Shown here: positions 1-64,000 of the stretch, one piece after another | Position numbering within the stretch: position 1 is the stretch's first letter | Layout of the letters: each line of letters opens with the position of its first letter | Origin: Candidatus Omnitrophota bacterium | GTDB taxonomy: Bacteria; Omnitrophota; Omnitrophia; Omnitrophales; Aquincolibacteriaceae | NCBI GenBank assembly: GCA_903856085.1 | Contig: CAIOAT010000013.1 | Location: forward strand, 103,430-167,429 | Reading direction: 5' to 3' | Length of the DNA stretch: 64,000 nt | Program-made: the position numbers and the translations under genes | Notes under the pieces: model-generated | The model's database searches: none | Told to the model about the DNA's origin: nothing | The model's input: the letters and a program-made list of their open reading frames with translations, nothing else

Positions 1-968
1 ATCGCGGAGGTAATATGGTCATAACCCGGCGCAATATCCGTCACAAGCGGTCCGAGCACATAAAAAGGTGCGCCATGGCAAACCTTGATCTGGCGTTCGA
101 TATTCATGGGGATCTGGTCCATCGGCACGTGCCCCGGACCTTCCACCATCACCTGCACATCTTGTTCCCAAGCTCGCAAGGTCAACGCCCCGAGCGCATC
201 AAGTTCCGCGAACTGCGCCGCATCGCTCGCATCCGCGAGACACCCCGGCCGCATCCCATCGCCGAGGCTGATCGTCACGTCATATTTTTTGCAGATCTCA
301 AGCAGCCGGTCATAATGCGTAAAAAGAAAATTCTGTTTTTGATGGGCCTTGCACCAACGCGCAAGGATCGCACCGCCACGACTCACCACGCCGGTTACGC
401 GGCTTTCGATCAGAGGCAAATGTTCCAACAACACTCCCGCGTGAATCGTCATGAAATCCACGCCCTGCCGGGCCTGATGCTCGATCACCTCGAACATAAT
501 CTCCGGCGTCAGCACTTCCGGCTTTCCATTCACGCGTTCGAGAGCCTCATAAATCGGCACCGTTCCGACCGGAACCGTAGTCGCACGAATAATCGCTTCG
601 CGCGTCTCATCCAGCTGTTTTCCGGTCGAAAGATCCATCACAGTATCCGCTCCAAACTTGACCGCGAGCTTCACCTTCTCCACTTCGGCTTGAATATCCG
701 ACCCTAGCGCGGAATTGCCGAGATTCGCGTTGATCTTGCACCGAACGCTGATCCCGATCCCCATCGGCCGCAGATCCCGATGATTCACATTCGCACAGAT
801 CACAAGCCGCCCGGCCGCCACCTCTTCTCTGATGAACTCCGGAGCAAGACGTTCGTCCGCCGCCACATAGTTCATTTCTTCCGTCACGATCCCCTGGCGG
901 GCATAGTGCATCTGGGAACGGTTCTCGTCTTTTTCTCGTTTCGCTATCCAGCCGTCTCGAAATGACAT
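1..968 (-). CDS. thiC: Phosphomethylpyrimidine synthase ThiC family (radical SAM). The N-terminal ~320 aa are present; the C-terminus runs off the window start.
   Basis: Reverse translation of 1-968 gives [41 protein letters not shown]...[47 protein letters not shown], the hallmark ThiC motifs. The ATG is the complement of 966-968. It is absent from the ORF track because it is open at the window edge. A ThiC paralog such as BzaF cannot be excluded by eye. Confidence 0.8.
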
Positions 969-988
969 GTTTTCCTTTTTAAATCCGC

Positions 989-2137
989 TCAATGAAATGC
1001 TGTTTCAACAACATGGCAACTCGTGCGCCACCACACATCTAATTCTTTCGGAAAATATTTTATCCGCTCTTTTTTGAGTTCCCGGGTCGTTACGAGCACC
1101 TGGTGCGGCCACTTTCCGATACGGTCTTGAATACGCCGGGTCAAGAGATCGAGCGCCGCAGCCGTTTCAGCTCGGACTACCGTGTAAAGTGAATACGGAA
1201 ATTCCGGGTAAGCCGGCCGCCGACCCGCATAAAGAACTTCGCCGAAGTCCGCGATCTCGGGTCCTAGCCGCTCGAGCTTCTCTTCCGGAATTTGCCAAAC
1301 CAGGAGCGTTCGGGTCTCCGTAACAGTCGCGACAGATTTCAGAAAACTTCCGATCTTTTTGAGACAACCTTTCCCGATAAGCGACATCATCCGCTCCAGC
1401 GCCTGAACTTCCGTGATCCCAAGATCCGAAGCGATCTTCCGGTAAGGTTCGTCTGTCAGCGGGAACGGCTCCTGCAACTTCCGGATCATTCCAATCTCTT
1501 CTGCTGAAAGCCCATCTTCGAGCACGGCTTCGCCGGGAGCTTGCAAGCGGCTGGAAATCTCAGAATTTCCACAGCTTGTACTCGTCGCACGAGACGACAA
1601 GCAACGCTTCTCAAAACGCTCGCTCATGGCCGGAAATGTTTCCGCGTCCAAAGAGCTTAAGAGGTCGGTCCCCTTAAATACCTTACGAACGGGTAAAAAC
1701 AATACCCTCTGGGCCCCCGCAAGTTTCCCAAGACACTGGACATGCAATTCAAGATCATACCCCGATGGGACCGCGATAAAAAACCAAAGATTGAACTCGT
1801 GTTCACGCTCACAGCCGTAGACCACCCCCGGATGCTGCCAAAGGACTTCGGTCCGGGACTCAAGCTCTGCCGCATCGGACAGCAAGTGACGCTCCTGTCC
1901 GATCCGCACCGCGACCCAAGCACTTTGATAATGGAACGCGCGCGGATCCAGAATGGCCTTGATCCCTCCGAAGGTCCCTTCCCTTTTGAGACGTTGGATA
2001 CGAACCAGAAGCTCCGCACTGTCTGAGCCGATCTTCGCGGACCAAACATCAAAAGGCCGCGGAGTCAGCGGAAGCCCGTTTTGGAGATAACTCAAAAGAA
2101 GACGATCTTTTTCATCCATAGTCCCAACACCTATCAA
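989..2137 (-). CDS. Fused two-domain Lrp/AsnC-like siroheme decarboxylase-type protein (AhbA/AhbB or NirD/NirL-like).
   Basis: 382-aa ORF with two tandem halves, each with an N-terminal HTH-like segment ([24 protein letters not shown]..., [23 protein letters not shown]...). The conserved NLWF motif ([10 protein letters not shown]) is typical of AhbA/B and NirDLGH. It ends 21 nt upstream of the thiC start. Confidence 0.55.
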
Positions 2138-2175
2138 TTAAAACGAAGTTGAAATTGGGGCAGTCCCCATTCCAA
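2129..2175. repeat. Palindromic repeat family, copy A (degenerate short variant, related to the copy at 44894-44943).
   Basis: CCTATCAATTAAAACGAAGTTGAAATTGGGGCAGTCC. It aligns with copy F, CCTATCGATTTCAACGGAGTTGAAATCGGGGCAATCC, and with the right arm of copy E, GAAATTGGGGCAGTCCTCGTCAACCC. Confidence 0.6.
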
Positions 2176-2359
2176 GCAATCGAAGCAAAGCTGAGATTGG
2201 AGCTGTTTTAAAGGACCCCCGGGAGGCTTGAGAACAATACCTGAAAGCATAATAGCCGAGGGAGCAGGGTTTGTCTATAAAAGGGCGGGAAATGCGTAAC
2301 GCTCCCCGGGGAACGTATTCGTTTGTCGTTCCCCGTTCATCGTCCCCCGTTTATTGGAA

Positions 2360-2719
2360 TCAATTTAAATTCGCGCGGATCTTTTCGATCAGGGCATCGA
2401 TTTCAAAAGGTTTTTTCAAACTCCCGGCAATACCGCCGAGATCGATTACGCGCTGAGGCATTTTATCATTGACGCTGGCAATAATGACGGGGATAGAGCG
2501 CCATTTCTCCTGCGCGCGCAACCACACATAGAATTCTTCCCCGTCCATCACCGGCATAATAAGGTCAAGAATGATGAGAGACGGTGTCTCTTTTTCAAGT
2601 ATCGCCATGGCTTCCTTCCCGTTCAACGCGGTCAGTACCTGAAAGGATTCCCCCTGAAGATAAAGCTGATAGATATCCTGAAAATCACTGTCATCCTCAA
2701 CGATCAATATCTTTTTCAT
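2360..2719 (-). CDS. Single-domain response regulator (CheY-like receiver).
   Basis: MKKILIVEDDSDFQDIY...IILDLIMPVMDGEEF...KKPF has the receiver-domain D-D-K pattern. There is no output domain. The start was chosen at the MKKIL ATG, preceded by GAGAGGAA. Confidence 0.8.
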   Translation of the reverse strand: MKKILIVEDDSDFQDIYQLYLQGESFQVLTALNGKEAMAILEKETPSLIILDLIMPVMDGEEFYVWLRAQEKWRSIPVIIASVNDKMPQRVIDLGGIAGSLKKPFEIDALIEKIRANLN

Positions 2720-2761
2720 AGTTCCTCTCATCTCACCCCAGCACGTGGCACTAGGGTTGAT

Positions 2762-4609
2762 TTATACGTTCTTATTTGCGAGCTGATACGACGGAAAAAC
2801 AACTTTAAAAACACTGCCTTGCCCGGCGCCTTCACTCTCGGCCCAAAGCTCTCCCTCGTGCAAAGCCACGATCTCCTTGGAAATGGTCAGACCCACCCCG
2901 ATCCCCAAGGTCGACGGCGTTTTCTGGAAAAACGCTTCGAAAATTCTCTGAAGATTCTCGGGCTCGATCCCGATCCCGGTATCCACGACTTCCGCGAAAA
3001 CATCGTTCCCTCGGATCGAGGAAGCAACCGTGATACTGCCGTCGGGAGTAAATTTTATAGCATTGGTGATGAGATTAACGAACACCCGGTAAAGCATGTC
3101 CGGATCTCCAAGCATCTTGAGTGGTGACGGAGAAAGCCGGGTCTGGAGCTTCAAATGATGTTGCTCGACCAAGGGACGCGTATCGTCCGCCACGAGCATG
3201 AGCACGTCGTTAAGATCCAGTTCCTGTTTTTTAATGTCTGACATCCCGGATTCCACCTTAGAAAGATCCATGATGCTCGAAATGGTCCGCATCAAACGGT
3301 CCGCATTGTCACTGAGCATCTTGATAATGGGAAGAAATTTCTCTTTTTCAGGATTGTTCGTCATCTGCTTGGCTAAAAGTTGCGTTGTCATGATAAATTT
3401 AGCCGTAGGCGTCTTGAGCTCGTGCGCCACGTCGCGAACAAGTGTTTCCTTCATCATTTCCACATGTCGCAGGTCCGTAATATCACGCATAACACCCTGA
3501 ATCAGGCGAAGATTCCCTTCATAGTCCACGACCGGCGTGAGATTGGTCTGGTAATAGATCTCTGCGTGATGAAGCCTGTGGAATTGTTTGGTGCTCAAAT
3601 GTTCTACGGATTTCTTGGTTCGAACGATCGTTTCAAGCGCTTCCTGGAATTTCTGTGCCTCTCCCGGTGCGTGCATCAGAAAGAAGAGCGGAAGCCCTTC
3701 CGCGAGGATCTCCTCGCGTGTGTAACCCGAAAAACCGCGATTAAGGATCATAAGCTCGCCTTCAGGGGTAATGGAAAAAATGATATCGCTCACGTCATTG
3801 ACGATCGATCGGTATTTCTCCTCGGACTCCTCAAGAGCCTGACTCCGGGCCCGCAAATGCTCAAAACTTTGCACCAGACGACTCACCACTTTATTGAACG
3901 CCTCGCCGACTTCCTGAATCTCGTCGTGAGAATGGATATTAGCCCGCGCCTCAAGATCCCCGGCCAGGATGTTGCGTGCGGTCTTTTGCAACGAGGTCAG
4001 AGGCCGCATGACCAGCCAGGTGATCCACGCGATCACAAGCGTTGCGATGATCACCAAAAGAAAGGCCACAAAGAATTTTTCGACAAAGATCTTCCGAAGT
4101 TCCTTTTCGAATTCGATCTTGGAAAAAATGATGATGAGACGTCCGAGCGTTTCCTCTCCGCTCATGATAGGCGCCACAGCCGCGTAGGTATCGGCGTCGA
4201 TTTTTTCAACCCCGAAAAAATCTTGATTATAAAAAAGTCCCGGAAGGGCTTCGTTTTCAGGCCGGCTGCTGCCAAGGGTTTTTCCGTCCGAACCCTCCAC
4301 ACGGACCTCTTCCACATCGGCCTGCTCGGCAAGAAGTTGGATATAGGCTCTGAGAGAACGCTGGTCCTTCGCCTCGAGCGGGATCTTGAGCGTCTCCGAA
4401 AAGATCTCAGCAATAGTTTGAAGTCGCGCCTCTTTGTATTTGACCATCAGGTCGCGAAAGACATTGAAGGTCGTAAGAAGCACAAAAAAAACGATCCCGA
4501 GAACAAGAACCAACACCGGCAATGACAGCTTATAGCGAATAGGCACACGCCAAGCTTGTCGCTGGGACGATTCCTTTTGATTCTCGGAACTCTTACGATT
4601 CTTCAACAT
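2762..4609 (-). CDS. Sensor histidine kinase (TM, HAMP, PAS, HisKA, HATPase_c).
   Basis: 615 aa. It has N-terminal transmembrane segments and an H-box (HELKTPTAKF). The C-terminal ATPase motifs are TNAIKFTPDGS, VVDTGIGI and GIGVGLTISKEIV. It is adjacent to the receiver gene. Confidence 0.85.
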   Translation of the reverse strand: MLKNRKSSENQKESSQRQAWRVPIRYKLSLPVLVLVLGIVFFVLLTTFNVFRDLMVKYKEARLQTIAEIFSETLKIPLEAKDQRSLRAYIQLLAEQADVEEVRVEGSDGKTLGSSRPENEALPGLFYNQDFFGVEKIDADTYAAVAPIMSGEETLGRLIIIFSKIEFEKELRKIFVEKFFVAFLLVIIATLVIAWITWLVMRPLTSLQKTARNILAGDLEARANIHSHDEIQEVGEAFNKVVSRLVQSFEHLRARSQALEESEEKYRSIVNDVSDIIFSITPEGELMILNRGFSGYTREEILAEGLPLFFLMHAPGEAQKFQEALETIVRTKKSVEHLSTKQFHRLHHAEIYYQTNLTPVVDYEGNLRLIQGVMRDITDLRHVEMMKETLVRDVAHELKTPTAKFIMTTQLLAKQMTNNPEKEKFLPIIKMLSDNADRLMRTISSIMDLSKVESGMSDIKKQELDLNDVLMLVADDTRPLVEQHHLKLQTRLSPSPLKMLGDPDMLYRVFVNLITNAIKFTPDGSITVASSIRGNDVFAEVVDTGIGIEPENLQRIFEAFFQKTPSTLGIGVGLTISKEIVALHEGELWAESEGAGQGSVFKVVFPSYQLANKNV

Positions 4610-4817
4610 GGATCTTCAACATTTCTCCAGAGATCCAACCCTTCGCTTCAAAGCCTGGATCCTATTTTCACAAAAATGCAGCCTATTTAAAACTTCCAAA
4701 GCCTCTTGTTCTCGTCTACCCTTCAAGAGACAAAATCAAAGACAAGCCCTCCGAATCCTTTAAATCAATAGCAACACAGCCTTTGGAACGGAGCGCCTTC
4801 TATTATCGGCATGTTCC

Positions 4818-5225
4818 TCAGGTTTTGAAATACTCCTCCCAATGAAGGACCAGATCCTCCAACACCTCAAGATCTCCCGGAAGCAACGTATATTGACGGA
4901 TATCCTCCCGCGAAACCCACCTGAAATCCTTACAGTCGATCGCACGGGGCTCCCCGCTTTCCCACCGGCAAAAAAAGAAGAAAAGCGAGATTTTGCGCTC
5001 CGGAGATCCCTGCACCCTATTGCAAAGAAGCTTCTCAGGATGGACCCGAATGCCCAGTTCTTCAAAAGCCTCGCGCACAAGACACGCTTCGATCGTTTCA
5101 TCCTGCTCGCGCTTGCCGCCCGGAAATTCCCAATAGCCGCCGAAGCTGTCCTTCAGATTGCGCTGAGCAATCAAAAGTTGCCCATTCCTATGAATGATCG
5201 CACAACCGACCTCAAGAGTTTCCAT
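4818..5225 (-). CDS. NUDIX hydrolase (MutT-like).
   Basis: Nudix box GGKREQDETIEACLVREAFEELGIRV in a 135-aa protein. Confidence 0.8.
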   Translation of the reverse strand: METLEVGCAIIHRNGQLLIAQRNLKDSFGGYWEFPGGKREQDETIEACLVREAFEELGIRVHPEKLLCNRVQGSPERKISLFFFFCRWESGEPRAIDCKDFRWVSREDIRQYTLLPGDLEVLEDLVLHWEEYFKT

Positions 5226-5518
5226 TATTTTTCTTTCGGACAGAAAACTCGAACCACAAACAGCATGGGACTATAAGAAAAAATAGTTGCGTTAGTCATT
5301 GAACAGTTCTTTAGGGAAATCCCGAGGTTAAACGATTGAAGGTATTGTACCCAACAGCCTTACCCTATGGAATCTTTTTATCAGCACTAATTCTCTATGA
5401 AAAAATGAACGGATAATCCGTACAGTCCAAGTCGCCCTTCATGAAAAAAATCAAGACTTAGACAGGAAAAGAAGCGGCTTAAGGCCCTCTTAACCCCTAC
5501 TCTAACCCCTTATCTTCA

Positions 5519-5546
5519 TTGACTTTGAACCCTTTGTTCATATAAT
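5519..5546 (+). promoter_or_regulatory. Candidate sigma70-type promoter for the nuo operon (TTGACT, 16-nt spacer, TATAAT).
   Basis: TTGACT at 5519-5524 and TATAAT at 5541-5546. The nuoA ATG at 5555 lies only ~9 nt after the -10, implying a leaderless or near-leaderless transcript. Confidence 0.35.
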
Positions 5547-5554
5547 GACGGCCT

Positions 5555-5926
5555 ATGTCCAGCGGCTCCTATTTCTACCAATATCTCTTTGTCGGCATCT
5601 TCTTTGTCTTCGCGCTTGTTTTTGCCGCGATTCCCTTGGTCCTGGCCTGGCTCCTAGCCCCCAAGAAGCCGTCACTTGAGAAGCAAGCGACCTACGAATG
5701 CGGCTTGGCCTCTAAAGGCGACCCCTGGATGCAATATCACGTGCAATATTACCTTTTCGCCTTGATCTTCGTCATTTTTGACATTGAAACGGTCTTTATC
5801 TACCCGTGGGCTGTCGCCTTTAAAAAGCTGGGCCTCTTCGCCTTTGTGGAAATGGCCATCTTCATCGCCATCCTCGCTTTCGGCCTCATGTACGCCTGGA
5901 AGAAGAAAATGCTCGAGTGGGAGTGA
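5555..5926 (+). CDS. nuoA: NADH-quinone oxidoreductase subunit A.
   Basis: 123 aa with the YECGL and IFDIETVFIYPWAV motifs and three TM helices. Confidence 0.9.
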   Translation: MSSGSYFYQYLFVGIFFVFALVFAAIPLVLAWLLAPKKPSLEKQATYECGLASKGDPWMQYHVQYYLFALIFVIFDIETVFIYPWAVAFKKLGLFAFVEMAIFIAILAFGLMYAWKKKMLEWE

Positions 5927-5961
5927 TCTTCCTCCGTTTGCATAGAAACTGAAAAAACCTT

Positions 5962-6693
5962 ATGGCATTCACAAAAAATAAAACTAAAATTGATGAAACG
6001 CTTCGGGCAGAACTCGCAAAAAAAGGCGTGATCTGGACGAGTTTAGATTTCCTCTACAACTGGGGCCGGCGCTCGTCGATATGGCCCATGCAGTTCGGCC
6101 TCGCCTGTTGCGCGTTCGAGATGATCGCCGCAGCCTGCGCCCGTTACGACATTGCACGCTTTGGAGCCGAGCTTTTCCGTGCCTCGCCGCGCCAGGCCGA
6201 CCTCATGATCATTTCCGGGACTGTCACCAAGAAAATGGCCCCCCAAGTCGTCCGTCTCTATAATCAGATGCCGGAGCCAAAATATGTGCTCACGATGGGC
6301 GCGTGTGCGATTTCGGGCGGTCCTTTTATCGACGGCTACAATGTTTTACGCGGAATCGACCGTTATATCCCGGTCGATGTCCATCTTCCCGGCTGTCCTC
6401 CCCGGCCCGAGGCCCTGCTTCATGGCCTCATGGAGCTTCAAAAAAAGATCGCTTCACAAGAGATCCGGAAGGCGGAATGGTATCAAAAAGGTCTGAAACG
6501 GGAATTCCCGATCCCAGAGCTTGGGCCCAATGGTCTCATCCCAAAATTCAATCCTGAGGTCTGGCAGCCTTCTAAAAGAAATTCTCGCAGGGAACATTAC
6601 GGGCAGACGATCCTGGTTGGAAAAAAGTTGAAAGCTCCGGACCTGGAACTTGCGATAGCCACCAAGCCAGTCGCCCCGGGAGCTGCCGCCTGA
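5962..6693 (+). CDS. nuoB: NADH-quinone oxidoreductase subunit B (20 kDa, N2 cluster), with a ~70-aa C-terminal extension.
   Basis: GLACCAFEM...[17 protein letters not shown]...GCPPRPE are the Cys ligands of cluster N2. At 243 aa it is longer than a typical NuoB. Confidence 0.9.
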
Positions 6694-6694
6694 T

Positions 6695-7282
6695 ATGAAT
6701 ATCCCGATTGAAGAGGTCAAAAAAGAGCTAGAGGCCCGGCTACCGGATGTCAAACTCCGCCTGATCAGGGATTCCATTCTGATCGAAAATCCGGAAGATC
6801 TGCCGCGGGTTGCCTTGTTCTTAAAAGAAAGCCCGAAATTCCTTTTGGATTATCTGTCATCAGTGACGGGCGCGGATTATCTGACGTTCCTGGAATCGGT
6901 CTATCATTTTTATTCGATGGCCACAAAGCAGGGGCCTGTGGCGCTTCGCGTGCGCGTCACAAAAAATAACCCGCGAGTCCCCTCGCTGGTACCGATCTAC
7001 CGGAGCGCAGAACTCCAAGAGCGTGAGGCTTACGACACCTTCGGCATTATTTTTGAAGGGCACCCTGACCCCCGGCGTCTTTTCATGTGGGAAGAGTTTC
7101 AAGGCTATCCCCTGCGCAAGGATTACGAGCAAGAAGACACCGAGGTACTGGAAGCTACAGATATCGCGTGGCTTGAGGCTCGCGGGATCGAGATCCCTGG
7201 CGAAATGAAGGAAAAAGCGAAAGCACTCCAGGCCACCAACCAGCGCGCGATTGCTCAAAAGCCGGAAAAACCCAGGAATTAG
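6695..7282 (+). CDS. nuoC: NADH-quinone oxidoreductase subunit C (30 kDa).
   Basis: ERE(A/V)YD(T/M)FGI motif (EREAYDTFGIIFEGHPDPRRLFM). It is separate from nuoD, not fused. Confidence 0.85.
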   Translation: MNIPIEEVKKELEARLPDVKLRLIRDSILIENPEDLPRVALFLKESPKFLLDYLSSVTGADYLTFLESVYHFYSMATKQGPVALRVRVTKNNPRVPSLVPIYRSAELQEREAYDTFGIIFEGHPDPRRLFMWEEFQGYPLRKDYEQEDTEVLEATDIAWLEARGIEIPGEMKEKAKALQATNQRAIAQKPEKPRN

Positions 7283-7285
7283 TTT

Positions 7286-8434
7286 ATGGAAACAACTGAA
7301 GTCCTTAAAAATACAGACGCGACACAGATACTCGAGATCAATTTCGGGCCACAACATCCGTCCACGCACGGCGTTTTCCGCATGACGGTTCAACTGGACG
7401 GCGAGAAAATTTGCGGTCTAAAACCTGTCTTCGGATATCTGCACCGCAACCACGAGCAGATCGCGGAGAACCTCCCCTACGCGGCGATCATGCCCTACAC
7501 GGACCGGTTGGATTATGTGAATGCACTTGCGAATAACTTCGGCTATGCGCTCACGATCGAAAAACTCGCGGGGTTTGAAGTCCCCGAAAGGGCGGAATAC
7601 ATCCGAGTCATCATGGCAGAACTCGCGCGTATCGTAAACCATATCACGGTCATCGGGTTTATGCTCAACGACCTCGGTGCTTTTTTCACACCACTTCTCT
7701 ACGCCTTCCGCGAGCGGGAAAGAATCTTGGACCTTTTCGAAGAGATCACAGGTTCACGCCTGATGAATAATTATTTTCGTTTCGGCGGCGTAAAACGCGA
7801 CCTCACGAATGAGAACCTTGCTGCTATTCAGAAGATCGTTTCGAAATTCCCGGCGTTCCTGAAAGAATTCGAAGCCCTGCTCACAAAAAACGAGATTCTC
7901 TGCATGCGCTGCCAGAATATTGGCATTCTTTCCGGGGAAACGGCGACGAACGCCGGCATCACGGGCCCCGTGCTTCGCGCCTCCGGCGTCAATTACGACA
8001 TCCGGAAAGTGGACGGCTACAGCATTTATAATCGTTTTGATTTCAAGATCCCACTCGGAGAAAAGGGCGATGTGTATGACCGTTTTTACGTCCGTGTCCT
8101 TGAGATACGTGAGAGTTTGAAGATCCTGGAACAAGCCCTGACCAAGATTCCGCAGGGTGAGATTATCAATAAAAAGTCCCTTCCCCTCCTTAAGATGCCA
8201 CGCAACTTCAAACCGCCGGTGGGTGAAGCCTATGGACGCGTCGAATCTCCCAAAGGCGAGCTTGGATTTTATGTCGTAAGTGACGGAACGCCGCAACCCT
8301 GGCGCTATCACGTGCGCGCCCCTTCGCTCATTAACCTGACCGTATTGGAAGAGATGTGCCTCGGCCAAAAGATCGCGGATGCGATCATTATCCTTGGAAG
8401 TATCGACATTGTACTCGGAGAGACCGACCGATGA
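7286..8434 (+). CDS. nuoD: NADH-quinone oxidoreductase subunit D (49 kDa).
   Basis: [13 protein letters not shown]...RAPS...GE(T)DR motifs in a 382-aa protein. Confidence 0.9.
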
Positions 8435-8994
8435 ACATCTTTGGATCGGGTGTTTTCCAAGGCATGATGGTAACACTCAAAAACTTCCTGACCTCTTATT
8501 TCCGCAAACCCGATGAAGGCGGCATCTTCACGGTCCAGTACCCGGAAGAGCGCGAAAAAGCGATCGAGAACTTCCGGAACTTCCCTTTTCTTGTTTATGA
8601 CGGATCGCCGGAGCAGATCCGCTGCGTCGCCTGCGGAATCTGTGAGCGGGAATGTCCGCCCAAATGCATTCATATTGAGATGGCCCTTGATGTAGTTGGA
8701 AAACCGGCAAGAAAACCTACGGTATTCGATATCGATTACGGCCTTTGCATGAATTGCGGCATCTGCGAAGAGGTCTGCCCCTTCGATTCGATTTTCATGG
8801 ATCATGCTTTTGAAGTCACAGCACCTGAGCGTCAAATAAGTCTGGTCCGGCCCAAAAAAGCACTCCTGAAATCGAATGAATATTTTCAGAAGATCCGGCC
8901 GACTCTGGCAGCGGTCATTGATCAAAAGAGAAAAACGGCTGAAGAAAAGAAGAAGGCGGCAATTCAGCCGCCCGCAACCTCGGAATCGAAATGA
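8431..8994 (+). CDS. nuoI: NADH-quinone oxidoreductase subunit I (2x[4Fe-4S] ferredoxin), with a Lys-rich C-terminal tail.
   Basis: [12 protein letters not shown] and [12 protein letters not shown] motifs. The start was taken at the MNIFGSG ATG (8431), overlapping the nuoD stop as ATGA. It sits between nuoD and nuoH. Confidence 0.85.
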
Positions 8995-10160
8995 CAAAAA
9001 TACTGGAATTCATCGATAGCATCTTCGTGGCAGCCAAGGCGTGGATTCTGTGCCTTTTAGGTCATTTCCTGCCCGCCTGGATCGTGGTGCTTGTATCGAT
9101 CACCATCAGCGGCGTCGTGATCTTATGTCTCGGTCCAGTGATCATGATGTACCTGACACTCCTTGAAAGAAAGCTGATCGGAAGGATCCAGAACCGCTAC
9201 GGCCCGAACCGCGTGGGGATCTGGGGCCTCCTGCAACCCATCGCCGACGGCATCAAGATGTTCACCAAGGAAGACATCGTCCCCGCGAACGCCGACAAGG
9301 TCATCCATCTCCTCGCTCCCATCGCGATCGTGGTGCCCGCGCTGATGATCTTTTTGGTCGTACCCTTCGGCAAAGGCATGACCACTGTCAATTTGAATAT
9401 CGGCCTTCTTTACTTCATCGCCGTATCGTCCATCACGATCCTTCCGATCTTCATGGGAAGCTGGGCTTCGCGGAACAAATACTCTCTTTTGGGCGGCATG
9501 CGTACGGCAGCCCAGATGATCTCGTATGAGATTCCAATGACCTTGGCCGTTGTCCCGGCCATCATGATGAGCCAGAGCCTTGCGACCAACGCGATCGTCC
9601 TGGCACAGGCGGGTGGCCATGGCCTCAACTGGTTCATCTTCACGCCGTGGGGCATCGTGGGATTCATCATCTTTTTTCTTTGTGCGACCGCGGAGTGCAA
9701 CCGCCCGCCGTTCGATCTTCCGGAAGCAGAATCCGAACTCGTTGCAGGTTTCCACACGGAATATAGCGGCATGAAATTCGCCCTCTTTTATATGGCGGAG
9801 TACATGAACGCGTTCACGCTTTGCGGCATCGCAGCCACTCTTTTCCTGGGCGGCTGGCAAGGCCCTTTCCTTCCGTCCTGGCTCTGGTTCTTCGGGAAAA
9901 CATTTATCCTTATCTGTGTCATGATCTGGTTCCGCGGTACCTTTCCGCGCTTTCGCGTCGACCACCTGATGGCCTTCGCCTGGAAATTCCTTTTACCGCT
10001 CACACTCATCAATATTCTTCTCACCGCGCTTTGGCAGTTCACGTCGAACCTTGCGGCGTGGTGCGGATCGATCCTGGTCTTGGGGATTTCGCTCTGGACC
10101 CTGGTCAAGCTCAACCGTACTTTTGTCCCTGAAAAACGTCACTACCCTTTGGAAAGCTAA
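8991..10160 (+). CDS. nuoH: NADH-quinone oxidoreductase subunit H.
   Basis: LERK(L/V)IGRIQNRYGPNRVG signature in a polytopic membrane protein of 389 aa. Confidence 0.9.
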   Translation: MTKILEFIDSIFVAAKAWILCLLGHFLPAWIVVLVSITISGVVILCLGPVIMMYLTLLERKLIGRIQNRYGPNRVGIWGLLQPIADGIKMFTKEDIVPANADKVIHLLAPIAIVVPALMIFLVVPFGKGMTTVNLNIGLLYFIAVSSITILPIFMGSWASRNKYSLLGGMRTAAQMISYEIPMTLAVVPAIMMSQSLATNAIVLAQAGGHGLNWFIFTPWGIVGFIIFFLCATAECNRPPFDLPEAESELVAGFHTEYSGMKFALFYMAEYMNAFTLCGIAATLFLGGWQGPFLPSWLWFFGKTFILICVMIWFRGTFPRFRVDHLMAFAWKFLLPLTLINILLTALWQFTSNLAAWCGSILVLGISLWTLVKLNRTFVPEKRHYPLES

Positions 10161-10163
10161 TTC

Positions 10164-10688
10164 ATGCCAATCCTAGAAATGGCCGCAAAATTCGGGACCT
10201 ATGCTGTGATGGCCGTGATCCTTATCTTCGCTCTGGGCGTGGTCACGCTCCGGAATATTTTCCATTGCGCACTTTGCCTCGCGGCGGCACTGATCGGAAC
10301 GGCGGTCCTTTATGTTGCATTCCGGGCGGAATACCTCGCCGCAATCCAAATCCTTCTTTATGTCGGCGCGGTAGTCACGCTGATCATTTTTGCCATTATG
10401 CTTACAGAACATCTCGCGGGAAAAACCGTCCGCCAGAACAACTCCCAAAGCCCGCTGGCGATCGCGGGTCTTCTGGGTTTCGTCGCACTCCTCACGGTCG
10501 TGATCCTGAAAACACCCTGGCCGGTCACGCAGACTGCACTTAAAGCCAAAGTCTCCGTCATGGCACTCGGCGAAGCTTTGATGGGGACTTATGTGTTCCC
10601 GTTCGAGGTCATCTCGATCATCTTGATCGCAGCCTTGATCGGTACGGTGGTCATCGCCAAAAAGGATGCTCCGGAGGAACGGCTATGA
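10164..10688 (+). CDS. nuoJ: NADH-quinone oxidoreductase subunit J.
   Basis: 174-aa hydrophobic protein in the NuoJ operon position. The N-terminal TM helix pattern is typical of NuoJ. Confidence 0.75.
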
Positions 10689-10999
10689 TCGGAATTCCCT
10701 TGTCGCACATTCTGATCTTTTCACTGCTCCTTTTCGCGATCGGCGTTTACGGCGCGCTTGTACGGCGTAATATCATCGGTATCCTGATCTCGATCGAATT
10801 GATGCTGAACGCCGCCAATATCAATCTGATCGCATTTTCGAAATATACGTCCCTTTCTCCGGCAACCGGGCAGATCTTCGCTATTTTCGTAATCGCGATC
10901 GCTGCGACCGCAGCCGCCGTGGGACTTGCCATCGTTCTGGCCCTTTACCGCGTTCGTAAAACTGTTTATACCGATGAGGTTAATTTACTGAAATGGTAA
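10685..10999 (+). CDS. nuoK: NADH-quinone oxidoreductase subunit K.
   Basis: 104 aa with three TM helices. [29 protein letters not shown] matches the NuoK/ND4L family. Confidence 0.85.
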
Positions 11000-12939
11000 C
11001 GTCCGACCAGATTCTTCTTGTTCCTTCTTTACCCTTTTTGGCCTTCGTGGTCAACATCCTGGCCGGACGCTGGCTTAAAAACCGCGCGGCCTGGCTTTCC
11101 ATCGCCACGAGCTCGGTAGCTTGCGTGATCGCGCTGCCCGTCTGCTGGGCCGTATTCAGGGGAGCTCATTTTGCCCATCAAGGAACCTGGCTCATGCTCG
11201 GCACCACGCCTCTCAAATTTGGCTATTTGATGGACCCTCTTTCCGCGACTCTGCTTTTCATGGTCACGATCGTCGGCACCCTGATCCAGGTCTATGCCGC
11301 GGGCTACATGCATGGCGACCCGCGCTACAGCCGCTTCTTCGCCTATGTTTCGCTTTTCATGGCCGCCATGCTTACGCTCGTGATCTCGGACAACTATCTG
11401 CTCTTTTTCATGTCCTGGGAGATCATGGGACTTTGCTCGTATCTTTTGATCGGCTTTTATTTTGAGAAAGCTTCTGCCGCAAACGCTTCTCTGAAAGCAT
11501 TCCTCACCACACGCATCGGCGACGTCGGTTTCCTCCTGGGATTCCTGACTCTTTTCGCAGCGATCGGCACGCTCAACTTTGCCGAGATGAACACGATCAT
11601 GACCGGAGCACACGGAAATCACGCCATTTTGAATATGGCGCTACTGACCATGGCGGCGCTTCTTATTTTCTGCGGGACGATCGGCAAGTCCGCGCAGTTC
11701 CCGCTGCATGTTTGGCTGCCCGATGCCATGGAAGGCCCGACACCCGTGAGCGCACTCATCCATGCCGCAACCATGGTGGCCGCCGGCGTTTTTCTCGTCG
11801 CGCGATCTTTCACCCTTTTCATGGCCGTCCCGAATATCCTGCCGATCGTCACCGCCATCGGAACGATCACAGCCTTCATGGCCGCTTTTATCGCGCTCAC
11901 GCAAAACGACATCAAACGCGTTCTTGCTTATTCGACGATTTCGCAACTCGGTTATATGGTCACCGCCATGGGTCTCTCGGGCCTCGGAGCGGGAACATTT
12001 CACCTCATCACACACGCTTTTTTCAAGGCCCTGCTTTTCCTCGGAGCCGGCAGCGTGATCCACGGGACCCATGTTCAGGATATCCGCGAGATGGGCGGCC
12101 TTTTCAAGAAAATGCCGCAGACAGCCACCACCTTCATCATCGCAAGTCTTGCCCTCGCCGGAATCCCGCCGCTTTCCGGCTTCTGGTCCAAAGACGAGAT
12201 CCTGCTCGCAGCTTTCGGATCGGGAAACTTTCTGGTTTTCGGCATCCTGCTCCTCACGGCATTTATGACGGCTTTCTATATGTTCCGTCTTATTTTCCTG
12301 ACGTTTTTCGGCACGGCACGAAATGCCAAAGTACACGCCCATGAATCTCCGGCACTCATGACGGTGCCCCTCTGGTGCCTTGCGTTGGGCTCGATCGTGA
12401 TCGGTATCCCCGGCTCTCCTTTCATGCATCATTGGTTCCAGAAATTCATAGCGCATATGGTCCATTATCCGGAATATGAACCCTCCGCCTTGGTCATGGC
12501 CTGCTCGATCGCCGTCGCGGTCGTTGGGATCGCGCTCGCGGGCGTCATTTATCTCAAGCAAAAACACTGGGCCGCAGCCGTCGCGAAAAGCTTTCCTTCC
12601 TTTTACCGTCTTTCTTTCAATAAATTCTATTTCGACGAGTTTTATTCCGCTTACATCGTAAAACCTTTTCAAGGGCTGGGTCGCGTCCTGTTCGGCTTTG
12701 ACGAGACTGTGATCGACGGTACGGTGAACAACGCGGGACGCGCGACGATGTTCCTAAGCAGCGTGAAGCAGTGGATCGACACTTACATCGTTGACGGTAC
12801 CGTGAATTTCATGGGAACTTCGGTTTATTTTCTTAATTCGATCACTAAACGCATCCAGACGGGCTTTGTTCAAAACTATTTGCTCATTGTTTTTTTAGGC
12901 GTTCTCGCTTTTCTTGCTTTTGAACTGAAATTGACGTAG
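10993..12939 (+). CDS. nuoL: NADH-quinone oxidoreductase subunit L.
   Basis: 648-aa antiporter-like subunit with the [22 protein letters not shown] motif and a long C-terminal amphipathic extension. Confidence 0.9.
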
Positions 12940-12957
12940 TACTCAAAAGGAGTTTTT

Positions 12958-14433
12958 ATGACAGCGCATATTTTATCCTGGATCATTTTCACACCGCTCA
13001 TGGGCGCAGGGATTGTGCTTTTCGTACCGAAAAGCGCAACTGACTGGATCAAATGGATCGCACTGACGACCACCGGTATCGTAACCGCGCTCACCTGTTA
13101 CGCGCTTACGATCTTCCAACCCGCTCAAGCCGGCTTCCAGATGGTGGAACGCGCCTCGTGGATCCCGCAATTCGGCGTCCAGTACCTTCTCGGAACGGAC
13201 GGGATCAGCTTTCCCATGGTATTTCTCACCGCGATCATTTCCATGATCGCGTGTCTCGCATCTTTTCCTCATGTGCGCGTCAAAGAGGGTCGCGAAAAAG
13301 AGTATTATTTTCTGTATCTCTTACTTGAGACCGGCATGCTGGGAACGTTCCTCGCGCTCGACCTTTTCCTTTTTTATGTGCTCTGGGAAGTCGTGCTTGT
13401 TCCGATGTATTTTCTGATCGGGATCTGGGGTGGACCACGCCGCGAATACGCCGCAATCAAGTTCTTCCTTTATACTCTCGCGGGCAGTCTTTTCATGCTC
13501 TTGGGAATCCTCGGCGTTTACTTCGCTGCGGCACCCCACACCTTCGACATGACACAGCTTGTCGGAATGCCTCGCGGACTCCTTTTTCAACAGGTCGTTT
13601 TTATGGCATTCTTCCTCGGCTTTGCGATCAAGGTGCCGATCTTTCCGTTCCACACCTGGCTTCCCGACGCGCACGTGGAGGCCCCGACCCCGATCAGCGT
13701 GATCCTCGCGGGCGTCCTCCTGAAGATGGGTACGTACGGATTCTTCCGCTTCAGCTATCCCCTTTTTCCTCAAGCCGCGCATTGGTTCCAACCCGCCATG
13801 GCAGTTCTGGCCGTTGTGGGTATCGTGTACGGAGGATTTGTAGCACTCGCCCAAACGGACTTCAAAAAAATGGTCGCTTACTCAAGCGTCAGTCACATGG
13901 GGTTCGTTCTGCTCGGACTTGCGGCCTTGAACGCGAACGGTTTCCGCGGAGCCATGCTCCAGATGTTCACGCACGGCACCATCACCGGAGGACTTTTCTT
14001 GTTGGTCGGTGTCCTCTATGACCGGGCCCACTCCCGCGACCTGAATGATTTCGGCGGACTCGGCGTTAAAATGCCCGCCTATGCGGGATTCCTGACTTTT
14101 TTTGCGCTTGCCTCACTCGGCCTTCCGGGTCTCTCCGGCTTCGTCAGTGAGTTCCTGGCACTCCTGGGTTCCTATCAATATTCCAAGGTAGTGACAGGGC
14201 TCTCAACGATCGGCATCATCCTCGCTGCAGCGTATCTCCTTTACATGATCCAGCGTGTCCTGCTCGGGAAACTCAATCTGAAATGGGCCGGACTTACCGA
14301 TATCAAAATCCAGGAGGTTCTCACGCTGCTGCCGCTCATGGTCCTCATTCTCGGGATCGGTATTTATCCGCGCGTTATCCTGGATTACATGATCCCGACA
14401 CTCGATGGTTTACTTAAAGCCATAAAGGTTTAG
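12958..14433 (+). CDS. nuoM: NADH-quinone oxidoreductase subunit M.
   Basis: 491-aa antiporter-like subunit with WLPDAHVEAPTPISVILAGVLLKMG. Confidence 0.9.
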   Translation: MTAHILSWIIFTPLMGAGIVLFVPKSATDWIKWIALTTTGIVTALTCYALTIFQPAQAGFQMVERASWIPQFGVQYLLGTDGISFPMVFLTAIISMIACLASFPHVRVKEGREKEYYFLYLLLETGMLGTFLALDLFLFYVLWEVVLVPMYFLIGIWGGPRREYAAIKFFLYTLAGSLFMLLGILGVYFAAAPHTFDMTQLVGMPRGLLFQQVVFMAFFLGFAIKVPIFPFHTWLPDAHVEAPTPISVILAGVLLKMGTYGFFRFSYPLFPQAAHWFQPAMAVLAVVGIVYGGFVALAQTDFKKMVAYSSVSHMGFVLLGLAALNANGFRGAMLQMFTHGTITGGLFLLVGVLYDRAHSRDLNDFGGLGVKMPAYAGFLTFFALASLGLPGLSGFVSEFLALLGSYQYSKVVTGLSTIGIILAAAYLLYMIQRVLLGKLNLKWAGLTDIKIQEVLTLLPLMVLILGIGIYPRVILDYMIPTLDGLLKAIKV

Positions 14434-14461
14434 AACTTATGAAATTCGAATTTTTATCAAG

Positions 14462-15877
14462 GTGCCTAGCATGAACGCCATCGAAAGCCTGAAATATTTC
14501 GTTCCCGAATTGATCTTGCTGGGCGGCGCGTTCGTTGCGTTAACGCTGGATTTTTTCCTGCGCCAGAAGAAACTCGTGGGAGAATTCGCGCTGCTTGTGA
14601 TCGTGCTCGCCTTATGCCTCGCGAAAGCGCCTACGCAACCCCTGCCGCTTTTCTTTGGCATGTTCGAATTGGACGCCTTCGCGCATTTTTTCCGTTACCT
14701 CGCGCTGGGCGCCGTCGGCATCACGATCCTGATCTCACTGGGCTACTCCCCGCTTCAGAAACGCTATACCGGCGAGTTCTACAGCCTCTTCCTTTTCATG
14801 GCCTTCGCCCTCATCACGGTCGCAGCAGCGAATAACCTGCTGATGATCTTCCTCAGCATCGAGTTTGTTTCCTTGCTCTCGTACCTTCTCGTGGGATTCC
14901 TGAAAGAAGATCCGAAATCGAAAGAAGCGGCCATCAAGTATCTCCTTTTCGGGAGCGTCTGTTCAGGGATCATGCTCTACGGCATGTCGCTTCTCTACGG
15001 TGCCACTGGATCCCTCGAGCTTCCCGTCATCGGAAATGCCCTTCTGGGAGCTCCTTTTAAACCCTTGGCGACCGCGGCCATACTGTTTTTCTTCACGGGT
15101 CTTGGATTTAAGATCTCCATGGCGCCTTTTCACATGTGGGCACCGGACGTTTATGAAGGTGCGCCGACTCCGGTCACGGCCTTCCTGACCGTAGCACCCA
15201 AGGCGTTGGGCTTTGCGGTTCTGACGCGCGTACTGGACATGATCTTCTGGAATTTCCAGAGCGTCTGGACCCCGGTGCTTGTGATCCTCTCGATCCTCAC
15301 CATGACGATCGGCAACATCACCGCCGTCTCTCAATCCAACATCAAACGGTTTCTGGCCTACTCCAGCATCGCGCAAGCGGGTTATATCCTGATGGGTCTC
15401 GCGGCATTCTCACATCTCGGCCGGGATGCAGTCCTGATCTATTTATTCGCTTATCTGATGACGAATCTTGGCGCGTTTACGGTCGTTCTGTTTGTCGCAG
15501 GTGAAACTCAAAGCGATTCCCTCGATGCCTACGCCGGCCTCTCAAAGCGCTCCCCTATGGCCGCGGCAATGCTTACCATTTTTCTTCTCTCTTTAGCCGG
15601 TCTTCCTCCACTCGCGGGATTCATCGGAAAATATTATGTTTTCGCAGCTGCCATTCAGGGAAAGTTCATCATGCTCACGATCTTCGCCGCCATTAATAGC
15701 GTGATTGCAGCCTATTATTATTTCCGGATCATCCGCCTCATGTATCTGACGCCGGCGACAGGCCCGGCATTTGCCGCTCCGTCCAAAGCCTTGACGGTCG
15801 CCCTTTGGACCCTGTTTCTGAGTGTGCTAGCCTTGGGTATTTTCCCGAGCTTTTTCATCACCCGCATCCTGGGATAG
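14462..15877 (+). CDS. nuoN: NADH-quinone oxidoreductase subunit N.
   Basis: 471-aa antiporter-like subunit with FHMWAPDVYEGAPTPVTAFL. It is the last gene of the operon. Confidence 0.85.
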   Translation: MPSMNAIESLKYFVPELILLGGAFVALTLDFFLRQKKLVGEFALLVIVLALCLAKAPTQPLPLFFGMFELDAFAHFFRYLALGAVGITILISLGYSPLQKRYTGEFYSLFLFMAFALITVAAANNLLMIFLSIEFVSLLSYLLVGFLKEDPKSKEAAIKYLLFGSVCSGIMLYGMSLLYGATGSLELPVIGNALLGAPFKPLATAAILFFFTGLGFKISMAPFHMWAPDVYEGAPTPVTAFLTVAPKALGFAVLTRVLDMIFWNFQSVWTPVLVILSILTMTIGNITAVSQSNIKRFLAYSSIAQAGYILMGLAAFSHLGRDAVLIYLFAYLMTNLGAFTVVLFVAGETQSDSLDAYAGLSKRSPMAAAMLTIFLLSLAGLPPLAGFIGKYYVFAAAIQGKFIMLTIFAAINSVIAAYYYFRIIRLMYLTPATGPAFAAPSKALTVALWTLFLSVLALGIFPSFFITRILG

Positions 15878-15880
15878 AAA

Positions 15881-16762
15881 GTGCGGAAATTCTCGGTTCT
15901 GGAAAAATCGCTTCTTCAGGATTTCCTCTTCACAGCCCTCAAGGACCTCAAGAAAACAAAGATCAAACAGATCCTGAAATTCGGTTCCGTCCACGTCAAC
16001 GGCCGCGAGGTCACCTGGTACCAGCACCCTTTGAAACCTGGTGATAAGGTCGAAATCTTAGGAAAGGAACGCGCTTCCGCGGAAAGGTCCAAGACGGAGC
16101 TGGGCCTGAAGATCATCTATGAAGACAGCGAACTCCTGGTGGTGGAAAAACCTGCGGGGCTCTTGACCATGGGCACGGAACGCGAAAAAGAAGCAACTCT
16201 TTATTTCATGCTCAATGAATACGAGCGCTCCAAAACCAAGGATGAAAGCGGGCGCGTTTTTATCGTCCACCGCCTGGACCGGGACGCCTCAGGATTGATC
16301 GTTTTCGCGAAAAGTGATGCCCTGAAGCGCGCGCTCCAGGGCCATTGGGAACTCGCAACCAAGAAGTACTTTGCGATCACGGAAGGCACTCCGAAAGAAA
16401 AGACGGGAACGATTGAGAATTATCTCAGGGAAGACGCTTTCAAACGGGTTTATACCGTGTCACCCAACCATCCCGAGGCACAACATGCAGTCACCCATTA
16501 CCGCGTACTTCGCGAAAACGGGGGCTACGCGCTTCTGGAGGTCACACTTGAGACCGGCCGCAAGAATCAAATCCGTGTTCATTGTTCCGGCATCGGCTGT
16601 CCCATCATGGGCGACGAAAAGTATGGCGCCAAGTCCGATCCCTTCCGCCGGCTGGCGCTCCACGCCTGCTTTCTTTCATTCCCCCATCCGGGTACCGGCG
16701 CACTCAAGACCTTTCAGTCCCCTCTCCCCACTCCCTTCAAAAAGATCTTTCCGGATATTTAG
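15881..16762 (+). CDS. RluA-family pseudouridine synthase (RluD/RluC-like) with an N-terminal S4-like domain.
   Basis: The catalytic motif HRLDRDASGLIVFAKSD is present. It has a GTG start 3 nt after the nuoN stop. Confidence 0.8.
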   Translation: MRKFSVLEKSLLQDFLFTALKDLKKTKIKQILKFGSVHVNGREVTWYQHPLKPGDKVEILGKERASAERSKTELGLKIIYEDSELLVVEKPAGLLTMGTEREKEATLYFMLNEYERSKTKDESGRVFIVHRLDRDASGLIVFAKSDALKRALQGHWELATKKYFAITEGTPKEKTGTIENYLREDAFKRVYTVSPNHPEAQHAVTHYRVLRENGGYALLEVTLETGRKNQIRVHCSGIGCPIMGDEKYGAKSDPFRRLALHACFLSFPHPGTGALKTFQSPLPTPFKKIFPDI

Positions 16763-17358
16763 GAAGGAACGGCCAGGCTGTCACCAATGACGGCTCGACG
16801 CCTCAATTCGAAAAAACATTTTGAACAGCAGAGCACATCGGACGCGGCGTTGTGCTGATCCTCAAAATCCACATCGAAGAGCTTAATGTGAAGCTCGGAG
16901 AGTTTTGGCCACTTGTCACCATAAGGCCCCGGGATCTTGCAATAGCCTGTGGAGCTTTTCATGGTACACATTTTCTTCATCGGTGACAGCACATCCGACA
17001 GTCCTTGGCGCAACAACTCCACTCGAACCATTTTTTCGTCAAAATCCATATTGTGTGCGACAAGGCATGCAGCCCCCAGAATCGCCTTGGAAAATTCCTT
17101 CAAAACCTCCGCGACCGGCCGCCCTTCTTTCAAGGCACTTTCGGTGCTGATGCCGTGGATCGCCGTCGCGACTTGGGGAATCACAAAATCTTCCGGCCTG
17201 ATAATGTAATCGTGAAATGCGAGTTGAGTCCCGTTGCCGTCAAAAAGCGCCCAGGCGATCTGGACAATATGCGGCCAGTTCCCGAGATCAGTCACAGGAG
17301 CCTTCCAGCTTTTCGGCAGGCCTGTTGTTTCCGTATCAAAAAAAAGATACGTCTTCAT
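16759..17358 (-). CDS. DEDDh 3'-5' exonuclease (DnaQ/epsilon-like).
   Basis: Exo I FFDTETTGLP, Exo II HNMDFDEKMV and Exo III HNAASDVL. 199 aa. It is the last gene of the thiS operon. Confidence 0.75.
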   Translation of the reverse strand: MKTYLFFDTETTGLPKSWKAPVTDLGNWPHIVQIAWALFDGNGTQLAFHDYIIRPEDFVIPQVATAIHGISTESALKEGRPVAEVLKEFSKAILGAACLVAHNMDFDEKMVRVELLRQGLSDVLSPMKKMCTMKSSTGYCKIPGPYGDKWPKLSELHIKLFDVDFEDQHNAASDVLCCSKCFFELRRRAVIGDSLAVPS

Positions 17359-18122
17359 GGTTTCACCAAAATACCTTTTCCACCATGATAATAATAGATC
17401 TCCGGTGCTTTCCCCTCATACGCCTGTATTTCCTTTTCAAACCAGACACGCACTCGTTGCTGCTGGACTTCATCAGCAGGATCCCAGATAGGATCGACGC
17501 TTAAGTCATGCACGATATAGAACGCGTTAGGTTCCCGGCCACCTTTATTCATCATTTTTTTAAAAAGAATATCCATCTGGTCCCAGGACTGTTTCTTCGC
17601 ACCGCCTCCGGTCAAGGCAGCCCTCACACTCTCTTCAGAAAAACTGTTCAACGGGGATGCTATAGGCTCCCGATTGAAGAACTCTACATGGCTCATCACT
17701 TCAATCTTGCCCCAGTCGGCGGGCGCGCGGTAATGTAAGAGAGCAAAAAGCTGTCCGTAACGGATCAGCGTCTTTTGATCCGGGCCAAGATCCCTAGAAT
17801 GGTTGATAATGAGCCGCCCGAGATCGTTGGGATTGAAATTCCGAATCCCGTCTTGGATATCCACGGACAGAACATCAAAACCAAAAAAACCGTGTAGTCC
17901 ATTTTGCGCAAGGCTCATCGTGTGCTCCAGAACATCCTGAAAAGATTGCCACGCCATTTTTTCATTTTTGGAGATGATCGAGGCAAGGTAAAGGGGTCGC
18001 GGGCTTTCTTCTTCCAGAATCACTTCGAATCTTAGGATCTTGGCTGTAAGTTCTTTGGGGTAAGAAATAGCCTTCCAAGAAGGAGAATCGGTAAAGAGAT
18101 TGGCCCGCAGAAGATCTTTCAT
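17355..18122 (-). CDS. Hypothetical protein with no recognisable family, translationally coupled between thiF and the exonuclease.
   Basis: ORF of 255 aa counted from the MKDLLRAN ATG (18122), 4 nt after the thiF stop. The long ORF-track version (to 18233) would overlap thiF by 107 nt. The protein contains no cysteine and no motif I can assign. Confidence 0.4.
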   Translation of the reverse strand: MKDLLRANLFTDSPSWKAISYPKELTAKILRFEVILEEESPRPLYLASIISKNEKMAWQSFQDVLEHTMSLAQNGLHGFFGFDVLSVDIQDGIRNFNPNDLGRLIINHSRDLGPDQKTLIRYGQLFALLHYRAPADWGKIEVMSHVEFFNREPIASPLNSFSEESVRAALTGGGAKKQSWDQMDILFKKMMNKGGREPNAFYIVHDLSVDPIWDPADEVQQQRVRVWFEKEIQAYEGKAPEIYYYHGGKGILVKP

Positions 18123-18126
18123 GGAG

Positions 18127-18735
18127 TTACTTTCCGGCGATGAATTCAAGTACAACATCCGCCTGTTTGGCTGCGGCAATACTGACCCGGGGCGATAAGG
18201 CGGGCGTCTTTTCAATATCAGACGTAAGGTCACCGATCAGAATAAGGTTTGACCTGAGTTTGCGAATCCGGAGATCATCACTCGAACCAAAGCCCCCGAG
18301 CCCGGAGGCAGAGACGATCAATTTTCCGGTAGGAAGCATTCCAGACACGAGCATACTCTTCGCCTCGGCCCGGTCTAGACACTCGACAACAACATCACAA
18401 TCGCAGAATATTTCTGGAATATTAGCGGGATCCAACCTCACAGGCAACATTTGAAGCTCCAGGTGAGGATTGATCCTTTGGAGATTGGTTTGCAGAGCTT
18501 CGACTTTCTTCATCCCGACCTGGTCTTGGAAATAAAATTGCCGGTCCAGGTTCGTGGCATCCACCACATCAAAGTCCGCGATCGTAAAATGTTTGAATCC
18601 CACTCGCACAAGACAGGCTGCGCAGTTGGAACCAAGGCCGCCCGCGCCCGCAATCCCGATCACTGCTTTCTCGATCTTTGCGAGCTTTGTTTCGCCGAGC
18701 TTTTTAATAAGGTTTTGTCTGAAAGCGTCCATCAT
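18127..18735 (-). CDS. thiF: ThiF/MoeB-family E1-like adenylyltransferase (short form), presumably the ThiS adenylyltransferase.
   Basis: Rossmann nucleotide-binding motif IGIAGAGGLGSNCAACLVRVG and the DFDVVDATNLDRQ motif. It sits in a thiS-thiG-thiH context. At 202 aa there is no C-terminal zinc or rhodanese domain. Confidence 0.7.
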   Translation of the reverse strand: MMDAFRQNLIKKLGETKLAKIEKAVIGIAGAGGLGSNCAACLVRVGFKHFTIADFDVVDATNLDRQFYFQDQVGMKKVEALQTNLQRINPHLELQMLPVRLDPANIPEIFCDCDVVVECLDRAEAKSMLVSGMLPTGKLIVSASGLGGFGSSDDLRIRKLRSNLILIGDLTSDIEKTPALSPRVSIAAAKQADVVLEFIAGK

Positions 18736-19847
18736 CAGATTTGCATCCAGTCTTTCAGCACCGGCTGATAACCCTTGGCGACAAGCATCGCTTTCATCGC
18801 ATCGACATCCCGGGGGTCTGCGATCTCAAATTGAGGGGCATTCTCCTCTTCGGGCGATGCAATCGTATGACCGCCGACACGCGTTGTGGACCCCGCGGAC
18901 ATGCGCGTGATTCCAAGGGGCAAGAGATCCTCCCGCAAGCCTGCGCTTTCACGCGTCGAAAGCGCAATCCCAAGCCGCGGGAGGAAAAGCCTCAGAGCCA
19001 CAATGATCTGTGCGATATTCGCATTGCTCACTTCCGTCATTTCTTTGAAATCCCCCGCATGCGGTCTCAAGCGCGGAAGCGAAGCCCCGGTCTCAACATC
19101 CCCAAAATGATCCTGGAGGTACTGAGCGTGGAGCCCCATTAAAAAAACCTCTTTCCTCCAATCGCTCAGCCCCAAAAGCACCCCGACATTCACGTTTCTC
19201 ATCCCGCTTCTTGCTGCACGTTCTGGGGCATCGAGCCGGAAAATGAAATCTTTTTTTGGACCCGATCTGTGCACTCGTTCATAGACCGCTTCATCATAGG
19301 TTTCCTGGTACAAGGTCAATCCATCAATCCCTGAGCGCACAAGATCCGCGTATTCCTCTTCAGAAAGAGCGTAGATCTCTGCAGAGATTGAGCTGAAATA
19401 TTTTTTCAGCACGCTAAGGCATTCCTTGATATAGGCCGGAGAGCTTTTGGTTCTTGAGTCTCCTGTCAAAATAAGCAGATGCTCGATCCCCGTCGAGGCA
19501 ATAAACGCGGCCTCTTTTTCCACTTCTTCCAAGGTTAATGTTCTCCGGGGCATTTTATTCCGGGCGTTGAAACCACAATAAGCGCACTCATTCTCGCAGA
19601 AATTCGAAAGATACATCGGAGTATAGAGCTGAATCGTCCGGCCGAAATGCTGAAGGGTCAGAGCATGTGCTTTTTGCGCCATCGATTCCAGGAATCCTTC
19701 CGCAGTCGGAGAAAGCAACGCCAAAAGTCGCTCGGGCTCCTGGGTACCGGAGGCGATCGAACGCTCAACCTCTTGGGGCGAAAGCTCATGAAAGATCTTC
19801 TCGAAAGGAAGATCCTTATATTTCAGAAGGATGTCGGAGTAACTCAT
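18735..19847 (-). CDS. thiH: 2-iminoacetate synthase ThiH (radical SAM).
   Basis: CENECAYCGF radical-SAM cluster motif in a 370-aa protein downstream of thiG. Confidence 0.8.
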   Translation of the reverse strand: MSYSDILLKYKDLPFEKIFHELSPQEVERSIASGTQEPERLLALLSPTAEGFLESMAQKAHALTLQHFGRTIQLYTPMYLSNFCENECAYCGFNARNKMPRRTLTLEEVEKEAAFIASTGIEHLLILTGDSRTKSSPAYIKECLSVLKKYFSSISAEIYALSEEEYADLVRSGIDGLTLYQETYDEAVYERVHRSGPKKDFIFRLDAPERAARSGMRNVNVGVLLGLSDWRKEVFLMGLHAQYLQDHFGDVETGASLPRLRPHAGDFKEMTEVSNANIAQIIVALRLFLPRLGIALSTRESAGLREDLLPLGITRMSAGSTTRVGGHTIASPEEENAPQFEIADPRDVDAMKAMLVAKGYQPVLKDWMQI

Positions 19848-19849
19848 TC

Positions 19850-20635
19850 TCAGCGCGTTTCATTCCGAAGAAAACCGGTCAGTGGCGAAGAGGCGCTTGC
19901 TTCGCTCCCTGAGGAGGCAAGCCCGGCGAGATACGCCGTACGGCCCGCGCTTACAGCCTCCCTGAATGCTCTGGCCATAGCCACGGGATCCCGGACAATC
20001 GCAATCGCCGTATTCACAAGTACCGCCGCGCAGCCCATCTCCATGCATTCGCAGGCATCCGAGGGACTGCCCAGGCCCGCGTCCACGATCACGGGCACCT
20101 TGATCTCACGCACCAGAATCTCCACAAGCTCCCGGGTCTTCATGCCGCGGTTACTGCCAATGGGAGACCCAAGGGGCATGACTGCTGCCGCACCCGCATC
20201 CGCCATGCGCTTGGCCATGGAAAGATCCGGACTCATGTAAGGAAGCACAATGAATCCCTCTTGAGCAAGAATCTCAACCGCTTTGAGCGTCTCAAGATTA
20301 TCCGGCAGGAGATATTTGTTATCCTGCACCACTTCGATCTTGATCCAGTTGCCGGCCCCACTCGCCTTGGCGAGTCTCGCAATGCGCACCGCCTCGTCCG
20401 CATTCCTTGCCCCGGAGGTATTGGCCATCAGAATGCAAGATTTCGGGATATATTCCAGAATATTATCGGTCTTAGCACCGGCATCCACGCGCCTGAGCGC
20501 CACTGTCACAATATCTGATTGGGCAGCTTCAAGGGCTTTTCTCATCAGCGGATAGCTGGAGAATTTCCCAGTGCCGATCAAAAGCCGACTTTTGATCGAG
20601 CGACCTCCGATATGCAACAGATCTTCCATGGTCAT
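19850..20635 (-). CDS. thiG: Thiazole synthase ThiG.
   Basis: 261-aa TIM-barrel protein with typical ThiG conservation (LLIGTGKF..., VLPYMSPD..., MPLGSPIGS). It overlaps thiS by 4 nt. Confidence 0.85.
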
Positions 20636-20832
20636 CCCCCTCCGACGAAACTGACGATCTCGATCATATCCTGATCCTTGAGTGTGATCTTGTGCCAGTC
20701 TTCTTTAGAGATAATGCTGAAGTTGTGTTCAACCACGATCTTGTCAGGACACAAGCCTTTCGCTGCAACGAGCGCATCGAGGCTCAAAGGTTTGTCGATC
20801 GATTCTTGTTTTCCGTTGAGGGTGAGGATCAT
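20632..20832 (-). CDS. thiS: Sulfur carrier protein ThiS.
   Basis: 66-aa protein ending in GG. It is the first gene of the thiSGHF block. Confidence 0.7.
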
Positions 20833-20956
20833 GAACTCTTTTCCTTATTTAAGGGAACTATGCGCTCTATCTTAAACGAAAAAGAATCTTGTTTCTATCG
20901 AAAGGTAGCCGGCGCTAAGGCAACGGCCCGTAACACCTTTTCTTCAGCTCCAAAAA

Positions 20957-22591
20957 TCACGGAACGTAGCTTTCATAAACCGGTTCATACATTTGGCTTT
21001 CAAGATAGGCTCGAAGATTCTCAGGCTTGGGTTGGGCCGCAAGTCCTTCACGGTAAGCAACCAAAGCGACGGCTTCCGCAATTGCGAGTGAAACCTTACG
21101 AACATCTTTGAGAGGCGGATAAATACGGCCTTTCCCAAGATCCTCTTCCGTTACTTTTTCGGCCAACGTTTTTGCGGCGACAAAGAACATCTCATCAGTC
21201 ACGTGCTGAACGCGACATGCTGTAACTCCCAAACCCACTCCCGGGAAAATATAAGCATTATTGCTCTGCCCCGGAGAAAACAGCTTCCCCTGGTAATCGA
21301 CCGGAGGGAACGGACTGCCACTTGCAAAAATAGCGCGCCCCTGGGTAAAGAAATAGGCTTGCTCTGCCGTGCATTCCGAGTGGCTTGTGGGATTCGACAT
21401 CGCGAAAACAATCGGCCTTTCGTTGATCCTGGCCATCGCCTCCAAAACCTCTTTCGTAAAAGTCCCTGGTCTTCCGGACGCGCCAAGGATCACGGTCGGC
21501 TTCACAAGCTCCACAGCGCTCAAACAATCGGATGCACCCGGCCCGTCCACCGCAAAAATCCGCTTTCGCTCATCCAGATCCGTGCGGCTCGACACCACAA
21601 GCCCTTTGGAATCCACGAACAAACACCGGCTGCGGGCTTCTTTTTCGGTAAGACCCTCTTTCATCATCGCGCCCACAACCAGACTCCCGGTCCCAAGCCC
21701 CGCTTCTCCCGCTCCCAAAAAGAGAATTTTCTGATCCTTCAAACTCCCTCCCCGGACCCTCACCGCAGAATAAAGCCCGGCCAACGCCACGCTCGCAGTT
21801 CCTTGGATATCATCATTGAACGTGCAAACACGACTGCGATATTTCTGAAGAAGATGGAAAGCATTCTCGTTGGCGAAATCCTCGAACTGGATTAGAACAT
21901 GCGGGAACACTTCGCGCGCTGCGGTCACAAACTCTTCAATAAGATCCTCATAGTCTTTCCCTCGCAAACGGGGACGCTGCATCCCGATATAAAGAGGATC
22001 TTTCAAACGCGCTTCATTATTGGTCCCAACATCCAGCGTCACCGGCAAACAATACTTCGGATGAACCCCGGCACAAGCCGTATAAAGCATGAGCTTCCCT
22101 ACGGGGATCCCCATGCCGTCCGCTCCAAGGTCCCCAAGCCCCAGGATCCTTTCCCCGTCAGTCACCACAATAATACGAACATCCTTCCGGGGCCAATCCT
22201 CAAGAACTTTCTTCATCCGCCCTTTGCATTGCGCTCCCAGGAACAAACCTTCATGACTGCTCCGGAGAATGCGCCCGTACTCCTGACACGCTTTCCCCAC
22301 GGTCGGCGTATACACGATCGGCATAATTTCCGCGAGATGATCGATGAGAAGACGGTAGAAAAGCGTTTTGTTGCGTTCCTGCAGCCCTGTCAAATAAATA
22401 TACTTTTCGAGATCCGAACTTTTGGCGCGAACATTGCTCATAGCACGTTCGACCTGATCTTCCAAGGAATCTACGCGAGCCGGAAGTAATCCCGCAAGCC
22501 CGAGGGCTTCCCTCTCCGCCTGGGTGAAAGCCGTCCCTTTATTCAGCAGGGGATCCCGCAACAGCTCTACACCTTTCGGAAGCTCGCTCAT
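20957..22591 (-). CDS. NAD(P)-dependent malic enzyme (large, eukaryotic-type).
   Basis: Strong malic enzyme motifs: VYTPTVG, FNDDIQGTASVALAG, FLGAGEAG, SNPT. The start was taken at the MSELPKG ATG. The first in-frame ATG in the ORF track is at 22648. Confidence 0.85.
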   Translation of the reverse strand: MSELPKGVELLRDPLLNKGTAFTQAEREALGLAGLLPARVDSLEDQVERAMSNVRAKSSDLEKYIYLTGLQERNKTLFYRLLIDHLAEIMPIVYTPTVGKACQEYGRILRSSHEGLFLGAQCKGRMKKVLEDWPRKDVRIIVVTDGERILGLGDLGADGMGIPVGKLMLYTACAGVHPKYCLPVTLDVGTNNEARLKDPLYIGMQRPRLRGKDYEDLIEEFVTAAREVFPHVLIQFEDFANENAFHLLQKYRSRVCTFNDDIQGTASVALAGLYSAVRVRGGSLKDQKILFLGAGEAGLGTGSLVVGAMMKEGLTEKEARSRCLFVDSKGLVVSSRTDLDERKRIFAVDGPGASDCLSAVELVKPTVILGASGRPGTFTKEVLEAMARINERPIVFAMSNPTSHSECTAEQAYFFTQGRAIFASGSPFPPVDYQGKLFSPGQSNNAYIFPGVGLGVTACRVQHVTDEMFFVAAKTLAEKVTEEDLGKGRIYPPLKDVRKVSLAIAEAVALVAYREGLAAQPKPENLRAYLESQMYEPVYESYVP

Positions 22592-22682
22592 AATATTTTT
22601 CTTCTTCATGAGAGTTAAGATCTCCTCTTCTGTTTTGCTGTCCCCCAACCGATCCTGTCAGGGAATTTTTCAGAACTTACAT

Positions 22683-22934
22683 TTAATAATTAAAAAGATC
22701 CCGATGCGCAAACTTTAGTTCGGGAAGTGCGTTATGGATCGCACTCAGAATCTTGGTTTTGGCCCTGGCGGTCAGACGCCTTCCCTTGCGCGCCTTTTGC
22801 ACCACCTTATGGGACAACTGATCGGTCGAAGCCATAACAAGCACATGGTTGGTAAGCCCGTGCTTTGTCATCAGAGTATCAAGCGGCTGCAGTCCGAAAT
22901 CGTTTTCATCTTTCATGTCTGGAGGAACGGTCAT
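22683..22934 (-). CDS. Small basic hypothetical protein (83 aa). The start codon lies inside the terminus of repeat copy B.
   Basis: ORF MTVPPDMKDENDF...KARKGRRLTARAKTKILSAIHNAL. It has no recognisable family. Its ATGACCGT start is supplied by the repeat, so it may be an ORF created by the repeat. Confidence 0.3.
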   Translation of the reverse strand: MTVPPDMKDENDFGLQPLDTLMTKHGLTNHVLVMASTDQLSHKVVQKARKGRRLTARAKTKILSAIHNALPELKFAHRDLFNY

Positions 22935-23020
22935 TGTTTAAAGTCCTGTTGTCATTAAGGTTGACCAGGAACGCCCCAATTTCAACTGCGTGAAATTGAT
23001 GGGTATTGGGACGATCATGT
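22926..23020. repeat. Palindromic repeat family, copy B (long variant).
   Basis: ACGGTCATTGTTTAAAGTCC...AAGGTTGACCAGGAACGCCCCAATTTCAACTGCGTGAAATTGATGGGTATTGGGACGATCATGTCTGAAGC. The CCCAATTTCA/TGAAATTG stem can form a hairpin. Its terminal ACGnTCAT(T)GT motifs are repeated directly. Confidence 0.7.
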
Positions 23021-24028
23021 CTGAAGCTTGCTAACAGCGGCGAGCAAGTCCTTTGTCGCGGGATATTTCTTGAGCTGTTCAATCAGCGCGCTGATCGCTT
23101 CAATAGGTTTAAGGCCGGCCAAGGCACGGCGTATCCGGCGCGCGGGTTCCAGCTCCTCAAGCGTAAAAAGAAGTTCTTCTTTGCGTGTTCCGCTTTTTGA
23201 TATATCCACAGCCGGATAAATGCGCTGGTTCGAAATTTCGCGGGATAGAAATATCTCCATATTGCCGGTCCCTTTAAACTCTTCGAAGATGAGCTGGTCC
23301 ATACGGCTTCCGGTGTCAACCAGAATCGTCGCGAGGATCGTAAGCGATCCTCCGTGCTCGATCTTGCGAGCAGATCCAAAAATTCGCCGCGGAACTTCCA
23401 TCGAACGCGCATCCACGCCTCCGGAAAGTGTCCGGCCGCTGGAACGTTGTTCTGCGTTATGCACACGAGCCAAGCGGGTCAGGGAATCAACCAGCACCAT
23501 GACGTTGGCACCTGCCGCTACCTCGCGATACACTTGCTGCATGAGCTCTCGGGCAGTCTGGATATGATGATCGTAAGGTTGATCGGAGGATGACCACCGG
23601 ACCTCGGCCGTCACACTGCGCCGGAAATCTGTGACTTCTTCAGGCCTTTCATCGATCAAAAGACAATAAAGCTTCATCTCCGGACGGCTTTTGGCGACGG
23701 CCTGGCAAAGATGCTTGAGGAAAGTTGTTTTTCCGGAACCCGGAGGAGCCACGATCAATCCGCGCTGCCCCATACCGATCGGCGCAATGAGATCCATGAC
23801 ACGCATCGTCAGCTCTTCCGAACCATTTTCAAGGCGGATACGCGGCGATGGATCGACGGCGGTGCTGGCAAAAAATTTCTGCTCGTCTTCAGCCACAACA
23901 CGTCGGGGTTCTTCATGCGGGGGTCTGTAAGTAGGACGGTGAGGATTGGGACCGCGGTTTGAGTAACGTTCTCCGCGGGATCTTTGAGGCCCACTCCCTG
24001 AACGTTCCCGGTGTTCAAAATTTCTCAT
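23015..24028 (-). CDS. rho: Transcription termination factor Rho: RecA-like ATPase core only, with the canonical N-terminal RNA-binding domain absent.
   Basis: The C-terminal ~280 aa align throughout to E. coli Rho: [82 protein letters not shown]. The start was taken at the MRNFEH ATG (24028), overlapping the ABC-F stop as ATGA. Upstream of the core there are only ~50 aa of R/G/P-rich sequence. Confidence 0.8.
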   Translation of the reverse strand: [337 protein letters not shown]

Positions 24029-25833
24029 GGTTGAAGTTTTCCCATTTTTCTTTCTAAAGAGCTCCACTCGGCCTCGGCAGCTTCAATCTGGATCTGCAGC
24101 TCCTTTAAGCGCACGTTGCGATCTTTGGAAAAATGGAGCGGGTTCTTCGCTATCTCTTCGAGAACTTTATTCCGTTCTTCGGTAAAATGCCGCGCACGCC
24201 CCTCGGCCTTTTCCATCCCCTTGCGAAGTTTTGAAAGCTCAGCTTTATGCTCATCCTTTTTAGGCTGCTGGACTTCAACATTGAGTCTGGAAGCAGCACT
24301 TTGGGAAGATGCAGACCCGCTATCCTCATCAGTATCTTCTTCCTCCCCTCGAGCCACCTGCTCCAGGTGATAAACATAATCCTCATAACTTCCGGGATAA
24401 TGGAGGATACGGCCTTTCTTCACTTCGAGAATGCTTGAGGCCAGAAGATTGACAAAGGTCCGATCATGGCTGATGAAAACCACAGTGCCGGAGAATGTCT
24501 TGAGCGCGCGCCCCAAAGCTTCCACAGTCTCGAAATCCAGATGGTTCGTCGGCTCGTCCAGAAGCAGGACATGGCTCTTTGAAAGAAGGATTCCCGCCAA
24601 AACGAGTCGCGCCCGCTCGCCGCCACTGAGAACCTTCACCTTCTTTTCGACATCATCCCCTTTAAAAAGAAAGCATCCGGCCATATTAAGCACATCCTGA
24701 CGGGTCACGCCATCCGAGCTCTCGCGCAAAAGATAAGTGTACACATCATCGTCCGGGTCAAGCACCGCAAAGACATGCTGGGCATAATAAGCGACTTTAA
24801 GCCCTGTTCCCCAGCGAAAGCTACCGCCTTTGGACACGAGATCTCCCGCCAGAGTCCTGAGGAATGTCGTCTTTCCTTCACCGTTATTGCCGAGCACCGC
24901 GACATGCTTTCCACGATCGATCTCAACCTGGATGCCGCGCGCAATATCTTTTTCCGGATAACCGATCACAAGATCTTCGCAGGTCACCGCGACCCCCGCT
25001 TTCGGCTCCACAGGTGGGATATGGATCTTGACCGTGCTCATCGGATGCGCGATTTCGATCGTCTTGAGTTTTGAGAGCTGTTTCATCTTTGACTGGGCGC
25101 GCGTCGCCGTGGAGGCCTTGGCCTTAAACCGGTCAATAAAAGTCTGCAGTTGTTCGCGCTTTTTGTCGAGCCCGCGATTGTAGGCCTGCTTTTGCGCGAG
25201 TTGTTCTTCCTTAAACTCGAAATATTCTTCGATATCCCCGGGGAAAAGAGCAAGTCCTCCGTGCTCAACCTCGAGAGTATGGTCGCAAGTCCGCTTCAGA
25301 AACTCCCGGTCGTGGGAAACCACCAGATATCCGCCTCTGAAATTAAGCAGAAAATTCTCCAGCAGGATCAACGTGCTTAGATCCAAATAATTGCTAGGTT
25401 CGTCAAGAATCAGGAAATTGGGATCACCCAGGAGCATCGCCGCAAGCTTCACGCGGGTCTGGAAACCTCCCGGAAGATTCCGCACAGATTCTTCGAGGAT
25501 CTCGTTTTTAAGCTGGAACCGCGCAGCGATCTGCCCGCATTCCCAATGCTCGCTCCGTGTGGTGCGCATCAAGAAATCCACCACCCGCTCGCCGGGCTTG
25601 AAGGTGTCATGCTGTTCGAGATAGGAAAGACGCAGCGCAGCATTACGCGTGATAGTACCGCTGTCGGCCGATTCGTGTCCGGTGATGATGCGGCAAAGCG
25701 TGGATTTCCCGGCACCGTTTCGACCGATCACGCCGATCTTTTGGTCATCACCAAAAGACGCCGTCGCGGCATCCAGGATCGTCACAGCGCCGTAGGCTTT
25801 ATGAAGCTCGTTAACTTGTAAAAGGACGGTCAT
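24025..25833 (-). CDS. ABC-F family ATPase (two ABC domains plus a C-terminal coiled coil; Uup/EttA-like).
   Basis: Two Walker A motifs (GRNGAGKST, GNNGEGKTT), two LSGG signatures and a charged coiled-coil C-terminus. The MTV start codon lies in the terminus of repeat copy C. Confidence 0.85.
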   Translation of the reverse strand: MTVLLQVNELHKAYGAVTILDAATASFGDDQKIGVIGRNGAGKSTLCRIITGHESADSGTITRNAALRLSYLEQHDTFKPGERVVDFLMRTTRSEHWECGQIAARFQLKNEILEESVRNLPGGFQTRVKLAAMLLGDPNFLILDEPSNYLDLSTLILLENFLLNFRGGYLVVSHDREFLKRTCDHTLEVEHGGLALFPGDIEEYFEFKEEQLAQKQAYNRGLDKKREQLQTFIDRFKAKASTATRAQSKMKQLSKLKTIEIAHPMSTVKIHIPPVEPKAGVAVTCEDLVIGYPEKDIARGIQVEIDRGKHVAVLGNNGEGKTTFLRTLAGDLVSKGGSFRWGTGLKVAYYAQHVFAVLDPDDDVYTYLLRESSDGVTRQDVLNMAGCFLFKGDDVEKKVKVLSGGERARLVLAGILLSKSHVLLLDEPTNHLDFETVEALGRALKTFSGTVVFISHDRTFVNLLASSILEVKKGRILHYPGSYEDYVYHLEQVARGEEEDTDEDSGSASSQSAASRLNVEVQQPKKDEHKAELSKLRKGMEKAEGRARHFTEERNKVLEEIAKNPLHFSKDRNVRLKELQIQIEAAEAEWSSLERKMGKLQP

Positions 25834-25940
25834 TGTCTAAAATTCTTTTCTATTACGGTTGGTAATAACCGCCCCAATCTCAGCATTGCTTCGATTGATG
25901 GGTAATGGGACGTTCATTGTTTAAGATTCTATTTTATGGG
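25824..25940. repeat. Palindromic repeat family, copy C (long variant).
   Basis: GGACGGTCATTGTCTAAAATTC...GGTTGGTAATAACCGCCCCAATCTCAGCATTGCTTCGATTGATGGGTAATGGGACGTTCATTGTTTAAGATTC. A direct repeat of ~22 nt sits at both ends. It is nearly identical to copy G inside waaA. Confidence 0.7.
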
Positions 25941-25973
25941 ATCCATGTTAAATAAAGATGGAAAGACTACTGA

Positions 25974-27116
25974 TCACGCGCGCGAGACGATGATCTTTGC
26001 CACAGCATCCGGCGTGATGTCGCCGTGTTCTCCGAAAACCGAGTCCCTCTCCGCAAAACGTTCACGCACTTTGCGCGCGGCTTCCTTGGCGGAGATCTTA
26101 TAGTCGCCAAAGCGCGTCGGCATCGCAACGGAATGAAAAAACGCTTCGGTTTTCATAATGGCCTCTTTCGCGGTCTTGACGTTCCAGACACGTCGGCCGT
26201 ATTGTTCCAACTTTTTCTTTTTAGCGGTCAATTTGTACTGCCAAACCCCCGGCAGAACGACCGCCAAGGTCTCGGCGTGATCGAGTCCGTAAAAAGCGGT
26301 CAGCTCGTGGGCGATCATGTGAGTCGACCAATCTTGCGGCACGCCGCAACCGATCAAGGTGTTCAGCGCAAGCGTCGCGCTCCACATAAACGTCGCGCGG
26401 GCTTCATAATCCTTCGGTTTTTTCAAAGCTGTGGGCGCTACTTCGAGCAAAGTTTGAAGAAGCGATTCCGCCATCCGGTCCTGAAGCGGCGCATTCGCAG
26501 GATACGTCATGTACTGCTCCATAACATGCACAAAAGCGTCCACGATCCCATTGCGTATTTGCTTCGAAGGCAATGAAAAGGTTGTTTCGGGATCCAATAC
26601 GGAAAACTGCGGAAACACATAAGGCGAGAAGAAGTGAAGCTTTTCCTGGGTCGCCTTCCGGGAGATCACGGAGTTTCCGTTCGATTCGGAACCTGTCGCG
26701 GGAAGCGTCAGCACGGTCCCGAGCGGAAGCGCTGCTTTGACGTTGGTACCATGTTCCCGAAGAATCGACCATGGATCCTGGCCCGTGAAACACGCTGCGG
26801 CCGCGATGAATTTGGCAGCATCCAGGACCGAGCCTCCACCCACCGCGAGAATAAAACCAAGCTTCTCTTTTTTAACAATTTCAACGGCCTTGAGGCAGGT
26901 CTCATAGAGTGGATTCGATTCAATGCCGCCAAATTCGGTCATGCGATGACCCTTGAGGACAGCTCTTACCTGTTCATAAACGCCGTTCTTTTTGATCGAC
27001 CCACCGCCATAGAGAAAAAGCACGGAGAGATCCTTGGGAATTCGCCCCGCGATCTCGCGGATCATGCCCTTGCCGAAGAGAATCTCGGTGGGATTTTTAT
27101 AAACAAAATTCTGCAT
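25974..27116 (-). CDS. Iron-containing alcohol dehydrogenase family protein.
   Basis: 380 aa with LAVGGGSVLDAAKFIA and the conserved His-rich metal site (H...H) typical of Fe-ADH. Confidence 0.85.
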   Translation of the reverse strand: MQNFVYKNPTEILFGKGMIREIAGRIPKDLSVLFLYGGGSIKKNGVYEQVRAVLKGHRMTEFGGIESNPLYETCLKAVEIVKKEKLGFILAVGGGSVLDAAKFIAAAACFTGQDPWSILREHGTNVKAALPLGTVLTLPATGSESNGNSVISRKATQEKLHFFSPYVFPQFSVLDPETTFSLPSKQIRNGIVDAFVHVMEQYMTYPANAPLQDRMAESLLQTLLEVAPTALKKPKDYEARATFMWSATLALNTLIGCGVPQDWSTHMIAHELTAFYGLDHAETLAVVLPGVWQYKLTAKKKKLEQYGRRVWNVKTAKEAIMKTEAFFHSVAMPTRFGDYKISAKEAARKVRERFAERDSVFGEHGDITPDAVAKIIVSRA

Positions 27117-27226
27117 TCATAACTCCTATGAAATCGATACAAACATCACGCGTTACCGGAGGGCTCGCTCAAGATCAGGCGCCGCAACAACCCGCTTGTT
27201 TAGCACCGTTTTCCATTTGATTTTGC

Positions 27227-27302
27227 GGGTTAACGGTACAATCCAATTCTTAGCAATCTCCGCAAACCGGAAATTGGGGCAGTCCTCGTCAACCCTTCAG
27301 GG
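27227..27302. repeat. Palindromic repeat family, copy E (both arms present).
   Basis: GGGTTAACGGTACAATCCAATTCTTAGC...GGAAATTGGGGCAGTCCTCGTCAACCC. The arms are imperfect reverse complements. Confidence 0.65.
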
Positions 27303-27360
27303 AACAAACTCCAAGACGAGGGCAGCACTGCAAATGCGCAAAATCAATAATAACGCAGCG

Positions 27361-28800
27361 CTAGTACTTGTAGTGCTCGGATTTGTAGGGACCGTCGAAA
27401 GGAACGTCAAGATACTCGGACTGCTTTTTCGTAAGCTTCGTAAGCCGGGCACCCAGTTTGTCCAAATGGAGCCGAGCCACTTCCTCATCGAGCTTCTTCT
27501 CAAGGCGATACACACCGGGCTTCTTGGGATTCATCACCAGATCGATCTGCGCGAGCGTCTGATTCGTAAAAGAATTCGACATCACGAAGCTCGGATGGCC
27601 TGTAGCACAACCCAGGTTCACAAGCCGGCCTTCGGCGAGCAGGATGATCGAGTGTCCATCCGGAAAAACATATTTATCGACTTGCGGCTTGATATTGATC
27701 CGCTTCACGCCCGGCCATTTCTGAAGTTGGACGACCTGGATCTCATTGTCAAAATGTCCGATGTTGCAGACGATGGACTCGTCCTTCATTTTAGACATGT
27801 GTTCGGCGGTAATGACATCGATATTGCCAGTCGTGGTCACGTAAATATCCCCAATATCAAGAACATCCTCGATGCGTGCAACCTGGAAACCGGCCATAGT
27901 CGCTTGAAGCGCGCAAATCGGATCGATTTCCGTCACAATGACGCGAGCCCCAAAACCATGCATGGCCTGAGCACTGCCTTTGCCAACATCCCCGTAACCC
28001 AATACCACGGCGACCTTGCCCGCGATCATCACATCCGTCGCGCGCTTGATGCCATCCGCCAAAGACTCGCGGCAGCCGTAAAGATTGTCGAATTTGGATT
28101 TGGTCACAGAATCGTTCACGTTTATGGCCGGAACCAAAAGTTTCCCCTGTTCCTGCATTTTGTAAAGCCGATGAACGCCGGTCGTCGTTTCCTCGGAAAC
28201 GCCTTCCCATTCTTTGACCACGCCGTGCCATTTCTTAGGCTCATCCTTCATGATCTTTTTGAGAAGTTTGAACAATTCAATCTCATCCTGCGTGTCAACC
28301 TTCTTATCGAGGATCTTGGGGTTCTTCTCCGCATCATAACCCAGATGGATCATGAGCGTTGCATCGCCGCCGTCATCCACGATAAGATTCGGCCCCTTGC
28401 CACCCGGAAAATTGAGCGCTTGAAGCGTGCACCACCAATATTCCTCCAGAGTCTCTCCTTTCCACGCGAAGACCGGAATGCCTTTGACAGCCAAAGCCGC
28501 CGCGGCATGATCTTGGGTGGAGAAAATATTACAGGAACACCAACGGACGTCCGCCCCGAGCTCAATCAAAGTCTCGATCAGAACCGCCGTCTGGATCGTC
28601 ATGTGAAGACTGCCCATGATCCGCTTGCCCTTGAGAGGTTTCTGGGGCCCGTACTTCTTGCGGGTCGCCATTAACCCTGGCATTTCTTTCTCGGCCATAT
28701 CGAGCTCTTTGCGACCCCAATCAGCAAGCGAAAGGTCCGCGACCTTGAAATCGCGTTTCAATTTAAGAGCAGGGACTGTCTTCTGAGCTTTTTTCTTCAT
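27361..28800 (-). CDS. ahcY: Adenosylhomocysteinase.
   Basis: 479 aa. N-terminus [20 protein letters not shown]-binding [10 protein letters not shown] and HFDNEI motifs. Confidence 0.9.
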
Positions 28801-28814
28801 GTTCTAAAATTTCT

Positions 28815-28912
28815 TTCTGTAAGGTTGACCATGCCCGCCCAATTCTCCGCCTTCTTTTGATTCACGGTGAATTGGACGGTCATGCTTACCCGTTGATTTG
28901 GAATTGAATAGT
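28815..28912. repeat. Palindromic repeat family, copy D.
   Basis: AAGGTTGACCATGCCCGCCCAATTCTCCGCCTTCTTTTGATTCACGGTGAATTGGACGGTCATGCTTACC. It lies in the ahcY leader. It also contains an ATGACCGTC-initiated 28-codon frame that ends on the ahcY ATG. Confidence 0.65.
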
Positions 28913-28946
28913 ATGGTGACCGCCGCGGCCTTTTTCTTTTCTTAAA

Positions 28947-30134
28947 TTAAGCTGCGCAAGTCACTTTGCTGCAACCGCAGTTGTCTTTGAGTTTCAACGC
29001 CTTCCGGAGTTGATCGACCGCGTCTGTTTTTTCCCACGTAAAGCCGGCTTCCGTACGGCCAAAGTGCCCGTACGCGGCGGTTTTATTGTATATGGGACGA
29101 CGAAGATCGAGCGTTGCGATGATCCCCTTTGGCGTGAAATCAAACACTTTGCGGACCGCTTCGACGATCGCTTCGTCATCGATCTTGCTGGTCCCGAACG
29201 TATCCACTCGTATCGACACAGGTTCCGCCACGCCGATCGCGTAGGAGACCTGGATCTCGCAACGTTTGGCAATGCCGGCTGCAACGATATTCTTTGCGAC
29301 GTAACGGGCAAAATACGCGGCCGAGCGATCCACCTTGGAAGGATCCTTCCCGCTAAACGCACCACCCCCGTGACGGCCCATGCCACCATAAGTGTCCACG
29401 ATGATCTTGCGACCCGTAAGACCTGTGTCTCCGTGCGGTCCACCTACCTCGAAACGTCCGGTCGGATTGATGAAGATCTTGGTGTTCTTATCCATCAAGT
29501 TAGCCGGAATGACCTTCTTGATGACTTTCTCGATCAGATCCTTGGTGATCGTCGGAAGCGTCACATCCCCGTCATGTTGGGAGCTCAGCACCACGGCGTC
29601 TACACGCACCGGCACATCACCATCATATTCCACCGTAACCTGGCTCTTTGAATCCGGCCGGAGATACGTGATCTTGCCGCTTTTACGAACCGCGGTCAAA
29701 TAGCGAACGAGTTTTTGAGCGAGCATGATCGGAAGCGGCATAAGTTCTTTCGTCTCATTCGACGCAAAACCGAACATCATGCCCTGGTCTCCGGCGCCGC
29801 CTGTATCAACACCCATCGCGATATCGGGAGACTGGGTATGGAGTGCAATATCAACCCGGCAAGTCTTGTAATCGAAACCGATCGAGGGGTCCACATAGCC
29901 GATCTTACGGATGACCTCGCGAGCAACCTTTTCGGCATTAACTTTGGTCTTGCTCGTAATCTCTCCGGCGATGGTCAAGCGGTCCGTCGTGGCCAGGCAT
30001 TCGCAGGCCACGCGCGACGCGGGATCGCCCGCGAGATAAGCATCAAGAATGGCATCAGAAACCTGGTCGCAGACCTTGTCCGGATGCCCTTCAGAAACGG
30101 ATTCAGAAGTGAAGAAATAATGCCCTTTTTTCAT
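28947..30134 (-). CDS. metK: S-adenosylmethionine synthetase.
   Basis: [27 protein letters not shown]..., GGGAFSGKD and DRSAAY motifs. The start was set at the MKKGH ATG (30134). The 136 extra N-terminal codons in the ORF track are read-through into the neighbouring gene. Confidence 0.9.
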
Positions 30135-30141
30135 AGTGGTG

Positions 30142-30906
30142 TTACTCCTTTGGATTTTTTGGGGTGTTAACGATGGCGTTGGCTTTCTGATAAGAGGCAA
30201 GGTCGCCGATATCCAACCATTTTCCCTTAAGAGAAAAAGCAAAGAGGCCCGCTGTTTCAGCCAGCCAACGCATATAATGGCCGGGTTGGTCGGTATTATG
30301 GCCGCTTGTGATATACCTGTCAAGCAGGCTCCAGGTCTCCTTGGGGAGCCAATAGATGCCACTGGAGGCAAGCGTAGTAGTCGGTTGGGGCGGTTTTTCC
30401 TGAAATTCCAGGATCTTCCCTCCGGCATCGGTCCTGACCAACCCATAACGCTTGGCGAGTTCCTTATCCCCGACATCGTAGACCGCAATAATGCCGTGCG
30501 GCCTTTTCTTTTTCCCGAAATCAACAAACGATGCCAGATCAAAATCGAAGAAATTGTCTCCCGCGATCACTAAAAGATCACAAGGATCGACCTTCTCCGT
30601 CTTGATCACGTACGCCAGATCTCCGATAGCTCCAAGACGGTTCTCGTTACTCGTGGTGTGATCATTCACGACCTTGACCGGCCAGGGGTATTTTACTTTT
30701 GCAGCCCATGATTCGAAATGCCCCGCGAATTTCTGATTGCTCACCAAATAAACGACCTCTACCCCTTGGACTTTTTCGACGCGTTCCAGAATCCACTCCA
30801 AAATAGGCTTATTCCCCACCGGAAGCAGGGGTTTCGGAAGATTTTCGGTGAGAGGATAAAGACGCGTCGCGTATCCCGCGCAGAGAATGATGACTTTTAA
30901 GCCCAT
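30142..30906 (-). CDS. Sugar-phosphate nucleotidyltransferase (mannose-1-phosphate guanylyltransferase-like or HddC-like).
   Basis: N-terminal [26 protein letters not shown] nucleotidyltransferase motif. 254 aa. Confidence 0.7.
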
Positions 30907-31907
30907 TATTTCACCGCCTTTTTGATCCGGTCGATCACACAGATCGACATCGGATCGACGTTGTAAAGTTTTGCAAGCTCACAACTCGTCCAGTCCCCGA
31001 GCATCACCATGGAAAAAATACGGGCCAGGGCGCCCTCGCCCCGCGCCTTGAATTCCGCAAATTCAGCGCCATGCTCCTGGATCGCGTTCATCGCGACCTT
31101 CTTTTTCTTGCGAAGCCACTGGGGCTCATTCCGATCCGTCAGAAAAACAGCAACCGAACGCTTGACCTTGAATTTCGGGAAAACCCAACCCTCGACCTCA
31201 TGATGGAACATCTCAGGCAACGCCTCGCACGACGCAAGTGTCTTTGCGTTCTCCGCGAACTGTGTACGCCACCGAAGCGCCACGGATTGCATCAAACCAC
31301 CCCCGTAAATCGCGATATTCTTGCCGAAAAGCCTCTTGGCGAGTTTGCGCGCTTCTCCTTCTGGAAAATGACGGACTCTTTTGAGCACTTCCAGAATCTC
31401 TTTTTCGGAGACCGAAAACCACCGGTAGCGCATAAAAAGAAAAAGAAGCGAAAAGGTCGTATACCCGATCGCAAAACGCGGCGGATACCCCTGCGGCAAA
31501 CGGAAAAGCGGGATCTTCCTCTTAAGGGCTTCCTCCGCAAGCCATCCCCCGGACGCCACAACAAGGAAATGTGCTTTTCTCGCGACCGCCTGCTCGAAGA
31601 TCGATTCGACTTCGTGGGTATTCCCGGAATAGCTGGAAAGGATCACGATCGTTTTGGAATCAACCCATTCGGGAAGACGCGAGGTCCGGTTTACCGTCCA
31701 ATGGATACGCGAACGACTCTGTGCGATGGTCCCGAGAATGTCCCCGCTGATAGCGGAACCCCCCATCCCGCAATAAAGGACCTTCTCCGGTCTTTTAATG
31801 AATGAGGCTGGAAGACTAATACCCTTGGCAATTGCACGCGCCTTCACAATCTGATGGGCCAAATCCTTGAGATAGGCTTCCATTATTCGTCGGCAAGCTC
31901 CTCGCAA
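30906..31907 (-). CDS. SIS-domain bifunctional phosphoglucose/phosphomannose isomerase family protein.
   Basis: VLYCGMGGSAISGDIL SIS motif and a second SIS-like half. 333 aa. Confidence 0.65.
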   Translation of the reverse strand: MRGACRRIMEAYLKDLAHQIVKARAIAKGISLPASFIKRPEKVLYCGMGGSAISGDILGTIAQSRSRIHWTVNRTSRLPEWVDSKTIVILSSYSGNTHEVESIFEQAVARKAHFLVVASGGWLAEEALKRKIPLFRLPQGYPPRFAIGYTTFSLLFLFMRYRWFSVSEKEILEVLKRVRHFPEGEARKLAKRLFGKNIAIYGGGLMQSVALRWRTQFAENAKTLASCEALPEMFHHEVEGWVFPKFKVKRSVAVFLTDRNEPQWLRKKKKVAMNAIQEHGAEFAEFKARGEGALARIFSMVMLGDWTSCELAKLYNVDPMSICVIDRIKKAVK

Positions 31908-33631
31908 ACGTCTTTGAGTCGCTCTTTCAGAAAAGCATAGGTCTCTTTGCCGGTGTGGAACGCGAGAGATTTTTGGGCAATCTCCTTGGCATCGGAATAA
32001 CGGATCGAACGGATCGCTTTCTTAATCTTAGGCAACATCACAGGACTGGCGCTGATCTCATCGATCCCGAGCCCCACCAAGAGAATCGCGATCGCCGGAT
32101 CCGAGGACATTTCTCCGCAACTTCCCACCCAAATATTGTGGCCGTGCCCGTTCCGGATCGTTAGATCGATCAGACGAATAATCGCGGGATGGGTCGGCTC
32201 ATAAAGATGCGCTATCTTCTCGTTCATGCGATCGATCGCGAGCACATACTGGATCAGATCATTCGTCCCGAGGGAAAAGAAATCCACTTCCTTCGCCAAA
32301 ACATCACTAGCCAGTGCGGCCGAAGGGATCTCGATCATGGCTCCGACATCAATGTTCTTATTAAAAGGGAGACCTTCTTTTTCAAGTTCAGCCTTTGCTT
32401 CATTTAAGATCTCACGTGCGGCACGAACCTCGTAAACGCCCGTAATCATCGGATACATGATCTTCAGGTTCCCATGCGCACTCGCCCGAAGAATCGCTCG
32501 AAGCTGAGTCTTAAAGATATCCGTGCGCGTCAGACAGAAACGGATGGCACGCCAGCCGAGATAGGGATTCATCTCGTGAGGGATTTCGAGCGTGGAAACG
32601 AACTTATCCCCACCGAGATCGAGGGTGCGGATCACCACCGCATGCGGATGCATCGTCTCCGCAACCTTGCGATAAGCTTCGTATTGTTCTTGTTCGGTCG
32701 GCAGCGTCGACCGGTTCATGTAAAAATATTCCGTGCGGAAAAGCCCGACACCGTCGCCGCCGTGAGAAATGACCGAGGATACCTCGTGGTGGAATTCGAT
32801 ATTAGCCGCAAGGGTGATGCGTTTTCCATCCAGCGTTTCAGCCGGAAGGTCGCGCAATTTATCGAGCTCTCCGGTAAGTTGGATGAACCGGTTCCCCTGA
32901 GAGTTAAATTTATCAATGGTCGCCTGATCGGGATTAATGACCACGACCCCATGCGTCCCGTCTACGATGATCGTATCCTCGTCCTGAAGCTCATTAATAA
33001 TCTTGTCGAGCCCCACGATGGCCGGGATCTCCAGTGAACGGCCCAGGATCGCCGTGTGCGACGTCGGCCCGCCAATTTCGGTCACAAACGCCATCACTTT
33101 TTTCCGGTCGAGCGAAGCCGTATCCGACGGCGAAAGATCGTGGGAGGCGATAATCACTTTCCCCTGAAATTCTTCCAGCCTCTTTTTCTCCTCGCCGCAG
33201 AGATTCGCGAGAAGACGCTTGCCCACATCGCGAATGTCCGAAATGCGTTCTTTAAGATACTCGTCGTTGATCTGGGAAAAGGCCTGAAAATAGCGTTGGA
33301 TCACAGCCGCAAAGGCGTATTCTGCCCCGACCTTTTCGTTTTTGATCACTTCGATCACATCTTCGATCAGAGTCCGGTCTTCGAGGATCAGAAGGTGCGC
33401 TGTGAAGATATCCGAGCTCTCCCGGCCGATCTGATCCGAAAGTTTCCGGCGGATACTGAGGATCTCGGTACGAGTGCGCGTAAGAGCCTCTTCAAAGCGA
33501 GCGATCTCATTGGAGATCTGCTCGGGACCTACGGACCGTTTGGGAAGATTGAAGGATCCGCCACTATGCAGGATAAACACCTTCCCGATCGCGATGCCGG
33601 GCGACGCCCCGATCCCTTTGTATTCTTTCAT
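31883..33631 (-). CDS. ptsI: Phosphoenolpyruvate-protein phosphotransferase (PTS Enzyme I).
   Basis: 582 aa. It has the active-site-His region GGPTSHTAILGRSLEIPAIVG and the PEP-utilising TIM-barrel motifs. Confidence 0.9.
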   Translation of the reverse strand: MKEYKGIGASPGIAIGKVFILHSGGSFNLPKRSVGPEQISNEIARFEEALTRTRTEILSIRRKLSDQIGRESSDIFTAHLLILEDRTLIEDVIEVIKNEKVGAEYAFAAVIQRYFQAFSQINDEYLKERISDIRDVGKRLLANLCGEEKKRLEEFQGKVIIASHDLSPSDTASLDRKKVMAFVTEIGGPTSHTAILGRSLEIPAIVGLDKIINELQDEDTIIVDGTHGVVVINPDQATIDKFNSQGNRFIQLTGELDKLRDLPAETLDGKRITLAANIEFHHEVSSVISHGGDGVGLFRTEYFYMNRSTLPTEQEQYEAYRKVAETMHPHAVVIRTLDLGGDKFVSTLEIPHEMNPYLGWRAIRFCLTRTDIFKTQLRAILRASAHGNLKIMYPMITGVYEVRAAREILNEAKAELEKEGLPFNKNIDVGAMIEIPSAALASDVLAKEVDFFSLGTNDLIQYVLAIDRMNEKIAHLYEPTHPAIIRLIDLTIRNGHGHNIWVGSCGEMSSDPAIAILLVGLGIDEISASPVMLPKIKKAIRSIRYSDAKEIAQKSLAFHTGKETYAFLKERLKDVCEELADE

Positions 33632-33635
33632 ATCA

Positions 33636-33932
33636 TTATTCTCCGAAATTAGATTCTATAAGCTTGGCCAACGATTCCATGGCCGCCGCGGCATCTTTAC
33701 CCGCCGTGCGCACCGTGATGGAAGAACCCACTTCCGCCGCGAGCGTCATAATCCCCATGATCGATTTTCCGTCGATCTTGAGATCTTCTTTTTGAACCTC
33801 GACTGATGCCTCAAAGCGGTTCGCGGTCTGAACAAAAACCGCGGCAGGCCGGGCGTGAAGCCCCAGTTTATTGCCGATCACGAAGGTCCGTTCGACCGGC
33901 GCTGGCTCATTTTTTTTCTGTCGTTTCGTCAT
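33636..33932 (-). CDS. ptsH: Phosphocarrier protein HPr.
   Basis: GLHARPAA active-site His motif. The true start may lie slightly downstream of the annotated ATG. Confidence 0.8.
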   Translation of the reverse strand: MTKRQKKNEPAPVERTFVIGNKLGLHARPAAVFVQTANRFEASVEVQKEDLKIDGKSIMGIMTLAAEVGSSITVRTAGKDAAAAMESLAKLIESNFGE

Positions 33933-34033
33933 GATTCTCCTTAAGCAAAAATAAAACGGTCACTAGGAATGCCGAAATTTTTTATTTCTTTTACGAAGGG
34001 GTCGCTTGACAGCCCCATGACAACTTCACCGAA

Positions 34034-35293
34034 TCATTCTTCCGTCCGTTCGGCATTTTCCTTGTAGTGCTCCAAAACAAGTTTCATCAAACGCTCCGAA
34101 TCATGGCGAACCTGCTCCCCCGCCTGAAGCACATCCCCCTGGATGATTTGGTAACCTTTTTCTTGGATCTTCTCAATATCTAACTTAACCGGCGTAGCGC
34201 CCTGCTTGGCATACCGTTGTAGCATCGCCTCTGGGATGGTCGCCGTGTTCACGAAACAAGCATCCACGATCCTCGGGTCCGTATGCTCCAGGATCACGTT
34301 CAAATGGTCCCACGCGCTCATCCCCGTGGTCTCACCGGGTTGCGTCATCACGTTCATGATGTAAACCTTATACGCATCGGACCGGAGCACTGCATCGCGA
34401 ATGTCTTTGATCAAAAGATTTGGCAGAATGCTGGTATAAAGACTTCCCGGACCCATGAGCACGAGGTCCGCGATCTCGATCGCGTCCAGGGCTTCCTGGC
34501 AAGCTTTACAATCATCCGGCCGGAGACGAATGCTGCGAAGCGGTTTTTTTAGATCTGTGATGTTCGTCTCGCCTTCGACCGATGTCCCATCCATAAATTC
34601 GCCTACCAACGTCACTTTTTCAAGCGTCGACGGGAGCACCCGTCCTCGGATGGCCAAAACTTTGCTGGATTCCGCAATCGCTTTTTCGAAATCGCCGGTC
34701 ACCTTCGAAAGGGCAGTAATAAAAAGATTCCCGAAGCTGTGTCCCTTCAGCCCTTCTCCGAGATCGAACCGGTATTGAAAAAGATCGCGTATGAGCGGCC
34801 CGGCATCGGCAAGGGCGACCAGACAGTTCCGGATATCGCCCGGCGGCAGCACATCCATTTCATCGCGCAAACGACCGGAACTTCCGCCCGTGTCCGTCAC
34901 CGTCACGATCGCGGTAATATTGCTCGTAAACGTTTTGATCCCTGAAAGCATGGTACTTAAACCGGTTCCACCGCCGATCGCCACAACACGCGGTCCATGC
35001 AACAAGGACTCCACCCGCCGCTTCTGGTAAACAATATCCACAAGCGAATCGTTCCCGTTCAAAGGCATCAGCGCCCGCACGAAGATCCGGACCATGTTTT
35101 TGATCGAGGTATAGATAAGAAAAATCCCGAGGATCAAAAGCGCCGTCGCAAACGAGGCCAGCATGACGCTCGTCTTGGACATGGTCTGCACAGTCAAAAG
35201 GGCCACCAACACAATAAATCCAAGACCCAACGCGCAGAGAAAGATCCACCGTTTGATCCCGATGCCAGGATACAACCACTTAAAGAATTTCAT
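34034..35293 (-). CDS. YvcK/CofD-like gluconeogenesis factor family protein with an N-terminal membrane anchor.
   Basis: VVAIGGGTGLSTMLSGIK motif (UPF0052). Two to three N-terminal TM helices. Confidence 0.7.
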   Translation of the reverse strand: MKFFKWLYPGIGIKRWIFLCALGLGFIVLVALLTVQTMSKTSVMLASFATALLILGIFLIYTSIKNMVRIFVRALMPLNGNDSLVDIVYQKRRVESLLHGPRVVAIGGGTGLSTMLSGIKTFTSNITAIVTVTDTGGSSGRLRDEMDVLPPGDIRNCLVALADAGPLIRDLFQYRFDLGEGLKGHSFGNLFITALSKVTGDFEKAIAESSKVLAIRGRVLPSTLEKVTLVGEFMDGTSVEGETNITDLKKPLRSIRLRPDDCKACQEALDAIEIADLVLMGPGSLYTSILPNLLIKDIRDAVLRSDAYKVYIMNVMTQPGETTGMSAWDHLNVILEHTDPRIVDACFVNTATIPEAMLQRYAKQGATPVKLDIEKIQEKGYQIIQGDVLQAGEQVRHDSERLMKLVLEHYKENAERTEE

Positions 35294-35320
35294 AGAAGGT
35301 TACCGCGGAGCCGGTCCGAA

Positions 35321-35785
35321 TCAGACCTTCCGATTTTCTTCTTTTGCGATCAGGTCAAAAATGTCTTTTGGCGTCTTGCACTTCCTGATAAGTTCGCAAA
35401 AATAAGTGTCCCTGAGAAGTCTTGAAATCTGTGCCAACGCCTTGAGATGCGGTCCGGCGGTGTCTTTGGGCGCGACAAGCAGGAACAGAATGTAGACCGG
35501 TTCCCCGTCCAACGCTTCAAAGTTCACGCCTTTGCGACTTACGCCGAGCACGGCCACGAGTCCGTCCACTTTATCGGTCTTTCCGTGCGGGATCGCGATC
35601 CCCTGCCCGATACCTGTCGAGCCAAGGTTCTCACGCTCGATCAGAGCGCGCAGGATGTTTTTTTTATCCCCCACGTCTTTGACCTCGGCCAAAAGATCGA
35701 CCATTTCCTTGAGAATGCCTTCTTTGTCGGTCGCGTCTAAATCGACCTTGATGCCTTTGACGTTGAGAAAATCGGTGATCTTCAT
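35321..35785 (-). CDS. ptsN: PTS EIIA type-2 (nitrogen-regulatory PtsN-like).
   Basis: GIGQGIAIPHGKTD active-site His motif. GGAGG lies 8 nt upstream of the ATG. Confidence 0.8.
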   Translation of the reverse strand: MKITDFLNVKGIKVDLDATDKEGILKEMVDLLAEVKDVGDKKNILRALIERENLGSTGIGQGIAIPHGKTDKVDGLVAVLGVSRKGVNFEALDGEPVYILFLLVAPKDTAGPHLKALAQISRLLRDTYFCELIRKCKTPKDIFDLIAKEENRKV

Positions 35786-35820
35786 GGATGTATTCCTCCG
35801 GATTTAAAAAGGTTTCGGAA

Positions 35821-36378
35821 CTAGAACCCGGGCTCGATGAGCCCGTGATTCCCGTCCTTGCGCTTATGGATCACATTCACACCCTGGGTATTCTGATTCA
35901 TGAAAACAAGAAAGGTCTCCGGAGAGATTTCCAGCTGAAGACTGGCCTCTTCCACCGACATCGGCTTGGACGCGAACGCCGAGGAACGAACGATCTTTGG
36001 ATGGTCCTCGGGCAGAATACTTTCCACGTCGAGCATTCCGAGAGCCCGAGCGATCTTCGCCGACGTCTTGGCACTTTTATTATGATGGCCCTTGGACTTC
36101 GAGCGGAATTTCTTCAGCTGTTTCTCGACGCGCTCATAGGCTTCATCCATCGCCGCAAAGATATTATCTTTGGCTTCGCCCATCCCGAAGGCATGGAAGT
36201 CCTTGGCCGCAAGCGTGATCTCCGCTTTAAAGATATAATTGTCTTTTTTAAGGAACACATGCGCCTCTACGATCCGAGGTGCGTATTTCTCGAATTTAGG
36301 GAGACGTTCCTCCAAATGCTCCTTCATCCCTTCCGTGATCTTAAGATTCTGTCCTGAAAAACGTATATCCACTGTCAT
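35821..36378 (-). CDS. hpf: Ribosome hibernation promoting factor (long HPF/RaiA form).
   Basis: N-terminal S30AE domain (MTVDIRFSGQNLKITEGMKEHLEERL...) plus a C-terminal dimerisation domain. 185 aa. Confidence 0.85.
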   Translation of the reverse strand: MTVDIRFSGQNLKITEGMKEHLEERLPKFEKYAPRIVEAHVFLKKDNYIFKAEITLAAKDFHAFGMGEAKDNIFAAMDEAYERVEKQLKKFRSKSKGHHNKSAKTSAKIARALGMLDVESILPEDHPKIVRSSAFASKPMSVEEASLQLEISPETFLVFMNQNTQGVNVIHKRKDGNHGLIEPGF

Positions 36379-36427
36379 TTCCTCCTTAAGGGTCTTTGAT
36401 GGATCGCTTCAAAACGCGGGTATCGGA

Positions 36428-37153
36428 TTACGCTAAAGTAAACCTCTCTCCAAGATAAATCTCTCTGGCCTTGGCATCGGAGGCAAGAAATTCCGAGGTC
36501 CCGGAGACCTCGACCTTGCCCTCGAAAAGAAGATAAGAACGGTCGGTGATGGAAAGCGTTTCGCGGACACTGTGGTCCGTCAATAAAATGCTGAGGCCCT
36601 GGGCCTTAAGCCGCTGAAGGATCTTCTGCACTTCAAAAACCGCGATGGGATCTACCCCGCTGAAGGGTTCATCCAAAAGAATGAGGGAGGGGTTTGTCAC
36701 GAGCGCACGCGTGATCTCAAGACGTCGTCGTTCGCCGCCGGAAAGCGTGTAGGCCTTGTTCTTCGCGAGATAGGCAATATCAAGATCGCTTAGAAGCCGC
36801 TTGAGACGACGATCGCGTTCTTCCTGAGGGATCTCCAACGTTTCCAAGATCGCCATGATATTCTCTTCTACGGTGAGCTTGCGGAAAATGGACGGTTCCT
36901 GAGAAAGATAACCGATCCCGAGCCGGGCTCTTTCAAACATCGGGAGGTTCGTGATGTCTTCACCGCGGAAAAGGATCTGCCCGGATTCCGGACGGATGAC
37001 CCCGACCACCATATAAAAAGACGTCGTCTTACCCGCGCCGTTCGGACCCAGAAGGCCCACGATCTCGCCACGCGAGATCTGGATACTCACACCCTTGACG
37101 ACCGTACGACCTTTGTAGCTTTTCGTCAGATGTTTCGTCTCAAGCAAATTCAT
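36428..37153 (-). CDS. lptB: LPS export ABC transporter ATP-binding protein LptB.
   Basis: Walker A GPNGAGKTT, LSGGERRR signature, 241 aa. It sits next to OstA-like and kds genes. Confidence 0.85.
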   Translation of the reverse strand: MNLLETKHLTKSYKGRTVVKGVSIQISRGEIVGLLGPNGAGKTTSFYMVVGVIRPESGQILFRGEDITNLPMFERARLGIGYLSQEPSIFRKLTVEENIMAILETLEIPQEERDRRLKRLLSDLDIAYLAKNKAYTLSGGERRRLEITRALVTNPSLILLDEPFSGVDPIAVFEVQKILQRLKAQGLSILLTDHSVRETLSITDRSYLLFEGKVEVSGTSEFLASDAKAREIYLGERFTLA

Positions 37154-37155
37154 GG

Positions 37156-38040
37156 TCAGAGCACTCCCTTCCCGAGAGTTTTATTAGCATCCCCACTAAA
37201 ATAAAGAGCCTCCGTATCTCCGCCCAGAATGATCCGCCCTTCATCCGCCAGATAGATCACGCTATCCGAGTAGGTCTTGTTTCCGTCAGGATTCTCGATT
37301 ACCACATCCCCCACAGACACGATTTTTGAAACACGACGGCTCACACGATTGTAGTAAACGTCCATTGTGTCGGCCGTAAGCTTCCCGCGAGAGTCCTGGG
37401 CCACGACGTTATCTCTAAAATGCGCAATGTTTTTTTCGTAGTCGACCACAAGGGTCCCGTCACAGGTGATGGTCGTGGGTCCGGTCTCTTTATCTTCCAT
37501 ATTCTGCACCACGACTGTTACGTTTTTTTGAAATTTCACTTTTTTCAGGTTCGTCTCTGCCCGGGCGCCGGTGCCTTCCACGTTAATATTGTCCTTCTTG
37601 ACCTGCGTCGGCAAATCGGTCTCCACAATGTGTTCCGAGGGGCTCATATCCAGAGCCTCGGTCACAAGCCTCGTCCCGTCATCGGTCGTAGCCACAACAT
37701 TTTTCTCAAGATGAATCTTGTTCTTTTTCTTGTCATATTTTCCGCGGTCCGCCGTTACGGTCACGGGAACTTCCTCGGCATACGCCTTAGCCATCACATT
37801 CATGAGCTGCACCGTATTGGAAAGAATATCCGCAGAATCCCCTTCGATCTCGATTTCGCGCTGCCCCTCGGGCGTATACTTGGTAAATGAAAAAGAGAAG
37901 ATCTTTTGCGGTTTCTGCGCAGAAGGCTGCTGAACCCCCTGCTCGGCCCTCTGCTTGCGGGTAATGACCACCTGCACCTGAACGAAGAACACATAGAACA
38001 CCACAAGCGCGACAAAGATAAAAACAAGACGTTTGATCAT
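37156..38040 (-). CDS. LptC/LptA (OstA-like) periplasmic LPS transport protein with an N-terminal anchor.
   Basis: N-terminal TM helix followed by a beta-jellyroll-like repeat region. It lies immediately upstream of lptB. Confidence 0.55.
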   Translation of the reverse strand: MIKRLVFIFVALVVFYVFFVQVQVVITRKQRAEQGVQQPSAQKPQKIFSFSFTKYTPEGQREIEIEGDSADILSNTVQLMNVMAKAYAEEVPVTVTADRGKYDKKKNKIHLEKNVVATTDDGTRLVTEALDMSPSEHIVETDLPTQVKKDNINVEGTGARAETNLKKVKFQKNVTVVVQNMEDKETGPTTITCDGTLVVDYEKNIAHFRDNVVAQDSRGKLTADTMDVYYNRVSRRVSKIVSVGDVVIENPDGNKTYSDSVIYLADEGRIILGGDTEALYFSGDANKTLGKGVL

Positions 38041-38070
38041 GAGCGTTTCACTGTTCCCTTAAGTTCCGAC

Positions 38071-38982
38071 TCAAACTCTCTCGTCGGGCTTCGTTTTCCA
38101 GCGATCATGCATCCATCCCCATTGGTCAGGGTAACGGCGAATCACTTCTTCAAAATCTTTCATCCAGGCTTCGGTGTATTTCCGGATCGAGGCGGTCCGG
38201 TCTCCCGCTTCGATCTGCGGCCTGATCAACTTCCCCAAAAGGAGCTTGTAGCGATTCCCAGGCATCCGGATCATAAAAGCCGGAAGGATCGGCGCCCCCG
38301 AAGCCATCGCGAATTTCACCGGCGCCACAGACGTATAAGCCGGTCGTCCAAAAAAATCCACAAAAATACTCCGCACTCTATCTCTGTCCTGGTCCGGCAA
38401 AATTCCGACAATGTCTCCGGCTCTCAACTGCTTATAGACCTGACGGACGGCTTCATCCTGATAGATGGTCCGAACATTGACGGCGCTTCGCAAACCCACG
38501 ATCCACCGATTATAGGGCTCATAATAGATTCTGCGGCCAATGACGGCACCTTTGAAACCCTGCAAACAAAAAGTTCCGGCCAAAAGTTCCCAGTTGCCCA
38601 GGTGCGCCGTCATTATAATGAGCCCTCTCCCTTCTTGCAAAATATCTTTGCAGAAAGAATAGGCATCGCCGACCTCCACGATCGAGGCCACCTGATCACT
38701 AGAAAGAGTAGCAAAACGCAGGAAATCCACCGCCGTCTGGAGCATGTGCCCCATCACCCGCCGACCGATTGTTTCCAACTCCGCGAGACTTTTCGTGTCG
38801 CCGTACGCCAGCTTCAGATTCTCAAGGATCTTCGTTCTTTGGCGCAAAACGAACCGGTATCCCCAATGCCCGACCTTGTTCGCGAACGCCAGGGCCCAAC
38901 TGCGCGGCAGGACTAACAGAAGCCCCGCCCCCAGTCTCGCTAAAAGATAAAGGGGATAACGATAGAACTTGCGCTTGGCCAT
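38071..38982 (-). CDS. Lipid A biosynthesis lauroyl/myristoyl acyltransferase (LpxL/HtrB family).
   Basis: LpxL-family conservation including GLIIMTAHLGNWELL and GILPDQD. Confidence 0.7.
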   Translation of the reverse strand: MAKRKFYRYPLYLLARLGAGLLLVLPRSWALAFANKVGHWGYRFVLRQRTKILENLKLAYGDTKSLAELETIGRRVMGHMLQTAVDFLRFATLSSDQVASIVEVGDAYSFCKDILQEGRGLIIMTAHLGNWELLAGTFCLQGFKGAVIGRRIYYEPYNRWIVGLRSAVNVRTIYQDEAVRQVYKQLRAGDIVGILPDQDRDRVRSIFVDFFGRPAYTSVAPVKFAMASGAPILPAFMIRMPGNRYKLLLGKLIRPQIEAGDRTASIRKYTEAWMKDFEEVIRRYPDQWGWMHDRWKTKPDERV

Positions 38983-38989
38983 AGGCGGA

Positions 38990-39961
38990 TCAAACCCGTC
39001 CCGCCCTCATAAGATCCTGAACGTCCAGGAGGCCTACGACGCGTCGGGATTTGTCCACCACCGGCAATTCATCGATGCGAAGAGACTCCATGATATGGAA
39101 TGCTTCTTCCGCAAGCTTTTCCTTCTGGATATAACGGGGTTTCAGCGTGGCTAATTGGGCCACAGGCCGACTCAAGATCTTTTCGCCCTTGGATTTAAGA
39201 TGACGACGGAGATCTCCGTCGGTAAAAACGCCCACAAGTTTTCCGCGAGCATCCACGATCGTACAGCTACCGGCCCGCGAGGCCGTGATCTTAAGAAGCG
39301 CCTGACGCACCGTGGTCTTCACTCCCACCAGCGGATTCGCTTTCCCCGTACGCATGATCTCCCCGACTTTAAGCAACCTCCTGCCAAGACTTCCCGCAGG
39401 ATGCAATTCCGCGAAATCTTCAGAGCGAAAACCTTTTTTCTTGAGAAGCGAAAGCGCGAGCGCGTCCCCCATCGCAAGCGAAGCGGTCGTTGAAGCAGAA
39501 GGCGCTAAGTTCAACGGACAGGCCTCGCGCCGCACGCCGAGATCAAGAACCTTATCGGCATTTTTTCCAAGAGAGGATCCCGGAACGCTCGTCAAAGCGA
39601 CAAGTTTCACGCCTTTTTTCTTCAAAAGAGGCAAAAGCCTCACGATCTCTTCGCTTTCCCCGCTTTGCGAGATCGCGATCACGAGGTCCTTGGAAGTCAC
39701 CATGCCAAAATCACCATGGACCGCTTCGGCCGGATGAAGAAAAAAAGTGGGCGTCCCCGTTGACGCCATGGTCGCAGCGATCTTGCGGGCGATAAAACCA
39801 GGTTTTCCCATCCCGGTAAGAATCACGCGTCCTTTACATTCCGCCATCCATTCAACCACCGTCTCGAAATCCTCACCGATCCTGGAACGGAGTCGGGAGA
39901 TTGCCAGAGCTTCGATCCTAAGAACTTCTTTGGCGAGCCGTATCACATTGGACGTTTTCAT
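38990..39961 (-). CDS. kdsD: Arabinose-5-phosphate isomerase (SIS plus tandem CBS).
   Basis: SIS motif VILTGMGKPGFIARKIAATMASTGTP followed by two CBS domains. Confidence 0.85.
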   Translation of the reverse strand: MKTSNVIRLAKEVLRIEALAISRLRSRIGEDFETVVEWMAECKGRVILTGMGKPGFIARKIAATMASTGTPTFFLHPAEAVHGDFGMVTSKDLVIAISQSGESEEIVRLLPLLKKKGVKLVALTSVPGSSLGKNADKVLDLGVRREACPLNLAPSASTTASLAMGDALALSLLKKKGFRSEDFAELHPAGSLGRRLLKVGEIMRTGKANPLVGVKTTVRQALLKITASRAGSCTIVDARGKLVGVFTDGDLRRHLKSKGEKILSRPVAQLATLKPRYIQKEKLAEEAFHIMESLRIDELPVVDKSRRVVGLLDVQDLMRAGRV

Positions 39962-39965
39962 CGTC

Positions 39966-40790
39966 TTAGTCTTCCGTCACGACGCATTTTTTTAATGCGA
40001 TCAATTTTTTGAGCAAGGGTTCCAATTGAGAAAGAGCGAGAGCATTCGGTCCGTCTGAAAGCGCCTTTTTAGGATCTTCATGGATCTCCATAAAAACGGC
40101 ATCCGCTCCGGCTACAACCGCACACCGCGAGAGCGTTGGAATGAATTCCGACATGCCGCCTGACGAAGTGCCCTTCCCTCCAGGAATCTGCACTGAATGT
40201 GTGGCGTCGTAGATCACAGGATACCCGAATCCGCGCATGATGGGAATCGCGCGAAAATCATTCACGAGGTTATTGTACCCAAAACTTGTACCACGTTCCG
40301 TGAGAAGAATCTTCTTGCATCCGACCTCTTCAAGTTTTTGAATCATGTTCTTGGCTTCCCACGGAGAAAGGAATTGTCCTTTTTTCACGTTCACGATCCT
40401 CCCCGTCGCCGCAGCCGCGAACAAAAGGTCGGTCTGGCGACAAAGGAACGCCGGGATCTGGAGAATATCCGCAACTTCGGCCACCGGCTCCGCTTGTTCG
40501 GGCGTGTGAAAATCCGTGAGAATGGGAAGTTTGAACTCTTTTTTGACGCGCGCAAGGATCGCGAGCCCCTTTTTAAGACCCGGACCGCGAAAGGAACGGA
40601 TCGAGGAGCGATTCGCCTTATCAAAGCTCGCTTTAAAAACATACGGGATCTTGAGCGCGCGGGTAATTTCCGAGATCTTTTTCGCAAGCCGCAGCGTGCC
40701 TTTTTCATCTTCAATCACACAGGGCCCGCCGATCAGGACGAGCTTTCGAGGATCTCCGAAGACGATGGATCTCAGAGCGACCTTATGCAT
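39966..40790 (-). CDS. kdsA: 2-dehydro-3-deoxyphosphooctonate aldolase (Kdo8P synthase).
   Basis: KdsA conservation ([32 protein letters not shown]). Confidence 0.85.
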
Positions 40791-42474
40791 GGACCTCACC
40801 CTCCTCCTGAGCAGGAACTTCCACCTTGGCGATCTCTGGCTTCACCGGAACGGGAATCTTCAAACCATGCGCTTCCTGAAAAGCGAGCGCGGCACGAATA
40901 AATTCGCGAAAAAGCGGGTGCGCCCTGTCCGGTTTGGATTTGAACTCCGGATGAAATTGGACCGCAAGGAACCAGGGGTGATCGTCTAATTCGATCATCT
41001 CAACCAGTTTTCCATTTGGGGAAACGCCGGAAAGTTTCATTCCGGCTTTCTGGAATTTTTCTCGATATTCGTTATTGAACTCATAACGGTGGCGATGACG
41101 CTCTGAAATCTCATCCAGTTTGTAAGCTTTGTGCGCAAGCGTTTCTTTTTTGACCTGGCAAGGATACGCACCAAGACGCATCGTGCCGCCCATCTCCTTC
41201 ACATTCTGCTGTTCCTCGAGAAGACTGATCACCGGGAAGGGCGTCTTCTTGTTGAACTCGGTGGAATGCGCATTTTTCATATCCATCACATTGCGTGCAA
41301 ATTCAATCGCCGCGCACTGCATCCCGAGACATATCCCAAAGAAAGGGATTTTTTTCTCGCGGGCAAATTGGATCGCCTTGAGTTTTCCTTCGATCCCACG
41401 GCTCCCGAACCCTCCCGGAACCAAGATCCCGGAGACCCCCTTCAGCTGCTCTAGTGAACGCGCCGTTTCAAGCTTTTCGGAATTGATTCGTTTGATCACG
41501 ACGCCCGTGTCGTTGGCAATTCCGCCGTGCTTCAAAGATTCATAAATGGACTTGTAAGCATCCTGCAGCTCGACATATTTACCGACCACGGCGATCTTGA
41601 CCAGATGCCTGGGATGAAGTGCCTTGTCGACCACGTTCTTTTTCCATTCGTGAAGACTGCCCGCTTTGTATTCGATCTTGAGCTTTTGGCAAATAACTTT
41701 GTCGATCCCCTCCGCTTTGAACATGAGAGGGCATTCATAGATCGAGGCCACATCGCGCGCTTCGATCACGGCTTCCGGTTCCACGTTACAAAAAAGCGCG
41801 ATCTTGTCCTTCATCGCTTGGTCGATCTTTTTTTCGGTACGACAGATCAAGATGTCCGGCTGGATACCAATCTCACGCAAGGTTCCGACGCTATGTTGCG
41901 TGGGCTTGGTCTTGAGCTCGCCCGCGGCTTTAAGATAAGGAACGAGTGTGAGATGGATGAAAAGAGAATTCTCGCGACCAACTTCATGACGATACTGCCG
42001 GGCGGCCTCCAGGAACGGTAAGGATTCGATATCGCCGGCCGTGCCTCCGACCTCCGAAATCACAACGTCATAACGTTTGTTGCGTGAAACATTCCGGATG
42101 CGTTCTTTGATCTCATTGGTAATATGCGGTACCACTTGCACCGTACCGCCCAGATAATCCCCTCGTCGTTCTTTGGCGATCACGGTGTAATAGACCTGAC
42201 CACTGGTCACATTGTTCTCGCGGCCCAGCGTACTATGCGTGAACCGTTCGTAATGCCCGAGGTCCAGATCTGTCTCTGCCCCATCATCGGTCACATAGAC
42301 CTCACCATGTTGAAAAGGATTCATCGTGCCGGGATCCACGTTCAGATAGGGGTCGAGCTTCTGGATCGCGACCTTGAGACCCTTTGCTTCAAGGATCTTT
42401 GCGATCGATGCAGATGCAATGCCTTTTCCAAGGGAAGAAACGACGCCGCCTGTTACAAAAATATGCTTTGGCAT
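40783..42474 (-). CDS. pyrG: CTP synthase.
   Basis: [19 protein letters not shown]-terminus and the glutamine amidotransferase GICLGMQ motif. 563 aa. Confidence 0.9.
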
Positions 42475-42520
42475 TTTAAATTCCTCACGAGGTTTGCCTG
42501 TCCTGACATCTATTTTATTT

Positions 42521-43318
42521 TCATCGAAGATTGCCAGGGCTAGTCCAATTAACCTTCAACTCTTTTGACGGAGAATTGGCCTGTAAACGCTTTTCGACTT
42601 CCTGCAGATCCTCTTCCGTGTCCACGCTGATGAAATCATACGCCGTTTCGATCACGCGAATGGAACGGCCCCTTTCGAGGATCCTGAGCTGCTCTAATTT
42701 CTCGGTATTTTCCAGGATTCCAGGCTCCCAAGCAACAAATTTCAAAAGAAATTCGCGCCGATATCCGTAAACTCCCAGATGTTTCAAAAAACTGAACGCA
42801 CAATTTTGTTTTCCTTGAAAGAACGGGATGGCCGCGCGTGAAAAATAAAGCGCGTTCCCCTCCGCGTCACAAACGATTTTAACAACATTGGGATTCTCAT
42901 AACTTTCCTTGTCCGTCATCCGCACGGCCAGGGTCAGGACTTCCACATCCTTCGCTCGTTCAAAAATGCTCACCATCTCGTCAAGCGCCTTCGGGTCCAC
43001 GAGAGGCTGATCGCCCTGAATATTGATCACCAGTTCCTGTTTGAAACGACCCATGACTTCCGCAATCCTCGAGGTCCCGTTCGGATGGTCTTTGCGCGTC
43101 ATGAAAGCCTTACCACCAAACCCTTCAACGCATTGCTGGATACGCGTGTCGTCGGTGGCTACGATCACATCCTCAAGCTTTTTCGCCTGTCTCGCGCGTT
43201 CCCAAACATGCTGGATCATGGGCTTGCCGCCGATGGAACGCAGGATCTTTTCGGAAAGGCGCGTGGAACCTAAACGTGCGGGGATAACACCGAGGGCTTT
43301 CATATTCTCTAGGCTCAT
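42521..43318 (-). CDS. kdsB: 3-deoxy-manno-octulosonate cytidylyltransferase (CMP-Kdo synthetase). Its C-terminal tail is encoded by a repeat copy.
   Basis: [18 protein letters not shown]-terminus. The C-terminal [17 protein letters not shown] is encoded by repeat copy H2. Confidence 0.85.
42527..42582. repeat. Palindromic repeat family, copy H2 (short variant), overlapping the kdsB 3' end.
   Basis: GATTGCCAGGGCTAGTCCAATTAACCTTCAACTCTTTTGACGGAGAATTGG. It is related to copies at 48655 and 46160, and to copy D. Confidence 0.6.
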
Positions 43319-44334
43319 GCCTTCCGGATCGCTTCTTCGAGCTCTCCGGGAGCAACCGTCGCGGTACCGAGTTTACCGACCACAATACCAGCAGCGAGAT
43401 TCGATATCTTCGCGGCCTCTTGCATTTTAGCACCTGCCGCCAACGCAAGCCCGAGTGTCGCGATCACCGTATCCCCGGCGCCTGAAACATCGTAAACTTC
43501 GCGCGCGGCGGTCGGCACCTTGGTCAGCTTTTTATTTTTTTCGAAAAGCGCCATACCATCTTCACCGAGCGTAATCAACACAGAATCGAGTTTTAATTTT
43601 TTCATCAACCCCCAGCCGACCGTTTCCAATTCCGGTGTTTTGTAACACGATCCATGCGTCCGTTCATAACCGATAAAGGCCTCGCTCCGGTTCGGAGTGA
43701 TGCAGGTTACGCCCTGGTAATAAACAAAATGTTTTTCCTTCGGATCCACGAGCACGGGCTTCCTGAACTTTTTGGCAAGACGAACGATCTCCCTTAAAAG
43801 AAAAGGCTGCATGACGCCTTTACCGTAATCTTCAAGGATCACAACATCCATGCGTTTGATATTCTCACGAACGAATTTCAGGATTTTTAGAAGGTCGGCC
43901 TTGGAGACATCTTCGGTCTTTTCACGGTCAAAACGAACGACTTGCTGGGAATGCGCGATCACACGGGTCTTGAGGGACGTCGGACGTGTCGGATCATAAA
44001 CGATCCCGCCCGTTTCGATCCCCTGTTTGCGCATCACCTTAAGCAACATGCGCCCGTAAAGATCGCGTCCTACCACACCGCAAGGGCAAACCTGTCCCTG
44101 AAGAGAGCGAATATTGTTGGCCACGTTGAGCGACCCGCCTGGCATATAGGATTCCCGCTCGACTTTGACGACCGGAACCGGCGCCTCAGGGGAAATGCGC
44201 TTGACGCTGCCCCAAACAAACTGGTCCAGAATAAAGTCTCCGATCACGAGGATACGCGCTTCTTTGAACCTCTCGATGATCTCGAGAAAACGTCTTTTCT
44301 CTAAGCTGTTAAGCGGTAAAGATGTGGTTTTCAT
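43315..44334 (-). CDS. D-glycero-beta-D-manno-heptose 7-phosphate kinase (RfaE/HldE domain I, PfkB family). No adenylyltransferase domain is attached.
   Basis: Ribokinase-like fold: ILVIGDFILDQF, GGSLNVANN, DVSGAGDTVIATL. The start was taken at the MKTTSLP ATG. Confidence 0.7.
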   Translation of the reverse strand: MKTTSLPLNSLEKRRFLEIIERFKEARILVIGDFILDQFVWGSVKRISPEAPVPVVKVERESYMPGGSLNVANNIRSLQGQVCPCGVVGRDLYGRMLLKVMRKQGIETGGIVYDPTRPTSLKTRVIAHSQQVVRFDREKTEDVSKADLLKILKFVRENIKRMDVVILEDYGKGVMQPFLLREIVRLAKKFRKPVLVDPKEKHFVYYQGVTCITPNRSEAFIGYERTHGSCYKTPELETVGWGLMKKLKLDSVLITLGEDGMALFEKNKKLTKVPTAAREVYDVSGAGDTVIATLGLALAAGAKMQEAAKISNLAAGIVVGKLGTATVAPGELEEAIRKA

Positions 44335-44563
44335 TGTCCCTTTTTTAAAAAAAGGACGAGCACATGATGCACATTCTGATTTAAAAAAGAAATCAGTGCC
44401 AGTCCCGGTTGGGGCGATCAAGGAAGGCCGTATGATAACACCCCTTGCCGAGGGTGTCAATGAAAGGAAAGCTCTTTAACTTGTTGCAATTAAAAGGGTT
44501 AGAGAATGAAGACGCCGTGTGTTGCCTTTTGGCATTTCCTCATGCCAGCTCGGGGTCAGAAAG

Positions 44564-44851
44564 TCACTTTTTTGCTGTGGGACAAGCAGAGCAATCGCCG
44601 GAACAGGATGGGGCTGCGGGAGCTTCCTTTTTGGGGACGTCGTTTTTGGCTGACTCCTTGTAACCCTTGGAACGATAATCGGTCTGATAGAAGCCGCTCC
44701 CTTTAAAAAGCACCCCCGCTCCGCCGGAGATCAGACGTTCGGCCTTGGCCTTCCCGCATTTTGGACATTTCTTGATGGCTTTTTCGGTCATGGACTGGTA
44801 TTTTTCGAACCGATGGCCACATGCCCCGCATTCATACTCATAAGTCGGCAT
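44564..44851 (-). CDS. FmdB-family zinc-ribbon protein.
   Basis: MPTYEYECGACGHRFE...CPKCG. Two CxxC pairs. 95 aa. Confidence 0.6.
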   Translation of the reverse strand: MPTYEYECGACGHRFEKYQSMTEKAIKKCPKCGKAKAERLISGGAGVLFKGSGFYQTDYRSKGYKESAKNDVPKKEAPAAPSCSGDCSACPTAKK

Positions 44852-44893
44852 TAAAGGGTCTCTCCTTTGAAGACACGCATTATAGTCCTGATA

Positions 44894-44943
44894 CCTATCG
44901 ATTTCAACGGAGTTGAAATCGGGGCAATCCTTGTCAACCGTTC
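44894..44943. repeat. Palindromic repeat family, copy F (short variant with a perfect GATTTCAACGGAGTTGAAATC palindrome).
   Basis: CCTATCGATTTCAACGGAGTTGAAATCGGGGCAATCCTTGTCAACCG. Confidence 0.65.
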
Positions 44944-44990
44944 AAGAAAAGAATCCGAGACAAGGACAGGGAGAAAAGAAATAATTTCAA

Positions 44991-45794
44991 TCAATTCGCC
45001 GGAGCCTGTCCGGGATCGTAGCCGGCAAGCGTCGCGACGACTTCACCCAGGACGGGAACCTTGACCTTCATCACAAGCGGAATGCGGCGCTCGTCCATAC
45101 TCATCCAACCACGGACTTTTCCGCGCCTGACAAAAAACCCTTCGAACAAAATGATCGGTTCGATCTCAACCGCCTGAAAAACGCCCACAGGGTCGATCTT
45201 CATTTCTTTGACGCCATGCGCAACCACTTCAAGATCCCAGTTTTTTTCGTCCGCGTTCACTGGGATCAGCGTCTTGGAATTCGGCTTCAGATCCTGGAGC
45301 CGGAGCCAGTAGCAGCAGGAGATCTGGTCCTGAACATGCTGAGGAATGAACATTTCTTTTCGACTGTTGTCCTTCCGGGAATAAAAGAGGCCGATATGTT
45401 TGCTCTGATCGTATTCCATCGACTCGTCCGTCCAGTAGCTACCCTCTTTAATCTTTTTTTCATAGCGAAGAGAGTCAAAATGTTCGGCATCGATATAGGT
45501 GTGGTGCGTATCCCGAACCTTGTAGATCCAGTCGAGGATCGGTCGCGACCGGATATTGATCTCGATGTGATAAGCATCGCGGCCGTTCACTTTGACAAGC
45601 TCTTTCACCTCGGAAACTGCTTCCCCCACGGTGATTCCAAGATAACTGACCTCGAATTTTATTTTCTCCCCGAGAAATATTTTTGCGGCAGATTTTTCCG
45701 AAGGCGCAAAAACCCGCCCCTTTTCTTGGGCAGAACTGATGGGAGCAAGAAGTACCAGCGTTAAAAAAAAGAGCGCTGCTTTTTTCATGGGCAT
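44991..45794 (-). CDS. Secreted hypothetical protein with a signal peptide, possibly DUF3108-like.
   Basis: N-terminal signal peptide MPMKKAALFFLTLVLLAPISSA. 267 aa. The family assignment is tentative. Confidence 0.45.
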   Translation of the reverse strand: MPMKKAALFFLTLVLLAPISSAQEKGRVFAPSEKSAAKIFLGEKIKFEVSYLGITVGEAVSEVKELVKVNGRDAYHIEINIRSRPILDWIYKVRDTHHTYIDAEHFDSLRYEKKIKEGSYWTDESMEYDQSKHIGLFYSRKDNSRKEMFIPQHVQDQISCCYWLRLQDLKPNSKTLIPVNADEKNWDLEVVAHGVKEMKIDPVGVFQAVEIEPIILFEGFFVRRGKVRGWMSMDERRIPLVMKVKVPVLGEVVATLAGYDPGQAPAN

Positions 45795-46564
45795 CAGTTC
45801 CGGATAGTCCCGTCAAGGCCGATCACGACCCTCTTAATGGCAAGGCGTGTCCCGGAGAGTTCAACCGCTTCCTGAACCATGCGAAAGAGCCCCGAACAGC
45901 ACGGCACTTCCATGATCACCACGGTAAGTGAATAAATAATGTTATTCTTGAGGAGTTCGGCGATCTTTTCGACATACTCGCCAGTTTCATCCAGCTTGGG
46001 ACAGGCAATGACGAGTCGCCTCCCTTTCAGCATATCCTGATGAAAACTTCCAAGCGTAAAGGCCGTACAGTCCGCTGCGATCAAAAGATCGCACTCCTTG
46101 AAATACGGCGCAACCGGCGAGATCAGATGAAGCTGGATCGGCCATTGGCTGAGCTCGGAGGGCGCGGGACCCGTCCCTTGAACCTTTGATTCTGTGGATG
46201 GAGAATGCGGCTTGATTTCGCGGGCCATGGAACCCGGACAACCGCCAAAATGCGGTGCGTGACCGGTGCCATGGAGTGACGCCACCCCATGAACTTTTTG
46301 CGCAGCCTCAGAACCTTGGGTCTTCAACACGTGATCGAAAGCGGCCTTGGGATCATAGTCGTTGCTGTCTCTTTCGATGATCTTGAGCGCGTCGACAGGA
46401 CAAACATCCAGGCAGGCTCCCATCCCATCACAAAAGATCTCTTTAACGAGCACGGCCTTCTTATGTTCATCCAGCACCAACGCGCCTTCCGCACAGGCCT
46501 TGGTGCAAAGCCCGCACCCATTACATTTTTCACGATCGATCTCAATGATCTTACGTTTTGCCAT
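45794..46564 (-). CDS. 2x[4Fe-4S] ferredoxin-domain protein with an uncharacterised Cys-containing C-terminal domain. It carries an in-frame repeat insertion.
   Basis: CNGCGLCTKACAEGA and CDGMGACLDVCPVDA motifs. The internal HSPSTESKVQGTGPAPSEL segment is encoded by repeat copy H3. Confidence 0.5.
   Translation of the reverse strand: MAKRKIIEIDREKCNGCGLCTKACAEGALVLDEHKKAVLVKEIFCDGMGACLDVCPVDALKIIERDSNDYDPKAAFDHVLKTQGSEAAQKVHGVASLHGTGHAPHFGGCPGSMAREIKPHSPSTESKVQGTGPAPSELSQWPIQLHLISPVAPYFKECDLLIAADCTAFTLGSFHQDMLKGRRLVIACPKLDETGEYVEKIAELLKNNIIYSLTVVIMEVPCCSGLFRMVQEAVELSGTRLAIKRVVIGLDGTIRN
46160..46212. repeat. Palindromic repeat family, copy H3, in frame inside a coding sequence.
   Basis: GGGACCCGTCCCTTGAACCTTTGATTCTGTGGATGGAGAATGCGG aligns to GGCCAGTCCCATTAACCTTTGATTCTTTTGAAAGAGAATGGGA at 48667-48709. 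Confidence 0.55.
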
Positions 46565-46633
46565 AAAAGCTCCTTTAACCTAGCCGCTAGCGTTTAACCA
46601 AAACTCCAGGCTTTCCCTATCCCCGGATCCCGC

Positions 46634-47677
46634 TCACACCCCGAGTGTCAGAAGGTCGCGCACCGCGGCATGCACATCTTCTACCGCAATTTCATCAATA
46701 TAGGTGAACTTCCGTTCGGCGGCGGGAATATGGGAAACATCCTTCGCGACCACACGGGAATTCTTTCCGAGAGGCTGCCAGCGTTTGGGCCCAAGACCCG
46801 GTTCATACCTCCCGAAAATAGAAACAACCGGCGTGCCGACCGCCGTCGCGATATGCACCGGCCCAGAATCATTGGAAATCAGTAAAGCTGATCGCTTCAA
46901 AAGCACTCCCAGCATTCCGAGTGAAAGTCTGCCGCTCAAATCGAAGACCGGGACCGAGGTATTTTTTATCAACCTTTCAATAGTGGCCCGATCTTGAGAG
47001 GTCCCTATCGCGAGAAAAATGCTGGGACGTTCCTTTTGAAGGCACGTCACAAGTTCGGCAAAACGCTCCGCCGGCCACATTTTGGTGACATCGCTTGCCG
47101 AAGGGTTCAAAGCAATCCACGGAAGATCATTTGGAACTTTATGGAACAAGCGCATGCTCTCAAACGACTGCACGGAGCGATCCGTGATGGGGAAAAAAGT
47201 TTCAATCTCTCGAGGCGGAGTCACACCCAGGGGCTCCAGAAGTTCGAAGAGATATTCGGCCTCCTGTTTGAGACCTTCTTTTTTGTTATACGGATGGACT
47301 TTCGTCAAAGCCCAAGAAGCGCGACGGTCGTATCCGATCCGAACCGGAATCCCCGCAAACCACGCGGCCAGATGCATCCGGTTCGTACCATGGCAATGAA
47401 TCACAACATCAAACCTCTTGCTGCGAAGTTTTTGGCTAAAGAGGAATTGCCCCCAAAGACCTCGTTCGCTTCCTTTTTTATCGTAGAGGATCACTTCATC
47501 CAGATAAGGATTCCCCTGAACGATCTCATGATGTTCGCGGAATACAACCGTTGCGATCCAGGCCTTCGGGAATTGTTCGCGTAACGCCTTAAAAAGCGGC
47601 GTTGTAAGGACCAGGTCCCCGATGCGATCTGTGCGCGTAATGAGAATGCGCGGGGCGTCAGGCAGCTTGATTGGCAT
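46634..47677 (-). CDS. Glycosyltransferase family 9 (LPS heptosyltransferase-like).
   Basis: GT9 pattern: ILITRTDRIGDLVLTTPLFKALREQFP N-terminus and a C-terminal GTSQD-type region. 347 aa. Confidence 0.75.
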   Translation of the reverse strand: MPIKLPDAPRILITRTDRIGDLVLTTPLFKALREQFPKAWIATVVFREHHEIVQGNPYLDEVILYDKKGSERGLWGQFLFSQKLRSKRFDVVIHCHGTNRMHLAAWFAGIPVRIGYDRRASWALTKVHPYNKKEGLKQEAEYLFELLEPLGVTPPREIETFFPITDRSVQSFESMRLFHKVPNDLPWIALNPSASDVTKMWPAERFAELVTCLQKERPSIFLAIGTSQDRATIERLIKNTSVPVFDLSGRLSLGMLGVLLKRSALLISNDSGPVHIATAVGTPVVSIFGRYEPGLGPKRWQPLGKNSRVVAKDVSHIPAAERKFTYIDEIAVEDVHAAVRDLLTLGV

Positions 47678-48620
47678 TCAGAAGCTCCAGAGAAAGTTCG
47701 ACCACTTTTTCAGGTTTCAATCCGTGAAAACAACTCCGTTCAGCACGGGGCAACCTCTCGGATCCACAAGCGCAGTCTTGAGCCTCTCCTCGCGCGACGC
47801 GGAATTTCGGACCCCCATGCCCATATTTCTCATGGTCCGTCGGACCGAAGATCCCGACAGTCGGCGTACCCAATTCGAACCCAAGATGCATGATCGCGCT
47901 GTCGTTGGCGACCACAAGCGAAGCCTTCGCGATAAGCGCCGCAGTCTCGGGCAAAACCAGGTCCCCGCAAAGAACCCCGACGCTCTCGGGAAGTTCCGCC
48001 AGAATGCTGTCGGCCACTGGCCTCTCATTAAGAGTCCCCACCAAAAGAATCTTTTTTCCGGTCTTCGCATGAAGCTTCCGGATCACTTCCTTAAAATATT
48101 GAACCGGCCACCGTTTTCTCTCGCTGGCCGCCCCTGCCGCCACAAGGATCCATCCCCTCTTTTCCTGGATCCCTATAACGTCCAAAGCGCGCATCGCAAA
48201 AACCTCATCCGCTTTGTTAAAGAAAAGAAAAGAAGACGGAACGGGAATATCGGATTCCACCCCCGCAAGCATTTCGAGATGACGATCTCGCATGTTGACC
48301 CTGGTGAATTTTCTGAAAAGCGGGGTCCTTTTCTTGCAGGAAACCAAAAACGGGATCACGGTATTTCGCAGGTCCACAACGCAGTCGTATTTTACCTTGC
48401 GCAGTTCCGCAATGAATTTCAATTTTTGTCCCAAGGAAGCTTTCTTATCGTAGATGACGGTCTTATAGATGTCGGGGCTTCTCTGCAGAACGCTCCGCGC
48501 ACGCGGTCCGACCACTACCGTGAGCCGCGCCTCGGGATATTTCCGAACAAGGGCCATGATCACCGGCGTCGTCAGGATCACATCCCCGAAATTGCTTAAT
48601 GTCACGACGAGAATATTCAT
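47658..48620 (-). CDS. Glycosyltransferase family 9 (heptosyltransferase-like).
   Basis: MNILVVTLSNFGDVILTTPVIMALVRKYPEA N-terminus. The start was taken at the MNILVV ATG, overlapping the upstream stop as ATGA. Confidence 0.75.
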   Translation of the reverse strand: MNILVVTLSNFGDVILTTPVIMALVRKYPEARLTVVVGPRARSVLQRSPDIYKTVIYDKKASLGQKLKFIAELRKVKYDCVVDLRNTVIPFLVSCKKRTPLFRKFTRVNMRDRHLEMLAGVESDIPVPSSFLFFNKADEVFAMRALDVIGIQEKRGWILVAAGAASERKRWPVQYFKEVIRKLHAKTGKKILLVGTLNERPVADSILAELPESVGVLCGDLVLPETAALIAKASLVVANDSAIMHLGFELGTPTVGIFGPTDHEKYGHGGPKFRVARGEAQDCACGSERLPRAERSCFHGLKPEKVVELSLELLNANQAA

Positions 48621-49723
48621 GTTTTCCTCAGGTCCTGGCATCCATTTTCTTTCCGTAAAAGGTTGCCAGGGCCAGTCCCATTAACCTTTGATTCTTTTGA
48701 AAGAGAATGGGAGAGGATCTTTTCGATCGCCGTCAAAACCTCCTCCGGAGTAATATGCGAAAGCCAGCCTTCGGCCGGAAGGTTCTTACCGAAAAAAGGG
48801 ACCACATAACCTGGGGGAACATATTGTAGTACAAGGCTCTCGCCTCTTCCACGGGGTCCGGTGAGTTTTGGATCGGTAGGACCAAAAAGAGCGATGACTG
48901 GAGCACCGACACCGGAAGCAATATGCATAGGTCCGGAATCGCCACTCACAAGACACGCGGCCTGCTCATAAATAGCCGCCGAAACCCCGAGACTGGTCTT
49001 TCCCACGAACGAGAGAAAACGCGCCTTTTTTACTTTTCCAGAAAAGGCCTCGAAGAGCGCCTCATCTTGCCGCGAGCCTGTCACCACGACAGGCAGGCCT
49101 CGCGTTTCGTGGATTTTGTCGGCGAGCTCCGCAAAATATGCTGGAGGCCAACGCTTCGGCTCCCAATTCGCCCCAAGATGAAAACAAATAAAAGAACCTT
49201 TTTTCTCAAGGCCTTTGTCCTTTAAGAGCCGTAACGCCAGGTCCCGGTCTTCTTTTTTGTAATAAAATGTATACGCCGGAGCTTGAGGGATCTCAAACCC
49301 TGCACGACGCATTAAATCAAGAAAATAGTCCAATTGATGCATTCGCTGGGACGGTTCCGAAATCGCCTGGGTTAAAAAAAACGTTCGCCCCTTGCCGAAT
49401 CCGATCCGTTCCTTGACCCCTGCCAGCATTAAAAGCAAAGCCCGGGTTCTGGAACGGTGGAAAAGATACCCCTGATCCCACGGTCCCTTTTTCCCGAGCT
49501 CGAAAGCGAACTGGATCCTTGGGAAAAGCGGTCGGTGCGTTGTCTTTTCATCGAAAGGCATGAATCCGGAGACCGCAGGATGAGCCTCGAGAATCTCGCG
49601 ACAACGCTCAGGAGCGACGCAAGTGATCGACGCCTCCGGGTATTTTTTTTTGATGAGATCCAGCGCAGGCATCTGGAAAAGCAGGTCCCCGAGCCAATTT
49701 TTCATGACGACAACAATCTTCAT
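48617..49723 (-). CDS. Glycosyltransferase family 9 (heptosyltransferase-like) with a repeat-encoded C-terminal tail.
   Basis: MKIVVVMKNWLGDLLFQMPALDLIKKKYPEA N-terminus. The C-terminal ...SKESKVNGTGPGNLLRKENGCQDLRKT is encoded by repeat copy H1. Confidence 0.75.
   Translation of the reverse strand: MKIVVVMKNWLGDLLFQMPALDLIKKKYPEASITCVAPERCREILEAHPAVSGFMPFDEKTTHRPLFPRIQFAFELGKKGPWDQGYLFHRSRTRALLLMLAGVKERIGFGKGRTFFLTQAISEPSQRMHQLDYFLDLMRRAGFEIPQAPAYTFYYKKEDRDLALRLLKDKGLEKKGSFICFHLGANWEPKRWPPAYFAELADKIHETRGLPVVVTGSRQDEALFEAFSGKVKKARFLSFVGKTSLGVSAAIYEQAACLVSGDSGPMHIASGVGAPVIALFGPTDPKLTGPRGRGESLVLQYVPPGYVVPFFGKNLPAEGWLSHITPEEVLTAIEKILSHSLSKESKVNGTGPGNLLRKENGCQDLRKT
48655..48715. repeat. Palindromic repeat family, copy H1, forming the 3' end of a GT9 gene.
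   Basis: AAGGTTGCCAGGGCCAGTCCCATTAACCTTTGATTCTTTTGAAAGAGAATGGGAGAGG. Confidence 0.6.
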
Positions 49724-51816
49724 AGTGAGAGCGCCCTTTGACAATGTTCAAACACTTCTTCCACAGAAATATGGGTAAGGCAGGCCTTCGTTTCCTTAGC
49801 TTTGCAAACGCCATCGTAACAAGGCTGGCAAGGCAAATGATGCGAGAGCACATCGATCTTTTTCCCGGGCGGGACATGCCGCTTGGCGTCCGTGGGGCCA
49901 AACAAGGCCACGATCGGGACATTCATGGCCGCGGCCATATGAAGCGGCGCCGTGTCCCCTGTCACGACCAGATGAAGCTGTTTGAAAAAAGCCGGCAATT
50001 CCTCCAACGCGGTTTTGCCGATGAGATCGAGGATCTTGCCGGACCCGAAGGAATAGAACGGTCGCCCGAGATCCGCTTCGTCAGAAGACCCGATCAGGAC
50101 GATCCGCGCATCATATTTCTCAAGGAGCCGTTTCGCAAGAGAGACAAAATGTTCCTGAGGCCAACGTTTGCTCGGCCAATTTGGGCTGGATCCCATCACA
50201 AACCCAATGATCCGGGTCGATTCCTTGGGCTCGAGCGTGCCGATCATCTGATTTGCTTTTTCAAGGCTTTCGGATTTTGGCCAGAGTTCCAGCGTGTCAT
50301 CGAATTTAATAACCCCGGCCTTGGACAGCACGCGAAACTGATGGCGAAGAGGCGAATCCCCGACCTCGAAGGTCCTGTCAGGCCGGTTCAGCAAGAATCC
50401 CCATCTTCCGCGTGCAAACCCGAAACGCTGGACCGCCCCACCGAGATAGGCCAGAAGATGTGTCCACTTATTGTTGTGAAGATCGATAGATATATCAAAA
50501 CCTTCGCGGCGAACGCGACGAGCGGTCTTCAAAAGATAAAAAAGATTCGAAAGCTTCTTCCGGTCCACCAGGATCATGTCATCCAGGTAAGGACATGCCG
50601 ACACGATCGGCGCGAGTTTGCGATCCACAAGGAGAGTGATCGAGGCGTCGGGAAAACGTTCCTTGAGCATTCGCAGACTCGGTACGACCAGGATGAGATC
50701 CCCCATCGCCCCGAGCTTGATCACAAGGATTTTCCGGCGTTTACGAACCTCCTGATAGACCTCAAGCGTCTTCCGGACCATTTGCTCCAGGTTGAATTTC
50801 TCCTCCACTTTTTTTCGCAGTTTCACCGCAAACGCCTTGGCCTTATCCCGGTCCGTCAGAAGCTCGTACATCGCCTCAGCCATCGCAGGAATATTCCTCG
50901 GTGGAAAAAGCAAGCCGTTCTCATTATTGTCGATGATGTCTGGCACGCCGCCCAGCCAGGTCGCAGTCACAGGAGTCCCCACAGCACCCGCTTCAATGAT
51001 CACACGACCGAAAGGTTCGGGAATAAGCGAAGACAGCACCAAAAGATCAGACTCGGCCAAAAGTCCCGCCACATCCCGCGTCGGCGGAAGGATCTTGACG
51101 CAACTCTCGAGCCCGAATTGGTGCACGGTTTTTTTCATCAGATCCGTGTAACGGTGTTTGCCGCGCCCCTCGGAACCGACGATCCATACTTCAAAATGGG
51201 AAAGCCGGCTGCGCAACAAATGAATGGCTTTGAGAAATTCCACCTGCCCCTTGGCCGGAGAAAAACGTCCGATATGGATGATCCTCATCGGCCCTGAATG
51301 CTTTTCGAATTTCGCGAACGAGAAAGTAAATTGCGAAAGATCAACGCCGCGCGGAATCAATCGGATGCGATCCGGTGGAACATTGAATTCGTCGATCATT
51401 CTCCGGCCGATCGCGTGAGACGCTACGATCACGCGCTTGCCCCACCCCATCACAAAACTCATCAGATGAACAGAGTAATGTCCGTGACAGGTCGTAATAA
51501 AGGGTATGCCGGTTTTACGGGCCGCAAGCCACCCGAGCCAGGCCGGAACGCGGCTGCGCGCATGAACGATGTCCACGCGCTCCCGCTGGATGATCTTCAC
51601 AAGTTCTTCGACCAGAAATAAACCCGCCAGAGATTTCTGATGCACGGGCAGTCCGTAATGCGGGATTCCGATCTTCTGAAGTTCGGCCACAAGCGACCCG
51701 CCGGATGAGACGACCACCGTCGCGTGCCCTTCCTTTTTCATGGCTCGCGCCAGATCCACCACCCCACGCTCGGTCCCGCCAAGCTCAAGAGCCGGCAAAA
51801 GCTGCATCACCTTCAT
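49720..51816 (-). CDS. Fusion protein: N-terminal GT4 (family-1-fold) glycosyltransferase plus C-terminal GT9 heptosyltransferase-like domain.
   Basis: N-terminal half has the GT4 E-x7-E region (EPFGRVIIEAGAVGTPV). C-terminal half has the GT9 pattern (ILVIKLGAMGDLILVVPSLRMLKERFPDA). 698 aa. Confidence 0.7.
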   Translation of the reverse strand: MKVMQLLPALELGGTERGVVDLARAMKKEGHATVVVSSGGSLVAELQKIGIPHYGLPVHQKSLAGLFLVEELVKIIQRERVDIVHARSRVPAWLGWLAARKTGIPFITTCHGHYSVHLMSFVMGWGKRVIVASHAIGRRMIDEFNVPPDRIRLIPRGVDLSQFTFSFAKFEKHSGPMRIIHIGRFSPAKGQVEFLKAIHLLRSRLSHFEVWIVGSEGRGKHRYTDLMKKTVHQFGLESCVKILPPTRDVAGLLAESDLLVLSSLIPEPFGRVIIEAGAVGTPVTATWLGGVPDIIDNNENGLLFPPRNIPAMAEAMYELLTDRDKAKAFAVKLRKKVEEKFNLEQMVRKTLEVYQEVRKRRKILVIKLGAMGDLILVVPSLRMLKERFPDASITLLVDRKLAPIVSACPYLDDMILVDRKKLSNLFYLLKTARRVRREGFDISIDLHNNKWTHLLAYLGGAVQRFGFARGRWGFLLNRPDRTFEVGDSPLRHQFRVLSKAGVIKFDDTLELWPKSESLEKANQMIGTLEPKESTRIIGFVMGSSPNWPSKRWPQEHFVSLAKRLLEKYDARIVLIGSSDEADLGRPFYSFGSGKILDLIGKTALEELPAFFKQLHLVVTGDTAPLHMAAAMNVPIVALFGPTDAKRHVPPGKKIDVLSHHLPCQPCYDGVCKAKETKACLTHISVEEVFEHCQRALSL

Positions 51817-53762
51817 ATCATGGCTCCCAACCGCTCAGTCAGAGCGTCTTTTTCACGTTGAAGGACTGGCGTTGCCGGTTTCTTAAGAAGTTCAGTCATA
51901 TTTTTTTCCAGATCCGCCAGACCGCTCAAAGTCACAAGTCCGCGTTGAGCAAGGATCTGATGAAAACGGTAATGTTTTTCAGGAAGTTCGCCTTCCCCAA
52001 GGCTCAGAACGATCACACGCTTGCCCGTTCCCACGGCTTCGGAGATCATGGCGAGACTATCCTCCGTCACGATCAGGAGGTCTGCAAGTCCCATCATCCC
52101 CCCGGCTGCGTAAGGCGGATTCTCTTCATTCGCGATCACAAGCAACCGACAGCCAGCCTGCCCGGCAAGATTACTCTTCAAGAAACACTCCACAGGTGCA
52201 GAGGTTCGCCGCGATGTAGTGATCATGAAATCTCCGGCCCGCGAAGCAGCGCGTTTCAAAGTCGAGCAGAGTTTTTCCATGTCTGAGACCATCAGATCAT
52301 AATCACGCGTCGCGCCACCGAGAAACACGGCGATCTTCGGCTTCGTCCCTTCGCCTAGCTTCTCCTGAAGTTGCTGGACGTCCGGACCGCGCTCGTGGGC
52401 CTTGTAACCACTCGGCATGATCACCGAACGCAACGTCCGCTTGGGCACTTGACCGCCGTCATGAGCCGGGACGATCGCAAGATCATAATCTGTCATGCAA
52501 TAAGGAAAAGGCGGATTCATAATGACGATCTTTTTGGCGCCGGTCTCTTGCGCAAGCAGCATCTGCAACGGCGCGAGCCCGGAACCGGCCGCGATAATGA
52601 AATCCGCGTTCGCCTGCTCAATGGCTTTTTGTGTTTCCGGGGTAAAAAAAGGCGCGAGCCAATGAAGCCTCCCCTGGATCCAGGGTTTCATTAGAAATGC
52701 CAGGCAAAACAAGACCGTCCGGTGGAAAGGCGAACGGTATTCAACATAAATCCTTTCCGTTTCAAATTTAAGACCGGCCTGACCGTGGAATTCCTTGAAA
52801 TCCGCGAGTATCTCCGCCACGACCTCCGACTGCTTGAAATGCCCAGCTTTGCCGTCCGAGAGGATCACGATTTTCCTATCCCAACAATATTTCCACCGTT
52901 TATTCTCCCAAAGCCACTGGTTCGGAAATCTCCGGATAAAATCTTCAAGCACCTTCAGATATTGCCGGACCTGAAACTCGATGCGCGCTTGCGGCTCAAG
53001 AGAGGGATCATCCTTCAGAACCTCTCCAGCGTAGACCTCGTGCTCAGGGCCTCCGGTCCTCACGATAAAGAACGGCATAATGAACGCATCCGTACGATGC
53101 GCCAACTGGAAAGCCCCGGTCGGGACCGTGGTCCTCCGACCAAAGAATGGCAGGAGAATCCCTTCGGTCTTACCGGCCGATTGATCACCGAGGACTCCGA
53201 CCATTTGTTTTTCGCGAAGTGCACGGATCAAGGAACGAATGCCCACCCCGCGGCTGATGGAAACCGAGCCGTGACTCTCGCGAAGTTCGTTGATCAATCC
53301 GTTGAGCCTCGGATACCTTTGCTCACGTGTCAACACATGGATCGGTGTACCGCGAAGTCCGGACCAAACCTGCAAAAGCTCCCAATTCCCAAAATGCGCG
53401 GTGATCAGAACCCCGCCATGTCCCGAGCGGAGAAGCTCCTCGTACCGCTCCAGGTTGTGGACCTTGATGTGGAGGTCGTGATGCTTTCGTTCCATCCGCT
53501 TAAAAGACATCACTTCCACAACGGTCTGCCCCAAAAAACCGAAATGATCGCGCACGGCTTTCCATCGCTCCCCCGGAGTCAGCTGACTCCCAAGTGCGGC
53601 CTTGAGATTGATATAGGCAACGCGTCGCTTTTTTGAAACATAGAATACCCCACGCCCCAAACAATCACCGATCTGGAGACTGAGGGCGAACGGAATACGC
53701 GCGAAAAGAAAAATAAGCGCGCGGGCTGCGAGGCAAGCCATCCGGTCGAGCAGATCTTCCAT
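51813..53762 (-). CDS. Fusion protein: LpxL/HtrB-like lipid A acyltransferase domain plus C-terminal ELM1/DUF1022-like domain.
   Basis: The N-terminal ~290 aa are LpxL-family (ITAHFGNWELL, GVLGDQS). The C-terminal ~350 aa contain KIAVFLGGATRDYDL, typical of ELM1-like proteins that recur in LPS clusters. The domain call on the second half is tentative. Confidence 0.55.
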   Translation of the reverse strand: MEDLLDRMACLAARALIFLFARIPFALSLQIGDCLGRGVFYVSKKRRVAYINLKAALGSQLTPGERWKAVRDHFGFLGQTVVEVMSFKRMERKHHDLHIKVHNLERYEELLRSGHGGVLITAHFGNWELLQVWSGLRGTPIHVLTREQRYPRLNGLINELRESHGSVSISRGVGIRSLIRALREKQMVGVLGDQSAGKTEGILLPFFGRRTTVPTGAFQLAHRTDAFIMPFFIVRTGGPEHEVYAGEVLKDDPSLEPQARIEFQVRQYLKVLEDFIRRFPNQWLWENKRWKYCWDRKIVILSDGKAGHFKQSEVVAEILADFKEFHGQAGLKFETERIYVEYRSPFHRTVLFCLAFLMKPWIQGRLHWLAPFFTPETQKAIEQANADFIIAAGSGLAPLQMLLAQETGAKKIVIMNPPFPYCMTDYDLAIVPAHDGGQVPKRTLRSVIMPSGYKAHERGPDVQQLQEKLGEGTKPKIAVFLGGATRDYDLMVSDMEKLCSTLKRAASRAGDFMITTSRRTSAPVECFLKSNLAGQAGCRLLVIANEENPPYAAGGMMGLADLLIVTEDSLAMISEAVGTGKRVIVLSLGEGELPEKHYRFHQILAQRGLVTLSGLADLEKNMTELLKKPATPVLQREKDALTERLGAMI

Positions 53763-54811
53763 TAATTTCTCACTCCCAGTAAACGAAAAAGTCGGTCCGT
53801 GAGGATCTCTTCTCCCGACACGACTCGAAGTCGCGCGGCAAGGACCAGCGGGTTCAGCGTCTCAGTGATCAACTCGCGGGAACGGTAAAAATCCTTTTCC
53901 GTCGTGATGATCTCCTCAGCACCCGCTGATTGCGCGACCTCTTTGATCTTCAGAAGCTCTTCTTTGGTGTATTCATGATGGTCCAGGAATTCGAAGTTCC
54001 GGACGGTCTTGAGTTGAAAACGTTGCAGGACGAGCTGAAAGGATCTTGGGGTCCCCACCGCCGCGAAGGTTGCGACGCGCCGACCGGTCATTTTCTCGAT
54101 CGATGTCCGGACTTTGGTCTTGGCACGATAAAGGAACAACACTTCCATCATGGTCTCGACCATTTGCGCCTGCGGCGCCAGAACCGCGATCTTCTCCTTA
54201 AGCTTCTTGAGTTCCTCGGGGCTTACAAGATTCACATGGGTAAGCACGATAATGGCCGCACGCTTCATGACGGTGAGCGGTTCACGCAAAATACCCCGCG
54301 GAATAAGCTTTCCATTGCCGAAGGGGTTTAGCGAATTGACAACCACGATATCGACATCCCGGTGGAGGGCCTGATGCTGAAGCCCGTCGTCGAGGATGGC
54401 GATATCCACATGCCGTTTCTCGGCCTTGACGCGCTGGGCGACCTTCGCGCGATCCTTGCCGACACCGATGACCGCGGTCGGAAGATGATTCTGAAGTTCC
54501 ACCGCCTCATCATGACTGTAACCACGCGTGAGAACCAATGGCACGCGCCGGTGCATACCGATCTTGCGGGCGAGATATTCTACGAAAGGTGTTTTGCCCG
54601 TGCCTCCCCAGGTGAGATTGCCAACGCTGATGACCGGATAAGGAAGACGTTTGCGTGCCAGCACCTTGTTCTCATAAAGCCAGCGGAATGTCCGGACCCC
54701 GTAGCCGTATCCCCATGCCGCGAAAGAAAGAAGCGCCAAGAGAACTCCGCTCGTCGGGTCATTTTGTTTGTCCTCCGCCAAGAGACGAAAGTAATTCTTC
54801 ATGCTGTCCAT
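53762..54811 (-). CDS. lpxK: Tetraacyldisaccharide 4'-kinase.
   Basis: VISVGNLTWGGTGKTP P-loop. 349 aa. It overlaps the waaA 3' end by ~40-50 nt. Confidence 0.8.
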   Translation of the reverse strand: MDSMKNYFRLLAEDKQNDPTSGVLLALLSFAAWGYGYGVRTFRWLYENKVLARKRLPYPVISVGNLTWGGTGKTPFVEYLARKIGMHRRVPLVLTRGYSHDEAVELQNHLPTAVIGVGKDRAKVAQRVKAEKRHVDIAILDDGLQHQALHRDVDIVVVNSLNPFGNGKLIPRGILREPLTVMKRAAIIVLTHVNLVSPEELKKLKEKIAVLAPQAQMVETMMEVLFLYRAKTKVRTSIEKMTGRRVATFAAVGTPRSFQLVLQRFQLKTVRNFEFLDHHEYTKEELLKIKEVAQSAGAEEIITTEKDFYRSRELITETLNPLVLAARLRVVSGEEILTDRLFRLLGVRN

Positions 54812-56297
54812 TTCTGTTGATCCTTTCTTGAGAATACCGGCCTCGAAGAAACGTCAGAATCCACCCGGCCTGACGCTTGCTGGCACCCCGTAAACGGTTG
54901 ACGATCTGAAAAGCCCTTTGCCCCATTTCATGACGCCTGCTCTCATTAGCGAGGAGCTCCGCCGCCGCGGACGACAGTTCGTCCGGAGCCGAGATCCTGA
55001 GAGCGCCACCGTCATGATCGAGCTGGTGGTAGATCTTGTGAAAGTTAAAAACATGCGACCCATGGAGTATTGCTTTACTAAAACGCGCGGGCTCGATCGG
55101 GTTCTGACCTCCGTGAGGGATCAGACTCCCGCCCATGAACACAAGATCCGCGATCTGGTACAGATTCTTGAGAACACCTAATTGGTCCAGGATCTGCACC
55201 GCAGGCCCTGAACCTTCTTTTTTCCTTGCCCCAACTTTCATCATGTTTTCATGACTGGTCGTTGGGGCTAGCCCAATGAACCTTTCATTATTTTGATGGA
55301 AATTTGGGCTTGTTGATAGAACCACACTAAAACCATATTTCTCCAATTGCTTTAAAAGCCCTTGCGAACGCTCAATGTGACGCGGCGCAAAGATCAGCTT
55401 GAGCGTCGGAAACCGCTCTCGCAACGCTTGAAAAGCAACCATGAGCGTTTCCTCTTCCCCCGGATGCGTGCTTCCCGCGATCCACACAAGATCGTCCGGT
55501 GCATATCCCCAGACCTGCCGCAGGCCGGCCGCATCCGCCCAAACTTTTCCCTTCTTTTCTAAAATAGTATTTTGGACGGCCCCAATCCCCGCTTCGCTTC
55601 GATTGATCGGTATTGGGACCGCCGCGCTGGCATCGGCCCATTCCGCCTGGTCAAACTTCATATTCCCCATGTCCCGAACAGATTCTTCCGCAACACCCAA
55701 TCCCCGGAAACGGCCCGCATCCTCCTCAGACTGAGCGAGCACAAAATCCAGCTTTCCCCAGAGCGGTTTAAAAAGCCACGGAAAAATCTTGTATCTTTTG
55801 AACGAACGCTCCGAAAGACGGGCATTGATCACGCCCACCGGGATATTCCGTTGTTTGGCTTCGGTCAAGAGGTTCGGCCAGATCTCGGTCTCTACGAGCA
55901 GCAAGCAGACCGGCTTAAAAAGATCGAGAAAGCGCTTCACAATCCATGTTAAATCAAACGGAAAATAGCAGACGTGGACCCGTTCCCCCGCGAATTTCTT
56001 CGCGATCCTCTGTCCGGTCGGCGTCACAGTCGTCAGCAGCAATTCATATTCCGGGGCGGAGGCAAGCCATTCCTGCATGAACTTTTCAACGGCCATCACC
56101 TCCCCCACGCTCACAGCATGTAGCCAGATAATTTTCTTGTCGGAAAATTTTCCGGCCCATTCCTTCGGAAAAATCCCTCGGCGTTCCCGCCAAAGCGCGT
56201 CCGGATCTTCAGCTTGGCGGAGTTTGATTAAAAAAATCGGAAGATAAAGAATCCCGAACACCGCGAATGCCAGATTGTATAAGAATGTTCTTATCAT
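54759..56297 (-). CDS. waaA: 3-deoxy-D-manno-octulosonic acid transferase (Kdo transferase) carrying an in-frame ~27-aa repeat-encoded insertion.
   Basis: KdtA conservation: HAVSVGE, LLLTTVTPTG, VWIAGSTHPGEE, FAPRHIER. It is 512 aa against a typical ~425. The segment AAVPIPINRSEAGIGAVQNTILEKKGK between KFD and VWIAGSTH is encoded by repeat copy G. Confidence 0.8.
   Translation of the reverse strand: MIRTFLYNLAFAVFGILYLPIFLIKLRQAEDPDALWRERRGIFPKEWAGKFSDKKIIWLHAVSVGEVMAVEKFMQEWLASAPEYELLLTTVTPTGQRIAKKFAGERVHVCYFPFDLTWIVKRFLDLFKPVCLLLVETEIWPNLLTEAKQRNIPVGVINARLSERSFKRYKIFPWLFKPLWGKLDFVLAQSEEDAGRFRGLGVAEESVRDMGNMKFDQAEWADASAAVPIPINRSEAGIGAVQNTILEKKGKVWADAAGLRQVWGYAPDDLVWIAGSTHPGEEETLMVAFQALRERFPTLKLIFAPRHIERSQGLLKQLEKYGFSVVLSTSPNFHQNNERFIGLAPTTSHENMMKVGARKKEGSGPAVQILDQLGVLKNLYQIADLVFMGGSLIPHGGQNPIEPARFSKAILHGSHVFNFHKIYHQLDHDGGALRISAPDELSSAAAELLANESRRHEMGQRAFQIVNRLRGASKRQAGWILTFLRGRYSQERINRNGQHEELLSSLGGGQTK
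55560..55625. repeat. Palindromic repeat family, copy G (long-variant core), in frame inside waaA.
   Basis: GGACGGCCCCAATCCCCGCTTCGCTTCGATTGATCGGTATTGGGACCGCCGC. Compare intergenic copy C, CCGCCCCAATCTCAGCATTGCTTCGATTGATGGGTAATGGGACG. Confidence 0.65.
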
Positions 56298-56365
56298 GGA
56301 TTACCGTCGTGTTCTTCGCGCTATGAAAAGCGTGATGCGTAAATCATGGATAGGGTCCGCATTCG

Positions 56366-57244
56366 CTAAGCTCTCGGATGTGCCGCCATGTAAGCGTCTT
56401 TAAGGCGCTGGGTCGTCACATGCGTATAGATCTGCGTCGTCGAAAGATTCGCGTGCCCCAATAGTTCCTGAACGCTCCGCAGATCCGCTCCGCGATCGAG
56501 CATATGCGTCGCGAAGGAATGGCGGAATGTGTGGGGCGAGATCTCTTTCCCAAGTCCCGTCCGTTTCACATATTTTAGGATCATGCGCCGGACACTCCGG
56601 TCCGTAAGACGGCTCCCGATCCGGCTGATAAAAAGAGGCTTTTTGATCACATTGGGGGTTTCTCGCGGCGCTTTCATATCCCAATAAGCACGCAGACTGT
56701 TCAATGCCGCCTGTCCCACAGGCACGATACGTTCTTTTTTCCCTTTGCCACGCACCCGGACCAATCCACCGAAAAAATCCAGATCGTCATGATTGAGCCC
56801 CGCAAGTTCGCTCACGCGAAGTCCGGAGCTGTAAAGCATCTCCAGGATCGCCTTGTCGCGTTTTTCCTCCCAGGAATTCTTGGCCGGTGCGTCGAGGAGT
56901 TTGGTGATCTCATCGGGATTCATGAAAGACGGAAGCCGTTTTTCTTTTTTTGGGGTTGCGATCCCGGCAGCGGGATTTTGTGTCAGGATATTCTCGCGCA
57001 CCAGATATTTGAAGAACGAACGAAGGCAGGCGAGTTTGCGAGAAATTGAGCTCTTACTGTATTCCCGAGTCTTCAGGAACGCCAGAAAGGAACGGATATC
57101 AAGATAGGTCAGGTCTCGGAATTCTTTTTCTGTGATGAATTTCACGAACTCCCGGAGATCGATCCCGTAATTTTTGGTCGTATGCACGGAGGCGCCCTTT
57201 TCGGTCGCGAGAAAATTCAGAAAATCTTCAACCCGCTGATTCAT
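56366..57244 (-). CDS. Tyrosine site-specific recombinase (XerC/XerD-type).
   Basis: C-terminal catalytic residues in HTFRHSFATHMLDRGADLRSVQELLGHANLSTTQIYTHV. The start was taken at the MNQRVEDF ATG (57244). Confidence 0.8.
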   Translation of the reverse strand: MNQRVEDFLNFLATEKGASVHTTKNYGIDLREFVKFITEKEFRDLTYLDIRSFLAFLKTREYSKSSISRKLACLRSFFKYLVRENILTQNPAAGIATPKKEKRLPSFMNPDEITKLLDAPAKNSWEEKRDKAILEMLYSSGLRVSELAGLNHDDLDFFGGLVRVRGKGKKERIVPVGQAALNSLRAYWDMKAPRETPNVIKKPLFISRIGSRLTDRSVRRMILKYVKRTGLGKEISPHTFRHSFATHMLDRGADLRSVQELLGHANLSTTQIYTHVTTQRLKDAYMAAHPRA

Positions 57245-57254
57245 GTTCTGGGGC

Positions 57255-59456
57255 TCACGGCGCTTCAGACGAAGCTTCGGTAGCGTCTTCTTTTTTCGGC
57301 AGTTCATTGACCACATGCGTGCACTTGGGATAATTCGAACAACCATAGAATGCGCGGCGGCCTTTGGCCCGGCGCTTCACCAGTTCTCCGCCGCAATCCG
57401 GCTCCGGGCAAAAGAACCCTGTCGGGAGGGAACGCGTGTACTTGCATTCCGGGAACCCGGAGCAAGCCATAAATTTTCCGAACCGCCCGAACTTAATGAA
57501 GACCTGTTTGCCGCACAGGCCGCATTTGTAATCCGTGGGGATGGGCGCCTGTTTGACGCTTTTCATTTCGGTCTGTGCACGCAACAAGAATTCGCTGAAC
57601 GGCCCGTAAAAATCCTTCAGGACTTTCACCCATTCCATTTTCCCTTCTTCGATTTCATCAAGCTCTTCTTCCATAAGCGCTGTAAATTCCGCATCCAGGA
57701 TCTTCGGGAAATGTTCGACCAGAATGTCCACAACCGTTTCGCCAAGCTCGGTGGGCATGAGCGCGCCCCCCTTGCGCTCGGCATAAATACGTCCCAGGAT
57801 AGTCGAGATCGTCGGCGCATAGGTGCTCGGGCGACCGATGCCCTTTTCTTCAAGTAGCTTGATCAAACTCGCATCATTGAATCGCCCCGGAGGCTTGGTG
57901 AAATGCTGCTCGCCCAAAAGCTCATGAAGGCTGAGCTTCTGCCCGATCTTCAAATCAGGGAGCTCCAGCAATTCAGGCGCTTCTTCTTCGGCCTCTTTTG
58001 AGTTTTCATTTTCAACCTTGATCTCACCAAACGCAGCCGTGAACCCTAAAAAGAGATTCCGTTTTCCGGTCGTGCGAAACCCGTATTTTTCTCCTGCGAG
58101 AATCGAAATGGCGGTATGTTCATCCACGGCAGGCACCATCTGGGAAGAAAGGAATTTTCTCCAGATCAACTCATAAAGTTTCAGTTCATCGCTTTCGAGA
58201 AAATCTCTGATCGAATCCGGAATGCGGAAAGCCGAGGTCGGACGGACCGCCTCGTGCGCCTCTTGAGCCCCTTTGCGGGACTTATAGACCGGCGGTTTTT
58301 CGGGAAGATATTCTTTTCCGAATTTCTCGGTGATGTAGCGCACGGCCTCCTCTTGCGCGGAAACAGCAACGTTCACGGAATCCGTTCGCATGTAGGTAAT
58401 AAGACCGACGCTCCCTTCCTCTCCAAGCTCCACGCCCTCATAAAGTCTCTGTGCGATCCGCATCGTGTTCGCGGCCGAGAACCCCAGCCGGCTGTAAGCT
58501 TCCTGCTGAAGCTTGCTCGTAGAATAAGGCGCCTGCGGTTTGCGCCGTTTTTCGGTCTTCTCGATATTCGAGACCTGGAAGGGGAGTTGCTGGAGCTCTT
58601 GCTTGATCCGATCGATCTCGGCCTGGGCCTTGAGATCAGGCTTTGCTTTATCGATCTGCGTTAGACGTGAAAGAAAAATCCTCTCCTGTTCTGGACCTTC
58701 GCTAGCAGAAAGCTTTGCGTCCAGCGTCCAATATTCCTGCGGCACAAATTTCCGGATTTCGCGCTCGCGGTCCACAATAAACCTCAGCGCCACGGACTGC
58801 ACGCGGCCCGCGCTAAGTCCCCGTCCGACATTCTTCCAAAGAAGCGGGCTCAGCTGATACCCGACCACGCGATCCAAAATACGGCGCGCTTGCTGGGCAT
58901 TCACAAGATCCATGTCGATCGCACGGGGATGCTCAAAAGCCTTCAGCACGGCATCTTTTGTGATCTCATTGAATTCCACCCGGAGGATCTTCGGACCGTG
59001 GCCTTCTTCTGAAAAAATATGGGCAAGATGCCAGCTGATGGCCTCGCCTTCCCGGTCCGGATCGGGGGCAACGTAGATGATTTCTTTGTTTTCGGCATCC
59101 TTTTTGAGCTGTTTGACCGTCTTGAGAGCCCGGCGAATAATGATGTATTCCGGGGCAAAATCATGCTCAATATCCACGGCCATCCGGCTCTTCGGCAAAT
59201 CCCGGACATGGCCCATGGAAGCCACAACGTGGAAATCCTTCCCTAGAAATTTATTGATGGTTTTAGCCTTGGCCGGGGACTCCACGATCACCAGGTATTT
59301 GGGTCCCTTCGCGATCTTTGAAGTTTTCGCACTCTTTGAAGCTTTCACGCTCTTCTTTGCTTTTGCCACAAGGCCTCCCTGAGGATTCAAAATAGGATTC
59401 AGATTGGATAAAGTGAAGGGGATTCTAAACAAAATGCGAGAGATTGTAAACGGCAA
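57255..59456 (-). CDS. topA: DNA topoisomerase I with C-terminal zinc ribbons.
   Basis: TOPRIM N-terminus (KYLVIVESPAKAKTI), active-site Tyr region and three C4 zinc-ribbon motifs at the C-terminus. 733 aa. Confidence 0.9.
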   Translation of the reverse strand: MPFTISRILFRIPFTLSNLNPILNPQGGLVAKAKKSVKASKSAKTSKIAKGPKYLVIVESPAKAKTINKFLGKDFHVVASMGHVRDLPKSRMAVDIEHDFAPEYIIIRRALKTVKQLKKDAENKEIIYVAPDPDREGEAISWHLAHIFSEEGHGPKILRVEFNEITKDAVLKAFEHPRAIDMDLVNAQQARRILDRVVGYQLSPLLWKNVGRGLSAGRVQSVALRFIVDREREIRKFVPQEYWTLDAKLSASEGPEQERIFLSRLTQIDKAKPDLKAQAEIDRIKQELQQLPFQVSNIEKTEKRRKPQAPYSTSKLQQEAYSRLGFSAANTMRIAQRLYEGVELGEEGSVGLITYMRTDSVNVAVSAQEEAVRYITEKFGKEYLPEKPPVYKSRKGAQEAHEAVRPTSAFRIPDSIRDFLESDELKLYELIWRKFLSSQMVPAVDEHTAISILAGEKYGFRTTGKRNLFLGFTAAFGEIKVENENSKEAEEEAPELLELPDLKIGQKLSLHELLGEQHFTKPPGRFNDASLIKLLEEKGIGRPSTYAPTISTILGRIYAERKGGALMPTELGETVVDILVEHFPKILDAEFTALMEEELDEIEEGKMEWVKVLKDFYGPFSEFLLRAQTEMKSVKQAPIPTDYKCGLCGKQVFIKFGRFGKFMACSGFPECKYTRSLPTGFFCPEPDCGGELVKRRAKGRRAFYGCSNYPKCTHVVNELPKKEDATEASSEAP

Positions 59457-59618
59457 GTTTATCGGACGCTTGCAACCCGTTTGTTAAAAACGAGTTAGGA
59501 GAATCGCAGAAGCGATTGGTTTTTACCCACCCTCTCTTAGTGCACTGGCGGAAACCCTTACGTCATTCGCTAGAAGCAGTGGACTTCTAAGGGTGACCCT
59601 TGAAAAAATCTCCGCGGC

Positions 59619-60014
59619 TCAAGAGATCTGCTCCCAAGGATCGTCTTTGGGCTTAGCGTTAGCCGAAGGGGTCTTCTTTGAGTTTCCATTGGAAAGCTTA
59701 TAAAGGGACTCGAGCTCCATGATCTGGGAGTCGCGCATCGCTTCTTTTTCAACGCGGCGAACCAAACGCTTGAGCGCCCCGATACGAATGCCAAGTTTCT
59801 CAATACAAAGCGTGGTCAGAAGCCGCGCCAGGATATTCACATGCACCTCAAGGCCCGTCAGACGATCGTCCGCCCGTTCCCCACCCTCTGCGACCTTGCC
59901 CATTTCATTTTTGAGGTCCGCGATCTTCGCATAAAAGGAAAGAACCTCTTTGAGGCTCCCCCCTGTTCTTTTTCCGGAAGGCTTTTGTTTTTTCGAACGT
60001 TTTCGCTTCGCCAT
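59619..60014 (-). CDS. Hypothetical protein with a Lys/Arg-rich N-terminus.
   Basis: 131-aa ORF MAKRKRSKKQKPSGKRTGG... with no recognisable family. Confidence 0.3.
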   Translation of the reverse strand: MAKRKRSKKQKPSGKRTGGSLKEVLSFYAKIADLKNEMGKVAEGGERADDRLTGLEVHVNILARLLTTLCIEKLGIRIGALKRLVRRVEKEAMRDSQIMELESLYKLSNGNSKKTPSANAKPKDDPWEQIS

Positions 60015-60069
60015 AAATCCTACCTCACTTAATAAAGGCTAACACATAAAATCGATCGCGCGGAGAAAT

Positions 60070-60112
60070 AAAAAAGGGACAGGCAATCATTGACTGCCTG
60101 TCCCTTTTGATT
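60070..60112 (-). terminator. Rho-independent terminator (bidirectional hairpin, stronger on the minus strand).
   Basis: A 10-bp perfect stem GGGACAGGCA/TGCCTGTCCC with an 8-9 nt loop. It is followed on the minus strand by TTTTTTATTT, and on the plus strand by TTTTGATTG. It lies just downstream of the RDD gene. Confidence 0.6.
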
Positions 60113-60131
60113 GACCTAATGACGCCGTCAA

Positions 60132-60521
60132 TTAGACTTCAACGACCTGCGTCTTGGCCCAACTGTCCGCGAGGCGATGTCCCTTAACAATCAGCATCAC
60201 GATCTCAACGATATACCCGACCACAAGCACGAACGGAATGATCAGCAGAATGTTCCGAATCAAAGCCTGCAACCACGTGACTTTCTCCCCTGTGAGGCTG
60301 ACGATCTTGATCTTGACCATCGCTCGTCCCGGAGAAAAGACCGCATCACGAAATACCAACCAAATGATATTGACGATCACAAGCACGATGCTGCGCACCA
60401 TGTCCGGAGCCGCCAAAAGAACCAGACCGATCACGATCCCGAGAACAATGGGAATAACGACCAGATCGATCAAGCCTGCCGCGAACCTCTTTCCCTTACT
60501 TGCTGGAACCAATCCTTCCAT
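60132..60521 (-). CDS. RDD-family membrane protein.
   Basis: Polytopic ~129-aa protein with RFAAGLIDLVVIPIV and an RDD-like RDAVF motif. The start was taken at the MEGLVP ATG. Confidence 0.55.
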   Translation of the reverse strand: MEGLVPASKGKRFAAGLIDLVVIPIVLGIVIGLVLLAAPDMVRSIVLVIVNIIWLVFRDAVFSPGRAMVKIKIVSLTGEKVTWLQALIRNILLIIPFVLVVGYIVEIVMLIVKGHRLADSWAKTQVVEV

Positions 60522-60659
60522 CTTTGACTCCTTTCGTTTTAAGAACTTTTCTCTTAACAAGACATGGTTTTCATATGAAACTCTATAGAGGAAACACCCG
60601 CCTGTCAAAACTTTTTATCATGAATCACCCTCATTATAACGGCCTACCTGCGCCGGAGC

Positions 60660-61883
60660 TTAACAGAGCAAGGCATATCTCCCGTCTTGCATCCGCCGAA
60701 CTTTCTTTGCGAGCTCCAATTGAAGCAAGAACACGGGTAATTTCGAGGGTTCAAGACCAGTAAATTCGAGAATCTCATCTTGCGAAAGCGGCCCTTCTTC
60801 TTTCAAAAGCTCTCCTATAATGCTGTTTTCCTCGATAGGAAGATCAACTCCGGAGACTTTTTTGACACAAAAAGATTCCAACCCCCTTTCCCCAGTGGAT
60901 GCCTCTGGAGATACCCGAAGCACATCGTCCTGCAATTCCAAAGGGCTCGATTGTTCGCCGGCAGTCGACTCAAATTTATTCTCCCATTTCAGCCGATCCG
61001 CAAGAACAAGCAGGATATCTTCGGGAGTTTCTACAAGACACGCACCTTCTTTGATGAGTTGATTCGTACCGCGCGAGGTCAGTTGATCCACCGGCCCGGG
61101 AAGCGCAAAAACCTCTCGCCCCTGCTCAACTGCCTGATGTGCTGTGATGAGAGATCCGCTTCGAGAGTGGGCCTCGACCACGAACGTGGCATAGGAGAGT
61201 CCCGAAAGGATCCGGTTACGGCGCGGGAAATTCTCCGGCAACGGCGGCGTTCCCAAGGGATATTCGCTCAAGACCACACACCGCTCCGCAACCCTCTTGA
61301 AAAGCCCCTCATGTTCCTTGGGATAGATCACATCAAGCCCGCACCCCATCACCGCGATCGTGCGACCGTAAGGAACATAAAGCGCACCATCATGCGCAAC
61401 ATGGTCGATCCCGCGCGCCAATCCAGAAACGATCGTGAGCCCTCTTGCGGCCAACTCCTGGGCAAAGCGTTTCGCTTGCGTCCGCCCATAAAAACTTGGA
61501 TGCCGCGTTCCTACGATGGCAATAGCATTCCGGTCATTCTCGAGCAAGGTTCCTTTTTTATAAAGAAGAAGCGGCGGGTCTGCGACTTCTTTAAGAATCG
61601 CCGGATAATCCCTGTCGGAGTAGAGCAAAAAATCGATTCCTTTGTGAGCACAGAGCTCCATCTCTTTTTCTGCATTAAAGGGCGGCATGTTTTCTGGAAC
61701 CGGAAGCCCCCTCAGCAGATCCTCGGATTCCATGCTCTCCAAGACTTCCCAAGCACTCTTTCCTTCCGAGAGAAGTGCCACGGCTTTCCGTCTGCCTTCG
61801 ATACGAAGCCGATTCAAGGTTAGGAATGCCCGGATCTCTTCTTGCTCAGCGGACATCATGACTGGAAACCTTTCACCTGCCAA
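60660..61883 (-). CDS. dprA: DNA processing protein DprA (Smf) with a C-terminal winged-helix-like extension.
   Basis: Rossmann-like core GTRHPSFYGRTQAKRFAQELAARGLTIVSGLARGIDHVAHDGAL. 407 aa. Confidence 0.8.
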   Translation of the reverse strand: MAGERFPVMMSAEQEEIRAFLTLNRLRIEGRRKAVALLSEGKSAWEVLESMESEDLLRGLPVPENMPPFNAEKEMELCAHKGIDFLLYSDRDYPAILKEVADPPLLLYKKGTLLENDRNAIAIVGTRHPSFYGRTQAKRFAQELAARGLTIVSGLARGIDHVAHDGALYVPYGRTIAVMGCGLDVIYPKEHEGLFKRVAERCVVLSEYPLGTPPLPENFPRRNRILSGLSYATFVVEAHSRSGSLITAHQAVEQGREVFALPGPVDQLTSRGTNQLIKEGACLVETPEDILLVLADRLKWENKFESTAGEQSSPLELQDDVLRVSPEASTGERGLESFCVKKVSGVDLPIEENSIIGELLKEEGPLSQDEILEFTGLEPSKLPVFLLQLELAKKVRRMQDGRYALLC

Positions 61884-62017
61884 AAAATGAAACGATCTTG
61901 TTTGTTCATAAGGTAAGCTTAAACGAATATTTACTTATAATCAATATTTATTTAATTAAAATAAACTTCCGGGAAAAGGCACATTTTAGAGCTATTGCCT
62001 CGGGAGGAGGAGCGACG

Positions 62018-63115
62018 CTATTTCGCGCCGGCGAGACGAAGAATCTTGCGGACGCTTTCGAGAGGAATATCTTTTTCGAGAGTAACCTTACCAATCTTCC
62101 TCGGTAGAACAAAATGCAGTATCCCTTTGTTTTTCTTCTTATCCGTCATCATGGCTTTCAGGATCGCGACCGTTTTCAGATTGAATTTCTTGATCGAAAC
62201 GGGCAATTTCATAGAAACCAGCAACTTCATCTGACGCCATGGAAGTTCTTGCGAACAAAACCCGAGGTCCGCAGCAAGCTGAGCCGCCATCATCATCCCG
62301 ATCGCGACCGCTTCCCCGTGCACCAGACCCTTATAACTCAGAGCCCCTTCAATCCCGTGCGCGAAAGTATGACCGAAATTAAGGATTGCACGCTCTCCTT
62401 TCGTCTCGAATTCATCACGGCTGACAACCCCGGCCTTGATCTTGGCGCAAGCGAGAACGACTTTCTCGATCGCCCCGAGGTCTTTACGAAGAATTCTTTT
62501 GAAATTCTTCTCCAGAAAATTAAAAAGGGCAGGGTCACCGATCACGCCGTATTTCACAACCTCCCCCATAGAAGCGCAAAGTTCTCTCTGAGGGAGAGAG
62601 CAAAGCACGTTCACATCCGAGAGTACAAGAGCCGGAGGCCAAAAGGCCCCCATCAGATTCTTCCCTTCCTTAAGATCGATCGCGGTCTTCCCCCCGATCG
62701 CACTGTCCACCTGCGCAAGCAAGGTTGTCGCAATATTCACATAGCGGATCCCGCGCAGATAGACCGATGCCGCAAACCCCGAAAGATCGCTCACCACGCC
62801 TCCGCCCACAGCCACGATCCCGTCCCTGCGCTCAAATCCTTTCGCAAGAAGATCGTAGGAAAGCCGGAACAGTTCTGCCCCGGATTTCGCGATCTCACCA
62901 TCCGGAAGTGTATGGGAATAAACTTGAAATCCTTTTTTGGAAAGCGACGCAGCGATCGTTTTCAGGTAGGGTGCGAGTTTCTTCTGAGAAACGATCATGA
63001 GCTTCACACCGGGCTTGAAAATACCAGCGACCAACGCTCCGGTCTTGGACAGCAGCCCCTGTCCCACGCAGATCTTGTAATTCCCCTTCAAGCTTTTTAC
63101 TTGTATTGTTTTCAT
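62018..63115 (-). CDS. aroB: 3-dehydroquinate synthase.
   Basis: VAVGGGVVSDLSGFAA NAD-binding region and the conserved HGEAVAIGM metal site. 365 aa. Confidence 0.85.
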   Translation of the reverse strand: MKTIQVKSLKGNYKICVGQGLLSKTGALVAGIFKPGVKLMIVSQKKLAPYLKTIAASLSKKGFQVYSHTLPDGEIAKSGAELFRLSYDLLAKGFERRDGIVAVGGGVVSDLSGFAASVYLRGIRYVNIATTLLAQVDSAIGGKTAIDLKEGKNLMGAFWPPALVLSDVNVLCSLPQRELCASMGEVVKYGVIGDPALFNFLEKNFKRILRKDLGAIEKVVLACAKIKAGVVSRDEFETKGERAILNFGHTFAHGIEGALSYKGLVHGEAVAIGMMMAAQLAADLGFCSQELPWRQMKLLVSMKLPVSIKKFNLKTVAILKAMMTDKKKNKGILHFVLPRKIGKVTLEKDIPLESVRKILRLAGAK

Positions 63116-63627
63116 GCTCTCGATCTCAACATTTCACGGATTTCACTCGCAACATCATCAGCAATCTTACCGTCTGTCAGCACTGAAAAATGACACGCGT
63201 CCTCATAAAAGACTTGGCGATCCCCTAATATCTGCTGAAGCGCTCCAAAGGGATCGGGTTTATTGAGAAGCGGACGATCCTTCGAGTACCGAACTCTCTG
63301 CCATAAAGATTCCGCGGACGCTTTTAGCAGTACAACCTTTCCGGTCTTTTTCATGCGTCGCACATTCTCGTCCCGAAGCACAATACCTCCGCCCGTCGCA
63401 ATCACTTGCCCGCTTTGCTTTGAAAGATCCTCCAGGACCGACGACTCCACGTCGCGGAAACAGTGTTCACCGGATCCCGAAAAAATCTCGGGGATCGAAC
63501 GCCCCTCTTTCGCCTGGATCTCGGCATCCAGATCCACGAACGCGTAGTCAAGAAGATCCGCCAGGGCTTTTCCGGTCACAGTCTTGCCGGAACCCATCAT
63601 GCCTATCAGATAAACGTTGTTAGACAC
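63112..63627 (-). CDS. aroK: Shikimate kinase.
   Basis: P-loop MMGSGKTVTGKALA. 171 aa. Confidence 0.85.
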   Translation of the reverse strand: MSNNVYLIGMMGSGKTVTGKALADLLDYAFVDLDAEIQAKEGRSIPEIFSGSGEHCFRDVESSVLEDLSKQSGQVIATGGGIVLRDENVRRMKKTGKVVLLKASAESLWQRVRYSKDRPLLNKPDPFGALQQILGDRQVFYEDACHFSVLTDGKIADDVASEIREMLRSRA

Positions 63628-64000
63628 GGGTGTGTTTTAAATAACCTTCGTAATTACGCCGGATCTCCGCCAGGGAATCGCCGCCGAATTTTTCGAGAAA
63701 AGAATCCGCGAGCGTATACGCCACAAGCGCTTCCCCGATGACACTTCCCGCAGGCACCGCGCAGGCATCACTACGCTCGAAATCAGCCTTTTCTACTTTT
63801 TTCGTTTTCATGTTCACCGACGCGAGAGGTCTCGCAAGCGTTGCGATCGGCTTCATCGTAAGACGGGCCACGAGATCCGCCCCGTTCGTCATTCCGCCCT
63901 CAAAACCCCCGGCATGGTTCGTTTTATGGAAATAGCCGCGCGCCTTACCGTAAAAGATCTCGTCATGCGCTTCGGAACCTGGACAACCGGCCAGTTTCAC
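63620..64000 (-). CDS. aroC: Chorismate synthase. The C-terminal ~126 aa are present; the N-terminus lies beyond the window end.
   Basis: C-terminal AroC conservation (GGMTNG, RSDACAVPAGSVIGEA). The ORF is open at 64000. Confidence 0.85.
   Translation of the reverse strand: MKLAGCPGSEAHDEIFYGKARGYFHKTNHAGGFEGGMTNGADLVARLTMKPIATLARPLASVNMKTKKVEKADFERSDACAVPAGSVIGEALVAYTLADSFLEKFGGDSLAEIRRNYEGYLKHTRV

Follow-up and report, generated by a model that had tools for sequence, protein, structure and literature searches.

An 86-nt two-hairpin repeat of Candidatus Omnitrophota, probably mobile, lies twice in frame within the Kdo transferase gene waaA

The gene waaA of a Candidatus Omnitrophota bacterium overlaps the start of lpxK and carries two copies of a repeat, of which 12 copies are found in the 64-kb window, i.e. 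the whole stretch of DNA analysed (Table 1). Relatives keep the gene order topA-xerC-waaA-lpxK-lpxL. The product has the characteristics of a WaaA/KdtA Kdo transferase of family GT30: PF04413 (Glycos_transf_N) is on record for P0001, a protein identical to this WaaA, and the solved WaaA of Aquifex (2XCI) matches it in three collinear stretches (E=3.6e-29). In the AF2 model, two alpha/beta domains predicted with high confidence form a GT-B core. The protein length of 512 aa equals a clade baseline of 456 aa plus 28 plus 28, so that the excess is 56 aa and comes from the two element copies; an earlier note on this DNA, made from the sequence alone, had put it too high, at ~85 aa.

Table 1. Coordinates of waaA, lpxK and the copies of the repeat in the window.
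Feature	Positions	Strand	Details
waaA (Kdo transferase, GT30)	54759..56297	-	512 aa; ORF list, PF04413, match to 2XCI
lpxK	53762..54811		start overlapped by waaA
Element copy 1 in waaA	55535..55620	-	86 nt, GG TCCCAAT...GTTTGGGC GG; net insertion 84 nt
Hairpin 1 of copy 1	55581..55610	-	alignment A3 columns 11-40; family covariation
Hairpin 2 of copy 1	55535..55579	-	CCGUCCAAAA...GUUUGGGCGG stem, A-rich loop; helix 3 covariation, fold
Element copy 2 in waaA (sub-family 2)	55225..55310	-	86 nt, net insertion 84 nt; repeat families D1/D2
Intergenic copy upstream of ABC-F ATPase gene	25827..25913	-	forms 26-codon mini-ORF (25837..25917)
Intergenic copy between rho and 83-aa ORF	22926..23013	-	
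Intergenic copy between metK and ahcY	28797..28879	-	
Intergenic copy	27243..27323	+	antisense to flanking genes
Intergenic copy	44883..44970	+	perfect 10-bp hairpin 1
Copy forming C-terminal tail of KdsB	42497..42583	-	
Copy forming C-terminal tail of a heptosyltransferase	48628..48712	-	
Decayed copy in 4Fe-4S protein ORF	46137..46213	-	ORF at 45794..46564
Half copy (hairpin 1 only), then full copy in tandem	2120..2244	+	both intergenic

Copy 1 corresponds to codons 227-254 of waaA (peptide VPIPINRSEAGIGAVQNTILEKKGKVWA) and matches the profile of the repeat family at E=4.5e-16 (nhmmer). In a DNA alignment, the empty-site orthologs L002, L003 and L121 show an exact 84-nt gap at its site, and the reading frame is kept relative to four orthologous waaA genes, as the earlier note had supposed. 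The same exact 84-nt insertion is seen against a closer empty-site ortholog of P0002 (89% identity); the orthologs defining the insertion share 84-94% DNA identity. Copy 2 corresponds approximately to codons 331-358 (peptide PNFHQNNERFIGLAPTTSHENMMKVGAR), is read in a frame of the element that differs from that of copy 1, matches the family profile at E=2.6e-13 (nhmmer) and is an exact 84-nt gap in L001, L003, L004 and L120. Two orthologs with 93.8% DNA identity, P0004 and P0013, have the 84 nt as their sole internal difference, P0013 having 18 additional nt at its 5' end. In some orthologs the second site holds in-frame remnants of 5-14 aa, and a third hot-spot of waaA, found in relatives, holds an insert of 81 nt. 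The DNA beside the waaA insert is itself hypervariable. The earlier note had placed the insert at 55560-55625, which has to be replaced by the bounds of the full element, and had overlooked the second waaA copy, the extent of the element and its two-hairpin architecture.

Both inserts coincide with low-confidence segments of the AF2 model. The core of WaaA has mostly pLDDT >85 (mean pLDDT 78.8 for the model, with 226 residues at 90 or higher); pLDDT is below 50 at residues 220-254 and 331-362, and otherwise only at 497-499 and 501-512, at the C-terminus. Copy 1 falls between the N- and C-terminal Rossmann-like domains, so that the check for a loop position proposed in the earlier note comes out in favour. 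Aquifex WaaA has 16 and 10 residues at the two insert positions, compared with 58 and 42 here, and according to the model both inserts would form surface loops that the fold can accommodate, at places where the connections in 2XCI are short. We infer that the inserts are translated and that WaaA is still active.

The insert in waaA had been described as near-identical to the intergenic repeat at 25861-25910. The similarity of the two is confirmed, but amounts to 84% over 44 nt (55576-55619 versus 25868-25911), though it spans the whole element of ~86-88 nt when the copies at 55535-55620 and 25827-25913 are compared. A 40-nt degenerate pattern derived from these two copies finds only those two sites, with 0 expected from 100 shuffles, and a profile built from the window copies recovers them as 55620-55533 (E=2.7e-16) and 25915-25826 (E=1.6e-19).

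The element is 86 nt long and consists of two consecutive stem-loops of ~43 nt each. Across the family, hairpin 1 is formed by GTCCCAAT...ATTGGGGC around a variable 10-bp stem, and hairpin 2 by a variable 9-11-bp stem with a 25-nt A-rich loop. In the family alignment 91.6% of cells are paired, compared with 77% in shuffles and 29-49% with slid partners, and 19 of the 23 pairs have compensatory changes, a number matched by 0 of 500 shuffles. Helix 3, in hairpin 2, is 92% paired and has compensatory changes in 10 of 11 pairs. The conserved features of the element are base pairs and not residues, and on the modelled strand G-U combinations outnumber A-C (69 versus 27). The RNA fold of copy 1 has -26.5 kcal/mol (z=-2.15) and that of copy 2 -35.8 kcal/mol (z=-6.4); in the minimum-energy fold of copy 1, 5' GGUCCCAAU pairs with AUUGGGGCC instead of as hairpin 1.

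The element has no terminal inverted repeats, as its ends (TCCCAAT... and ...GGRYNG) are not complementary across sub-families; its 3' end pairs internally with columns 42-52. A Y-N-G trinucleotide is present at both borders and, being the same on both sides, makes integration add exactly 84 nt, or 28 codons. The trinucleotide at positions -1 to 2 is identical to the last three bases in 80 of 117 copies, where 26 are expected, and the 5' trinucleotides of the 117 copies include TAG (46), CGG (36), CAG (13) and CCG (8). Both Y-N-G copies pair with an internal C-N-G between the hairpins: position -1 pairs with column 44 in 95% of copies (72% permuted) and column 1 with column 43 in 47% (23% permuted). 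The flanking Y-N-G may serve for recognition instead of being a target duplication, for which the three waaA sites would allow any length of 2-5 nt. The left flank matches the 3' end of the element in 3.0 of 8 bases (permuted 2.37 +- 0.09). Both this match and the covariation of the flank would agree with insertion 3' of a motif that a guide at the hairpin foot recognises, but neither is specific to such a mechanism. A longer guide was rejected, as pairing between left flank and internal sequence ends at position -1, with no signal further out.

In 925 kb of related loci, which are fragments of ~20 genomes, the profile has 205 matches, including 159 full copies. When 185,579 species genomes were scanned with an exact pattern, at least 114 stretches were found; all 80 matches listed come from Omnitrophota/Omnitrophica MAGs or bins labelled 'uncultured bacterium', none of the 80 being named as another phylum. 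GCA_043821445.1 and the JAZDFE, JAHFHJ and JBDRCT assemblies are examples of MAGs rich in the element. Among the 159 full copies of the related loci, 32 lie within long open frames in sense orientation, distributed over the three sense frames as 14, 14 and 4. Besides waaA, the host genes encode Asd, a Nuo antiporter-like subunit, a histidine kinase, UvrA (three copies), PriA, ValRS and Fe-ADH. Every intragenic copy detected keeps the host frame open, with the limitation that detection required an open frame and interrupted genes would escape it. The use of all three frames indicates an element at the nucleotide level and not a protein module. A protein-level repeat, considered because of the recurring motif VPIPINRSxAEIGAV, was rejected, since other copies have the same DNA in other frames or with stops.

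The hairpins could instead be a functional RNA (an mRNA stabiliser, a processing site or a signal for translation pausing or coupling) retained in waaA because of what it does to the transcript, with mobility being secondary. This would be consistent with the strong covariation and the G-U excess on the sense strand, with the persistence of inserts over ~15% DNA divergence, and with three window copies that fill exactly the span from an upstream ATG to the start codon of the following gene, which their stop codon precedes by 3-5 nt. However, Rfam yields no family for the whole window at gathering threshold and, for waaA at E<=10, nothing beyond miRNA and snoRNA matches at chance level. Copies, the intergenic ones included, are found in both orientations relative to genes, with a weak bias relative to neighbouring genes (34 versus 23; 127 of 184 are 'mixed', which is attributed to spurious long ORFs on both strands). 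The protein positions that are hit are unrelated, and close relatives that lack the inserts show no other change. In addition, nested copies, which have inserted within hairpin 1 of another copy, and tandem copies, which share terminal bases, resemble transposition and not functional placement. We regard retention for an RNA function as improbable.

The element may also be present in the DNA and yet absent from the mature protein, if it were cut out of the mRNA or skipped during translation. Ribosome-bypassed mobile inserts are known in yeast mitochondria, and the stable RNA folds, in particular that of copy 2, would be in agreement with such a process. Against this, the detected intragenic copies all leave the host frame open (itself a requirement of detection), the inserts at the waaA sites (84, 84 and 81 nt) are all multiples of three, which would be needless if they were skipped, and in-frame remnants of decayed copies persist. 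We consider removal or bypass very improbable.

The query, P0002, P0005 and P0020 carry the copy 1 insert. It is missing from most orthologs at 75-86% protein identity, from Aquifex WaaA and from all the more distant WaaA proteins of Omnitrophota that were examined, which fits the lineage-specific insertion anticipated in the earlier note. Orthologous inserts are 82-92% identical and the remainder of waaA 84-85%; being about as diverged as the rest of the gene, the inserts have long been part of it. Orthologs with an insert are scattered across the WaaA gene tree, and since this tree is poorly resolved, the distribution fits repeated loss, allele replacement and repeated gain alike. Similar divergence and scattered presence could also be taken to mean that the 28 residues are an ancestral or independent WaaA loop with many losses, its similarity to intergenic DNA being incidental or copied outward from the gene. 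This explanation, which we find hardly credible, is already contradicted by the absence of the insert from the more distant WaaA proteins, by the occurrence of the same element in unrelated genes and intergenic DNA in three frames, and by the conservation of base pairs, not residues. Although short-read metagenome assemblies can collapse or misjoin repeats, the chance that a copy was misjoined into waaA is negligible, as three other assemblies, made from different samples, contain the identical 1539-nt gene, at least 16 contigs encode the identical protein, other MAGs hold orthologous inserts with their own substitutions, and the insertion is exactly 84 nt and in frame two times.

We conclude that the waaA segment is very probably a mobile repeat inserted in frame and, with a probability of roughly 0.85, a copy of a small non-autonomous mobile element that is clade-specific in Candidatus Omnitrophota. 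In this scenario, one copy would have landed in the linker between the two Rossmann-like domains of WaaA and another in a loop of the C-terminal domain, each adding a 28-residue surface excursion that is probably disordered and tolerated by the enzyme. As the element has a length divisible by three and few stop codons, copies in tolerant parts of genes would survive in frame and be translated. The element would be mobilised by a trans-acting enzyme that recognises hairpins in their folded, single-stranded form and chooses the cleavage or target trinucleotide via pairing with the central C-N-G. By analogy with their palindrome-associated mini-elements, an HUH enzyme of IS200/IS605 or RAYT type is a tentative candidate; the flanking direct repeat would also be explained by a DDE enzyme that duplicates 2-3 bp of its target, or by a serine or DEDD recombinase with a 2-bp crossover. 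Among 30 ORFs of the window, Pfam revealed no transposase of any kind, and tblastn with an IS200 TnpA query gave no Y1 transposase below E=0.5 in the 925 kb of related loci. A longer autonomous element with the same ends was seen neither in the window nor in these loci, and the partial profile matches considered as a possible parent are full two-hairpin copies with a divergent hairpin 2 or tandem half copies.

The fixed 84 nt (28 codons), the scarcity of stops in several frames and the 3-nt guide pairing would support an unrecognised class of hairpin-guided single-strand transposons adapted to coding sequence, which we consider unlikely. If it were true, spread of the element would have supplied essential proteins throughout the clade with new surface loops on a regular basis, and seamless loss would account for the patchwork of filled and empty sites.

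Among known systems, the IS200/IS605 mini-elements (PATEs) similarly have a hairpin at each end without inverted repeats, a flanking motif that is repeated at the right end and pairs with internal sequence at the hairpin foot, and seamless presence or absence (PMC5934647, PMC5027513, PMC10055086). In IS608, the target is recognised by base pairing and excision is precise and single-stranded (PMC5934647, PMC5027513). The subterminal hairpins, lack of inverted repeats and strand-specific structure (the G-U excess given above) are those of a PATE, but neither a Y1 transposase nor an autonomous parent is found in the window or the 925 kb of fragments, and the putative guide is just 3 nt. Tagged REPs (GTAG/CGTC), with intragenic copies in Opitutus terrae and R. 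conorii, are also stem-loop repeats with a conserved unpaired or terminal tag and at times occur within genes, uvrA among them; for REPs as for our element, action in the form of single-stranded hairpins is assumed, and the 5' NGTC of our element resembles the CGTC tag (PMC3733652). REPs, however, are single 20-40-nt hairpins with 4-5-nt loops, usually in inverted dimers (PMC3733652), whereas the Omnitrophota element has 86 nt, two direct hairpins and a 25-nt loop, and the first base of its tag is more often G or A than C. We rejected identity with REPs, as an 86-nt two-hairpin unit with varied 5' trinucleotides is not a single 20-40-nt GTAG/CGTC stem-loop.

Rickettsia palindromic elements (RPEs; Ogata et al. 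2000 Science) are, as summarised in PMC10969869, short non-autonomous repeats that form hairpins and lie in intergenic DNA as well as in frame in unrelated housekeeping genes, where they are translated into extra peptide segments at fold-compatible positions. The Omnitrophota repeat, with copies both intergenic and in unrelated protein genes whose frame is kept, is of this kind, and the analogy drawn in the earlier note is upheld, with translation of the Omnitrophota inserts being presumed. Compared on the basis of this summary, RPEs are from Alphaproteobacteria, ~100-150 nt long and a single long palindrome, while the Omnitrophota element has 86 nt in two consecutive hairpins and uses all three frames. 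Classical MITEs (Correia/NEMIS, ERIC, Nezha) are small, abundant, non-autonomous and occasionally within genes with open reading frames, as is our element, but are defined by inverted repeats at their termini and by the target-site duplication that a DDE transposase produces (PMC10969869, PMC2759123). The lack of such inverted repeats led us to reject identity with MITEs.

The repeat is apparently an undescribed family of a known kind, RPE-like selfish DNA; in the literature on Omnitrophota/Omnitrophica repeats or MITEs we found no description of it. Most documented cases of in-frame 'selfish DNA' in protein genes are from Rickettsia, apart from scattered REP and ERIC examples in other bacteria. 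The present family suggests the same behaviour at comparable scale in an uncultured, free-living or episymbiotic phylum, with about a fifth of the sampled copies within genes, including those of UvrA, PriA, ValRS and Asd, and two in that of WaaA. It may serve as a natural experiment on how essential enzymes tolerate loop insertions, and the covarying hairpins with their paired flanking trinucleotide make the mechanism of mobilisation directly testable. In the annotation of Omnitrophota MAGs, element-derived 28-residue inserts, gene tails and spurious mini-ORFs are to be expected.

Two copies of a structured, mobile 86-nt element that is distributed across the clade lie in frame within waaA. 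The earlier note, which described a single repeat-derived insertion in this Kdo transferase gene, was correct as far as it went, but the finding is larger, as the gene holds two copies. In a set of 120 WaaA homologs, members of this clade are most often 455-457 aa long, and further lengths are 484 aa (~456+28), 511 aa (~456+27+28) and 512 aa (456+28+28). Three insert hot-spots occur in the protein alignment of these homologs (P numbers). P0005, P0008, P0056 and P0061 each have an insert at site 0, directly after NMKFD, and P0057 has two there; site 1 (copy 1) is occupied in the query, P0002, P0005 and P0020; and at site 2 (copy 2) inserts occur in the query, P0003, P0004 and P0006, with remnants of 5-14 aa in P0012, P0038, P0047 and P0049. 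The inserts measure exactly 81, 84 and 84 nt in the DNA alignment. The genes for P0004 and P0013 (DNA 93.8% identical) differ solely by the 84 nt of site 2, plus 18 extra 5' nt in P0013; for P0002 and P0011 (89% identical) the difference is exactly the 84 nt of site 1. None of the three inserts is present in more distant Omnitrophota WaaA or in the Aquifex enzyme, and together with the exact gaps this identifies the segment as an insertion, as had been proposed.

Filled and empty genes are intermixed in a neighbour-joining tree of the insert-free WaaA core, a patchy distribution that requires repeated exact loss, allele replacement or repeated gain. Orthologous inserts are 82-92% identical, as compared with 84-85% for the remaining gene; since they have diverged as much as the rest of the gene, they are old and tolerated, and with the frame intact this upholds the suggestion that the enzyme tolerates such a peptide. 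Mis-assembly does not explain the insert: an identical protein is encoded on at least 16 contigs, and waaA DNA from all three other assemblies compared has zero differences over 1539 nt.

A database protein identical to the window's WaaA contains PF04413 (Glycos_transf_N), and Aquifex aeolicus WaaA (2XCI) matches the window's protein in three collinear stretches (E=3.6e-29). An AlphaFold2 model made with a 26-sequence alignment predicts two domains with confidence (mean pLDDT 78.8, pTM 0.74, 226 residues at 90 or higher). Low confidence is confined to the last 12-16 residues and to segments 220-254 and 331-362, the latter two being the two inserts and a few neighbouring residues. In the alignment with 2XCI, 58 residues separate the last N-domain strand from the first C-domain strand in the query vs 16 in Aquifex, and 42 vs 10 lie between two C-domain elements. 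The conserved WaaA motifs are all intact in the protein alignment. The low confidence and the extra length indicate that the inserts are loop excursions remote from these motifs, which answers, for the predicted structure, the earlier question of a surface-loop position. From the intact frame and long persistence we infer that WaaA is probably active and its insert loops translated.

Element copies and related features (window positions, or positions in a locus from a related genome where an L number is given)
Feature	Position	Strand	Remark
waaA ORF	54759..56297	-	512-aa product
Copy 1, subject of the earlier note	55535-55620	-	86 nt, inside waaA
Copy 2, sister sub-family	55225-55310	-	86 nt, inside waaA; adds residues 331-358
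Copy with mini-ORF, before ABC-F gene	25827-25913	-
Copy with mini-ORF, before 83-aa ORF	22926-23013	-
Copy with mini-ORF, before ahcY	28797-28879	-
Copy providing C-terminal codons and stop of kdsB	42497-42583	-
Copy providing C-terminal codons and stop of heptosyltransferase gene	48628-48712	-
Decayed copy in 4Fe-4S cluster protein ORF 45794..46564	46137-46213	-
Hairpin-1-only half copy, then directly a full copy	2120-2244	+	antisense to flanking genes
UvrA gene with three in-frame copies	L096 1761-5081
Giant protein gene with two in-frame copies	L008 1-7998		>2666 codons
Site 0 insert in P0005	L004 5062-5142		81 nt, directly after NMKFD

The repeat match reported for the waaA stretch is real (84% over 44 nt, to 25868-25911), but the similarity is longer than had been stated. 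A 40-nt degenerate pattern from the two matched copies finds only their own two sites in the window and none in 100 shuffles. Ten window segments of ~90 nt each align as a single family (MAFFT), and a profile built from them detects 12 copies in the 64 kb (E-values 1e-20 to 1e-6). The three mini-ORF copies each start directly 3' of ATGAnCG and have a stop codon 3-5 nt before the downstream gene's ATG, which yields mini-ORFs of 26-28 codons. Two of the three read ATGACCG in the 3' arm of hairpin 2, and this seems to regenerate the start codon displaced by insertion. The ABC-F site is filled in L102 too. Element-derived ends of kdsB and the heptosyltransferase gene comprise the last ~20-35 codons; the equivalent heptosyltransferase position is empty in L001 and L003. 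The decayed copy follows the ferredoxin domain (residues 6-61) of its host and precedes the C-terminal part, and the half-plus-full arrangement is also found in L065, L032 and L110.

When one genome from each of 185,579 species was scanned with an exact pattern, at least 114 element stretches were recovered. All 80 matches listed come from Omnitrophota/Omnitrophica MAGs or 'uncultured bacterium' bins, with no genome named as another phylum among these 80. A profile search of the window and 925 kb of related loci gave 205 matches, 159 of them full length. Two hairpins are supported by alignment A3, which comprises 74 diverse copies: helix 2, a 10-bp stem with a GAA-type loop and compensatory changes in 9/10 pairs, and helix 3, an 11-bp stem enclosing a 25-nt A-rich loop, with such changes in 10/11. 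Overall, 91.6% of cells are paired vs 77.0% in shuffles (0/500 as high) and 29-49% with slid partners. Alternatively, the invariant 5' GTCCCAAT pairs with ATTGGGGC to form two hairpins of ~43 nt each; this arrangement is 94% paired, though mostly invariant, with covariation between columns 1 and 43, and it is the minimum-energy fold of both waaA copies (copy 1, -26.5 kcal/mol, z=-2.15; copy 2, -35.8 kcal/mol, z=-6.4). The excess of G-U pairs over A-C mismatches (69 vs 27) indicates that folding takes place on the modelled strand. Rfam searches of the whole window and of the waaA region gave no family match for the element. The site 0 insert has a first hairpin CATCGGC/GCCGATG and a second GTCCCAAAC...GTTTGGGGC; it looks like the element's modules in reversed order, and the family profile gave no match to it.

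Thirty-two of the 159 full copies lie in sense orientation within open frames of 200 codons or more and six in antisense, at least two of the six probably upstream of the real start. All three element frames occur among the sense intragenic copies (14, 14 and 4), which encode unrelated peptides, such as VPIPINRSEAEIGAV..., GPNTNQSKQSGDWGRPNYH... and SQYRSIEAKLKLGQS..., and from roughly the first hairpin onward the two waaA copies differ in reading frame. This rejects a peptide module; the element is a module at the DNA level. Sense frames free of stops are more frequent (0.31-0.62) than in shuffled sequence (0.18). Pfam-confirmed hosts are aspartate-semialdehyde dehydrogenase, a Nuo antiporter-like subunit, a histidine kinase, an ATP-synthase-family ATPase, UvrA (three copies), PriA, valyl-tRNA synthetase and an iron alcohol dehydrogenase.

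With structure-anchored boundaries, element length is 86 nt in 80/117 copies, and terminal inverted repeats are absent because the 3' end pairs internally. The trinucleotide preceding TCCCAAT is TAG, CGG, CAG or CCG in most copies and equals the element's last three bases in 80/117, vs 26 expected (maximum 40) with ends permuted. The C-N-G that separates the two hairpins is complementary to both the left and the right trinucleotide. Position -1, the base before the element, pairs with A3 column 44 in 95% of copies (72% permuted), and column 1 with column 43 in 47% (23% permuted); a permutation test found no flank pairing above chance beyond position -1. The left flank is slightly more similar to the 3' end of the element than permuted flanks are (3.0/8 bases alike vs 2.37 +- 0.09). 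Several copies are nested in the hairpin 1 3' arm of another copy, in the pattern ...GC/GG/TCCC...GGAC/GG/AAATTGGGG, one insertion has TG on either side, and neighbouring tandem copies have terminal bases in common. The ends, the flank pairing and the nested and tandem copies show that the element is mobile, with a short recognition or duplication motif, and do not single out an enzyme.

IS200/IS605 elements and their mini-derivatives are distinguished by a hairpin at each end without inverted repeats, a flanking motif pairing with an internal guide, and seamless presence/absence (PMC5934647, PMC5027513, PMC10055086). The element resembles them in its terminal hairpins, its lack of inverted repeats, a flanking motif complementary to a putative internal guide, and seamless presence/absence. 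We tentatively prefer spread by single-strand transposition of the IS200/IS605 type, with a probability of roughly 0.3. Neither a Y1 transposase nor an autonomous parent was detected in the window or in the related-genome fragments sampled (925 kb). A recombinase with a 2-3-bp crossover is a possible alternative. Whether single-strand transposition or such a recombinase is involved, the mechanism of mobilisation is now sharply testable.

Rickettsia palindromic elements are repeats found in frame within many unrelated genes (PMC10969869). The analogy drawn with them holds at the level of behaviour, in-frame insertion in many unrelated genes. Intragenic REPs are known in Opitutus terrae and R. 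conorii, uvrA included (PMC3733652), and the element likewise has in-gene copies with uvrA among its hosts. REPs are by definition single tagged hairpins of 20-40 nt, which excludes the element, and the absence of inverted termini means that it is not a MITE either. A full-text literature search returned no account of such elements in Omnitrophota; the element is a new family of a kind already known.

The source names of homologs assign the window's organism to Candidatus Omnitrophota. The gene order topA-xerC-waaA-lpxK-lpxL/Elm1-glycosyltransferase is kept in all relatives compared. Between the RDD-family gene and a 131-aa ORF upstream of topA, relatives encode a DUF7544 gene (~400 aa) that the window's strain lacks (window 59456-60132 vs L002 4919-6127 and L003 4896-6137). 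waaA and lpxK overlap by 53 nt (54759-54811), identically in all relatives, and the start of lpxK also codes for the conserved WaaA C-terminal tail (...NGQHEELLSSLGGGQTK). Two fusion proteins are likewise kept in all relatives: a lipid A acyltransferase with an Elm1/DUF1022-like domain (51813..53762, minus strand, 649 aa) and a GT4 glycosyltransferase with a GT9 heptosyltransferase domain (49720..51816, minus strand, 698 aa).
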